NCBI GenBank assembly: GCA_027925225.1
Contig: AP027131.1
Location: 420,001-452,000 of the forward strand
DNA: 32,000 nt
Source of the DNA: Candidatus Saccharimonadota bacterium
Lineage (GTDB): Bacteria; Bacillota_I; Bacilli_A; Mycoplasmatales; Hepatoplasmataceae
Direction: 5' to 3'
The notes under the pieces are model-generated. The model had not been told where the DNA came from. It made no database searches and saw nothing but the letters and a program-made list of their open reading frames with translations. The position numbers were made by a program, and so were the translations under genes. Positions within the stretch are counted from its first letter, which is position 1. Every line of letters starts with the position of its first letter. Below are positions 1 through 32,000 of this stretch, piece by piece.

Positions 1-2084
1 TAATACATGAAAATGAAAATCATGATTTTTATGAAAATTTAATAAGTAATGATAGTTTTATTAAAATTGGAATAGGCGATAGACCAAATGGTTCAAATAA
101 TATTGGAGTTGCTGATTATGAATTTCCATGTATCAATATGCCAACAGAAGAAGAATTAGATTTAAATTCTATTTATGAATATATTTTTGAAATAAATATA
201 GAATTTTTCAAAGATGACCAATATTGATTATATAAAATTGAAGACAATATTCTTTCAATAGATAATTATTATGATGAACCACTTAATAATATTAGATTTT
301 ATGATGATTTAAAAATAACTAATAATGATTTTAAACAAAATACTTTTAATCCTTATATTGTTGGAAAAAATGGATTTAAAATTATAAAAACAACAGAAAA
401 TTCAGTTCAATTTCAAATTAAAGCAATAAATGATTATGAAGAAAGTTATGATTTCGAAAACAGTTCTTTTAACGTGACTTTAAATAATATTGATAATGAT
501 TTTATAATTAATACTAAAGCTAATTATATAGGTATTGGAGAAGAAGATAATACATATGTTTATGAAATAAATGGTTTAACTTCTGATACAAATTATGAAA
601 TTCTTTCTTTAGATAACACAAATCTCTCTGTTCTTAATCCTTGCTATGAAAATGATTCTTCAATTTCAATTAATGATACATATGAAAACGGTGGTTTAAA
701 TTCAGATGGTCATTTTAAAACAATTCGAGAAGAGAAATCTTACATAGAAGAAAAGGGATTTGAAATTTTAGATACAACATCAAATTCTGTAAAATTTCAA
801 ATAACTGTAATAGAGGATGAAGAAAATAGTTTTGATCCTTCTATTTCTTTAAATGTAACAATAAATGATTCCTTAGGAAATTCAATAAATAAAACAGCAA
901 ATTATATCGAAGAAGAAAGCTCTGGAAATAATTATGTTTATGAAATAACAGGCCTTGAAGAAGGAACAAATTACGAAATTATTTCTCTAAATGATACAGG
1001 ACTTGCTGTTGGAAGCGGTTTAAATGAAATTGATAATGAAATTTTAATAAGCGATGATTTGGGCGCTGATGGAAGTTTTAATACTTTAAATGATGATCCT
1101 TACATTGAAGAAAAAGGATTTGAAATTTTAGATACAACATCAAATTCTGTAAAATTTCAAATAACTGTAATAGAGGATGAAGAAAATAGTTTTGATCCTT
1201 CTATTTCTTTAAATGTAACAATAAATGATTCCTTAGGAAATTCAATAAATAAAACAGCAAATTATATCGAAGAAGAAAGCTCTGGAAATAATTATGTTTA
1301 TGAAATAACAGACCTTGAAGAGGGAACAAGTTATGAAATTATTTCTCTAAATGATACAGGACTTGCTGTTGGAAGCGGTTTAAATGAAATTGATAATGAA
1401 ATTTTAATAAATGATGATCTGGAAGCAGAAGGAAATTTTGTAACATCGAATACTAACCCGTATATTGAAACTGGTGCTAATAGTGGCTTTGAAATTATAA
1501 ATTATACAGAAACAACTGTAACTTATACAATTAATGTTTATAATAAAAAACCAAATGAAAATATTGATGTTACATTAACATTAAATGAAAATAATTTAGC
1601 ATCCCCTAAAATTAACAATAATTTAACAGAAACAAAAACATATTCATCACATCTTGTAGATTCTGATGAGGAAAATAATAAATATACATATAAAGTTACA
1701 AATTTAAATGATAATACTGATTATACTTTTTATTCTTTAGATAACAGCGGACTTGCAATTGGAAGTAGTTCTGAAGAAATTGATGATCAAATAATACTTA
1801 CTGATGAATTATTCGTTAATCCAAATTTATTATTTTTTAAAACATATGAAAGCAAAATTCCAAATTATGTTTGAATAATTTTAATAATTTTTCTAATTAT
1901 AATTATTTTTATAGGTATTTTATTAGTTCTAAAAATAATAAACAAAAATAAAGAAAAAAAAATAGATAGAGAAATTAATAATTTAGCAGGAGAAAGAATT
2001 AATAAAAAAGTGCAAAAAAATAAAACTTCTTCAAGGAAAAAACAAATTAGTAAAAAATCTGTATCAAAACAAAAAAATAATTAA
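1..2084 (+). CDS. Modular repeat surface protein with C-terminal membrane anchor (5' end lies outside the window); distant member of the family arrayed at 11.4-24.7 kb
   Basis: Frame 3 is open from base 3. Track ORF 474..1874 ends at TGA 1872-1874, which reads through as Trp to TAA 2082-2084. The translation shows at least 4 consecutive ~120-aa modules (NPYI-E-x-GFEI ... NVT ... Y-x-YEI-x-L-x-x-x-T-x-Y-x-I/F-x-SL). It then reads ...FFKTYESKIPNYVW, a hydrophobic helix IILIIFLIIIIFIGILLVLKII, and a Lys-rich tail. Confidence 0.8.
741..1460 (+). repeat. Two tandem 360-bp (120-codon) units inside the surface-protein CDS
   Basis: Unit 1 (741-1100) and unit 2 (1101-1460) both begin tacat(a/t)gaagaaaa(g/a)ggatttgaaattttagatacaacatc. 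By eye there are only ~6 substitutions in the first ~310 bp. The last ~50 bp diverge. Confidence 0.9.
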
Positions 2085-2149
2085 TTTTTCATATTTTAAA
2101 CATAATATAAATATAAAATTTTTAATTTATAATATATGATGATTTAAAA

Positions 2150-3789
<1,640 letters not shown>

Positions 3790-3802
<13 letters not shown>

Positions 3803-5553
3803 CAATAAAATTTGGCCAAAGCGAACATAAAAGAGTTAATTATTTAAATTTTTATTTTGCAGCAGCTTTGTCTTTTCAAAATTTAATAGGAATCAAAATA
3901 AATAATATAGAAAAAATAAATAAAGAATTTTTAAAAAATGAAGTTTACGAAATAGAAAAGAAGGAAACAAATATAAAAAGAGAATTAACTTTTTTTAAAA
4001 ATGGTTTTCCTTTATATTTCGAAAACAAAAATAAGGAAATCGAAGTTACAAATCTTACAAAAAAAATATTAGAAAATGGAGATAAAAAAATATTTAATGG
4101 AAGAACATATTTGGAAAATGTTTTAATTCTTTATTTAATAAAAAAATATCCAGAAAATGAAATTATTAACAATCCCTTTTTTTGTGCTTTAAATTTTGCA
4201 GAAGAAGAAAAATACACAAAAAAGGAATTTATAGATAAAATTTTTAAATTAAATAAAGAGAAAATACAAAATTATTTAGAACAGATTTCGTTAGATGATT
4301 ATATTAATATCTATTTTAAATTTAAATCAGGAAATCCAGAATCTAAAAAAGATTTAGAAATAAAAAAATTTCAAAATAAAAAAAATGAATTAATAGAAGA
4401 ATTAGCAAGAAATGTTTTATCTAAAAAAAATAATCAAGAAATAGTTTTAAATAAACTTTACATTCTTATAAATGAATATATGAAACTTAGAGATTTAAAA
4501 AAAATAAGTATTTTCCCAAAAACATTTAAAAAAATTTTTCAATTAAAAGATAGTGATTTATATAAATTTATTTTAGATTATGAAAAAAAAGATAAACAAA
4601 AATATTTTGATTTAATAAAAAATATGAATTTTAATTATTTAATAGAAAATTTTTATTTTGAAAATAAAAAAGGCGATTATGGAAATTTAATTTGAAAATA
4701 TCTCATTAATACAAACTTTTTTTTAATTAAAGAAGATAAAATTTCTATAAATCCAAAATGTGAAGAATATATAAATGATTTAAAAAATAATTATTATGAA
4801 ATTTTAAAAATAAAACTTGACGATAAAAACATAATAGAAAAATTTAAAAATTTAAATATAAAAAATAAAGATAACAATGATATTTCTGTTAGAGAAATAA
4901 TAAATGAATATTATAATGAAAATTTTTATAATAATTTTTTTGAAATTATTTCACTCGAAGATGAAAAAATAATTAACAAAAAATTAATAAAACTTGGTAA
5001 TGAAAATCAACATATAAATGGAATCTTAGATGCTCCTACAATTTTTGAATTTATAATAAATTTATTTTTTTTCAAATTATTTTATAAAGAAGAAATTTTA
5101 AATATAAATAAAATTTCAGATGAAGAATTAACAAATAATTTCAAAGAAAGTATTAATACTTATTTAACATCAAATTTAATTCCTCAAAGATTTGCAAGCG
5201 GAGGAAGGTCAGATGCAATTTTTAAAAATCAAGAAATTCTAATAGAACCAACTTTACAAATAAAAAGGCAAGTAAAACATGAATTAAATTCAATAACAGA
5301 TCACTTAAAAAAAGTAGGTTATCATTACTCTGTTTTGGTCGCTCCTAAAATTTCAAATGATTTTTTACCACAAGTCATATCTTATAAAGATTATGATTAT
5401 TCTTGAATAATATTACCTTTTAATACAAATATTTTGATTAAAATAAAAGAATCAGATTATTCTACAGATTTATTTAATGAAATAAAAAATGATTTTAAAA
5501 ATTGCAATACATATAAAGAAGTAAGTAATATATTTAAAAAATATAATAATTAA
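3790..5553 (+). CDS. Putative restriction endonuclease partner of the fused MTase (Type IIS-like, possibly AlwI/MlyI/PleI-type)
   Basis: A 587-codon frame-1 ORF, checked codon by codon from 4681 to TAA 5551-5553. TGA codons at 4693 and 5404 are read as Trp. ATG 3790 overlaps the MTase 3' end by 13 nt. The C-terminal region carries FASGGRSDAIFKNQEILIEPTLQIKRQVKHELNSITDHL, a PD-(D/E)xK-like D...E-x-T-L...Q...E pattern. The family assignment is from memory of RE_AlwI-type enzymes and was not searched. Confidence 0.6.
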
Positions 5554-5632
5554 TTAATTATATTTGTTTTAATTTAATTTAATTTGTGATGTAATTAACT
5601 TATATAAAATAATTAAATTAAGGATATACAAA

Positions 5633-7456
5633 ATGAATAATGATAATAGTGTAGAAAGAAGAACATTAAGTTCATTTTTTACAAATGGTAATATTTACAA
5701 AGTTCCTAGCTATCAAAGAAAATATGTATGAGATGAAAATAATACAGAAAAATTATTTAAAGATTTTGAAAATTTAGTTATGAGCGAAAATTCTAGTGAA
5801 ACACTTTATTTAGGAAATATACTTATTAAAAGTGATGAAAATGAAGATAAATGATTAATTGATGGGCAACAAAGAATAACAACTTTACTTTTATTTTTTA
5901 AAGCATTATATGATGATTATTTTAAAAGAGCATACAAGGAAAATAATCATGATAAGGAAATTGAGGAGGAACTTGAAAATTATATTTATCTAAAAGAAGA
6001 TGCCGATAAAAATATAAGACTTAAAATTAAGGATCTTATAAATGAAGAAAAATTTAAATTAATATTTGAAAAAAAAATTAATATTAATACAATTCCAAAT
6101 AAAAAAATAAAAAATTTAAGTCAATTTCATAAAAATTATTTTACTTTTAGAAAATTAATTGATAATTTTTTTAATAAAAATATTGAATTTGATACATATT
6201 CATTTTTAAAAATTTTTAAAAAAATATGAATAATTAAAATTAAATTAATGAAAAATGATGATGAATTAAAAATTTTTGAAACCTTAAATTCTAGAGGAAC
6301 AATATTACAAGCGGTTGATTTAATAAAAAATTTTTATTTCATTTATACCGATAAAATAAAAAACAATGATGAAAATTTAAATAAAAAAACGAATTATAAA
6401 ATAAAACTTTTTTTTGAAAAAATTCTTCCAGAAACAATTTCTTGAAAAGGCGAAAAAACAAAAGAATTTATAAAATTAATAAAAGAATATATTATTTTTA
6501 AATCTTTAATAAGTGAAAATAATTATAATTTTTCATTACCTAAGGAAAAAGATCCACAAGATTTATATGATAAATTTAAGGAAATTGCAGAAAAAGAATT
6601 TAATTATTTAAAAACAAATAAAGATATTGAAAAATCTATTAATGATTTACATAAATTTCTTTTAATGAAAAAAAATTTAAAAAAATATGAAAATATTAAT
6701 AAAAAATATAATTTTGAAAACTTTGAAATTTCACTTATGATATTTAATAAATTATTTACAGGGTCTCAGTTTTTCCCTATAATTGCACAACTAATGTATA
6801 AAGATAATTTATCTATAGAAGATTTAGAATACTTTAATATTAAAAATATAAATGAAGATTTTAAGAAAGCTGTTTTATATATTGAAAAACTAATTGTAAA
6901 AAGAGAATCTGTACAAAAAGGTACTAGATTAATTACAAGAAACGTAAATAAAATAAAAATAAGATCTTATAATGATATAAAAGAAAAATTTAAGGATTTA
7001 TTACCAAATAACAATGATTTTATTGAAGGTTTAAATTTTAATAATATTTATGAAACAATTCCTAGCGATATTTTAAAAGGAATTCTTTGAAGAATAGAAT
7101 TAAATAAATACGATAAAAAAAGCAATGAAAATATTAATTATCATAATGATAAAGATAAATTTACAATTGAGCATATTTTGCCGCAAAAAATTGAGGATAG
7201 TGTTGAATGAAAAAAAGATTTAGGCGATGATTGAAACTCAATTCATGAAAAATATAAAAATTCATTAGGAAATTTAACAATAACTGGAGAAAACAGTGAA
7301 ATGTCAAATAATCCTTTTAGTATAAAAAAAGCACATTTTTCAAATAGCATCATTAAAATGAATAGAGAAATTTCAAAATTAGAAAAATGAAATAAAGATG
7401 AAATTTTAAACAGAAGAAAAGAATTAATAGATATTTGCTTAGAAATTTGAAATTAA
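5633..7456 (+). CDS. GmrSD-family Type IV (modification-dependent) restriction enzyme, DUF262 + DUF1524
   Basis: Frame-2 ORF from ATG 5633 (aaggat lies 8 nt upstream) to TAA 7454-7456. It joins track pieces 6248..6445 and 6665..7090 through TGA=Trp. N-terminal motifs are YKVPSYQRKYVW, LIDGQQRITTL and IFETLNSRGTILQAVDLIKN (DUF262). C-terminal motifs are FTIEHILPQK ... LGNLTITGENSEMSN (DUF1524 His-Me nuclease). Confidence 0.85.
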
Positions 7457-7485
7457 ATATTTTTTATTTAAATATAATTAATTTG

Positions 7486-7926
7486 ATGGAAAAACATAAA
7501 GAAAATGTAACTCTTTTTTACATGATTTATTTTTATTTAAAAAAGACATTTTGTTTTAAAAATTTAATACTAATCTTTGGTCTATTTTTATTATTTGTAC
7601 CTATATATTTTGTATTTAAAGAAATATTGGTTGATGTATTTGAAATTTCAGATAAGATTATATTATTTAATAAATGAACAGTAATTATAATTATGTTTAA
7701 CATATATATAAGTTTTATTTTAAATTACCTTTATTCATATTTAAAAAGAGCTGAAATTAATATTAACAGTCCTTATAAAAATACAATACCTAAAGTTATA
7801 ATAATTTACTCAATTTGATTTATTTTTTTATGATTCTTATGATTATATTTTATATTTCGACATCTGAATATAAATATAATGAAAATGGAACAAAAAGTGA
7901 TTCTTATAATAGAAATTTTGGTTTAA
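7486..7926 (+). CDS. Hypothetical membrane protein, probably the 5' part of a gene frameshifted at a T7 tract
   Basis: ATG 7486, frame 1, with TGA read as Trp. It has hydrophobic stretches (LILIFGLFLLFVPIYFVF, TVIIIMFNIYISFIL, VIIIYSIWFIF). After the T7 tract (7823-7829) the frame turns into implausible sequence and stops at TAA 7924-7926. Confidence 0.4.
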
Positions 7927-8192
7927 TTATATTTTCATCATTTTTTAGTTTTTTATTAATAAATATAGGTGGACTATTAATAAGCAAAAATAATTCTTTT
8001 ATTTATTTAATGTTTATATTCATTATAAATTGTTGTATTTTGTTTTGAAGTCTTGAAATAATGGCTACCCAAAAAAATGATGGAGAAACTTTTTTAAGAA
8101 TAGGTGAAATAGAGTTTTTATTATCAATAATATTTATTATTGCAAACTTAATAAAACGTTTTATTATATTTAAAAAACAGAAATCAAATTAA
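7815..8192 (+). CDS. Hypothetical membrane protein, probably the 3' part of the same frameshifted gene
   Basis: Frame 0 is open from 7794 (TTG 7815, ATG 7830) to TAA 8190-8192. It has hydrophobic segments FGLIIFSSFFSFLLINIGGLLI and FIYLMFIFIINCCILFW. Its upstream end is closed by TAA 7791-7793. Confidence 0.4.
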
Positions 8193-8195
8193 AAA

Positions 8196-9473
8196 TTAAC
8201 TAATTTTCCCTAAACTTGTAAACATATTTTTCTTATAAATTTCAACACCCGGCTGATCAAATGGATTTATTCTTAATAAATAACCAGAAATTGAAACAGA
8301 GATAAAAAAGAAAAATAATAAATATCCAAGTGTTTCTTCATTTCTTTCATTTATAAAAATTAAAAAATTAGGAATTTTTGCATTATTTGCATGTGATTCA
8401 ATTACAGAATTTAAAATAACTCTGTTTATTTCTGCAAAGGATTTTTTATTTAAATAATTTAATTTATCTAAATTTTCCACATCATTATTTAAAAATACTT
8501 TTTTATCTTCTAATAAAAATAAAGTTGTTTCAAAAAAAACTTTATTTCCATCTTGAATAAATTGACCAAGAGAATGAAGATCTCTCGAATAAGTAACAGA
8601 TGTGGGAAAAATTCCTTTATTATTTTTCCCTTCTGATTCAGCAAAAAGTTGTTTTAATCATTCTGAAAGCATCATAAAATCTGGATCATAAGTTGTGAAT
8701 ATTTCTAAAACTTTTTTTCTTTTACTAAAAAGCAAAAATCTTCCCAATGCATATTTATAGGCTAAATTATTTTTGATATCATTATTGCTAAATTCTTTTC
8801 TTGCTTTTTTTGTACCTTCTAGAAATTTTAAGATGTCAATTCCTGCAAAAGACATCGGAAATAATCCAACTGCTGTTAAGACAGAAAATCTCCCTCCTAT
8901 GTCATCTGGAATTGAAAATGTTTGATATCCTTTTATATCAGCTAGATTTTTTAAAATGCCTTTTTCTTTATCTGTAACCACAACAATTAAATCTTTTAAT
9001 TTTGTTTCACCAACTTTTTTTAAAAGCAGATTTTTAAAATATCTAAATGAAATTGCTGGTTCTAATGTTGTTCCAGATTTAGAAATTACACAAATTGCTC
9101 AATTTTTGTTTTTTAATTTATTTTCTAATTGTTTTATATAAGAGTCAGAAACATTTATTCCGGCAAAATAAATTTTTTCATCAATATTTAAACTACCTTT
9201 TAAAAAATCAATAGCTGCTTTTGATCCTAAATATGATCCTCCTATACCGATTACTAAAAGTGTATCAATTCCAAGATTTTTAATTTTTTTGACTTTTTCA
9301 TTTATTTCATTTACTTCATTTAAATTAAAATTATCAGGAAAATCAAGTCAGCCCAACATTTCATTACCAATGCCTTTTTTATTTCAAAGTGAATCATGCG
9401 CTTGCTCAATAAGATTTTTATTTTCAATTATTTCTTTTTCTAAATTTGAATCCTTTATTTTAAAATCAATCAT
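8196..9473 (-). CDS. pgi: Glucose-6-phosphate isomerase
   Basis: The minus-strand ORF runs from ATG (cat at 9471-9473, with GGAG 6-7 nt upstream) to TAA (8196-8198), 425 aa with TGA=Trp. Motifs: [39 protein letters not shown]. Track pieces 8196..8480 and 8658..8981 are in the same frame. Confidence 0.92.
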
Positions 9474-9636
9474 TAAAAACTCCTTTTTTTGAATAAAACT
9501 TAACTTATTTATACAATAAATATATAAATAAATCTAATGTAAAATAAATTATTTAAAGAATTAATTAATAAAGATTTAGATTTATAATTAGAAAAGATTA
9601 AATATTAATCTATAAACAGAAGGAATAAATTAAAAA

Positions 9637-11373
9637 ATGAAAATAATTAAAGGAATAAGTATATCTTCTGGTTTTTCCATTGGTAAATCTTTTTTATTAA
9701 AAGAAGAAAATATAAAAATAAAAGAAGAAAATACAAGAGATAGTAAAAATGAAATAAAAAAATTAAATAATGCAATTAAAGAAGCAAATTCACAGATTAT
9801 AAAAATTAAAAAAAATGTTGAAAAAAAACTTAATGAAGAAGAAGCAAAAATTTTTGATGCACACTTAGAAATTTTAAATGACCCTGAGCTTTTTGAAAAA
9901 ACAAAAGAAATAATTATAAATAATAATAAAAGTGCAAGTTTTGCTTTTAAAAAAGCAAGTGATGAAATTAAAAAAATTTTTGAAACAATAGATAATGAAT
10001 ATATGAGAGAAAGAGTTCTTGATATAACCGATGTTTCAAATCGTTTAATAAAAATATTAGAAGGAATTGAAATAAGAGATCTTTCTCTTATAAGTGAAGA
10101 AACAATAATTATAGCCCGCGATTTAACGCCTTCTGAAATTTCACAATTAGATTCTAGATTTGTAAAAGGTTTTGTCACAGAAATTGGAGGAACCACTTCA
10201 CATTCAGCAATTATTGCTCGAACTTTAGGAATTCCGGCAATTTCTGGAATTGGAAAAAATATCAATTTAATAAAAAATAATGAAAAAGTACTATTAAATG
10301 CAAAAGATGGAATTTTAATTTTAGATCCCCAGAAGGAAGAAATTGAAAATTTTGAAGCAAAAAAAAATAAATATGAAGAAATAAAAAAAGAAGAAGATAA
10401 ATTTATAAATATAAGTCCCACTACAAAAGATAATTGAAAAACAAAAATAGCTGTAAATATTGGAAATTTAGAAGATTTAAACAATTATAAAAAATTAAAT
10501 ATTGATGGTGTTGGTTTATTTCGTACAGAATTTTTATATATGAACTCAGATAAATGACCAACAGAAGAAGAACAATTTAATGTATATAAAAAAATCCTTG
10601 AAACAGTAAATATAAATAATGAAACAGTTGTTATTAGAACATTAGATATTGGAGGAGATAAAAAATTAAAATATTTTAATTTTCCAAAAGAAGAAAATCC
10701 TTTTTTAGGTTATCGTGCTATAAGATTAAGCTTAGACAAAAAGGATATTTTTATTACACAAATTCGTGCATTATTGCGTGCATCAAAATTTGGAAATCTT
10801 GCAATTAATCTTCCAATGATTGCAACAATCGATGAATTAAAAGAAGTCAAAAAAATAATAAAAAATACTGAAAATGAATTAATTAAAGAAGGACAAAAAA
10901 TAAATAAATATCAGATTGGTATGATGGTAGAAGTACCGTCAGTTGTTGAGCTTGCTGACAAATTTATAAAATATGTAGATTTTTTTTCAATTGGAACAAA
11001 TGATTTAATTCAATATACTTTTGCAGTAGATAGATTATCAGAAAAAGTTGCTTATTTATATCAACCTTTAAATCCTACAATTTTAAGAATGATTTATAAG
11101 ATAATCAAAACTTCTCATGAAAATAATAAGTGAACTGCAATTTGTGGTGAACTTGCAAGAGAAACAAAACTGATACCTATATTTATTGCTATGGGATTAG
11201 ATGAATTTTCTATGTCTGCTTCGTTTATCTTGAAAATACGTAGAATTTTTTCAAAAATTAGCAAAAAGGAAAGCGAAAAAATATTAGAACAAATTTTAGA
11301 TTCCGAAACAGAAAAAGAAGTAAGCAATTTAATTGATAAATTTTTTAAAGAAAATAATATTTCTTATTATTAA
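9637..11373 (+). CDS. ptsI: PTS Enzyme I (phosphoenolpyruvate-protein phosphotransferase)
   Basis: A frame-1 ORF of 578 aa that joins 9637..10437, 10774..11133 and 11191..11373 through TGA=Trp. It has the active-site His region [18 protein letters not shown], the PEP-binding region GTNDLIQY, and the catalytic Cys in [12 protein letters not shown]. Confidence 0.95.
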
Positions 11374-11397
11374 ATAATATATTCATAAAATATAAAT

Positions 11398-11806
11398 ATG
11401 TTTTGTATAAAATTAAAAAAATTTTCTATTTTTTTTCTTTTTTAAGAAGTGTTGGGAATCTTTATTTTAAAAATAAAGATTCTTTTAATTATCAAAATAA
11501 TCCTGAAGGTAATATATATATATATATATAAATCAAAATTTATTGAAAAAAATGGTAATGAATACACTTATGAAATAAAAGGATTAAATGATGAGACAAG
11601 TTATACATTTTATTCACTAGAAAATACAAAACTTTCAATAAACGATAGAACAAATCCAATTGATGAAGAAATAATATTAGAAGAAAATTTAGGAATTGAT
11701 TCATCCTTTTATTATTGGTATCTTTATTCTTATAAGAATTTTAAATAGAAATAAAAGAGAAAAAAGAATTTAATGAATTATTAAACGAAGATATAAAATC
11801 TAAATA
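11398..11806 (+). pseudogene. Decayed, internally deleted remnant of the arrayed surface-protein family
   Basis: ATG 11398 opens a signal-peptide-like frame that stops after 15 codons at T-rich tracts. The family N-terminus (GNLYFKNKDSFNY) sits in another frame, abutting a (TA)9 tract. That tract joins directly to the last family module (KSKFIEKNGNEYTYEIKGLNDETSYTFYSLENTKLSIN...). A further out-of-frame deletion removes the FLIFKTEKTKIP..TM segment. The family 3' end ...gaagatataaaatctaaataa is retained at 11786-11806. Confidence 0.65.
11512..11530 (+). repeat. (AT)9A dinucleotide tract at the deletion junction of the remnant copy
   Basis: Direct read: gaaggtaatatatatatatatatataaatcaaa. The homologous site in intact copies reads gaaggtaatacatataaatcaaa (e.g. 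15185-15207). Confidence 0.9.
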
Positions 11807-11880
11807 AATTCTTAATCTTATTAAAGATACAAAAAACAATAATTATAACAAAAAAATAAAAAATATTATATAATTTATTT

Positions 11881-13680
11881 ATGATAAGATTAAAGAATTT
11901 ATATTTTTTGTTTTCTTTTTTTATAATTTTTACTTTTTTTTGAGGTAGCGGTAATCTTTATTTTAAAAATAAAGATTCTTTTAATTATGAAAATAATTCT
12001 TCTTTACAAGATGTTAATGATTTAAATAATCCTTATATTGAAAAAAATGGTTTTGAAATAAACAGCTGAGAGGCAGAAACTTCCTCTGTAATTTTTACTT
12101 TAACTATTGTAGGTGATTGAATAGTTAAACCTATAAATGTTTCACTTTATAATGATGAAGAATTAATTTCTGTAACCGCAAACAATATAAGCTCTCATGT
12201 TATTGATACAGATAATAATGAAGTAGAATATGGATATAGAATACAAGGATTAGATATTGCCAATAGCAATGAATACACTTTTTATTCTTTAGATAATACA
12301 AATTTAGCAATAGAAGATAATGGCGATTCTATTGATGATCAAATTTTGCTTAGCGAAGAATTGAATGTTACAAATGAACTTACATTTAGTTTAAGTACTA
12401 CTAATAATGCTTATACTAGTGATAATAATAGTAGTGGTAAAGGAGAAGTAGGAATATTTAGAACTTCTAATAAAGATGTTGTTTTTAGCATTTTAATATC
12501 AGACAATTGAGCTGTTCAAGACAGTTTACGTCTTATTTTGCGGCGTAATTTAAATGGAGTTGTTTCTAAGTTTAATGTTAATGCTAATTTATTATATGAA
12601 GAAGATTTAGAGGGTGAATTTACTAGATTTTATTATGTTATTACTGATAATACTAGTCATATAGTAGCAGGCACAAGTTATAAATTTTTTGTTGATACAA
12701 TTTATGCATCAGCTTGTCTAGCATTAGGAGAATCTACTAATGTAGTAAAAGATATTGCAGTTGACAATAATTCTTTTTCCTTTGAAAATCCTTACATAGT
12801 GGAAAATAGCTTTGAAATTTTAAATGATTCAACTGATTATTCAATAAAATTTCAAATAGGTTTAATAAATAATCAACATAAAGATTTTGACACTTCTTCA
12901 CCATTAAATGTGACACTAAAAGATATAGAAGGAAATAATTATTCAACAACTGCAAATTATGTAAGCGTGGGTTCAGAAAGTAATACTTATATTTATGAAA
13001 TAACAGAACTTGAAAATAATAAACCTTTAAATATTAGCACTAATTATTCTATTTTTTCAATAGATAATGAATGACTTGCTGTTGGAAGTAATATAAATGA
13101 TATTGATAATGAAATTTTAATAGAAGATGATTTGGGCGCAGAAGGGAATTTTACAACTGCTAATGCTTATATTATAGAAAATGGTTTTAAAATTGTTGAA
13201 TATAATGATACATCTGTAAAATATGCAATAACTGTAGAAGGGTGAGAAAATGATTATAAAAATTATGAAAATGAAATTGATGTAAGATTAATTTCTGAAG
13301 ATAATTCCGAAGGTGAAATATATCAATCAAAATTTATTGAAAAAAATGGTAATGAATACACTTATGAAATAACAGGATTAAATGAGGAGACAAGTTATAC
13401 ATTTTATTCACTAGAAAATACAAAACTTTCAATAAATGATAAAGCAACGCCAATCGATGAAGAAATAATCTTAGAAGAAGATTTAGGAATTTATTCATCC
13501 TTCTTAATATTTAAAACAGAGAAAACAAAAATCCCAAGTTATGTTTGAATAATATTAGCAATAATAATTATGTTAATAATTATTATTGGTATCTTTATTC
13601 TTATAAGAATTTTAAATAGAAATAAAAGAGAGAGAGAAGAGTTTAATGAATTATTAAACGAAGATATAAAATCTAAATAA
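11881..13680 (+). CDS. Arrayed surface protein, copy A (intact, 599 aa): signal peptide, 4 modules, C-terminal TM anchor
   Basis: Frame 1 from ATG 11881 to TAA 13678-13680, with only TGA (Trp) internal stops. N-terminus MIRLKNLYFLFSFFIIFTFFWGSG has no Cys lipobox. C-terminus is ...FKTEKTKIPSYVW-IILAIIIMLIIIIGIFILIRIL-NRNKREREEFNELLNEDIKSK. It contains track ORF 12538..13074. Confidence 0.85.
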
Positions 13681-13753
13681 CTTCTTAATCTTATTAAAGA
13701 TACAAAAAATGATCATTATAACAAAAAAATAAAAAATATTATATAATTTATTT

Positions 13754-15555
13754 GTGATAAGATTAAAAAATTTATATTTTTTGTTTTCTTTTTTTATAAT
13801 TTTTACTTTTTTTTGAGGTGGCAATAATCTTTATTTTAAAAATAAAGATTCTTTTAATTATGAAAATAATTCTTCTTTACAAGATGTTAATGATTTAAAT
13901 AATCCTTATATTGAAAAAAATGGTTTTGAAATAAACAGCTGAGAGGCAGAAACTTACTCTGTAATTTTTACTTTAACTATTGTAGGTGATTGAACAATTG
14001 AACCTATAAATGTTTCACTTTATAATGATGAAGAATTAATTTCTGTAACTGCAAGCAATATAAGCTCTCATGTTATTGATACAGATAATAATGAAGTAGA
14101 ATATGGATATAGAATAGAAGGATTAGATATTACTAATAGCAATGAATACACTTTTTATTCTTTAGATAATACAAATTTAGCAATAGAAGATAATGGTGAT
14201 GCTATTGATGATCAAATTTTGCTTAGCGAAGAATTGAATGTTACAAATGAACTTACATTTAGTTTAAGCACTACTAATAATGCTTATATTAGTGATAATG
14301 GTAATGGTCAAGCAGAAATAGAAATATTAAGAACTTCTCTAGTCAATATGTTGTTTTTAGTCTTTTAATATCAGACAACTGAGCTGTTCAAGATAAATTA
14401 TATCTTCATATAAGTCGCGTTAAGTCTCAAACTTCCTCTGCTTTTAGTATATACAGTTATTTTTTATTTGAGGAAGATTTAGAGGGCGAATTTAATAAAT
14501 TTTATTATTTTATTGATGCTAATGATGCTAGTGCAATGGTTGCAGGTAAAAGTTATACTTATCATTTTAAAGAAATTTATTCAATTTCTTACTTAGCATT
14601 AGAATCTAATAGAGCAATAAAAACTATTCCAATAGGAGGTAATAGTTTTTATTTTGAAAGTCCTTACATAGTAGAAAATAATTTTGAAATTTTAAATGAT
14701 TTAACTGATTATTCAATAAAATTTCAAATAAGTGTAGTAAATAATGATTCTGGAGATTTTGATCCTTCTTCACCATTAAATGTGACACTAAAAGATATAG
14801 AAGGAAATAATTATTCAACAACTGCAAATTATGTAAGTGCGGGTTCAGAAAGTAATACTTATATTTATGAAATAACAGAACTTGAAAATAATAAACCTTT
14901 AAATGTTAGCACTAATTATTCTATTTTTTCAATAGATAATGAATGACTTGCTGTTGGAAGTAATATAAATCCAATTGATTTAGAAATCTTAATTACTGAT
15001 CAATTAAATGGTGATGGAAATTTTAAAACTGCTAATGCTTATATTTTAGAAGAAGGTTTTAAAATTGTTGAATATAATGATACATCTGTAAAATATACAA
15101 TAACTGTAGAAGGATGAGAAAATGATTATAAAAATTATGAAGAAAATGAAATTTATGCAAAATTAATTTCTGAAGATAATGCTGAAGGTAATACATATAA
15201 ATCAAAGTTTATTGAAAAAAATGGTAATGAATACACTTATGAAATAACAGGATTAAATGATGAGACAAGTTATACATTTTATTCACTAGAAAATACAAAT
15301 CTTTCAATAAATGATAAAGCAGCACCAGTTGATGAAGAAATAATATTAACAGAAGATTTAGGAATTGATTCATCCTTCTTAATATTTAAAACAGAGAAAA
15401 CCAAAATTCCAAATTATGTTTGAATAATATTAGCAATAATAATTATGTTGATAATTATTATTGGTATCTTTATTCTTATAAGAATTTTAAACAGAAATAA
15501 AAGAGAAAGAGAAGAGTTTAATGAATTATTAAACGAAGATATAAAATCTAAATAA
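13754..15555 (+). pseudogene. Arrayed surface protein, copy B, disrupted by a net +2 frameshift near 14339-14347
   Basis: GTG 13754 (frame 2) reads normally until acttct|ctagtcaatatgttg, where other copies have acttct|aataaagatgttg. It then stops at TAA 14366-14368. The homologous reading continues in frame 1 (open from 14305; first ATG 14536 = track ORF 14536..14946) to TAA 15553-15555. The footprint is 1802 nt against 1800 in intact copies. Confidence 0.75.
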
Positions 15556-15576
15556 AGAATGTTATATAATTTATTT

Positions 15577-17376
15577 ATGATAAGATTAAAAAATTTATAT
15601 TTTTTGTTTTCTTTTTTTATAATTTTTACTTTTTTTTGAGGTAGCAGTAATCTTTATTTTAAAAATAAAGATTCTTTTAATTATGAAAATAATTCTTCTT
15701 TACAAGATGTTAATGATTTAAATAATCCTTATATTGAAAAAAATGGTTTTGAAATAAAAAGTTGAGAAGCAGAAACTTCCTCTGTAATTTTTACTTTAAC
15801 TATTGTAGGTGATTGAATAGTTAAACCTATAAATGTTTCACTTTATAATGATGAAGAATTAATTTCTGTAACTGCAAGCAATATAAGCTCTCATGTTATT
15901 GATACAGACAATAATGAAGTAGAATATGGATATAGAATACAAGGATTAGATATTACTAATAGCAATGAATACACTTTTTATTCTTTAGATAATACAAATT
16001 TAGCAATAGAAGATAATGGTGATTCTATTGATGATCAAATTTTACTTAGCGAAGAATTGAATGTTACAAATGAACTTACATTTGATTTAAGTACTACTAA
16101 TAATGCTTATACCAGTGATAGTGCTAATAACGGTCAAGGAGAAGTAAAAATATTAATAACTTCTAATAAAAATGTTGTTTTTAGCATTTTAATATCAGAC
16201 AACTGAGCCGTTCAAGACAAATTATATATTAATATTCAGCGTAATTGAACTGGAAGTGTTCTTAGGTTTAATGTTTATGCTAATTTATTATATGAAGAAG
16301 ATTTAGAGGGTGAATTTACTAATTTTTATTATGTTATTACTGATAATAATAATAATATAGTACCAGGTACATATTATAGTTATAAGGTTCATTATGTTTA
16401 TTCGCCAGCTTATCTAGCATTAAGAGAATCTAGTAATGTAGTAAAAGATATTGTAATAGACACTAATACTTTTTACTTTGAAAGTCCTTACATAGTGGAA
16501 AATAGCTTTGAAATTTTAAATGATTCAACTGATTATTCAATAAAATTTCAAATAGGTTTAATAAATAATCGCCATAAAGATTTTGATCCTTCTAAATCCT
16601 TAAATGTAACATTAAAAGATATAGAAGGAAATAATTATTCAACAACTGCAAATTATGTAAGTGCGGGTTCAGAAAGTAATACTTATATTTATGAAATAAC
16701 AGAACTTGAAAATAATAAACCTTTAAATGTTAGCACTAATTATTCTATTTTTTCAATAGATAATGAATGACTTGCTGTTGGAAGTAATATAAATGATATT
16801 GATAATGAAATTTTATTAGAAGATGATTTGGGAGCAGAAGGTAGTTTTACAACTGCTAATGCTTATATTTTAGAAGAAGGTTTTAAAATTATTGAGTATA
16901 ATGATACATCTGTAAAATATACAATAACTGTAGAAGGATGAGAAAATGATTATAAAAATTATGAAAATGAAATTGATGTAAGATTGATTTCTGAAGATAA
17001 TTCTGAAGGTGATATATATCAATCAAAATTTATTGAAAAAAATGGTAATGAATACACTTATGAAATAACAGGATTAAACGATGAGACAAGTTATACATTT
17101 TATTCACTAGAAAATACAAAACTTTCAATAAATGATAAAGCAACGCCAATTGATGAAGAAATAATATTAACAGAAGATTTAGGAATTGATTCATCTTTCT
17201 TAATATTTAAAACAGAGAAAACCAAAATTCCAAATTATGTTTGAATAATATTAGCAATAATAATTATGTTAATAATTATTATTGGCATAATTATTCTTAT
17301 AAGAATTTTAAATAGAAATAAAAGAGAAAAAAGAGAGTTTAATGAATTATTAAACGAAGATATAAAATCTAAATAA
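15577..17376 (+). CDS. Arrayed surface protein, copy C (intact, 599 aa)
   Basis: Frame 1 from ATG 15577 to TAA 17374-17376. It includes track ORFs 16495..16770 and 16984..17244, joined by TGA=Trp. The architecture matches copy A, with a unique central cassette. Confidence 0.85.
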
Positions 17377-17450
17377 CTTCTTAATTTTATTAAAGATATA
17401 GAAAAACAATAATTATAACAAAATAATAAAAAATATTATATAATTTAGTT

Positions 17451-19226
17451 ATGATAAGATTAAAAAATTTATATTTTTTGTTTTCTTTTTTTATAATTTT
17501 TACTTTTTTTTGAGGTAGCAGTAATCTTTATTTTAAAAATAAAGATTCTTTTAATTATGAAAATAATTCTTCTTTACAAGATGTTAATGATTTAAATAAT
17601 CCTTATATTGAAAAAAATGGTTTTGAAATAAACAGCTGAGAGGCAGAAACTTACTCTGTAATTTTTACTTTAACTATTGTAGGTGATTGAACAGTTGAAC
17701 CTATAAATGTTTCACTTTATAATGATGAAGAATTAATTTCTGTAACTGCAAGCAATATAAGCTCTCATGTTATTGATACAGATAATAATGAAGTAGAATA
17801 TGGATATAGAATAGAAGGATTAGATATTACTAATAGCAATGAATACACTTTTTATTCTTTAGATAATACAAATTTAGCAATAGAAGATAATGATGATGTT
17901 ATTGATGATCAAATTTTACTTAGCGAAGAATTGAATGTTACAAATGAACTTACATTTGATTTAAGCACTACTAATAATGCTTATACTAGTGATAATAATA
18001 GTAGCGGCAAAGGAGAAATAGAAGTATTAAGGACTTCTAATAAAGATGTTGTTTTTAGTGTTTTAATATCAGACAATTGAGCTGTTCAAGACAGTTTATA
18101 TCTTCATATTGAGCGTCATTGAAGTGGAAGTGTTTCTAGATTTAGTGTTTATGCTAATTTATTATATGAAGAAGATATAGGGGGTGAATTTACTAAATTT
18201 TATTATGTTATTCATGATACTTCTGGAGCAATAGAACCAGGTACATATTATAATTATAGAATTGAGTATATTTATTCAACAGCTCATCTAGCATTAGGAG
18301 GATCTACTAATGTAGCACAAAATATTACAATAGACACTAATATTTTTTACTATAACAGTCCTTATATAGTAAATAATAGTTTTGAAATTTTAAATGATTC
18401 AACTGATTATTCAATAGAATTTCAAATAGGTTTAATAAATAATAGCCATGCAGATTTTGACGCTTCTTCACCATTAAATGTGACACTAAAAGATATAGAA
18501 GGAAATAATTATTCAACAACTGCAAATTATGTAAGCACGGGTTCAGAAAGTAATACTTATATTTATGAAATAACAGAACTTGAAAATAATAAACCTTTAA
18601 ATGTTAGCACTAATTATTCTATTTTTTCAATAGATAATGAATGACTTGCTGTTGGAAGTAATATAAATGATATTGATAATGAAATTTTAATAGAAGATGA
18701 TTTGGGCGCAGAAGGGAATTTTACAACTGCTAATGCTTATATTATAGAAAATGGTTTTAAAATTGTTGAATATAATGATACATCTGTAAAATATGCAATA
18801 ACTGTAGAAGGGTGAGAAAATGATTATAAAAATTATGAAAATGAAATTGATGTAAGATTAATTTCTGAAGATAATTCCGAAGGTGATATATATCAATCAA
18901 AATTTATTGAAAAAAATGGTAATGAATACACTTATGAAATAACAGGATTAAACGATGAGACAAGTTATACATTTTATTCACTAGAAAATACAAAACTTTC
19001 AATAAATGATAAAGCAACGCCAATTGATGAAGAAATAATATTAACAGAAGATTTAGGAATTGATTCATCCTTCTTAATATTTAAAACAGAGAAAACCAAA
19101 ATTCCAAGTTATGTTTGAATAATATTAGCAATAATAATTATGTTAATAATTATTATTGGCATAATTATTCTTATAAGAATTTTAAATAGAAATAAAAGAG
19201 AAAAAGAGAGTTTAATGAATTATTAA
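17451..19226 (+). CDS. Arrayed surface protein, copy D (591 aa; cytoplasmic tail altered by an A6->A5 frameshift)
   Basis: Frame 0 from ATG 17451. All modules and the TM helix are intact. The poly-A run is A5 at 19201-19205, against A6 in copies C, E, F and G. This shifts the tail to ...NRNKREKESLMNY, stopping at TAA 19224-19226 instead of the family stop at 19247-19249. Confidence 0.75.
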
Positions 19227-19270
19227 ACGAAGATATAAAATCTAAATAAAGGATATTATATAATTTATTT

Positions 19271-21070
19271 ATGGTAAAATTAAAAAATTTATATTTTTTG
19301 TTTTCTTTTTTTATAATTTTTACTTTTTTTTGAGGTAGCGGTAATCTTTATTTTAAAAATAAAGATTCTTTTAATTATGAAAATAATTCTTCTTTACAAG
19401 ATGTTAATGATTTAAATAATCCTTATATTGAAAAAAATGGTTTTGAAATAAACAGCTGAGAGGCAGAAACTTCCTCTGTAATTTTTACTTTAACTATTGT
19501 AGGTGATTGAATAGTTAAACCTATAAATGTTTCACTTTATAATGATGAAGAATTAATTTCTGTAACCGCAAACAATATAAGCTCTCATGTTATTGATACA
19601 GATAATAATGAAGTAGAATATGGATATAGAATACAAGGATTAGATATTGCCAATAGCAATGAATACACTTTTTATTCTTTAGATAATACAAATTTAGCAA
19701 TAGAAGATAATGGCGATTCTATTGATGATCAAATTTTGCTTAGCGAAGAATTGAATGTTACAAATGAACTTACATTTAGTTTAAGTACTACTAATAATGC
19801 TTATACTAGTGATAATAATAGTAGTGGTAAAGGAGAAGTAGGAATATTTAGAACTTCTAATAAAGATGTTGTTTTTAGCATTTTAATATCAGACAATTGA
19901 GCTGTTCAAGACAGTTTACGTCTTATTTTGCGGCGTAATTTAAATGGAGTTGTTTCTAAGTTTAATGTTAATGCTAATTTATTATATGAAGAAGATTTAG
20001 AGGGTGAATTTACTAGATTTTATTATGTTATTACTGATAATACTAGTCATATAGTAGCAGGCACAAGTTATAAATTTTTTGTTGATACAATTTATGCATC
20101 AGCTTGTCTAGCATTAGGAGAATCTACTAATGTAGTAAAAGATATTGCAGTTGACAATAATTCTTTTTCCTTTGAAAATCCTTACATAGTGGAAAATAGC
20201 TTTGAAATTTTAAATGATTCAACTGATTATTCAATAAAATTTCAAATAGGTTTAATAAATAATCAACATAAAGATTTTGACACTTCTTCACCATTAAATG
20301 TGACACTAAAAGATATAGAAGGAAATAATTATTCAACAACTGCAAATTATGTAAGCGTGGGTTCAGAAAGTAATACTTATATTTATGAAATAACAGAACT
20401 TGAAAATAATAAACCTTTAAATATTAGCACTAATTATTCTATTTTTTCAATAGATAATGAATGACTTGCTGTTGGAAGTAATATAAATGATATTGATAAT
20501 GAAATTTTAATAGAAGATGATTTGGGAGCAGAAGGGAATTTTACAACTGCTAATGCTTATATTTTAGAAGAAGGTTTTAAAATTGTTGAGTATAATGATA
20601 CATCTGTAAAATATACAATAACTGTAGAAGGATGAGAAAATGATTATAAAAATTATGAAAATGAAATTGATGTAAGATTAATTTCTGAAGATAATTCCGA
20701 AGGTGAAATATATCAATCAAAATTTATTGAAAAAAATGGTAATGAATACACTTATGAAATAACAGGATTAAATGAGGAGACAAGTTATACATTTTATTCA
20801 CTAGAAAATACAAAACTTTCAATAAATGATAAAGCAACGCCAATCGATGAAGAAATAATATTAACAGAAGATTTAGGAATTGATTCATCCTTCTTAATAT
20901 TTAAAACAGAGAAAACCAAAATTCCAAGTTATGTTTGAATAATATTAGCAATAATAATTATGTTAATAATTATTATTGGCATAATTATTCTTATAAGAAT
21001 TTTAAATAGAAATAAAAGAGAAAAAAGAGAGTTTAATGAATTATTAAACGAAGATATAAAATCTAAATAA
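19271..21070 (+). CDS. Arrayed surface protein, copy E (intact, 599 aa)
   Basis: Frame 2 from ATG 19271 to TAA 21068-21070. It contains track ORF 19928..20464, whose protein is identical to 12538..13074 of copy A. Confidence 0.85.
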
Positions 21071-21091
21071 AGGATATTATATAATTTATTT

Positions 21092-22895
21092 ATGGTAAAA
21101 TTAAAAAATTTATATTTTTTGTTTTCTTTTTTTATAATTTTTACTTTTTTTTGAGGTAGCGGTAATCTTTATTTTAAAAATAAAGATTCTTTTAATTATG
21201 AAAATAATTCTTCTTTACAAGATGTTAATGATTTAAATAATCCTTATATTGAAAAAAATGGTTTTGAAATAAACAGCTGAGAGGCAGAAACTTACTCTGT
21301 AATTTTTACTTTAACTATTGTAGGTGATTGAACAGTTGAACCTATAAATGTTTCACTTTATAATGATGAAGAATTAATTTCTGTAACCGCAAGCAATATA
21401 AGCTCTCATATTATTGATACAGATAATAATGAAGTAGAATATGGATATAGAATAGAAGGATTAGATATTACTAATAGCAATGAATACACTTTTTATTCTT
21501 TAGATAATACAAATTTAGCAATAGAAGATAATGGTGATGTTATTGATGATCAAATTTTACTTAGCGAAGAATTGAATGTTACAAATGAACTTACATTTGA
21601 TTTAAGTACTAATAATAATGCTTATACCAGCGATAATAATAGTAGCGGTAAAGGAGAAATAGGAATATTTAGAACTTCTAATAAAGATGTTGTTTTTAGT
21701 ATTTTGATATCAGACAACTGAGCCGTTCAAGACAATTTACATCTTATTTTGCGGCGTAATTTAAATGGAAATATTTTTACGTTTAGTGTTTATGTTAATT
21801 TATTATATGAAGAAGATTTAGAGGGTGAATTTACTAAATTTTATTATGTTATTAATGATGGTGATAGCAATTCAATAGAACCAGGTACAAATTATAAATT
21901 TTTTGTTGATACAATTTACTCATCAGCTTATCTAGCATTAGGAGAATCTACTAATGTAGTAAAATCTATTGCAATTGACAATAATTCTTTTTCCTTTGTG
22001 AGTCCTTACATAGTGGAAAATAGTTTTGAAATTTTAAATGATTCAACTGATTATTCAATAAAATTTCAAATAGGTTTAGTAAATGATCAAAATGGAGATT
22101 TTGATACTTCTTCACCATTAAATGTGACACTAAAAGATATAGAAGGAAATAATTATTCAACAACTGCAAATTATGTAAGCACGGGTTCAGAAAGTAATAC
22201 TTATATTTATGAAATAACAGAACTTGAAAATAATAAACCTTTAAATGTTAGCACTAATTATTCTATTTTTTCAATAGATAATGAATGACTTGCTGTTGGA
22301 AGTAATATAAATGATATTGATAATGAAATTTTAATAGAAGATGATTTGGGCGCAGAAGGGAATTTTACAACTGCTAATGCTTATATTATAGAAAATGGTT
22401 TTAAAATTGTTGAATATAATGATACATCTGTAAAATATGCAATAACTGTAGAAGGGTGAGAAAATGATTATAAAAATTATGAAAATGAAATTGATGTAAG
22501 ATTAATTTCTGAAGATAATTCCGAAGGTGATATATATCAATCAAAATTTATTGAAAAAAATGGTAATGAATACACTTATGAAATAACAGAGATTAAACGA
22601 TGAGACAAGTTATACATTTTATTCACTAGAAAATACAAAACTTTCAATAAATGATAAAGCAACGCCAATTGATGAAGAAATAATATTAACAGAAGATTTA
22701 GGAATTGATTCATCCTTCTTAATATTTAAAACAGAGAAAACCAAAATTCCAAGTTATGTTTGAATAATATTAGCAATAATAATTATGTTAATAATTATTA
22801 TTGGCATAATTATTCTTATAAGAATTTTAAATAGAAATAAAAGAGAAAAAAGAGAGTTTAATGAATTATTAAACGAAGATATAAAATCTAAATAA
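21092..22895 (+). pseudogene. Arrayed surface protein, copy F, +1 frameshift at ~22589; predicted product lacks the membrane anchor
   Basis: Frame 2 from ATG 21092 (contains track ORF 21749..22288). At 22586-22594 it reads acagagatt where all other copies read acaggatt. The frame then runs ...YEITEIKRWDKLYILFTRKYKTFNKW and stops at TAA 22655-22657. The homologous frame (0) continues to the family stop at 22893-22895. Confidence 0.75.
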
Positions 22896-22916
22896 AGAAT
22901 GTTATATAATTTATTT

Positions 22917-24716
22917 GTGATAAGATTAAAAAATTTATATTTTTTGTTTTCTTTTTTTATAATTTTTACTTTTTTTTGAGGTGGCAATAATCTTTATTTT
23001 AAAAATAAAGATTCTTTTAATTATGAAAATAATTCTTCTTTACAAGATGTTAATGATTTAAATAATCCTTATATTGAAAAAAATGGTTTTGAAATAAACA
23101 GCTGAGAGGCAGAAACTTACTCTGTAATTTTTACTTTAACTATTGTAGGTGATTGAACAGTTGAACCTATAAATGTTTCACTTTATAATGATGAAGAATT
23201 AATTTCTGTAACTGCAAGTCATATAAGCTCTCATATTATTGATACAGATAATAATGAAGTAGAACATGGATATAGAATAGAAGGATTAGATATTACTAAT
23301 AGCAATGAATACACTTTTTATTCCTTAAATAATACAAATTTAGCAATAGAAGATAATGGCGATGCTCTTGATGATCAAATTTTAATTAGTGAAGAATTGG
23401 ATGTTACAAATGAACTTACATTTGATTTAAGTACTACTAATAATGCTTATGCAAGCGATAATAATAGTAGTGGCAAAGGAGAAATAGTAGTATTTAGAAC
23501 TTCTAATAAAGATGTTGTTTTTAGTGTTTTAATATCAGACAATTGAACTGTTCAAGACAGTTTATATCTTCATATTCAGAAGAATTGACCTGGAACTTTT
23601 ACTAAGTTTAGTGTTAATGCTAATTTATTATATGAAGAAGATATAGGGGGTGAATTTACTAGATTTTATTATGTTATTCCTGATATTTATGGTGCAATAG
23701 AACCAGGTACATATTATAGTTATAGAATTGATTATATTTATTCAACGGCTCGTCTAGCATTAGGAGGACCTACTAATGTAGTAAAAAATATTACAATAGA
23801 CACTAATGTTTTTTACTTTGACAGTCCTTACATAGTGGAAAATAGTTTTGAAATTTTAAATGATTCAACTGATTATTCAATAAAATTTCAAATAGGTTTA
23901 ATAAATAATAGACATAAAGATTTTGATACTTCTTCACCATTAAATGTGACACTAAAAGATATAGAAGGAAATAATTATTCAACAACTGCAAATTATGTAA
24001 GCACGGGTTCAGAAAGTAATACTTATATTTATGAAATAACAGAACTTGAAAATAATAAACCTTTAAATGTTAGCACTAATTATTCTATTTTTTCAATAGA
24101 TAATGAATGACTTGCTGTTGGAAGTAATATAAATGATATTGATAATGAAATTTTAATAGAAGATGATTTGGGCGCAGAAGGGAATTTTACAACTGCTAAT
24201 GCTTATATTATAGAAAATGGTTTTAAAATTGTCGAATATAATGATACATCTGTAAAATATGCAATAACTGTAGAAGGGTGAGAAAATGATTATAAAAATT
24301 ATGAAAATGAAATTGATGTAAGATTAATTTCTGAAGATAATTCCGAAGGCGATATATATCAATCAAAATTTATTGAAAAAAATGGTAATGAATACACTTA
24401 TGAAATAACAGGATTAAACGATGAGACAAGTTATACATTTTATTCACTAGAAAATACAAAACTTTCAATAAATGATAAAGCAACGCCAATTGATGAAGAA
24501 ATAATATTAACAGAAGATTTAGGAATTGATTCATCCTTCTTAATATTTAAAACAGAGAAAACCAAAATTCCAAGTTATGTTTGAATAATATTAGCAATAA
24601 TAATTATGTTAATAATTATTATTGGCATAATTATTCTTATAAGAATTTTAAATAGAAATAAAAGAGAAAAAAGAGAGTTTAATGAATTATTAAATGAAGA
24701 TATAAAATCTAAATAA
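22917..24716 (+). CDS. Arrayed surface protein, copy G (intact, 599 aa, GTG start)
   Basis: Frame 0 from GTG 22917 to TAA 24714-24716. It contains track ORF 23835..24110. Only TGA codons interrupt it. Confidence 0.8.
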
Positions 24717-24878
24717 AGAAAATAATAAAAGTAAAAAAGTGTTTTATAAATTTAATTTTATTAATAAAAATTAGTAATAATTGTCTTCTAAAAAAAGAAA
24801 AGTATTAAAATTAATTTGGGTTAAAATTAGGATTTTATTTTTAAAATTCTATGTTCCCTTATTTATTTTTATTTTTTT

Positions 24879-25406
24879 ATGAAAATTATGAAAAAAAAAG
24901 AAAAAGATATTCTTGTTTACTCACCAGCAGATGGGAAAATTGTAGATATTAAAAAAGTTCCTGATGAAACTTTTTCACAAGAAATGATAGGAAAGGGTAT
25001 TGCAATAAAAATAAATTCTCCTTATATTTATTCACCAATAAAAGGAAAAGTAGAAGCCGCTTTTAGAACAGGTCATGCTTATGGTATTAAAACTAAATAT
25101 GGACCTTCAATACTATTACATATAGGCGTTGATACTGTCGCTTTAAATGGCGAAGGTTTTCTAAGGTTAATCATGCAAGGAGAAAAAGTAAAACCAAAAA
25201 GTAAATTAGCAAGAGTTAATTGAGAAATACTCAAAAAAGCAAAATCTTCAGAAACATTAGTAATTGCAACTAATGATTCAATGGAGGGCTACGAAATAGA
25301 AATGGTTGCTAAAATTGGCCAAAAAGTAACAAAAGATGATGTTCTCTTCAAAATAATAGAAAAAAAAGAAAAAGATAAAAAAGAGGAAAAAAAAGATGGA
25401 AATTAA
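24879..25406 (+). CDS. crr: PTS glucose-family EIIA component
   Basis: Frame 0 from ATG 24879 (alternative ATG 24888) through TGA 25221 (Trp) to TAA 25404-25406. EIIA-Glc motifs: VPDETFSQEMIGKGIAI, the two-His site FRTGHAYGI and LLHIGVDTVALNGEGF. Confidence 0.88.
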
Positions 25407-25662
25407 AGTAAAAATAACTGATCCAATAGGATTACATGCAAGACCTGCAACTATATTAGTAAAAGAAGCAAGTAAATATAAATCAGATATAAAATTAAAA
25501 ACTTTAAATGGCAAAGAAGTTAATTTAAAATCAATATTATCAATTATGAGTTTAAGTATTAAAAAAGATGATGAAATAATAATTACTGCAAAAGGCAGTG
25601 ATGAAAAAACAGCAATTGAAAATATTGAAAAAGTTATGAAAGAAGAAAAACTAATTTCTTAG
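25396..25662 (+). CDS. ptsH: Phosphocarrier protein HPr
   Basis: An 88-aa ORF with agagga upstream. His-15 region GLHARPAT and regulatory Ser-46 region NLKSILSIMSL are present. It overlaps crr by 11 nt. Confidence 0.93.
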   Translation: MEIKVKITDPIGLHARPATILVKEASKYKSDIKLKTLNGKEVNLKSILSIMSLSIKKDDEIIITAKGSDEKTAIENIEKVMKEEKLIS

Positions 25663-25694
25663 AAATTAGTTTTTTAAATAAAGGCGTGATTATT

Positions 25695-26558
25695 ATGTTA
25701 GAAAATGTAGAAAAAGTAATACAAAAAGCTAAAAAAGGGAAATATGCAATACCACAATTCAATATAAATGATTCTACATCAGCTAAATTTATACTTGAAG
25801 TGTGCGAAGAAAAAAAAGCTCCAGTAATTTTAGGTTGTTCAGAAGGCGCATTAAAATATATGGGCGGACCAACGGTTGCAGTAAATCTTGTAAAAGGATT
25901 AATTAAAGATTTAAATATTACTATTCCTGTAATTTTACATCTTGACCATGGTCAATCAATTGCAAGCTGTAAAAAAGCAATTGATGCTGGTTTTACATCT
26001 GTAATGTATGATGGTTCAACATTACCAATTGAACAAAATGTAAAAAATACAATTGAAGTTGTAGAATATGCAAGAAAACATAATGCTACTGTAGAAGCAG
26101 AAGTGGGAACGGTAGGCGGAACAGAAGATGGAATTACAGGAGGAGTAAGATATGCTTCTCTTGATGAATGTATAAAAATGTCAAAAACAGGAATTTCAAT
26201 GCTTGCTGCTTCTCTTGGTTCAGTACATGGTTTTTATCATGGTGAACCTAAACTTGGTTTTACAGAAATGGAAACTTATGCAAAAGAAACTAATTTACCA
26301 TTAGTTCTTCATGGTGGTTCAGGAATTCCTGACGATCAAATAAAAAGAGCAATTATGTCAGGTGAAGCAAAAATAAATATAAATACTGAAATTCAAAATG
26401 CTTTTAATCAAGGAATAGCAAAATATTATAAAGAAAAACTTAATTTAAATGAAACTGGTTATATGCTTAAAAATATAACAGGAAAATATGCAATTCCTTT
26501 TGCAAAAGCAATAGTAGCAGAAAAAATTGAGTTATTTGGAAATTATAATAAAGCTTAA
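25695..26558 (+). CDS. fba: Class II fructose-1,6-bisphosphate aldolase
   Basis: ATG 25695, with aagg 10 nt upstream; the track starts at the in-frame GTG 25686. Motifs: YAIPQFNIN, LHLDHG, VMYDGS, EAEVGTVGG, LVLHGGSG. Confidence 0.92.
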   Translation: MLENVEKVIQKAKKGKYAIPQFNINDSTSAKFILEVCEEKKAPVILGCSEGALKYMGGPTVAVNLVKGLIKDLNITIPVILHLDHGQSIASCKKAIDAGFTSVMYDGSTLPIEQNVKNTIEVVEYARKHNATVEAEVGTVGGTEDGITGGVRYASLDECIKMSKTGISMLAASLGSVHGFYHGEPKLGFTEMETYAKETNLPLVLHGGSGIPDDQIKRAIMSGEAKININTEIQNAFNQGIAKYYKEKLNLNETGYMLKNITGKYAIPFAKAIVAEKIELFGNYNKA

Positions 26559-26581
26559 TTTAATAATAGGAGAAATTTAAA

Positions 26582-27871
<1,290 letters not shown>

Positions 27872-27881
27872 AAATAGTAAG

Positions 27882-28853
27882 ATGATAAAAAAAATTGCAA
27901 TTTTAACTTCTGGTGGGGATGCACCAGGGATGAACACGGTTATTAAAGCAGCAGTAAATGTTGCTTTAAATGAAAATCTTGAAACCTTTGTTGTAAAAGA
28001 AGGTTACTTAGGACTTTATAACAATAAAATTGAAAAAGTATCAAAAGAAGATGTAAAAGATATTGATGTAAAATCAGGAACTTTCATTTTTACAAAAAGG
28101 TTTCCAGAATTTGATAATGATAAAAATAGACAACAAGCAGTAGACAATTTAAATTCAAGAGGAATAGATGCATTAATAGTTATAGGTGGCGATGGTTCTT
28201 TTAGAGGAGCAAATAAGCTCTCACAAATGGGTATAAAAACAATAGGAATTCCAGGGACAATTGATGGAGATATAGCATTTAATGATCTTACTGTTGGATA
28301 TTTAACGGCTTTAGATACAATTGTAGAATCAATAGATAAAGTAAAAGATACAATAACTTCTCATGGAAGAATTGCAGTAATTGAAGTAATGGGAAAGGGT
28401 TGTGGTTTACTTGCACTTTCAGCTGCAATTGCTAATGATATTGATGTTCTTTCTATTCCAGAAAAAAAAATATCTGAAGATGAAATTATTTCCAAAGTAG
28501 AAAAAGTATTAAAAAATGGACAAAATCAAGTTACAGTTCTTGTAACTGAATTAATGTATGATGTAAATAAATTGGCAAAAAAAATTGAAGAAAAAACCAA
28601 AAAAGTAACAAGAGCAACAATTTTAGGTCATACACAACGTGGTGGAAAGCCCGTTCCTTTCGAAAGAATAAATGCTTACAAATTGGGTTCTTTTGCAGTA
28701 TCAGAATTATTAAAAGGAAAAACAGGAATAACAGTAAGTGTTTTAAATAATAAATTAATATCAACACCTTTTGAAAAAACAGTGAATAATAAATTAAAAA
28801 TTTCAGAAGATCTTTTTAATACTTATAAATTAATGAAAGGAAATAAAAATTAA
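27882..28853 (+). CDS. pfkA: ATP-dependent 6-phosphofructokinase
   Basis: A 323-aa ORF. Motifs: ILTSGGDAPGMN, VIGGDGS, IPGTIDGD, LGHTQRGG. Confidence 0.93.
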   Translation: MIKKIAILTSGGDAPGMNTVIKAAVNVALNENLETFVVKEGYLGLYNNKIEKVSKEDVKDIDVKSGTFIFTKRFPEFDNDKNRQQAVDNLNSRGIDALIVIGGDGSFRGANKLSQMGIKTIGIPGTIDGDIAFNDLTVGYLTALDTIVESIDKVKDTITSHGRIAVIEVMGKGCGLLALSAAIANDIDVLSIPEKKISEDEIISKVEKVLKNGQNQVTVLVTELMYDVNKLAKKIEEKTKKVTRATILGHTQRGGKPVPFERINAYKLGSFAVSELLKGKTGITVSVLNNKLISTPFEKTVNNKLKISEDLFNTYKLMKGNKN

Positions 28854-28855
28854 AA

Positions 28856-30271
28856 ATGAAATTAAAAAATACAATATTAAAAAAAACTAAAATTATTGCA
28901 ACAGCGGGTCCAAGTTTTAGAGAAGAAGAAGATATGCGTAAAATGTTTAAAGCTGGTGTAAATATTGTTAGATTAAATACTTCTCATGGAACAATTGAAG
29001 ATCATGAAAAAATATTTGATAATGTCGTTAAAATAAGAAATGAACTTGATTTACCAATTTCTATACTTTTAGATACAAAAGGTCCTGAAATAAGAATTAA
29101 TAAAATTGAAAACGATATTATGCCCGTTAAAATGAACCAAATTTTAAAAATTAATAATAAAATTGATTTTATAGGTAAAAATGGAGAATTTTCAATTGAC
29201 TATGAAAAGCTTTTTGAAAAAATAAAAATACATGAAAAAATAATGATAGATGATGGCAAATTAACTTTAGAGGTTATAAAAGTTGAAAAAGATAAAAAAA
29301 TTATTGAAGTTAAAGCTTTAAATTCTCATCAAATTTCAACTAAAAAATCAGTAAATATTCCTGGGTTAGATTTAGGATTAAACATTTTAGCAGAAAGTGA
29401 TAAAAAATTTATTACTTGAGGAGTAAAAAAAGGAATTGATTATATTGCTCTTTCTTTTGTGATGACTAAAGAAGATATTATTACTGTAAGAAAATTTCTT
29501 TCAAAAATTAATGGAAAAAATGTAAAAATTATTTCAAAAATAGAAACATTAAAAGCAATAGATAATCTTACAAATATAATAAATAATTCAGATGGAATAA
29601 TGTTTGCACGTGGTGATTTAGAAATTGAAATTCCATTTCAAAAAATTCCATTTTTTGAAAAAATAATAATTCAAAAATGTAGAGCATCTAGAATTCCTAT
29701 TATAATTGCAACTCAATTGTTAGATTCAATGACTCATAATCCAAAACCAACAAGAGCAGAAGTTACTGATGTTTATTATGCAGTACAATCAGGAACAGAT
29801 GCAGTTATGCTTTCTGGAGAATCAGCTTCTGGAGAATTTCCATTAGAAACCGTAAAAACAATGTCAAAAATTGCTTTAGAAGCAGAAAGAAACTATAACT
29901 ATCTTACATCTTTTGAAGACGGATATGCTCATGTTGATTCAAGTAATGCTGAATCTGCATTTTCTATAGCACAAACTTCACTCACAAATGAATCCAAATA
30001 TATTTTTGCTATCTCTGAAAAAGGAAGATTATTAAAAGCATTATCAGTTTTTAGACCTAATGCAAATATTATTGGGCTAACAACTAGCAAAAATTTAAGA
30101 CATAAATTAAATCTTGAATATGGAATTAATGTTAAATTAATCAAAAACAAAAATATTTATGATAACAATGAAAAAATTAGTGCTATTGCAAAAGAAATTG
30201 GTCTTGTAAAAAATACTAAAATAATTGTTGCAGATAAAAAAAATTACAGAGAAATGTTAGTAAAATATTAA
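28856..30271 (+). CDS. pyk: Pyruvate kinase
   Basis: Frame 2 joins track ORFs 28856..29419 and 29459..30271 through TGA 29417 (Trp), giving 471 aa. Motifs: TKIIATAGPS, VRLNTSHG, DTKGPEIR, ARGDLEIEIP, ATQLLDSM, RAEVTDV, MLSGESA. Confidence 0.93.
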
Positions 30272-30300
30272 TTTAAATTAAATAAAGAAATAATATAATA

Positions 30301-30333
30301 AAAAAAAGTCTTAATTTTAAAGACTTTTTTTTA
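30301..30333 (+). terminator. Rho-independent terminator downstream of pyk
   Basis: aaaaaaAGTCTTaattttaAAGACTtttttttt. The core stem agtctt/aagact is extendable by A:U pairs, with a 7-nt loop followed by a T run. Confidence 0.8.
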
Positions 30334-30432
30334 TCATATTATTTCTTATAAATCTTAATTTACTATAATGAATATATAACTTGTTAAAAATTGATAAGAA
30401 AATTTAGATGAATAATAAATAATCACGGGGAA

Positions 30433-31155
30433 ATGATAATGAATTTTATTGATTGATTAAAAAAAATAGAAATAAAAGCAATTAATAAAAAATATAAAGA
30501 AGGTTTAAAGAATTATGATTTTGATTCATTAATTAAAGATTATATTTCTAAAGATTTAGAAATAGAAAAAAATAAATTAGAAGAAACTATTAAAAAAATA
30601 AATTTGAATAAAGAAATAGAAGATAAAAATATTTTAATTTTGAAAGACTGATTAATTGATTTATATGACATTTTATGTTTTTTTAGTGAAGAAAATATGA
30701 AATTTAACAAAGTTTGAAAATATAAAATTCTTTATTTTATTTATGGAGGATTTATTTATTATCAAGAATATTTAAAAAAATATTTTGAAAAAAGGGGATT
30801 TAAAAAAAGAAAAAATTTTAATTTTTTTATAAATGAAGAAAAAATAAAATGATTTGCTTTTGAAAAAGGCCCAATAACTAACCATTATAAATTTTTAGGA
30901 AAGGATGAATCAATAAATATTAATATTGAAAAAAATGATATTGAAACAAAAGAAATTTTGGAAGATTTTTATTTAATTTTAAAAAAAAATTCTCTTGAAA
31001 CCCTTATAGAAGAAAGCCACAAAACAGATCCATGAGAAAAAGCTTTTAAAAAAAATGAAAAAGAAAGACCAAAATGGCAAGAAATTAAAGGAGAAGAAAT
31101 AATAAGTTATTTCAAAGAAAATATTCCTTTTTATTTAGAAAAACCAGATGAATAA
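30433..31155 (+). CDS. Hypothetical protein with a Panacea/DUF4065 (SocA-like antitoxin)-like domain
   Basis: Frame 1 from ATG 30433 (or ATG 30439, 7 nt after gggga) to TAA 31153-31155, with TGA=Trp. The segments NKVWKYKILYFIYGGFIYYQ ... IKWFAFEKGPITNHYKF ... SHKTDPWEKAF resemble the DUF4065 pattern (KLqKLLYfaqgw...f.AW.yGPV.p.vY...s...PW). This was recognised by eye only. Confidence 0.45.
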
Positions 31156-31570
31156 AATAAAAAAAATCAATCAAAAAAAAATAATTATTTGTTATATATT
31201 ATTTTTAGTATTATTTTTAGTATTTAGTTTTATAAATGGTAGTGAGTGGTTAGTATTTTGATGTTCGGGTGTTTTGCCAATTCCAATTTTTATTTATACC
31301 TATATAATTTCTAAAGAACAAAAACTTATACTAAAAAATATTCTTTTTAAAATTGATAAAGAATCAAAAAAAGATTTTAATGAAAAAATAAAACCAGCTA
31401 ATAAATTACCTAAAAAAAACACTAAAATTAATTTTATTAATAAAATTAAAATAAAAGAAAAGAAATCTGAAAAAATATATAAAATGAAATTGCAAAAACC
31501 TAAAGATAAAAATAATGTAAAAGAAATAATTAATTTAGAAAAAAATGAATTTAATCAAAAAAAAATATAA
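31148..31570 (+). CDS. Small membrane protein (two predicted TM helices plus a Lys-rich C-terminal tail)
   Basis: ATG 31148 overlaps the upstream stop (ATGAATAA, 8-nt overlap). Frame 2 runs through TGA 31259 (Trp) into track ORF 31274..31570. TM segments are IIICYILFLVLFLVFSFI and VLPIPIFIYTYII, followed by a KKxxK-rich tail. Confidence 0.6.
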
Positions 31571-31581
31571 ATATTTGTATT

Positions 31582-32000
31582 TTAATTAATAATTTTATTT
31601 AATTTTCTCCCATAAAAAGCAAATGCTAATCCAGCAATAACTTGTGCTAATAAATAAAATGGAATTCAAATAGTATACATTATATCTCCATTAACTCCAG
31701 TTACACTGGACATAACATCATAAGCAACAGCAGAACCAATAATTGTTGCTGAATTTATTGAATTATTTGCAGTTCTTGCTCCTAAAACAACTGCTATTCA
31801 AACTCCACATCCTACAACAATTGGTCTTCAAAAATGTGTAACATTTTTAAATAAAAAAACTCCGCCTATATAAATAGTTGTATATAAAATTTCTAAAAAA
31901 AATGAAAATGTAACAAATAGACTTCCAAATTCCATATTTTTATAACTCTGTGTATAATACAATGCATTATTATAATCTATTTCTCCTCAGTTATATCTTG
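31582..32000 (-). CDS. MIP/aquaporin-like channel (GlpF-like), C-terminal part; 5' end lies outside the window
   Basis: The minus-strand frame with TGA=Trp reads ...FGSLFVTFSFFLEILYTTIYIGGVFLF...WRPIVVGCGVWIAVVLGARTANNSINSATIIGSAVAYDV...YTIWIPFYLLAQVIAGLAFAFYGRKLNKIIN and stops at TAA (31582-31584). It aligns by eye with the GlpF C-terminal half (..GFAMNPARDFGPK....YFLVPLFGPIVGAIVGAFAYRKL). Confidence 0.5.

Follow-up and report, generated by a model that had tools for sequence, protein, structure and literature searches.

A head-to-tail array of mosaic paralogues encoding candidate adhesin-like surface proteins in Candidatus Hepatoplasma vulgare

The Vsp, Vlp, Vsa, Vpma, VlhA, Mpl and MBA surface antigens of Mollicutes are lipoproteins with a lipobox Cys, and their switching relies on SSRs in promoters, on inversion at specific sites or on one expression site. 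In M. synoviae vlhA, M. genitalium MgPar and Borrelia vls, one copy is expressed and conversion from a reservoir changes the surface. Adhesins of the 6xi3 and FdeC type are anchored by the outer membrane, the cell wall or type I secretion, and not by a C-terminal transmembrane (TM) helix.

Surface proteins that are not lipoproteins have been described in Spiroplasma citri, where the ScARPs are encoded by eight paralogous genes with 35–83% identity (PMC3485318). Experiments have established ScARP3d as a surface adhesin, and have shown that the ScARP repeat domain lies exposed on the cell and mediates both adhesion to insect cells and entry into them (PMC3485318). The Vmps of phytoplasmas (Vmp1, VmpA and VmpB) are variable between strains and are considered mediators of contact with the insect vector (PMC4392738). 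In the Hepatoplasmataceae, Kawato et al. (2024) proposed repetitive beta-sandwich ORFs as putative adhesins; these occur in tandem clusters, resemble mainly paralogues from the same genome and are predicted to contain Ig-like or novel beta-sandwich units (PMC10928387). Three to four giant ORFs were reported per genome, and the units of H. vulgare could not be modelled in that work (PMC10928387). The adhesin proposal for such ORFs is already known; the array HPAVJP_3650–3710, its mosaicism and its hypervariable module are absent from the genome paper, the text of which contains neither 'HPAVJP' nor 'transmembrane' (PMC10928387).

Organisation of the array and architecture of its products

The window, the whole 32,000-nucleotide stretch of DNA that was analysed, carries at positions 11881–24716 seven co-oriented 1.8-kb paralogues arranged head-to-tail and read with genetic code 4 (TGA=Trp). 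With table 11 the region splits into short ORFs; with table 4 the seven units appear (Table 1). Locus tags HPAVJP_3650–3710 place the array in Ca. Hepatoplasma vulgare, a woodlouse gut symbiont. Pairwise nucleotide identity among the seven copies is 89–99%, and the spacers from A to G measure 73, 21, 74, 21, 21 and 21 nt in order, the short spacer before copy C being AGAATGTTATATAATTTATTT. The initial annotation had described seven genes in the same orientation, 21 or 73–74 nt apart, with A, C, E and G intact, D shifted in its tail and B and F frameshifted; under code 4 both the layout and the status of the copies hold.

Table 1. Coordinates of the array, its spacers and related features, counted from the first letter of the window
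Feature	Position	Strand	Remarks
Distant paralogue HPAVJP_3560 (P0008, 723 aa), 3' part	1–2084	+	same family
Degenerate eighth copy, internally deleted	~11422–11809	+	blastn of 11374–11880 against unit A
(AT)9 junction of eighth copy	11512–11529
Long-type spacer	11810–11880		after eighth copy, before A
Copy A (HPAVJP_3650)	11881–13680	+	intact, 599 aa
Module 2 of A, hypervariable	12421–12900	+	unit nt 541–1020, codons 181–340
Long spacer, 73 nt	13681–13753	+	between A and B; ATAACA-18 nt-TATAAT
Copy B	13754–15555	+	1802 nt, GTG start, frameshifted by +2 'TC' near 14356
Module 2 of B	14294–14775	+	approximate, from alignment
Copy C (HPAVJP_3680)	15577–17376	+	intact; alternative in-frame ATG at 15559
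Module 2 of C	16117–16596	+	approximate, from alignment
Long-type spacer	17377–17450		before D
Copy D (HPAVJP_3690)	17451–19249	+	-1 A in A6 run near 19221; ORF stop at 19226
Module 2 of D	17991–18470	+	approximate, from alignment
Copy E	19271–21070	+	intact
Module 2 of E	19811–20290	+	approximate, from alignment
Copy F (HPAVJP_3710)	21092–22895	+	+1 A near 22610; ORF truncated at 22657
Module 2 of F	21632–22114	+	approximate, from alignment
Copy G	22917–24716	+	intact, last in array; GTG start, or in-frame ATG at 22899
Module 2 of G	23457–23936	+	approximate, from alignment

The damaged copies differ in what they have lost. Copy B, the most divergent of the seven, carries four in-frame 3-nt indels besides its +2 shift and is annotated as fragments of 204 aa and 339 aa (P0005). 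The shift in copy D alters only the last ~14 residues, in the cytoplasmic tail, and leaves the ectodomain and TM helix intact, while the truncation of copy F falls before the end of module 4 and before the TM helix. Two further members of the family, which the earlier description did not include, lie in the window. The eighth copy consists, in order, of unit nt 37–117, the (AT)9 junction, and unit nt 1438–1631 and 1700–1800; it is annotated as a 98-aa ORF (P0018) and is followed by a long-type spacer of its own. The distant paralogue HPAVJP_3560 combines five modules with a TM helix at the C-terminus and a basic tail, and pairs in tandem with HPAVJP_3550, just upstream of the window.

The H. 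vulgare genome was assembled from ONT reads with Flye and polished by Medaka and POLCA (PMC10928387). Given such an assembly and its position in a homopolymer, the frameshift in D could be a sequencing error; the indels in B and F sit outside homopolymers. The frameshifts in general, and that of D above all, could be ONT errors. A junction of two copies joined by the identical 74-nt spacer also occurs in a short-read assembly made independently from a different sample (L003, ENA ERZ27229184), so the tandem layout is no artefact of the H. vulgare assembly alone. The contig from this second sample carries the same alleles in reshuffled combinations, with three private alleles at 99 variable sites; this mosaic between samples could reflect a chimeric short-read assembly.

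The proteins begin with MIRLKNLYFLFSFFIIFTFFWGSG, which is without Cys. Residues 1–278 are free of Cys in every copy, which leaves no lipobox Cys; the sole Cys, C279, is confined to A and E. Residues 548–582 form the single segment above the TM hydropathy threshold and are followed by RILNRNKRE..., while AlphaFold2 places helices at residues 2–19 and 553–598. The full-length AlphaFold2 model contains four all-beta domains, with pLDDT of 80–94 for modules 1, 3 and 4 and of 53–64 for module 2, which is poorly modelled; a module modelled singly reaches pLDDT 90.3 and pTM 0.83. Each protein is predicted to consist of a Cys-free signal peptide, four Ig/FN3-like beta-sandwich modules of ~125 aa, a TM helix and a basic tail. 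Cys content, hydropathy and AlphaFold2 all agree with the non-lipoprotein design, C-terminal TM helix and charged tail first put forward for this locus. Should the signal peptide stay uncleaved, the protein would be anchored at both ends.

Foldseek pairs the four-domain model with proteins built from FN3/Ig domains in tandem, among them the extender of a large bacterial adhesion protein (6xi3, E=1.6e-8) and the adhesin FdeC. Profile searches give only weak matches to FN3 domains (E~0.02); in Pfam no domain is found at E<=1 apart from TM noise, and the fn3 gathering threshold is not reached. A structure search with the confidently modelled single module (pLDDT 90) yields a best E of 0.011 and TM<=0.4. 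The initial suggestion of an adhesin gains support at the level of fold, from the four tandem Ig/FN3-like beta-sandwiches; since the single module lacks a close structural relative, the term describes fold class and architecture and nothing narrower.

The family is narrowly distributed. An exhaustive phmmer search of 1.84 billion representatives returned only 16 relatives, all modular and all from hepatoplasma-like assemblies, none of them in a comparable array. By module HMM all 16 have 2–9 modules, each with a signal peptide and C-terminal TM helix, and module length across the family is ~105–125 aa. Profile searches of Pfam, NCBIfam, PHROG and PADLOC gave no match, in keeping with the earlier view that the proteins belong to no curated family. 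The array family appears to be lineage-specific and recently amplified, and its taxonomic range is narrow.

Mosaicism and the hypervariable second module

Distance matrices calculated by segment are mutually incongruent. Copies A and E are identical over 1246 nt, all of module 2 included, but the 3' end of E matches D, F and G; D and F share an identical stretch of 486 nt, although their second modules show 80 differences. A Sawyer-type test gives an SSCF of 89,639 against 20,383 +/- 1,309 in permuted data (p<=0.001), and the Hudson-Kaplan Rm is 40. The PHI test for recombination among the copies is not significant (p=0.32), probably because incompatibility is saturated. Judged from their sequences, the copies are mosaics that appear to have arisen by segmental exchange, as the initial annotation had proposed; the segment distances and the Sawyer-type test both bear this out.

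Variation is concentrated in module 2, where nucleotide diversity reaches 0.29 compared with <=0.08 elsewhere, and where 85 of 132 positions vary compared with 15–26 per ~111–131 in the other modules. The framework of module 2 is invariant (47 of the 132 positions are strictly so), and the variable residues, 37 of which have three or more states, alternate along strands. Values of dN/dS (omega) are 1.3–2.0 in module 2 and 0.2–0.6 in the flanks, with similar dS; in one example Nd:Sd is 62:8 in module 2 and 26:28 in the flanks (Fisher p=9e-7). Taken pair by pair, the module-2 values above 1 exceed neutrality by a narrow margin (binomial p=0.03–0.2), which leaves some probability to strongly relaxed constraint around a conserved core, and comparisons of pseudogene B with the other copies give an omega of about 1 in this module. 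An average of 1.3–2.0 across a module with an invariant core suggests that omega at the variable sites lies well above 1. Selection appears to favour amino-acid change in module 2.

Expression and possible role

Every copy keeps its own start codon with a TATAAT 7 nt upstream, and the long spacer with the -35-like ATAACA precedes only A, B and D. No terminators are found between the copies. There is no SSR switch in the window and no homopolymer of nine or more in the array; the T8 in the signal-peptide codons lies below background density, and A/T runs of at least eight are less frequent within the array than outside it. No invertible element is present in the window, where the only inverted repeats are those of a quasi-palindromic TM-coding segment, and no recombinase is recognisable among the flanking ORFs. 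On all three points the window agrees with what had been reported at first reading. Because each copy has its own start and TATAAT, with neither terminators nor switches, joint expression of the intact copies as a repertoire is the most likely mode, as opposed to expression of one at a time.

We moderately favour a reading in which the array encodes a recently amplified, gene-converting, co-expressed repertoire of type-I-anchored, adhesin-like proteins with a role in host attachment and a diversified module 2. The non-lipoprotein signal peptide would export the protein, and the C-terminal helix and basic cytoplasmic tail would hold it in the membrane, so that the four beta-sandwich modules could form a short stalk on what is presumed to be the cell surface. 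Modules 1, 3 and 4 would serve as a conserved scaffold, with module 2 as the diversified and presumably ligand-contacting part. Unequal crossing-over may create and erode copies, of which the deletion in the eighth copy, the existence of two types of spacer and the frameshifts in B and F would be signs, while homologous gene conversion between neighbours would homogenise the scaffold and redistribute module-2 variants. Relatives of H. vulgare are extracellular and line the brush border of the hepatopancreas (PMC10928387). The function would most likely be attachment to, or coating against, the host hepatopancreas epithelium, and a repertoire of paralogues would broaden or update the specificity of binding and recognition.

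Diversification limited to one exposed module could also be the mark of an arms race with phages or competitors, in which the proteins are abundant on the surface and serve mollicute phages as receptors, or are targeted by lectins or antimicrobial factors from the host, while the repertoire supplies escape variants or decoys and adhesion is secondary or absent. Some members of the family do adjoin defence genes: the window has a methylase, an unknown ORF and GmrSD after HPAVJP_3560, and in L004 GmrSD and Fic come after a family member. The Hepatoplasmataceae also retain CRISPR-Cas9 (PMC10928387), which points to pressure from mobile elements and counts in the same direction. Nevertheless, we consider this explanation unlikely, as neither PHROG nor PADLOC yields a match, the viral proteins among the structural matches share only a generic beta-sandwich, and the surroundings of the array itself are genes for glycolysis and the PTS, not a defence island. 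Moreover, we know of no phage of Hepatoplasma.

Classical antigenic or phase variation, with one copy expressed and the others, B and F included, acting as donor cassettes through gene conversion, would account for tandem same-strand paralogues of which some are pseudogenes, for the clear segmental conversion and for a hypervariable exposed module with excess non-synonymous change; the restriction of ATAACA to three units means that promoter strength could differ. It is nonetheless quite improbable, because four to five full-length copies have a start and TATAAT, which leaves neither a single expression site nor truncated cassettes lacking a promoter, and because no SSR, inversion site or recombinase is seen and long A/T runs are depleted in the array. 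To our knowledge, isopods lack antibody-based adaptive immunity, which further argues against it. The label 'antigenic variation' used in the initial annotation implies switching, and is not retained for a set of four to five complete genes with their own signals and no terminators between them.

Least likely is a neutral origin, in which a recent amplification is decaying, module 2 is under relaxed constraint and the mosaic is partly an artefact of assembling or polishing near-identical repeats: damage affects two to three of the eight units and one has lost most of its length, the assembly is ONT-based, and module-2 omega does not significantly exceed 1 in the majority of individual pairs and is about 1 for pseudogene B, but the flanks are under purifying selection, module 2 combines invariant with multi-state positions at a dS like that of the flanks, the independent Illumina-type assembly shows the same junction and allele pool, and the cross-species counterpart P0013 keeps a module-2-type domain.

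Comparison with described surface-protein systems

The array resembles the lipoprotein systems of Mollicutes in being a clustered multigene surface family of a wall-less bacterium in which recombination between paralogues adds diversity, and differs from them in its lack of a lipobox Cys, SSR switch, inversion site and recombinase. With vlhA, MgPar and vlsE it shares segmental conversion among homologous copies, giving a mosaic exposed protein, and the presence of some pseudogene members; those systems consist of one expressed gene with promoterless partial cassettes, whereas the units of the array are mostly complete and separately startable genes. The 6xi3 extender and FdeC (4e9l) present a comparable string of beta-sandwiches that projects a binding region from the cell surface, yet these best Foldseek matches, at 8–15% identity, indicate fold class only.

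To set the design apart from everything known in Mollicutes was too strong a claim, as ScARPs and Vmps share the signal peptide, repeats and C-terminal TM segment (PMC3485318, PMC4392738). The Vmps have a signal sequence, repeats in tandem and a TM segment at the C-terminus, but belong to another group of organisms, use the standard genetic code, have other repeat units and form no near-identical array of seven copies. They are set apart here indirectly, by the phmmer search, which found no relatives outside the module family and hence neither Vmp1 nor VmpA.

The likeness to the ScARPs and SARP1 extends to an arthropod-associated mollicute, a multigene family, an N-terminal signal peptide, a repeated ectodomain and a C-terminal TM anchor. 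The ScARP sarpin repeats are 39–42 aa long, with 6–8 per domain, in contrast to the ~125-aa beta-sandwich modules of the array; their genes are plasmid-borne and dispersed, whereas the array family is chromosomal and head-to-tail, and no hypervariable single module equivalent to module 2 has been described in them. No ScARP or sarpin homology emerged from Pfam or NCBIfam, and the phmmer relatives all carry the same module, which sets the two families apart indirectly. With the ORFs of Kawato et al. the array shares repetitive beta-sandwich units, clustered paralogues and family-restricted similarity, a likeness that does not imply identity of the units; it differs in that its module is modelled here with a pLDDT of 90.

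Layout and neighbourhood of the array

The window has a GC content of ~22%, and ORF calling under code 4, in which TGA encodes Trp, gives long genes throughout. Code 4 is required here; calling under table 11 produced fragmented ORFs and was misleading. The initial annotation described seven co-oriented paralogues at 11881-24716, separated by 21 or 73-74 nt, of which four are intact and copies D, B and F are frameshifted, and code 4 calling agrees with this description. The spacers from A to G measure 73, 21, 74, 21, 21 and 21 nt, the short spacer corresponding to the last ~17 nt of the long one, and pairwise nucleotide identity among A-G is 89-99%. The product of copy A is 100% identical to the hypothetical protein HPAVJP_3650 of Candidatus Hepatoplasma vulgare. 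An eighth, degenerate copy with its own long spacer is present in the public record as a 98-aa ORF; the exact point at which its large internal deletion is joined carries an (AT)9 tract (11512-11529).

Features of the window, with the state of each array copy
Feature	Position	State or content
Distant family member HPAVJP_3560	..-2084	Runs off the window start
Fused DNA methylase	2150-3802	N6_N4_Mtase and D12/Dam-class domains
587-aa ORF	3790-5553	Overlaps methylase; no family or PDB match
GmrSD-type enzyme	5633-7456	
Housekeeping block, first part	8196-11373	pgi (-), ptsI
Eighth, degenerate copy	11422-11809	~390 nt, between ptsI and copy A; internal deletions
Copy A	11881-13680	Intact, 599 aa
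Copy B	13754-15555	+2 'TC' near 14356 and four in-frame 3-nt indels
Copy C	15577-17376	Intact
Copy D	17451-19249	A6 run near 19221 short of one A (-1); change limited to the last ~14 residues of the tail
Copy E	19271-21070	Intact
Copy F	21092-22895	+1 A near 22610; truncation precedes TM helix
Copy G	22917-24716	Intact
Housekeeping block, second part	24879-30271	crr, fba, eno, pfkA, pyk (+)

The source genome, that of a mollicute recovered by metagenomic assembly from the pill bug Armadillidium vulgare, is a Flye assembly of ONT reads with Medaka and POLCA polishing (PMC10928387). The frameshift in copy D could be an ONT error because it lies in a homopolymer; the indels in copies B and F lie outside homopolymers. 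The tandem arrangement is not peculiar to this assembly, since an independent ENA assembly of another sample (ERZ27229184) includes a contig (k141_1187, 1,104 bp) that runs from the 3' part of one copy through a 74-nt spacer into the 5' part of its neighbour. This spacer is identical to the 74-nt spacer of the array, and the contig is 98.4% identical to the C-D junction (window 16634-17736).

The array sits between ptsI and crr (EIIA-Glc) and therefore splits PTS/glycolysis genes that would otherwise be adjacent. A prophage or defence-island origin of the array was rejected in view of its flanks, pgi, ptsI, crr, fba, eno, pfk and pyk. At the window start, HPAVJP_3560 forms another tandem pair with HPAVJP_3550, located just upstream and outside the window; the two are 73% identical overall and nearly identical over the C-terminal ~200 residues and in the last module, TM helix and tail. 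HPAVJP_3560 has no signal peptide and HPAVJP_3550 has one; the former may be a 5'-truncated or mis-started copy. Immediately downstream of HPAVJP_3560 lies a restriction/defence island (2150-7456), whose 587-aa ORF is possibly an endonuclease. A similar succession, of a family member, a GmrSD_N protein and a Fic protein, occurs in another hepatoplasma-like assembly. Between the GmrSD gene and pgi, two overlapping and very hydrophobic ORFs (7435-8192; 163 and 125 aa), with TTG starts in different frames, may represent one frameshifted small membrane protein or be spurious.

Protein architecture and family distribution

The array proteins had been described as non-lipoproteins with a C-terminal TM helix and a charged tail, and this holds. 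Their N-terminus, MIRLK followed by LYFLFSFFIIFTFFW and GSG, is signal-peptide-like and Cys-free, the sole Cys in any copy being found at position 279 of copies A and E. The only segment above the TM hydropathy threshold spans residues 548-582 and is followed by RILNRNKRE... Self-comparison reveals four homologous modules of ~125 aa each. When searched with a module HMM, each relative shows 2-9 modules and each array copy shows modules 1, 3 and 4; the array's module 2 is too divergent for this HMM, which still recognises module 2 of a cross-species counterpart, P0013.

An AlphaFold2 model of the full-length protein, based on a 19-sequence family alignment, predicts four all-beta domains together with an N-terminal helix and a C-terminal helix (553-598), with pLDDT values of 80-94 for modules 1, 3 and 4 and 53-64 for module 2. 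A single-module model, built from 54 aligned modules, has a pLDDT of 90.3 and a pTM of 0.83. The best Foldseek matches of the four-domain model are tandem FN3/Ig-like proteins, including the extender of a large bacterial adhesion protein (6xi3, E=1.6e-8); further matches are the FN3 tandems of contactin, tenascin and titin, and the FdeC adhesin. The single module retrieved only generic beta-sandwich matches from PDB and BFVD (best E=0.011, TM<=0.4), and its sequence profile matches FN3 domains weakly (E~0.02). The module is thus predicted to be a divergent sandwich of the Ig/FN3 type, with no closely related solved structure.

Consistent with the earlier view that the family cannot be assigned to a described system, searches of a full copy against Pfam, NCBIfam, PDB sequences, PHROG and PADLOC returned TM-helix noise or nothing. 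An exhaustive phmmer search of 1.84 billion representatives recovered 16 proteins. Some are copies from this window or further H. vulgare paralogues; the rest are singletons in the Logan assemblies ERR14127475 and SRR24015491. In all 16 a signal peptide precedes a variable number of modules, and a C-terminal TM helix and a basic tail follow them. No relatives emerged from GTDB representative genomes or JGI metagenomes when these were scanned. Members in other genomes are dispersed or loosely clustered and vary in module number, and none lies in a near-identical array. Because relatives are few, hepatoplasma-like and without near-identical arrays, the array is a recent, lineage-specific amplification within a family confined to hepatoplasma-like mollicutes. 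The counterpart P0013, from a related species, has three modules, among them a domain still of the module-2 type ('SNWAIQD'), and is encoded on a 1963-bp contig of ERR14127475. Its gene seems to stand alone, with an AT-rich hairpin and then an unrelated gene downstream; as only ~150 nt of contig precede it, it may have an upstream neighbour.

Variation, exchange between copies and expression signals

Over most of the unit nucleotide diversity is 0.00-0.08, rising to 0.12-0.29 across unit nt 541-1020, which encode module 2. Of the 132 positions of module 2, 85 vary among the seven copies and 37 of these show at least three states; the fraction of variable positions is 20/131 for module 1, 26/125 for module 3, 15/111 for module 4, 5/49 for the signal peptide and 4/51 for the TM helix plus tail. 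Module 2 is invariant at 47 positions (VVFS.LISDNW.VQD, EEDLEGEF..FYY.I, LAL), and its variable residues often alternate with conserved hydrophobic ones on predicted strands, a pattern which is that expected of a folded domain with a varying surface. When dN/dS was estimated for pairs of copies by the Nei-Gojobori method under code 4, most intact-copy pairs gave 1.3-2.0 in module 2 compared to 0.2-0.6 in the remainder of the same genes, with similar dS. The A-C pair has an Nd:Sd of 62:8 in module 2 against 26:28 in these flanks (Fisher p=9e-7); against strict neutrality, single pairs in module 2 reach p=0.03-0.2 at best. Positive selection on module 2 is likely.

Segmental exchange between copies, as originally proposed, is borne out by relationships that change along the unit. 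In a Sawyer-type test, in which polymorphic sites were permuted, the squared lengths of concordant runs summed to 89,639, compared with 20,383 +/- 1,309 after permutation (p<=0.001), with many individual copy pairs at p<=0.0005, and the minimum number of recombination events is 40. Copies A and E are identical over 1,246 nt, including the whole of module 2, but the final 200 nt contain 10 differences between them, and there E matches D and F exactly. Copies D and F are identical over 486 nt downstream of module 2 and show 80 differences within it, while B and G share their first 243 nt. The PHI recombination test on the copies was not significant (p=0.32), but it has no power here, as incompatibility has reached saturation at the shortest distances and ~47% of the pairs formed by neighbouring informative sites are incompatible; the run test and segment-wise distances were therefore used instead. 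The ENA contig carries alleles of some window copy at 96 of 99 variable positions, in a combination absent here, reflecting either strain-level reshuffling or chimeric short-read assembly.

In every unit a TATAAT ends 7 nt before the start codon, and the long spacers contain an additional ATAACA at the -35 distance. A terminator scan found no intrinsic terminators in 11300-25000, spacer RNA folds were no better than shuffled controls, and an Rfam scan of the window gave no match. Judged from these signals, the simplest expectation is that all intact copies would be co-transcribed and/or independently transcribed. No homopolymers of >=9 or meaningful SSRs were found in or before the array genes. 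Every copy has a T8 tract in its signal-peptide codons (ACT TTT TTT TGA; 11934-11941 in copy A), the TGA being the first of 7-8 Trp positions per copy, at least some of which are TGA; these TGA-encoded Trp residues make the array genes invisible to table-11 ORF callers. A role for the T8 tract as a slippage switch was rejected because the tract is unremarkable, A/T runs of >=8 being rarer inside the array (0.6/kb) than outside it (2.1/kb). Invertible elements were likewise rejected, the inverted-repeat matches all being the AT-rich quasi-palindromic TM-coding stretch of each copy. No flanking gene encodes a recombinase, whether upstream (the fused methylase, the unassignable ORF, GmrSD, pgi, ptsI) or downstream (crr, fba, eno, pfk, pyk). 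Since the terminator, SSR, inverted-repeat and recombinase searches all gave none, there is no sign of a dedicated switch in the window, in agreement with the earlier observation that no SSR switch, invertible element or recombinase is visible there.

Proposed role and comparison with known systems

Hepatoplasmas are dominant, uncultured symbionts along the woodlouse digestive gland, and to our knowledge the isopod host has neither antibodies nor adaptive immunity. The array most likely provides a repertoire of membrane-anchored, stalk-like surface proteins, in which gene conversion would keep the conserved modules uniform; module 2 would carry selected amino-acid diversity, redistributed among copies by conversion, and units would be gained and lost through unequal crossing-over. 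Host attachment or surface coating is the best functional guess and a reasonably probable one, because relatives of H. vulgare line the isopod digestive-gland brush border (PMC10928387) and mollicute proteins of like overall design are demonstrated or proposed adhesins, namely ScARP3d, an insect-cell adhesin (PMC3485318), and the Vmps, insect-cell adhesins or candidates (PMC4392738).

It is conceivable, though doubtful, that the array is a true diversity-generating surface system, in which frequent conversion among tandem complete genes would keep re-assorting a positively selected module 2 on a constant FN3-like stalk. If so, cells or lineages would present changing combinations to hypervariable host recognition molecules or phages, and the array would be a functional analogue of antigenic variation that needs no lipoproteins, dedicated recombinase, SSRs or single expression site and operates in a host lacking antibodies. 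The diversity of module 2 could instead reflect escape driven by phage or host factors, with no adhesive role, which seems unlikely. Antigenic variation had been put forward in the initial annotation, and recombination among copies stands; a cassette-type system is nevertheless slightly less probable still, as most copies are complete and there is neither a switch of any kind nor a single expression site. Neutral decay or artefact is very improbable, the pattern in module 2 suggesting more than mere relaxation because average omega is above 1 despite a strictly conserved core.

The array supplies candidates for attachment and persistence that share a family-specific beta-sandwich module, confidently modelled as such. 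Module 2 is a defined hypervariable domain which can be expressed for binding tests, and the array can be followed from host to host and strain to strain by its copy number and its mosaicism. The range of surface variation in Mollicutes would be widened past lipoprotein switches by a C-terminally anchored, multi-copy family evolving by conversion and diversifying selection in a host that, as far as we know, lacks adaptive immunity. In concrete terms, the array makes attachment and surface evolution testable in an invertebrate symbiont that is uncultured.

In its workings the array resembles a family of adhesin paralogues that evolve in concert and contain one diversifying domain. It falls outside the variable lipoprotein systems because its proteins have no lipobox and the array has no switch. 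Its overall architecture is like that of the sarpin (ScARP) and Vmp families, surface proteins of Spiroplasma citri and phytoplasmas respectively, but it differs from them in repeat type, and the phmmer search of 1.84 billion representatives returned only proteins built from the array's own module, so that it is not counted as a member of either. Segmental recombination is shared with cassette systems, among which the array cannot be placed because it lacks a single expression site. The array, its hypervariable module and its mosaicism are not described by Kawato et al. (PMC10928387). The original claim that the array is unlike described systems is upheld in that no curated family matches, but is tempered by the ScARP/Vmp-like architecture and by the fit of the array to the loosely defined class of repetitive beta-sandwich ORFs which those authors noted in Hepatoplasmataceae.

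Follow-up and report, generated by a model that had tools for sequence, protein, structure and literature searches.

A tandem family of predicted adhesin-like genes with gene-conversion mosaics and a divergent cassette in Candidatus Hepatoplasma vulgare

The Opa proteins of Neisseria are paralogs whose hypervariable blocks, HV1 and HV2, face outward and whose framework is exchanged by recombination, and together they form a repertoire of binding specificities. They are outer-membrane beta-barrels, phase-variable via a pentamer repeat, and their genes are scattered in the genome. Amp, a surface protein of phytoplasmas, is membrane-anchored, with its central part exposed. Positive selection on Amp has been reported and read as host recognition, not as antibody escape, in the passage of PMC3143171 that cites Kakizawa 2006. 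Among mycoplasmas, Vpma (M. agalactiae), Vsp, Vsa, and Vlp are clustered families of surface lipoproteins with highly conserved 5' ends and divergent bodies (PMC5634654, PMC2268961). Xer1-type site-specific inversions or promoter tracts switch their genes, and the variable parts are mostly repeat blocks. For the Hepatoplasmataceae, giant repetitive beta-sandwich ORFs have been proposed as host-adhesion candidates; that genome paper covers three to four giant ORFs and makes no mention of a 600-aa seven-gene family, of pseudogenes, or of gene conversion (PMC10928387). Our literature search for earlier descriptions of the array reported here in Hepatoplasma found none.

The array, from a 32,000-nt stretch of the Ca. 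Hepatoplasma vulgare genome (the window), is a new example of a well-known type, the variable families of surface proteins. Like Vpma, Vsp, and Vsa, it is a cluster of Mollicute paralogs that share a conserved 5' region and a signal sequence, and it occupies a sizeable part of a tiny genome. Unlike those lipoproteins, its products lack a lipobox Cys and have a C-terminal transmembrane (TM) anchor. Its genes lie on one strand, in a window that holds no recombinase or inverted repeat of the Vpma/Vsp/Vsa kind, and they vary by point substitutions in a predicted beta-sandwich instead of by repeat blocks. Segmental gene conversion between members is shared with MgPa/MgPar, vlhA, VlsE, Msp2, and pilE/pilS, but the window shows no layout of a single expression site served by truncated promoterless donors, and all seven copies are full-length. 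As in Opa, full-length paralogs recombine a conserved frame and concentrate their diversity in short hypervariable blocks, whereas the array encodes tandem beta-sandwich proteins of a wall-less bacterium and shows no repeat-based switch. As with Amp, a Mollicute surface protein meets arthropod tissue; Amp, however, is single-copy and was compared between strains, whereas the present genes stand in tandem as seven copies, their flanks evolve in concert, and their products are predicted to have four FN3-like domains; the two have no detectable sequence relationship.

The seven tandem genes (HPAVJP_3650-3720) are each ~1.8 kb long and encode products of ~600 aa under code 4 (TGA=Trp); read with table 11, the ORFs of the same region are broken up. 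All lie on the forward strand. Paralogs A (HPAVJP_3650-like; 11881..13680; 599 aa), C (HPAVJP_3680; 15577..17376), E (19271..21070), and G (22917..24716; GTG start or an upstream ATG) are intact. HPAVJP_3680 is annotated from an upstream ATG at 15559, giving 605 aa, and paralog C matches it at 100% identity (P0001). Three of the seven copies carry frameshifting indels, all of them outside the cassette described below. Paralog B (13754..15555; GTG start), the most divergent copy, has a 2-bp (TC) insertion near 14336 that shifts the frame, so it is either a pseudogene or the site of an assembly error. Paralog D (HPAVJP_3690; 17451..19226; 591 aa) has lost 1 bp from an A-run near 19201, which alters the cytoplasmic tail alone, and paralog F (HPAVJP_3710; 21092..22657; 521 aa as called) has a 1-bp insertion near 22590 that truncates it ahead of the TM anchor, although homology runs on to ~22894. 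The assembly is ONT-based and polished, and the three frameshifts may reflect either mistakes in it or genuine decay. Each of the seven full-length copies has a start codon with a TATAAT 7-8 nt upstream, and the copies agree at 92-100% over their first ~500 nt. An internally deleted eighth copy (11422..11806, forward strand) keeps the 5' end and ~370 nt of the 3' end and lacks the cassette. By blastn, this remnant matches nt 37-177 of the unit at 76%, nt 1436-1631 at 93%, and nt 1700-1874 at 93-95%; TRF places an (AT)9.5 run at 11512-11530, close to its deletion junction.

The array was inserted, specifically in this lineage, between ptsI (9637..11373, forward strand) and crr, which encodes PTS EIIA-Glc (24879..25406, forward strand). 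In related genomes ptsI directly adjoins crr; both a sister lineage and H. scabrum have crr directly after ptsI, and the spacer at 24790-24880 matches the ptsI-crr spacer of the sister lineage. The location falls within a glycolysis/PTS gene cluster, which may point to high expression. Relatives of the family are few, with nine word-based matches and 18 representatives among 1.84 billion proteins. A protein scan of public genome contigs gave no matches, and arm-pattern scans of genome and metagenome contigs gave neither matches nor copies of the sequences that flank the cassette. The sister lineage has a three-domain homolog (P0014; 41% identity), apparently in single copy.

The products are predicted to be adhesin-like, membrane-anchored surface proteins. 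Their layout comprises an N-terminal signal/TM helix, four FN3/Ig-like beta-sandwiches, a C-terminal TM anchor, and a short charged tail. The full-length AF2 model, of medium confidence (pLDDT 69.8), has a helix at residues 4-24, all-beta domains, and a helix at 559-604, and its best Foldseek matches are tandem FN3/Ig adhesins, namely 6xi3 (4.5e-8), the RTX-adhesin extender 4p99, and FdeC (4e9l). The similarity to these tandem FN3/Ig arrays is at the level of the fold, and TM-scores are low (0.13-0.36) because of inter-domain geometry. The paralog matches no Pfam family and does not reach the gathering score of fn3 (PF00041) or a related profile; a neighboring paralog or relative scores 23.3 bits for FN3, below the cut-off of 25. 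No copy has a lipobox Cys, and the N-terminus, MIRLKNLYFLFSFFIIFTFFWGSSNLYFKNKD, contains no Cys.

The copies have exchanged segments by conversion. The nearest neighbor of a copy switches along the gene: A equals E over nt 121-1200, then equals D, F, and G, and then lies nearest to B. The tract shared by A and E spans 1,080 nt and includes the cassette. The PHI test detects recombination in the whole gene (p = 0.001) and likewise in the C-flank. These patterns in the alignment mark the flanks as gene-conversion mosaics.

A far more divergent segment lies inside these mosaics. In copy A, the 267-bp cassette occupies 12523..12789 on the forward strand, i.e., codons 215-303, and covers strands C to G of the second, divergent FN3-like beta-sandwich at about codons 166-305. 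The alignment bears out the cassette boundaries that had been drawn by eye for all seven copies (C, 16219-16485; D, 18093-18359; E, 19913-20179; F, 21734-22003; G, 23559-23825), except that the cassette of B (14395-14661) starts at 14395 and not at ~14398; that of F (270 bp) has one codon more than the others. Strong divergence between conserved surroundings, as the same reading had described, is evident: mean pairwise nucleotide identity is 0.78 in the cassette, 0.91 in the adjacent codons (166-214 and 305-351), and 0.97 in the far flanks, and mean pairwise protein identity of the cassette is 0.58. Variable amino-acid columns make up 68/90 of the cassette versus 88/511 elsewhere (Fisher p=2e-27), and variable columns are distributed over the three codon positions as 36:37:17 in the cassette versus 26:13:34 in the flanks. 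The zone of high divergence is broader than the cassette, rising near codon 166 and lasting to about codon 350 (~166-351), so that the two "arms" are short conserved islands within it. They had been described as conserved in every copy; the match is exact in five of seven copies per side, but B and G on the left and B and D on the right have 1-4 mismatches. Copies A and E share one and the same cassette, which leaves six versions in all, and D and G are not the closest pair, contrary to what had been proposed. The identity of A and E, and even the number of copies, could have been affected by the assembly of a 13-kb tandem array.

Within the cassette, variation respects a pattern expected of a beta-strand. 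A hydrophobic scaffold (LLYEEDxxGEF, FYYVI, YLAL) is conserved, and alternating and loop residues vary. Earlier described as fixed, the scaffold is kept in general, but copy B has FLFEED and FYYFI in place of LLYEED and FYYVI. Variability within strands shows a lag-2 periodicity of +0.36, and large hydrophobic residues occupy 64% of invariant versus 25% of highly variable positions (p=0.012). The polar character and strand periodicity of the variable residues are consistent with surface exposure. The cassette domain is colinear with the canonical repeat of the same proteins, with a weak hhalign score (E=0.09), and a domain-only AF2 model (pLDDT 50.5) was too poor for a fold search.

The sequence-only reading had taken the differences between D and G, 22 replacement and 2 silent codons, as the signature of diversifying selection. 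We reproduced this count exactly (with 65 codons identical), but its meaning changes with the composition of the genome, which has 20% GC and uses code 4. The synonymous share of mutational opportunity is ~0.105 by maximum likelihood (ML) versus 0.21 by Nei-Gojobori counting. With silent changes making up just ~10.5% of those possible in coding sequence, the neutral expectation is ~8.5:1, and 22:2 is no proof of dN/dS>1 (binomial p=0.53; omega ~1.0 for the pair). More generally, at 20% GC neutrality alone yields a replacement-to-silent ratio of ~8:1, so that by-eye counts and the Nei-Gojobori method overstate dN/dS about two-fold. Nei-Gojobori values of 1.9-3.75 were discarded for their bias; when empirical codon frequencies are used in ML, the fraction of synonymous sites is halved and omega falls to 0.9-2.0.

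The formal estimates for the whole cassette lie neither clearly above nor clearly below 1. Under GY-F3x4, with target-codon frequencies, omega is 1.19 (95% CI 0.70-2.54; LRT vs 1 = 0.24), and under MG-F3x4, with target-nucleotide frequencies, it is 2.03 (LRT 4.64). Outside the cassette, omega drops to 0.15 (0.09-0.26) for the adjacent codons and to 0.18 for the far flanks, and the cassette value is thus ~8-fold higher than either. On the tree, dS amounts to 0.27 for the far flanks and 0.47 for the cassette, with the adjacent zone highest at 1.12; cassette dN is 3-fold above that of the adjacent zone, even though its dS is lower. Among site models, M2a beats M1a in the cassette with an LRT of 12.5-19.5 and 25-40% of sites at omega ~5. 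The minimum over 15 topologies, 12.5, falls on the best tree, where ~25% of cassette codons are at omega ~5; all 14 other topologies give higher values, the MG parameterization gives 19.5, and the parametric-bootstrap p is ~0.015. When the whole gene is fitted, nine of 14 high-posterior sites fall in the cassette. These tests, which model single-nucleotide changes, rest on only five independent cassettes of 89 codons, within which PHI detects no recombination (p=0.30-0.44). On the recombining flanks, the same M1a/M2a comparison gives LRTs of 8-9, due to 1-2 codons, so the test is liberal on these paralogs. The claim of diversifying selection hence draws partial support, from the preference for M2a over M1a and from the ~8-fold contrast in omega, but not from the 22:2 count, which is neutral. 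Under GY, the more conservative model, the cassette-wide omega does not exceed 1 significantly. Statistically, the evidence that the cassette is under positive selection is moderate, not strong.

We consider it reasonably probable that the array is a lineage-specific tandem family of adhesin-like proteins in which conversion homogenizes the flanks while the cassette of domain 2 is diversified. One gene would have been amplified in tandem at a single site, giving seven copies and a deleted remnant, and recombination between the copies, by gene conversion or unequal exchange, would repeatedly overwrite most of the gene. Such overwriting would explain why the outer ~500 and ~750 nt stay ~97% identical and form visible mosaics. 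The central zone (codons ~166-351) seems to be far less homogenized, and within it purifying selection appears to have lapsed in the 89-codon cassette alone, where omega is about 1.2-2 versus 0.15 in the neighboring codons. The genome would thus keep a standing set of six alternative forms of a single exposed face, and probably all of them could be expressed together.

The most serious competitor is relaxed constraint alone: a tolerant part of domain 2 would drift near-neutrally on its scaffold, conversion would unify the rest, and no positive selection would be involved. The confidence interval of the cassette-wide omega, which spans 1, fits this account, as do the pairwise comparisons, none of which gives an omega significantly above 1 (every LRT <=1.4) and in which omega is ~1.0 for D-G and A-F, the most similar pairs that are informative. 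The liberal behavior of the site-model test on the flanks points the same way, and a partition into scaffold and non-scaffold positions, defined with outgroups and uninformative in itself, gives omega 1.1-1.4 in both classes, with no separation and no class of omega>1. On the other hand, M1a is exactly this model, and it was rejected under both codon parameterizations; PHI sees no recombination within the cassette that could inflate that test. A region that merely drifted would also sit uneasily with a 3-fold higher dN at a dS below that of the adjacent zone, and with the absence of stop codons from the cassettes of all copies, where free drift predicts 3-7. On balance, we regard drift under relaxed constraint as unlikely, though well short of negligible.

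Programmed antigenic or phase variation, as in pathogenic mycoplasmas, would have one copy on at a time, through inversion, promoter tracts, or conversion from silent cassettes. In its favor, this Mollicute has surface-protein paralogs clustered in tandem, their 5' ends nearly identical; mosaic conversion occurs among the copies, A and E, being identical, demonstrate copying of a cassette, and the frameshifts in B, D, and F occur at short repeats (TCTC, an A-run, and AGAG) that are potential on/off switches. Yet all copies are on the forward strand, each with its own start codon and TATAAT, and there is no promoterless partial cassette, since the sole truncated copy, the remnant, lacks the cassette. 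The missing lipobox Cys and a host without adaptive immunity count against it as well, and the frameshifts may be ONT errors. No switch machinery was found in the window: its ORFs include no recombinase or transposase, and when inverted repeats and a promoter able to invert were sought, only low-complexity matches in AT-rich, TM-coding DNA came up. A promoter scan of this AT-rich DNA was uninformative (162 sites versus 130 expected), and no terminators were found. We judge a programmed switch improbable.

An assembly or polishing artefact, in which a strain mixture or mis-polished ONT reads fake paralog differences or inflate the copy number, seems more improbable still. The assembly combined metaFlye/Flye, Medaka, and POLCA, the sample contained another Hepatoplasma in greater abundance, the authors had to patch the rRNA regions, and the indels lie in low-complexity contexts. 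Against this, the cassette differences are in-frame and codon-structured, respect the scaffold and the beta periodicity, and yield a coherent tree; each copy has a distinctive flank mosaic, and a homolog with the same domain occurs in an independent assembly. Targeted mutagenesis by a diversity-generating retroelement or similar, which variation at codon positions 1 and 2 within a sharply bounded ~270-bp block might suggest, was rejected as scarcely credible, given that adenine occupies only 33-44% of variable columns per copy where a template should approach 100%, that the substitution spectrum is mixed and includes all base pairs, that the window has no reverse transcriptase, and that the arm sequence is absent elsewhere in public collections.

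If the diversified-cassette reading holds, the diversity would be favored by a variable counterpart, which could be something on the gut surface of the host, its lectins or immune effectors, or phages. The sequence-only reading had spoken of an exposed epitope and of serum reactivity, a framing that does not fit an isopod host; because isopods lack antibodies, a ligand-, lectin-, or phage-facing surface makes more sense. It is conceivable, and we put it forward tentatively, that a gut ectosymbiont of a host without adaptive immunity very recently amplified one adhesin-like gene, within its ptsI-crr operon, into a non-switching, "express-them-all" repertoire driven by host surfaces, lectins, or phages and not by antibody escape. 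Hepatoplasmas cover the surface of the woodlouse midgut gland, and the array is a sharper adhesin candidate than the giant beta-sandwich ORFs: it takes up ~2% of the 662-kb genome, is lineage-specific, lies among PTS and glycolysis genes, and focuses its diversity in one domain. Should the selection signal prove true, it would make recognition between symbiont and host, or between symbiont and phage, accessible to testing in a system that lacks antibodies. The homolog P0014 of the sister lineage is most diverged in the cassette region, with 24-34% identity versus 52% for domain 1.

The window has a GC content of ~20%. Its reading with translation table 11 gives broken open reading frames; with code 4 (TGA=Trp) it yields long genes, among them an array of seven (copies A to G), each ~1.8 kb and arranged head-to-tail at 11881-24716. 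At 100% identity, one array gene matches HPAVJP_3680 of the pill bug (Armadillidium vulgare) mollicute Candidatus Hepatoplasma vulgare Av-JP, known from a metagenome-assembled genome (PMC10928387). The family goes unmentioned in that genome paper (PMC10928387), no Pfam family was found for the paralog, and its 18 representatives among 1.84 billion proteins are all Hepatoplasma-like. The array is hitherto undescribed and is of a well-known kind: a family of surface-protein paralogs in which a hypervariable exposed block sits in a concertedly evolving frame.

We aligned the seven copies with MAFFT. Identity is 92-100% in the outer parts of the gene (5' ~500 nt and 3' ~750 nt), with a trough between. 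Mean pairwise identity in the cassette (codons 215-303; 12523-12789 in copy A, 14395-14661 in copy B) is 0.78 for DNA and 0.58 for protein; for DNA it rises to 0.91 in the codons next to the cassette and to 0.97 in the far flanks. Of the cassette positions, 68/90 vary, versus 88/511 elsewhere (p=2e-27). The feature is real, and the sequence-only reading, which had located it correctly in every copy, was accurate with minor errors. Its closest pair, D and G, is not the closest, since A and E share one cassette sequence within ~1080 nt of complete identity, leaving six cassette versions. The arms it called near-identical are broadly conserved but imperfect in B, D, and G (1-4 mismatches), and of the scaffold it called fixed, LLYEED and FYYVI are altered in copy B, although the scaffold is otherwise conserved. 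A further small patch of variation (NNQHKDFDTSSP and variants; copy A 12871-12909, codons 331-343, and equivalents) falls in a loop predicted for domain 3, and its sites 333 and 335 are 2 of the 14 high-posterior sites of the whole-gene fit.

A recount of D versus G gave exactly the 22 replacement and 2 silent codon differences previously read as the signature of diversifying selection. Nei-Gojobori counting, which takes synonymous sites as ~21%, gives cassette dN/dS values of 1.9-3.75 among A, C, D, F, and G. Under codon models (code 4, F3x4 or F61 frequencies, single-nucleotide substitutions only), synonymous changes make up only ~10.5% of the mutational opportunity, and the neutral expectation is therefore ~8.5 replacement changes per silent change. 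Neutrality thus predicts a ratio like 22:2 (D-G omega ~1.0, binomial p=0.53), and pairwise cassette omega, at 0.9-2.0, is significantly above 1 in no pair.

On a tree of the five distinct copies other than B, hence only five independent sequences, with dN and dS as tree totals, omega was 1.19 in the cassette (95% CI 0.70-2.54, spanning 1; dN 0.56, dS 0.47), 0.15 in adjacent codons 166-214 and 305-351 of the same zone (0.09-0.26; dN 0.17, dS 1.12), and 0.18 in the far flanks, codons 1-165 and 352-600 (dN 0.05, dS 0.27). An MG-style parameterisation raised cassette omega to 2.03 (LRT versus 1 = 4.64). With omega at about 1.2-2 versus 0.15-0.18 elsewhere, the cassette is clearly released from purifying selection when compared with all of its surroundings. 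Stop codons are absent from every cassette, where free drift predicts 3-7 nonsense changes.

Site models moderately favour selection. For the cassette, M2a versus M1a gave an LRT of 12.5 (GY) to 19.5 (MG), with a minimum of 12.5 over all 15 topologies, and 2/200 parametric bootstrap replicates under M1a reached 12.49 (p ~0.015); the same LRT on the recombining flanks was also 8-9, due to one or two codons. The selected class, 25-40% of cassette codons at omega ~5, is moderately supported. An outgroup-defined partition of cassette codons did not tell omega classes apart. Positive selection on a subset of cassette sites is moderately supported, at a ~1-3% level that is not secure. The earlier interpretation is partly supported: it gains from formal site models, but the count on which it was built equals the neutral expectation for this genome.

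Several observations bear on how the frame stays uniform. First, in a nearest-neighbour analysis with 90-nt windows, copy A equals E over nt 121-1200, equals D/F/G over 1201-1380, then equals E again, and is closest to B at its 3' end; the first 120 nt are common to the pairs B/G, C/D, and E/F. Second, PHI detected recombination across the gene as a whole and within its C-flank (p=0.001) and none inside the cassette (p=0.30-0.44). Third, dS in the far flanks reaches roughly one-fourth of the central-zone value. Recombinational mosaicism of the tandem family is evident from these patterns, and mosaics with low flank dS point to gene conversion or unequal exchange between the tandem genes. The central zone (codons ~166-351) is homogenised less, making the low-conversion zone wider than the cassette. 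Within this zone, excess replacement is confined to the cassette, which argues against old divergence alone. Copy B, whose cassette differs from the others by dS ~1.3-2 at omega 0.25-0.5, is therefore an old, constrained lineage that homogenisation has largely bypassed. It alone has extra divergent tracts outside the cassette, at gene nt 1224-1270 and 1400-1460 (~14976-15022 and ~15152-15212).

An AF2 model (9-sequence alignment, mean pLDDT 69.8) places four all-beta domains between an N-terminal helix and a long C-terminal one, the latter spanning the hydrophobic stretch YVWIILAIIIMLIIIIGIIILIRIL and a charged tail. Foldseek matched tandem FN3/Ig proteins, the bacterial adhesins 6xi3, 4p99, and 4e9l among them. 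The architecture is thus a beta-sandwich array with a TM anchor. The cassette covers the latter portion of domain 2, which aligns colinearly but weakly with the canonical repeat of the family; a domain-only structure model was too poor for use. Variability within predicted strands has a lag-2 autocorrelation of +0.36, and large hydrophobics occupy 64% of invariant positions versus 25% of positions with >=3 states (p=0.012). This indirect evidence fits variable residues on predicted exposed faces and loops over a conserved core. HPAVJP_3560 (3-2084), a related surface protein, has the same FN3-like repeats and a C-terminal anchor. Its two 360-bp internal repeats, 97% identical (tandem repeat 739-1422), are another case of recent duplication or homogenisation within a gene.

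We suggest that several copies would be expressed together, that the variable residues would form one exposed face, and that interaction with host surface molecules, lectins, immune effectors, or phages would favour their diversity. The "epitope" and "serum reactivity" frame is inapplicable, as the host is an isopod. As far as visible, an expression-site/silent-cassette system is out, every copy being full-length with its own start; TATAAT lies upstream of each, at 7-8 nt. A Vpma/Vsa-type inversion switch is excluded by the missing lipobox, the single orientation, and the lack of a recombinase or real inverted repeats in the window (PMC5634654). A DGR is likewise out, with adenine occupying only 33-44% of the variable columns of each copy, substitutions of every type, and no reverse transcriptase found in the window.

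The array occupies the ptsI-crr spacer (11374-24830) in the order pgi, ptsI, [array], crr, ptsH, fba, eno, pfk, pyk. In a sister lineage whose PtsI is 85% identical (Logan ERR14127475), as in Ca. H. scabrum, crr and then ptsH directly follow ptsI (comparison loci L002 7975-8108 and L003 9722-9773), and the sequence just 3' of copy G matches the sister-lineage spacer. Because of this direct junction and matching spacer, the comparison identifies the array as a lineage-specific insertion and amplification. An eighth copy, an internally deleted remnant, lies between ptsI and copy A (11422-11806), with ~76% identity at its 5' end, ~93% over its 3' ~370 nt, and the middle, including the cassette, gone; a perfect (AT)9.5 run (11512-11530) sits near its deletion junction. 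The sister-lineage homolog P0014 (L001, Logan ERR14127475_8930, 151-1635; 494 aa, three domains, 41% identity) looks single-copy, has unrelated neighbours, and includes a domain recognisably equivalent to the variable one, its cassette region being most diverged (24-34% versus 52% for domain 1). A P0014-type gene is a candidate for the ancestral form before amplification.

Junctions of two kinds suggest three putative transcription units, A, B-C, and D-G: ~70-nt spacers with an ATAACA-18-TATAAT match precede A (11806-11880), B (13681-13753), and D (17377-17450), and ~21-nt stop-to-start gaps precede C (15556-15576), E (19250-19270), F (21071-21091), and G (22895-22916). Three frameshifting indels, all outside the cassette in short-repeat contexts, affect copies B (TC inserted in TCTC at ~14336-14337, splitting the gene in two), D (one A lost from an A-run at ~19201, altering the cytoplasmic tail only), and F (A inserted giving AGAG at ~22590, with loss of the TM anchor). 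The source assembly was ONT-based (metaFlye/Flye, Medaka, POLCA), from a sample that also held a second, more abundant Hepatoplasma. The indels may be real decay, on/off switches, or leftover ONT errors in a hard-to-polish repeat.

A defence island (2150-7456), 4 kb upstream of the array, comprises a double methyltransferase, a 587-aa protein that lacks Pfam hits and is probably the nuclease partner, and a GmrSD-type restriction enzyme, and its gene order is the same in a sister-lineage contig (L002 2-4262). A perfect (AG)15 run (3232-3261) within the fused N6_N4 + D12 adenine methyltransferase frame sits between both methylase domains, encodes ERERER..., and, as a methylase repeat of this type, is a classic candidate for phase-variable expression.

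Follow-up and report, generated by a model that had tools for sequence, protein, structure and literature searches.

The window analysed here, a stretch of 32,000 nt (positions 420001-452000 of its source genome), comes from a woodlouse-gut mycoplasma whose genome of 662,108 bp is assembled as a single closed contig with 22.7% G+C. The window itself has a G+C content of 22.4%, and its long genes are readable only when TGA is translated as tryptophan. It contains a tandem array of paralogous genes, in the following referred to as units A-G (Table 1). All of these units are in direct orientation on the plus strand, with a period of 1.82-1.87 kb, and their arms, i.e. the segments on either side of a hypervariable central cassette, are 93-99% identical between copies. 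Units A, C, E and G are intact and encode proteins of 599-605 aa, and the remaining units carry frameshifts: D has lost its tail by an A6 to A5 frameshift (19190-19230) but is otherwise full, F has a +1 frameshift in an AG context (~22590-22600), and B has a +2 frameshift (TC; 14333-14368). All three sites lie in simple-sequence contexts. These frameshifts could be sequencing errors, given that this is probably a nanopore-based metagenome-assembled genome (MAG), or else real or phase-variable lesions.

The array is accompanied by a remnant copy, which supplies the upstream homology for unit A. Together, the 13-kb array and this remnant are bracketed by ptsI (window 9637-11373) and crr (24879-25406). 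Three other genomes of the genus have crr immediately behind ptsI, at a distance of 65-110 nt, so that the array represents a lineage-specific insertion or expansion. Upstream of it (2150-7456), the window encodes a fused N4/N6 and Dam-type DNA methyltransferase, a 587-aa protein and a GmrSD-type (DUF262/DUF1524) restriction protein. A second tandem-repeat region lies outside the window, at genome positions 372861-377055, with periods of ~618 and 312 nt and 97-98% identity.

Table 1. Coordinates of the array, its units A and E, and the segments shared between them
Feature	Position in window	Strand	Description
Tandem array	11881-24716	+	Seven ~1.8-kb paralogous genes A-G, head-to-tail, TGA=Trp
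Decayed remnant copy	11398-11806	+	At 5' edge of array; only the 5' and 3' ends of the family
Unit A	11881-13680	+	599-aa gene; Cys-less hydrophobic N-terminus, four predicted β-sandwich domains, C-terminal TM helix
Unit E	19271-21070	+	599-aa gene; 23 nt and 10 aa differences from A
Hypervariable cassette of A	12376-12885	+	Codons ~166-335; roughly the second β-sandwich domain
Exact block, copy in A	11896-13136	+	1241 nt, codons 6-419
Exact block, copy in E	19286-20526	+	1241 nt
Full A-E shared tract in A	11896-13469	+	Columns 16-1598, ~1574 nt; 7 clustered differences from E
Full A-E shared tract in E	19286-20859	+	Identical to A but for 7 sites
Nested patch	13137-13242	+	Columns 1262-1367, all 7 internal A/E differences; A has D/F/G alleles, E has C-type alleles (mostly also in B)
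Stretch of A identical to D and F	13034-13316	+	283 nt, exactly as D 18604-18886 and F 22248-22530; maximal extent of the putative second conversion

Starts and upstream spacers vary among the units. Each of the seven retains a start codon, ATG or GTG, preceded by a TATAAT box at a distance of 6 nt. Unit A has a long upstream spacer of the 73-nt type and starts with MIRLK; unit E has a short spacer of 21 nt and starts with MVKLK, exactly as F does. A -35-like ATAACA motif is found 18 nt upstream of TATAAT only in the long-spacer units A, B and D (11845-11874, 13718-13747 and 17415-17444), while the short-spacer units C, E, F and G have TATAAT alone. Promoter-like matches, with 162 observed against 130 ± 12 in shuffled sequence, are barely above background in such AT-rich DNA. 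A terminator scan found no intrinsic terminators anywhere in the array, and an Rfam scan of the window returned no match.

The array proteins have a hydrophobic N-terminus and a C-terminal transmembrane helix, and are predicted to be membrane-anchored surface proteins with four β-sandwich domains. Within the N-terminal ~45 residues, no copy has a cysteine, and hence none has a lipobox cysteine. An AF2 model consists of four all-β domains, with a mean pLDDT of 66.7 that falls below 50 in the hypervariable domain. Searched with Foldseek, the protein matches tandem FN3/Ig-like and adhesin repeats with E-values of 1e-8 to 1e-6 and TM-scores of just 0.1-0.3, i.e. at the fold level only, and in the ESM Atlas it yields matches at chance level only (0.77). 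Pfam and NCBIfam profiles assign it to no family.

Beyond this genome, the family is narrowly distributed. No counterpart of the array was found in 30 related genomes, three of which belong to the same genus, and scans of genome and metagenome contigs were likewise empty. With a profile, only 21 proteins were retrieved from 1.84 billion representatives, and most of these are this genome's own paralogues or proteins of 26-70% identity whose matches fall on its other paralogue loci. Four of the 21 have no tblastn match in this genome; P0017 shares 40% identity with one unit of the array. The more distant paralogues (32-48% identity) are located at window positions 138-2084 and at 384.7-390.4, 417.6-419.4, 347.5-348.8 and 462.6-464.8 kb of the genome, and some of them have orthologues of 64-70% identity in the Logan assembly of a sibling organism (P0007, P0010, P0014 and P0015).

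Within the array, the hypervariable cassette and the arms appear to evolve in different ways. Pooled pN/pS is 1.28 in the cassette (0.8-2.0 in pairwise comparisons) but only 0.53 in one arm and 0.27 in the other, whereas synonymous divergence is alike in all three segments. Judged by these ratios, the arms look homogenised and constrained and the cassette diversified, and we infer that the cassettes are held diverse by selection as the arms become homogenised.

Against this background, units A and E stand out. It had originally been predicted from inspection of the sequence that they share a long, perfectly identical block despite being non-adjacent, and a letter-for-letter comparison at an offset of 7390 bears this out: 1241 of 1241 positions match, and mismatches at 11895/19285 and 13137/20527 delimit the block on either side. 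No other exact repeat in the 662-kb genome is as long; the runner-up, of 575 nt, lies in the second tandem-repeat region mentioned above. As had also been noted, the first 15 nt of the two units differ (atgataagattaaag in A versus atggtaaaattaaaa in E, with three mismatched sites), three units (B, C and D) separate A from E, and the block takes in the hypervariable cassette (columns ~501-1000), in which other pairs of units differ at 42-128 of 500 columns. Divergence among the other copies in this region is 10-25%.

We aligned the seven units with MAFFT, obtaining 1809 columns, 311 of which are variable. A and E differ in just 23 columns, three of them in columns 1-15 and the other 20 in columns 1262-1766. 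A recombination test of the GENECONV type, which the original prediction had proposed as a check, identifies the A-E block as an unbroken run of 250 variable columns, out of the 311, in which the two units agree (global p <= 0.0003); across 3000 shuffles of the variable columns, the largest run for any pair was 123. Likewise, the contrast between 0 differences in 1241 columns of the block and 20 in the 548 columns of the 3' rest is highly significant (Fisher p = 4e-11). On the level of codons, other pairs have pS values of 0.01-0.15 in all three segments, while the A/E block is devoid of synonymous differences over 414 codons. Chance identity of the block is excluded.

The shared ancestry of A and E does not end with the exact block. 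The original prediction had the two sequences diverging again at tttggg(c/a)gca, and this is indeed where the first 3' mismatch lies; it does not, however, mark a simple renewed divergence, as only seven differences follow, succeeded by 231 identical columns. Real divergence starts at column 1599 (13470/20860), beyond which A has private or B-like alleles and E alleles of the consensus type. Up to that point, several alleles are common to A and E and absent elsewhere, save in B at some sites (columns 1445, 1512, 1515 and 1584, and also 1158, just before the patch described below), so that the common ancestry of the two units outlasts the exact block. The full tract thus corresponds to codons 6 to ~530, which is nearly the whole ectodomain. 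At the protein level, A and E are distinguished by 10 of 599 residues, only five of which lie in the predicted ectodomain.

The seven differences within this tract are confined to a small patch. Under random placement, seven changes would fall inside 106 of 1583 nt with a probability of ~6e-7, and each allele that A carries there is found in other units. On these site patterns, we regard the seven differences as the product of a second, nested conversion and not as new mutations, and such an event explains the discontinuous tract better than patch repair of a heteroduplex. Since exact donors are extant for the patch of A, namely D and F, and none for that of E, the simplest history has D or F probably converting A once the main event had taken place. 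Other pairs share tracts beyond chance as well: D and F have 486 identical columns with 57 variable sites (columns 1018-1503), F and G have 315 with 40, and D and G have 304 with 38, at global p-values of 0 to 0.005 when A is left out. Several of these tracts begin at columns 1007-1018, just 3' of the cassette. Among them, the A-E event is unusual in that the cassette was carried along.

How, then, did A and E come to share this tract? The original prediction of a recent gene conversion or segmental transfer, as opposed to a simple tandem duplication, is upheld by the position of the breakpoints, as both boundaries of the tract fall within the unit and the flanks are unshared. Unequal crossing-over or reintegration of an excised circle would bring along the spacer and neighbouring sequence. 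Here, the neighbours have not been co-duplicated, B and F being 89% and C and G 93% identical. A multi-unit duplication by unequal crossing-over is ruled out by the dissimilarity of these pairs and by the differing spacers. Because the ends are internal to the unit, the spacers differ and the neighbours are not duplicated, a single double-ended, non-reciprocal transfer is the explanation that requires the fewest steps. We therefore consider it quite probable that A and E were joined by a recent gene conversion of the RecA type, in an array that evolves in concert.

Phylogenetic trees contribute less to this argument. The 548 columns of the 3' part give an unresolved star tree, for which the AU test does not reject a clade of A and E (p = 0.197). 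For this reason, the case for conversion rests on the divergence contrast and the mosaic site patterns, and not on a conflict between trees. For the direction of transfer, the neighbour of E provides an indication: F groups as the sister of the A/E block (support 100/98) and does not differ from E in the 5' flank (columns 1-202) or at the far 3' end. On this basis, E would more likely be the original location and A the copy that was overwritten, so that we somewhat favour a transfer from E to A over the reverse, a polarity read from the units of this array.

A duplicative origin must nonetheless be weighed. Here, A or E would be a new copy of the other, produced by unequal crossing-over or by excision and reintegration of a circle, and the present block would be what remained after neighbouring units had overwritten both ends by conversion. 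Rearrangements of this type have been proposed for clusters of tandem paralogues (Tsuru and Kobayashi, 2008; PMC2568036), the array has evidently gained and lost units, as seen from the remnant copy and the two spacer classes, and the AU result given above is compatible with A and E being sisters in the 3' part also. However, this history calls for extra events, namely a non-adjacent placement over three unrelated units and then two flank conversions, and it leaves no duplicated spacer or neighbour behind. The same data are covered by one double-ended conversion, and non-reciprocal homologous transfer would be needed in either case. We consider a duplicative origin improbable. It is more improbable by far that selection or convergence on the protein has kept A and E identical with no transfer of DNA: while the block codes for most of the ectodomain, nothing specific speaks in favour of this explanation, the identity of synonymous sites as well in effect refutes it, and the pN/pS of ~1.3 in the cassette of the other units is the opposite of conservation.

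A different concern, raised by the original prediction as well, is the assembly, as the identity of A and E and the structure of the array are known from a single one. It is probably the MAG 'Ca. Hepatoplasma vulgare Av-JP', perhaps in another version of the record, with which its G+C content and CheckM values (89.95/0.53 here) agree (Kawato et al., 2024; PMC10928387). That MAG was assembled with Flye from ~15x ONT data, with 38x Illumina coverage, polished with Medaka and POLCA, and patched manually elsewhere (PMC10928387). It is conceivable that A and E truly differ and were equalised by assembly, by polishing or by a population consensus, or that the structure or the haplotypes of the array were wrongly joined. 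The low coverage and the 42 structural variants reported from Illumina data, whose positions the supplement does not give (PMC10928387), lend some substance to this concern, as do the changes that disrupt D (A6 to A5) and F (+1, AG context), which are of the kind that nanopore errors yield. Yet polishing would be unable to equalise a cassette that differs by 10-25% among the other copies, and fine differences have been kept right beside the block, with three sites in 15 nt at its 5' edge and seven sites in 106 nt at its 3' edge. All seven of the latter match alleles of other units, as expected of a real mosaic and not of a collapse, and the distinct flanks of each copy would anchor reads of more than 5 kb. 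An artefact of this kind thus seems unlikely to us, if marginally less so than a duplicative origin, and we attach the same low probability to the assembly hiding a few single-base differences, a wrong order of units or mixed haplotypes of the array.

If A and E were joined by gene conversion, the genome should encode the means for it. RecA is present with 368 bits, over the curated cut-off (genome 209860-210642), and so is RecU (56 bits, over the cut-off). In searches of the whole genome with Pfam profiles, RuvA was not found, and for RuvB there were weak AAA+ matches only; likewise, Pfam profiles detected neither MutS (MutS_V) nor MutL in the closed 662-kb genome. Site-specific recombination, as in the inversions of vsa, vsp or vpma, is ruled out, since all units are direct and the Pfam profile Phage_integrase (PF00589) found no tyrosine recombinase in the whole genome.

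We infer the following pathway for the A-E transfer. A break or gap would arise in the recipient unit, followed by RecA-mediated invasion of a non-allelic unit, on the same or the sister chromosome, through the conserved 5' and 3' arms. Repair synthesis would then copy the divergent cassette lying between these arms, so that ~1.57 kb would be transferred from one unit into the other with the copy number unchanged. Without mismatch repair, homeologous exchange between arms of 90-98% identity would be easy. A later and smaller conversion of at least 106 and at most 283 nt, most simply from D or F into A, would have brought back the seven differences.

Gene conversion is a well-known evolutionary route of tandem surface-protein families, and the A-E transfer would add a new example and no new mechanism. 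Its interest lies in the tract recording, cleanly and in a datable form, that concerted evolution is under way in a symbiont genome of very small size (662 kb): nearly a whole ectodomain would have been copied between non-adjacent paralogues and then re-patched, with no point mutation since. This points to homologous recombination being active in this uncultured lineage, and to a surface-protein family that is both homogenised, in its arms, and diversified, in its cassette. In practical terms, A and E effectively represent one antigenic or adhesive type twice, so that the real repertoire is smaller than seven, and the locus marks a spot in a published metagenome assembly that merits long-read scrutiny.

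One may go further and regard the array as a diversity system at work in a gut symbiont of an invertebrate, in which several leaderless genes, under diversifying selection, offer differing hypervariable β-sandwich domains, and in which RecA-mediated transfer of cassettes, unchecked by mismatch repair, re-assorts them and amplifies favoured ones. The cassette of E may then have ended up in A, which heads the array and whose long spacer carries the fuller promoter-like element. We consider this rather doubtful, albeit less so than the artefact and duplication scenarios above. If true, the system would resemble antigenic variation without a single expression site, in a host without adaptive immunity. 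Its importance would rise only if population data revealed active switching of cassettes.

Several known systems invite comparison. The vsa, vsp and vpma loci of mycoplasmas vary lipoproteins by site-specific inversion. They resemble the array in being clusters of variable surface-protein genes in a mollicute, but here the units are direct, no tyrosine recombinase was found by the profile search, the proteins lack a lipobox cysteine, and the recombination would be homologous and not site-specific. The mycoplasmas with MgPar and vlhA sequences live in hosts that have adaptive immunity, which the woodlouse lacks. In these systems, i.e. mgpB/mgpC-MgPar of M. genitalium (PMC2169797) and vlhA with its pseudogene reservoir in M. 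synoviae (PMC2825196), variation arises by segmental gene conversion. As in our case, small-genome mollicutes transfer segments of variable surface proteins non-reciprocally and presumably with the help of RecA. However, MgPa/MgPar and vlhA have one expression site and truncated, promoterless donors, while the present array has at least four full-length units, and all seven have a start and a TATAAT box. It is therefore somewhat like these systems in its working, yet not a member of the silent-cassette class.

For the Hepatoplasmataceae, Kawato et al. (2024; PMC10928387) described large repetitive β-sandwich ORFs, three to four giant ones per genome, and proposed a role in host adhesion. These come from the same family and probably from the same genome, and they share with the array its restriction to the lineage, its tandem clustering and the β-sandwich architecture; their account makes no mention of gene conversion or of an array of seven genes for 600-aa proteins.

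Among described systems, the one most similar in form is the lipoprotein-like lpl cluster of S. aureus (Tsuru and Kobayashi, 2008; PMC2568036). That cluster encodes lipoprotein-like proteins and was studied by comparison of multiple strains, while the proteins considered here are non-lipoproteins from one genome, and its units are conserved in the centre and variable at the ends, where ours have conserved arms and a variable centre. Despite this inverted layout, both consist of surface-protein paralogues arranged head-to-tail, in which conserved segments recombine and variable ones are shuffled, and in lpl, too, two identical units within one array have been read as apparent gene conversion (PMC2568036).

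Follow-up and report, generated by a model that had tools for sequence, protein, structure and literature searches.

Seven tandem putative surface-protein genes of 'Candidatus Hepatoplasma vulgare' are mosaics consistent with recombination among the copies

The genome of 'Candidatus Hepatoplasma vulgare', a mollicute of the woodlouse gut, carries seven tandem, ~1.8-kb (1.82-kb) putative surface-protein genes (A to G, positions 11881-24716 of the 32,000-nucleotide window analysed here) that are mosaics of one another. We consider it probable (about 0.75) that this array, known from one metagenome assembly, is a young, lineage-specific tandem set of seven full-length units and one decayed unit, the copies of which exchange sequence by homologous recombination.

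Translated with genetic code 4, the array resolves into seven tandem full-length ORFs in direct repeats (n = 7) of 1,820-1,875 nt each, which extend over 12.8 kb and are 90-100% identical. The use of code 4 by H. vulgare is supported by the enolase gene of the same window, in which the conserved tryptophan of the DWDGF motif is encoded by a TGA codon. The array makes up ~2% of the 662-kb H. vulgare genome. Its flanks are formed by two genes of the PTS (Table 1): the ptsI product is identical to P0011, for which the Pfam families PEP-utilisers_N, PEP-utilizers and PEP-utilizers_C are recorded, and crr is preceded by the conserved sequence AAGTATTAAAATTA(A/G)TTTGGGTTAAAA. The product of copy A is protein P0001. 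Three of the seven full-length copies (B, D and F) are frameshifted: a TC dinucleotide is duplicated in B (14336-14337), which is the most divergent of the seven; a run of six adenines is reduced to five near position 19200 in D, leading to an early stop at 19226; and F contains an extra A at 22590 in a stretch that is otherwise the same as in D and G. In the remnant ahead of A, copy 0, a 5′ signal/linker is joined via a (TA)n run to the final ~100 codons, with an additional deletion within the transmembrane segment. Copy 0 shares 61-68% identity with the 3′ ends of the remaining units, and its translation reads KSKFIEKNGNEYTYEIKGLNDETSYTFYSLENTKLSIN.

Table 1. Features of the array and its flanks (positions in the window).
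Feature	Position	Strand	Description
ptsI (PTS enzyme I)	9637..11373	+	flank upstream of the array
Copy 0	11446..11807	+	decayed remnant of an eighth unit, read directly from the sequence
Long-type spacer upstream of A	11808..11880	+	53 nt + 21 nt; alignment gap columns 1831-1883
Copy A	11881..13680	+	intact, 599 aa; module-1 type a, module-4 type 1, A/B-type C-terminal tail
A/E identity tract	11896..13136 (A) vs 19286-20526 (E)	+	exact string comparison and pairwise tracts
Module-2 cassette of A (hypervariable)	12420..12904	+	
Module-2 cassette equivalents, B to D	B 14293-14776; C 16116-16600; D 17990-18474		
Module-2 cassette equivalents, E to G	E 19810-20294; F 21631-22118; G 23456-23940		
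Long-type spacer, A-B junction	13681-13753		same type as upstream of A
Copy B	13754..15555	+	GTG start; b/2 alleles; frameshifted
Copy C	15577..17376	+	intact; a/2 alleles; unique cassette
Long-type spacer, C-D junction	17377-17450		same type as upstream of A
Copy D	17451..19249	+	b/1 alleles; cytoplasmic tail truncated
Copy E	19271..21070	+	intact; clearest mosaic among the copies
Copy F	21092..22895	+	b/1 alleles; +1 frameshift
Copy G	22917..24716	+	GTG start; intact; b/1 alleles; cassette related to that of D
Promoter-like ATAACA-18-TATAAT matches	11845-11874; 13718-13747; 17415-17444		
crr (PTS EIIA)	24879..25406	+	flank downstream of the array

Each gene of the array encodes a membrane-anchored protein of ~599 amino acids with four beta-sandwich modules of ~125 amino acids each. 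Its predicted organization is type-I-like, with an N-terminal hydrophobic signal/anchor, the four modules, a C-terminal transmembrane helix and a short basic tail, which would place it on the cell surface. The AlphaFold model of the full-length protein shows an all-beta fold with helices at its termini, and a single module was modelled as a beta-sandwich with a pLDDT of 90.9. A fold search with this module returned weak similarity (TM ≤ 0.47) and no match with E ≤ 0.001, and no Pfam family reached threshold with the array protein. The module type is shared with the 1,011-residue HPAVJP_3270 (P0006). The modules evolve at different rates. In the module-2 cassette, 189 of 490 alignment columns are variable and dN/dS averages 1.14 (pairwise 0.63-1.99) at a dS of 0.19, whereas the other modules display dN/dS of 0.2-0.8 and dS of 0.06-0.10.

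The sequence-only reading had proposed that the N- and C-terminal segment alleles of the copies occur in all four combinations, and every diagnostic string it had given was found in exactly the copies that it named. Module-1 type a (acttcctctgta, gattgaatagttaaacc and atacaagg) is restricted to A, C and E, and type b to B, D, F and G; module-4 type 1 is carried by A, D, F and G, and type 2 by B, C and E. Each of the four possible allele combinations is thus represented: a1 (A), a2 (C and E), b1 (D, F and G) and b2 (B). The remaining assortments are likewise as described. The start context is ATGATAAGA in A, C and D, GTGATAAGA in B and G, and ATGGTAAAA in E and F; the longer spacer, with its additional 53 nt, is present only after copy 0, A and C; and the cassettes of A and E are the same (0 differences), those of A and F differ at 50 sites and those of D and G at 44, while B and C are unique, at 72-133 differences.

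Copy E displays the mosaic structure most clearly. Its leader and 5′ end (19250-19472, alignment columns 1-223) equal F, columns 37-1282 equal A, a B/C-like patch follows (20527-20632, columns 1283-1388), and the sequence then returns to A (20633-20859, columns 1389-1619). The tail equals F from 20846 and also C from ~20929; in alignment terms, the 3′ end matches D, F and C exactly from columns ~1606/1689 to the stop. The switching of E from A-like to C-like, back to A-like and on to D-like sequence that had been read from the letters is thus borne out. The A/E tract is identical base for base over 1,241 nt although its two occurrences lie 7.4 kb apart, it spans the cassette in which other pairs differ at 44-133 sites, and A and E differ on both of its flanks, at 5 sites before and 19-20 after it (~25). 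Similarly, B and G are identical over the first 258 nt of their 5′ ends despite a distance of 9 kb, and the cassette of F in turn combines A-like with D/G-like segments in a mosaic.

Statistical tests point in the same direction. With 103 parsimony-informative biallelic sites, 2,517 of 5,253 pairs (48%) are incompatible in the four-gamete test, the Hudson-Kaplan minimum (Rm) for the whole gene is 41, and a PHI-type permutation test yields p < 1e-4. A 3SEQ-type triplet test reached its permutation floor for E (parents A and F/D/G) and for A, F, D and G. Recombination among the copies is further supported by segment phylogenies, for which congruence had been named in advance as the contrary outcome and which are strongly incongruent: E groups with F in columns 1-200 (100% bootstrap), with A in columns 201-1050 (100%), with B and C in columns 1301-1400 (99%) and again with A in columns 1401-1700 (98%), and A groups with B in columns 1701-1830 (100%).

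Could serial duplication and independent divergence, with mutations recurring or arising in parallel in an AT-rich gene that evolves fast, have produced the four-gamete pattern? We simulated evolution free of recombination on the best NJ tree with strong rate heterogeneity (300-500 simulations), and the homoplasy that arose was appreciable (on average 17-24% of pairs were incompatible, and the maximum Rm outside the cassette was 16-18). As the observed Rm in that region is 14, Rm alone is not decisive there. Within the hypervariable module, the clustering signal is weak (PHI-type p ~ 0.04), and the incompatibility of module 2 could thus be largely due to multiple hits. Nevertheless, the observed proportion of incompatible pairs exceeds the simulated maximum both in the whole gene (48% versus 31%) and outside the cassette (52% versus 47%), and the numbers of informative sites and of distinct splits are greater than in every simulation. 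Furthermore, incompatibility remains spatially clustered when the hypervariable module is excluded (p = 5e-5), and each conflicting split is carried by 3-14 adjacent sites common to two to five copies, for instance five sites for BCE in a stretch of 69 nt and six for AB|CDEFG in one of 48 nt. Considering also the absence of any difference over 1,241 nt that include the cassette, we regard mutation alone as an extremely improbable source of the pattern.

The quality of the assembly bears on a second alternative, in which all or much of the mosaic is a product of the consensus that Flye, Medaka and POLCA derived for a near-identical repeat, the real copies being non-recombinant or different in number. 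According to the source paper, the genome assembly drew on Nanopore R9.4.1 reads at ~15x, Medaka polishing was followed by polishing with 38x Illumina data, its rRNA and tRNA loci contained chimeric consensus sequence, and its 42 Illumina structural variants were the most among the MAGs of that study. Such coverage is low, 150-nt reads map to multiple copies, and in the stretches that hold the frameshifts of D and F the copies do not differ, so that short reads polish them unreliably; some array variants, these two included, could be consensus errors, and the A6-to-A5 change in D could be a homopolymer sequencing error. The source paper also reports, however, a read N50 of 13.8 kb and the use of only reads >5 kb, such that most reads cover at least two divergent cassettes, which fixes their register. 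The conflicting splits are linked blocks and not scattered single-base noise, and the ~25 sites that separate E from A outside their shared tract show that E is no pasted duplicate. Moreover, the unique housekeeping genes of the window are all intact, and no homologue of the array family was detected in the co-resident H. crinochetorum, the source of the chimeras that were reported. An assembly origin of the mosaic is therefore unlikely.

The tests described above are blind to the location of the donor, and the structural variants in the reads could reflect co-existing variants of the array. The mosaic might accordingly stem mainly from array segments exchanged homologously among different strains of H. 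vulgare, by uptake or transfer of DNA, instead of conversion between copies. Nearly every patch, however, has a perfect or near-perfect donor within the array (A for the 1,241 nt of E, G for the 258 nt of B, F for the ends of E, and D, F and G for each other), and the family hardly occurs in public data, so that no outside donors are known: among 1.84 billion representatives searched, only 21 related proteins were found. We judge such exchange quite unlikely to be the main source, although it is compatible with recombination among the copies and does not exclude it. The closest relative of the array genes in the sister lineage, the PtsI of which is 85% identical, is a single three-module gene with 39% identity. 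In that lineage, ptsI and crr are separated by 132 nt that contain no array, and in H. scabrum crr directly follows ptsI, which indicates that the array is a young, lineage-specific expansion.

A further alternative is a programmed switching system, be it a single expression site with silent cassettes of the MgPar or vlhA kind, a site-specific inversion or promoter switch of the vsp, vsa or vpma kind, or a diversity-generating retroelement. Conserved sequence lies on both sides of the variable cassette, the three frameshifted copies and the decayed copy 0 could be silent donors, and the long spacer with its −35-like box precedes only A, B and D, the other junctions containing the 21-nt part alone. 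Yet all seven copies are full length, and each has its own start codon preceded by an identical TATAAT box that ends 6 nt upstream. No recombinase or reverse-transcriptase gene is present among the ORFs of the window, and inverted repeats are limited to AT-rich self-complementary stretches in the transmembrane-coding region. In addition, we found no simple-sequence tract at the array promoters and no lipobox cysteine in the array proteins, and the substitutions are not adenine-specific but spread over all codon positions. A programmed system is thus very unlikely. No terminator or significant hairpin was found in the array spacers.

Returning to homologous recombination among the copies, we propose the following model. 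Non-reciprocal gene conversion would transfer tracts ranging from tens of nucleotides to >1.2 kb, also between non-adjacent copies, while unequal crossing-over probably sets the number of copies and accounts for the spread of the short junction type. Such exchange would, by concerted evolution, leave little variation in the signal, the anchor and modules 1, 3 and 4, and would at the same time reshuffle their few alleles, with module 2 remaining highly diverged at a dN/dS of ~1 or more. The outcome would be a set of co-linear genes that present different module-2 surfaces on a shared scaffold, for which frameshifted copies may still serve as sequence donors. The anatomy of the array, its mosaicism, the rate differences among modules and the lack of an array at this locus in relatives are observations; the machinery of recombination, the expression of particular copies and the biological role are inferred. 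The protein is likely a variable adhesin or surface coat acting at the host gut epithelium.

Several known systems resemble this arrangement. The opa genes of Neisseria are modular HV1/HV2 mosaics among paralogues. Like the array, they are full-length, expressed-type paralogues in which hypervariable segments and framework are reassorted by homologous recombination in all combinations (for a general review, see PMC4534519). Opa loci, however, are dispersed, their products are beta-barrel proteins of the outer membrane, and a pentanucleotide repeat in the leader governs their phase variation, whereas the array genes are tandem and no repeat of this type was found in them. In Mycoplasma genitalium, mgpB/mgpC undergo segmental gene conversion from the silent MgPar copies. 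The vlhA gene of M. synoviae is another case of segmental gene conversion from silent copies (PMC2825196, PMC4534519). These too are mollicute surface or adhesin genes in which recombination carries variable segments from one homologous copy to another, but transfer in them is unidirectional, from truncated promoterless donors to a single expression site, unlike the array with its seven complete genes, each equipped with a start codon and a −10 box. Variable surface lipoproteins are encoded by the vsp, vlp, vsa and vpma clusters of M. bovis, M. hyorhinis, M. pulmonis and M. agalactiae, respectively. The array shares with these families of wall-less bacteria the clustering, the highly conserved 5′ ends, the variable bodies and the recombination chimeras, but has none of their lipobox cysteines, internal short tandem repeats, or switching by site-specific invertase or promoter homopolymer.

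Two further comparisons concern lineage and mode of evolution. The lpl lipoprotein cluster of Staphylococcus aureus and the vomp array of Bartonella quintana are concertedly evolving tandem surface paralogues. They also consist of near-identical, head-to-tail surface genes in which unequal crossing-over and gene conversion act on both sequence and copy number and variable regions lie in a homogenised framework, although the protein families and hosts are unrelated, the host of the array being an invertebrate that lacks antibody-based immunity. Within the Hepatoplasmataceae, large repetitive beta-sandwich ORFs have been described (three to four giant ORFs per genome), the H. vulgare units of which could not be modelled (PMC10928387). 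These belong to the same genus as the array and are likewise lineage-specific and tandemly clustered, with predicted Ig-like/beta-sandwich repeats and a proposed role in host adhesion; the text of that paper and one of its supplements make no mention of the seven-copy array of ~600-residue proteins, its mosaicism or its hypervariable module. The swapping of pieces among the paralogues of this array is real and statistically clear, yet it follows a familiar route of bacterial surface variation.

The window is very AT-rich (15-29% GC), and its coding content depends on the genetic code applied. Under the standard bacterial code (table 11) its genes fragment and the 11.8-24.7 kb region holds only short ORFs; under code 4 this region becomes seven consecutive open frames of ~606 codons each. 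The conserved tryptophan of the enolase motif DWDGF is read from TGA, as are 19 of 19 Trp codons in the housekeeping genes. In a protein search the window matches 'Candidatus Hepatoplasma vulgare' (HPAVJP locus tags; genome of 662,108 bp), a mollicute of the woodlouse Armadillidium vulgare (PMC10928387).

The seven frames (copies A-G) are head-to-tail direct repeats with a start-to-start spacing of 1,820-1,875 nt, and are 88-100% identical outside the cassette, the hypervariable second of the four modules of each protein. Upstream of them lies copy 0, in which a (TA)n run connects the 5′ linker with the final ~100 codons. The spacer is 53 nt longer after copy 0, A and C, the remaining junctions measuring only 21 nt. 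Every copy has its own start codon, with a TATAAT box ending 6 nt 5′ of it, an arrangement compatible with individual, possibly leaderless, transcription. Three copies carry frameshifts. That of B, a TC duplication, is probably real, because it lies in B's unique cassette, where short reads can be placed uniquely. Those of D (an A6-to-A5 change) and F (an extra A) lie in stretches common to several copies and could be sequencing errors.

Coordinates of the array and other features (window positions unless a contig is named)
Feature	Position	Remark
Copy A	11881-13680	
Copy B	13754-15555	
Copy C	15577-17376	
Copy D	17451-19249	
Copy E	19271-21070	
Copy F	21092-22895	
Copy G	22917-24716	
Copy 0	11446-11807	decayed eighth unit, upstream of A
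Array flanks	11374-11445 and 24717-24878	
ptsI-crr interval of sister lineage	7976-8107	contig L003
P0008	3-2084	diverged family member; runs off window start
Tandem duplication in P0008	739-1422	360 nt
Fused DNA methyltransferase ORF	2147-3802	550 aa
(AG)15	3232-3261	perfect repeat
587-aa ORF	3790-5553	no Pfam match
GmrSD-type (DUF262/DUF1524) restriction endonuclease	5633-7456	
Two overlapping open frames	7396-8192	GmrSD to pgi; 176 and 132 codons (code 4)

The product of an intact copy (~599 aa) comprises a hydrophobic N-terminus and four ~125-aa modules that each open with a (P/A)YI..(G/S)F motif; at its C-terminal end are a transmembrane helix and a basic tail. The N-terminus, MIRLKNLYFLFSFFIIFTFFWGSGNLYF, has no cysteine that could form a lipobox, and the protein is predicted to be anchored by the C-terminal helix and not by lipid. 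Fibronectin type III or Ig-like (E-set) repeat adhesins would be expected to match Pfam fn3 or a related family above threshold; the array protein matches no Pfam family above the cut-off, and its paralogue P0008 falls just short (fn3, 23.3 bits against a cut-off of 25; Pur_ac_phosph_N, 25.7 against 30). An AlphaFold model of the full-length protein is modest in quality (pLDDT 67); between a helix at either end it consists wholly of beta structure. It matches tandem FnIII arrays and bacterial Ig-like adhesins at E values of 6e-7 to 1e-5 with low TM scores. A single-module model, built from a module-level alignment of 23 modules, is a confident beta-sandwich (pLDDT 90.9) that resembles FN3 and cytokine-receptor domains loosely (TM 0.39-0.47, E>=0.016, none at E<=0.001). 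Because this resemblance is loose, we describe the modules as beta-sandwiches that look FnIII/Ig-like, without assigning them to that family.

As assembled, the copies are mosaics of one another. The sequence-only reading had inferred recombination from module-1 and module-4 alleles that occur in all four combinations, and this is borne out: each of its diagnostic strings is found only in the copies it named, so that module-1 type a (A, C, E) and type b (B, D, F, G) indeed combine in all four ways with module-4 type 1 (A, D, F, G) and type 2 (B, C, E). Its account of the start-codon contexts, the spacer types and the cassettes (A=E, with F related to A; D close to G; B and C unique) likewise holds. 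An alignment of the copies (1,830 columns) contains 103 parsimony-informative biallelic sites that fall into 27 different splits, of which a seven-taxon tree can hold only four; 13 of the 27 are each backed by at least three sites. The four-gamete test is failed by 48% of site pairs, and the Hudson-Kaplan minimum (Rm) for the whole gene is 41 events. Neighbouring sites are less incompatible than permuted ones (p<1e-4 overall, 5e-5 without the hypervariable module), the clustering inside module 2 reaching only p~0.04; multiple hits are plausible there.

Serial duplication followed by divergence would leave congruent segment phylogenies, the outcome that the sequence-only reading had named as refuting recombination. 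Neighbour-joining trees of successive segments are instead incongruent with high bootstrap, grouping E with F in columns 1-200 (100%), A with E in columns 201-1050 (100%), B, C and E in columns 1301-1400 (99%), A with E again in columns 1401-1700 (98%), and A with B in columns 1701-1830 (100%). When duplication and divergence were simulated without recombination on the best NJ tree, under strong rate heterogeneity, the fraction of incompatible pairs and the number of splits were always below those observed; Rm outside the cassette (14) lies inside the simulated range. A 3SEQ-type test places many triplets at the permutation floor.

Individual tracts can be traced. Positions 11896-13136 of A and 19286-20526 of E are identical base for base over 1,241 nt, a tract that spans the cassette, where other pairs show 44-133 differing sites. 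The leader and start codon of E are those of F, five or six linked sites at positions 20527-20632 of E make up a patch of B/C type, and its tail is of the C/D/F type. The first 258 nt of B are identical to those of G, 9 kb away, although B is the most divergent copy. A segmental duplication of several units (A-B-C-D giving rise to E-F-G) was considered as the source of the A/E identity and rejected because B and F, and C and G, differ at 119-196 sites.

The main caveat is that the mosaic could stem from assembly. The genome sequence is a MAG: Flye assembled it from Nanopore R9.4.1 reads at ~15x coverage, and polishing was by Medaka and POLCA with 38x Illumina reads. Chimeric consensus at rRNA/tRNA loci required repair by the authors (PMC10928387). 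However, the long reads have an N50 of 13.8 kb, blocks of alleles comprise multiple sites and are common to several copies, and the co-resident species has no detectable homologue of the array family; for these reasons we judge an artefact unable to explain the main pattern. The array is also a cautionary case: before evolutionary conclusions are drawn from arrays of this kind in long-read MAGs of low coverage, they have to be validated at the level of reads.

Divergence is concentrated in module 2 (codons ~179-314), with a mean dN/dS of 1.14 (pairwise 0.63-1.99) and dS of 0.19, compared to 0.2-0.8 and 0.06-0.10, respectively, in the rest of the gene. Variable sites are spread almost evenly over the three codon positions. 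This pattern fits a scaffold homogenised by conversion and a module 2 under relaxed or diversifying selection.

General homologous recombination among paralogues would best explain these observations. Gene conversion, also between non-adjacent copies, would transfer tracts as short as tens of nucleotides and as long as >1.2 kb, and unequal crossing-over would fix copy number and spread the short junction. Near-identical genes arranged head to tail, mosaic copies and a lineage-specific expansion, as found here, are the marks of concerted evolution. The text of the genome papers and one supplement mention neither recA nor recombination. Several specialised processes were considered and rejected. 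Mutagenesis by a diversity-generating retroelement (DGR) involves a reverse transcriptase, a template/variable repeat pair and adenine-specific substitutions; it is rejected because the variable sites display no adenine bias (majority base A at 75, T at 44, G at 35 and C at 24), and the 32-kb window holds no ORF for a reverse transcriptase or a recombinase. Invertible elements are rejected because inverted repeats occur only within AT-rich sequence that encodes the transmembrane segment. tRNA or integration-site signals are rejected as well, no tRNA genes having been found. There are no simple-sequence tracts at the promoters upstream of the starts, and no terminator or structured RNA in the spacers (z-scores −1.4 to +0.4). 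Thus, we found no evidence of a programmed switch in the window.

The closest PtsI in public data (85% identical) belongs to a sister lineage and lies on a Logan contig from run ERR14127475 whose gene order follows that of the window (GmrSD, pgi, ptsI, crr, ptsH, fba, eno, pfk, pyk). There, crr follows ptsI after 132 nt with no array in between, and in H. scabrum ptsI, crr and ptsH are likewise adjacent. As ptsI and crr adjoin each other in both relatives, comparison of gene order places the array as a lineage-specific insertion and expansion within the ptsI-crr spacer of H. vulgare, which arose after the split from its nearest sampled relative. The array interrupts the compact ptsI-crr-ptsH unit of these relatives. 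About 80 nt 5′ of crr, including 'AAGTATTAAAATTA(A/G)TTTGGGTTAAAA', are conserved in the window and the sister lineage, and crr probably retains its own control region.

Among 1.84 billion representatives, an exhaustive profile search recovered no more than 21 related proteins; nine of the ten whose source was looked up occur in Logan read-run assemblies only, and one has an NCBI record. Scanning GTDB genomes with copy A gave 138 pattern matches and no confirmed relative. The sister lineage has the best collinear relative, a single gene with three modules and an unrelated gene after it. The 1,963-bp contig of the sister lineage is not a collapsed tandem repeat, as there is no overlap between the contig ends and the next gene is a different one. 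This relative is 39% identical to the array copies, compared to 83-100% among the copies themselves and 85% for PtsI, which indicates that the surface protein evolves far faster than its housekeeping neighbours.

The family extends beyond the array. The sister lineage (contigs L001, L002, L003 and L005) has its own set of members: P0007 (1,011 aa), P0133 (492 aa), P0136 (808 aa), P0010 (441 aa) and P0134 (494 aa). In the window, P0008 is 35% identical to copy A and contains a 97% identical, in-frame tandem duplication of one whole module. Its C-terminal ~200 aa are nearly identical to those of P0009/HPAVJP_3550, a paralogue elsewhere in the genome, which suggests that exchange also occurs between dispersed members.

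Following P0008, a fused DNA methyltransferase combines an N6_N4_Mtase domain (aa 29-226) with a D12-class N6-adenine MTase domain (aa 243-515). A perfect (AG)15 repeat encodes its 'ERERERERE' stretch; because gaining or losing repeat units would cause a frameshift inside the second domain, the protein is a candidate phase-variable, phasevarion-like methylase. The adjoining 587-aa ORF and GmrSD form a small defence island, and GmrSD occupies the equivalent place in the sister lineage (L003). The two overlapping frames that follow encode very hydrophobic peptides and may be one frameshifted membrane-protein gene or two small genes.

In woodlice, hepatoplasmas form a lining of the digestive gland; among vertebrate pathogens, gene conversion is a well-known source of surface variation. 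Considering (i) that the array takes up about 2% of the 662-kb genome, (ii) its recent origin, and (iii) its homogenised scaffold, which carries a single module whose dN/dS is about 1 or higher, it is a strong candidate for the surface with which the symbiont faces its host, phages or competitors. It thereby offers a concrete, testable locus for a wider question: do symbionts of animals without antibodies also vary their surface by gene conversion? We consider it unlikely that the array is a diversification device in active operation in this gut ectosymbiont, which is presumed to benefit its invertebrate host. In such a device, frequent segmental conversion among expressed and frameshifted copies would continually create new module-2 surfaces within a single host, and selection would come not from antibodies but from variable host recognition molecules, from phages using the protein as receptor, or from competition for attachment sites, with the co-resident H. 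crinochetorum as competitor. If true, this would be an antigenic-variation-like system kept without adaptive immunity.

The genome report describes three to four giant repetitive ORFs (PMC10928387); neither its text nor one supplement describes the seven-copy array or recombination. The array differs in several respects from known systems of surface variation. In those that pair an expression site with silent cassettes (MgPar, vlhA, vls, pilE/pilS), one promoter-bearing copy is served by truncated, promoterless donors, whereas here seven full-length copies each have a start codon and the same TATAAT box, and only copy 0 is truncated. The mollicute vsp, vlp, vsa, vpma and vlhA proteins have a lipobox-Cys signal peptide, unlike the array protein, and their genes switch by a site-specific recombinase with inverted repeats or by promoter homopolymers or SSRs, neither of which the array has within the window. 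Recombining surface genes are a known and unsurprising phenomenon, and the finding of another such set is sound: the array works like the recombining surface-gene families represented by Neisseria opa, mycoplasma MgPar, vlhA and vsp, and tandem lipoprotein or adhesin arrays.
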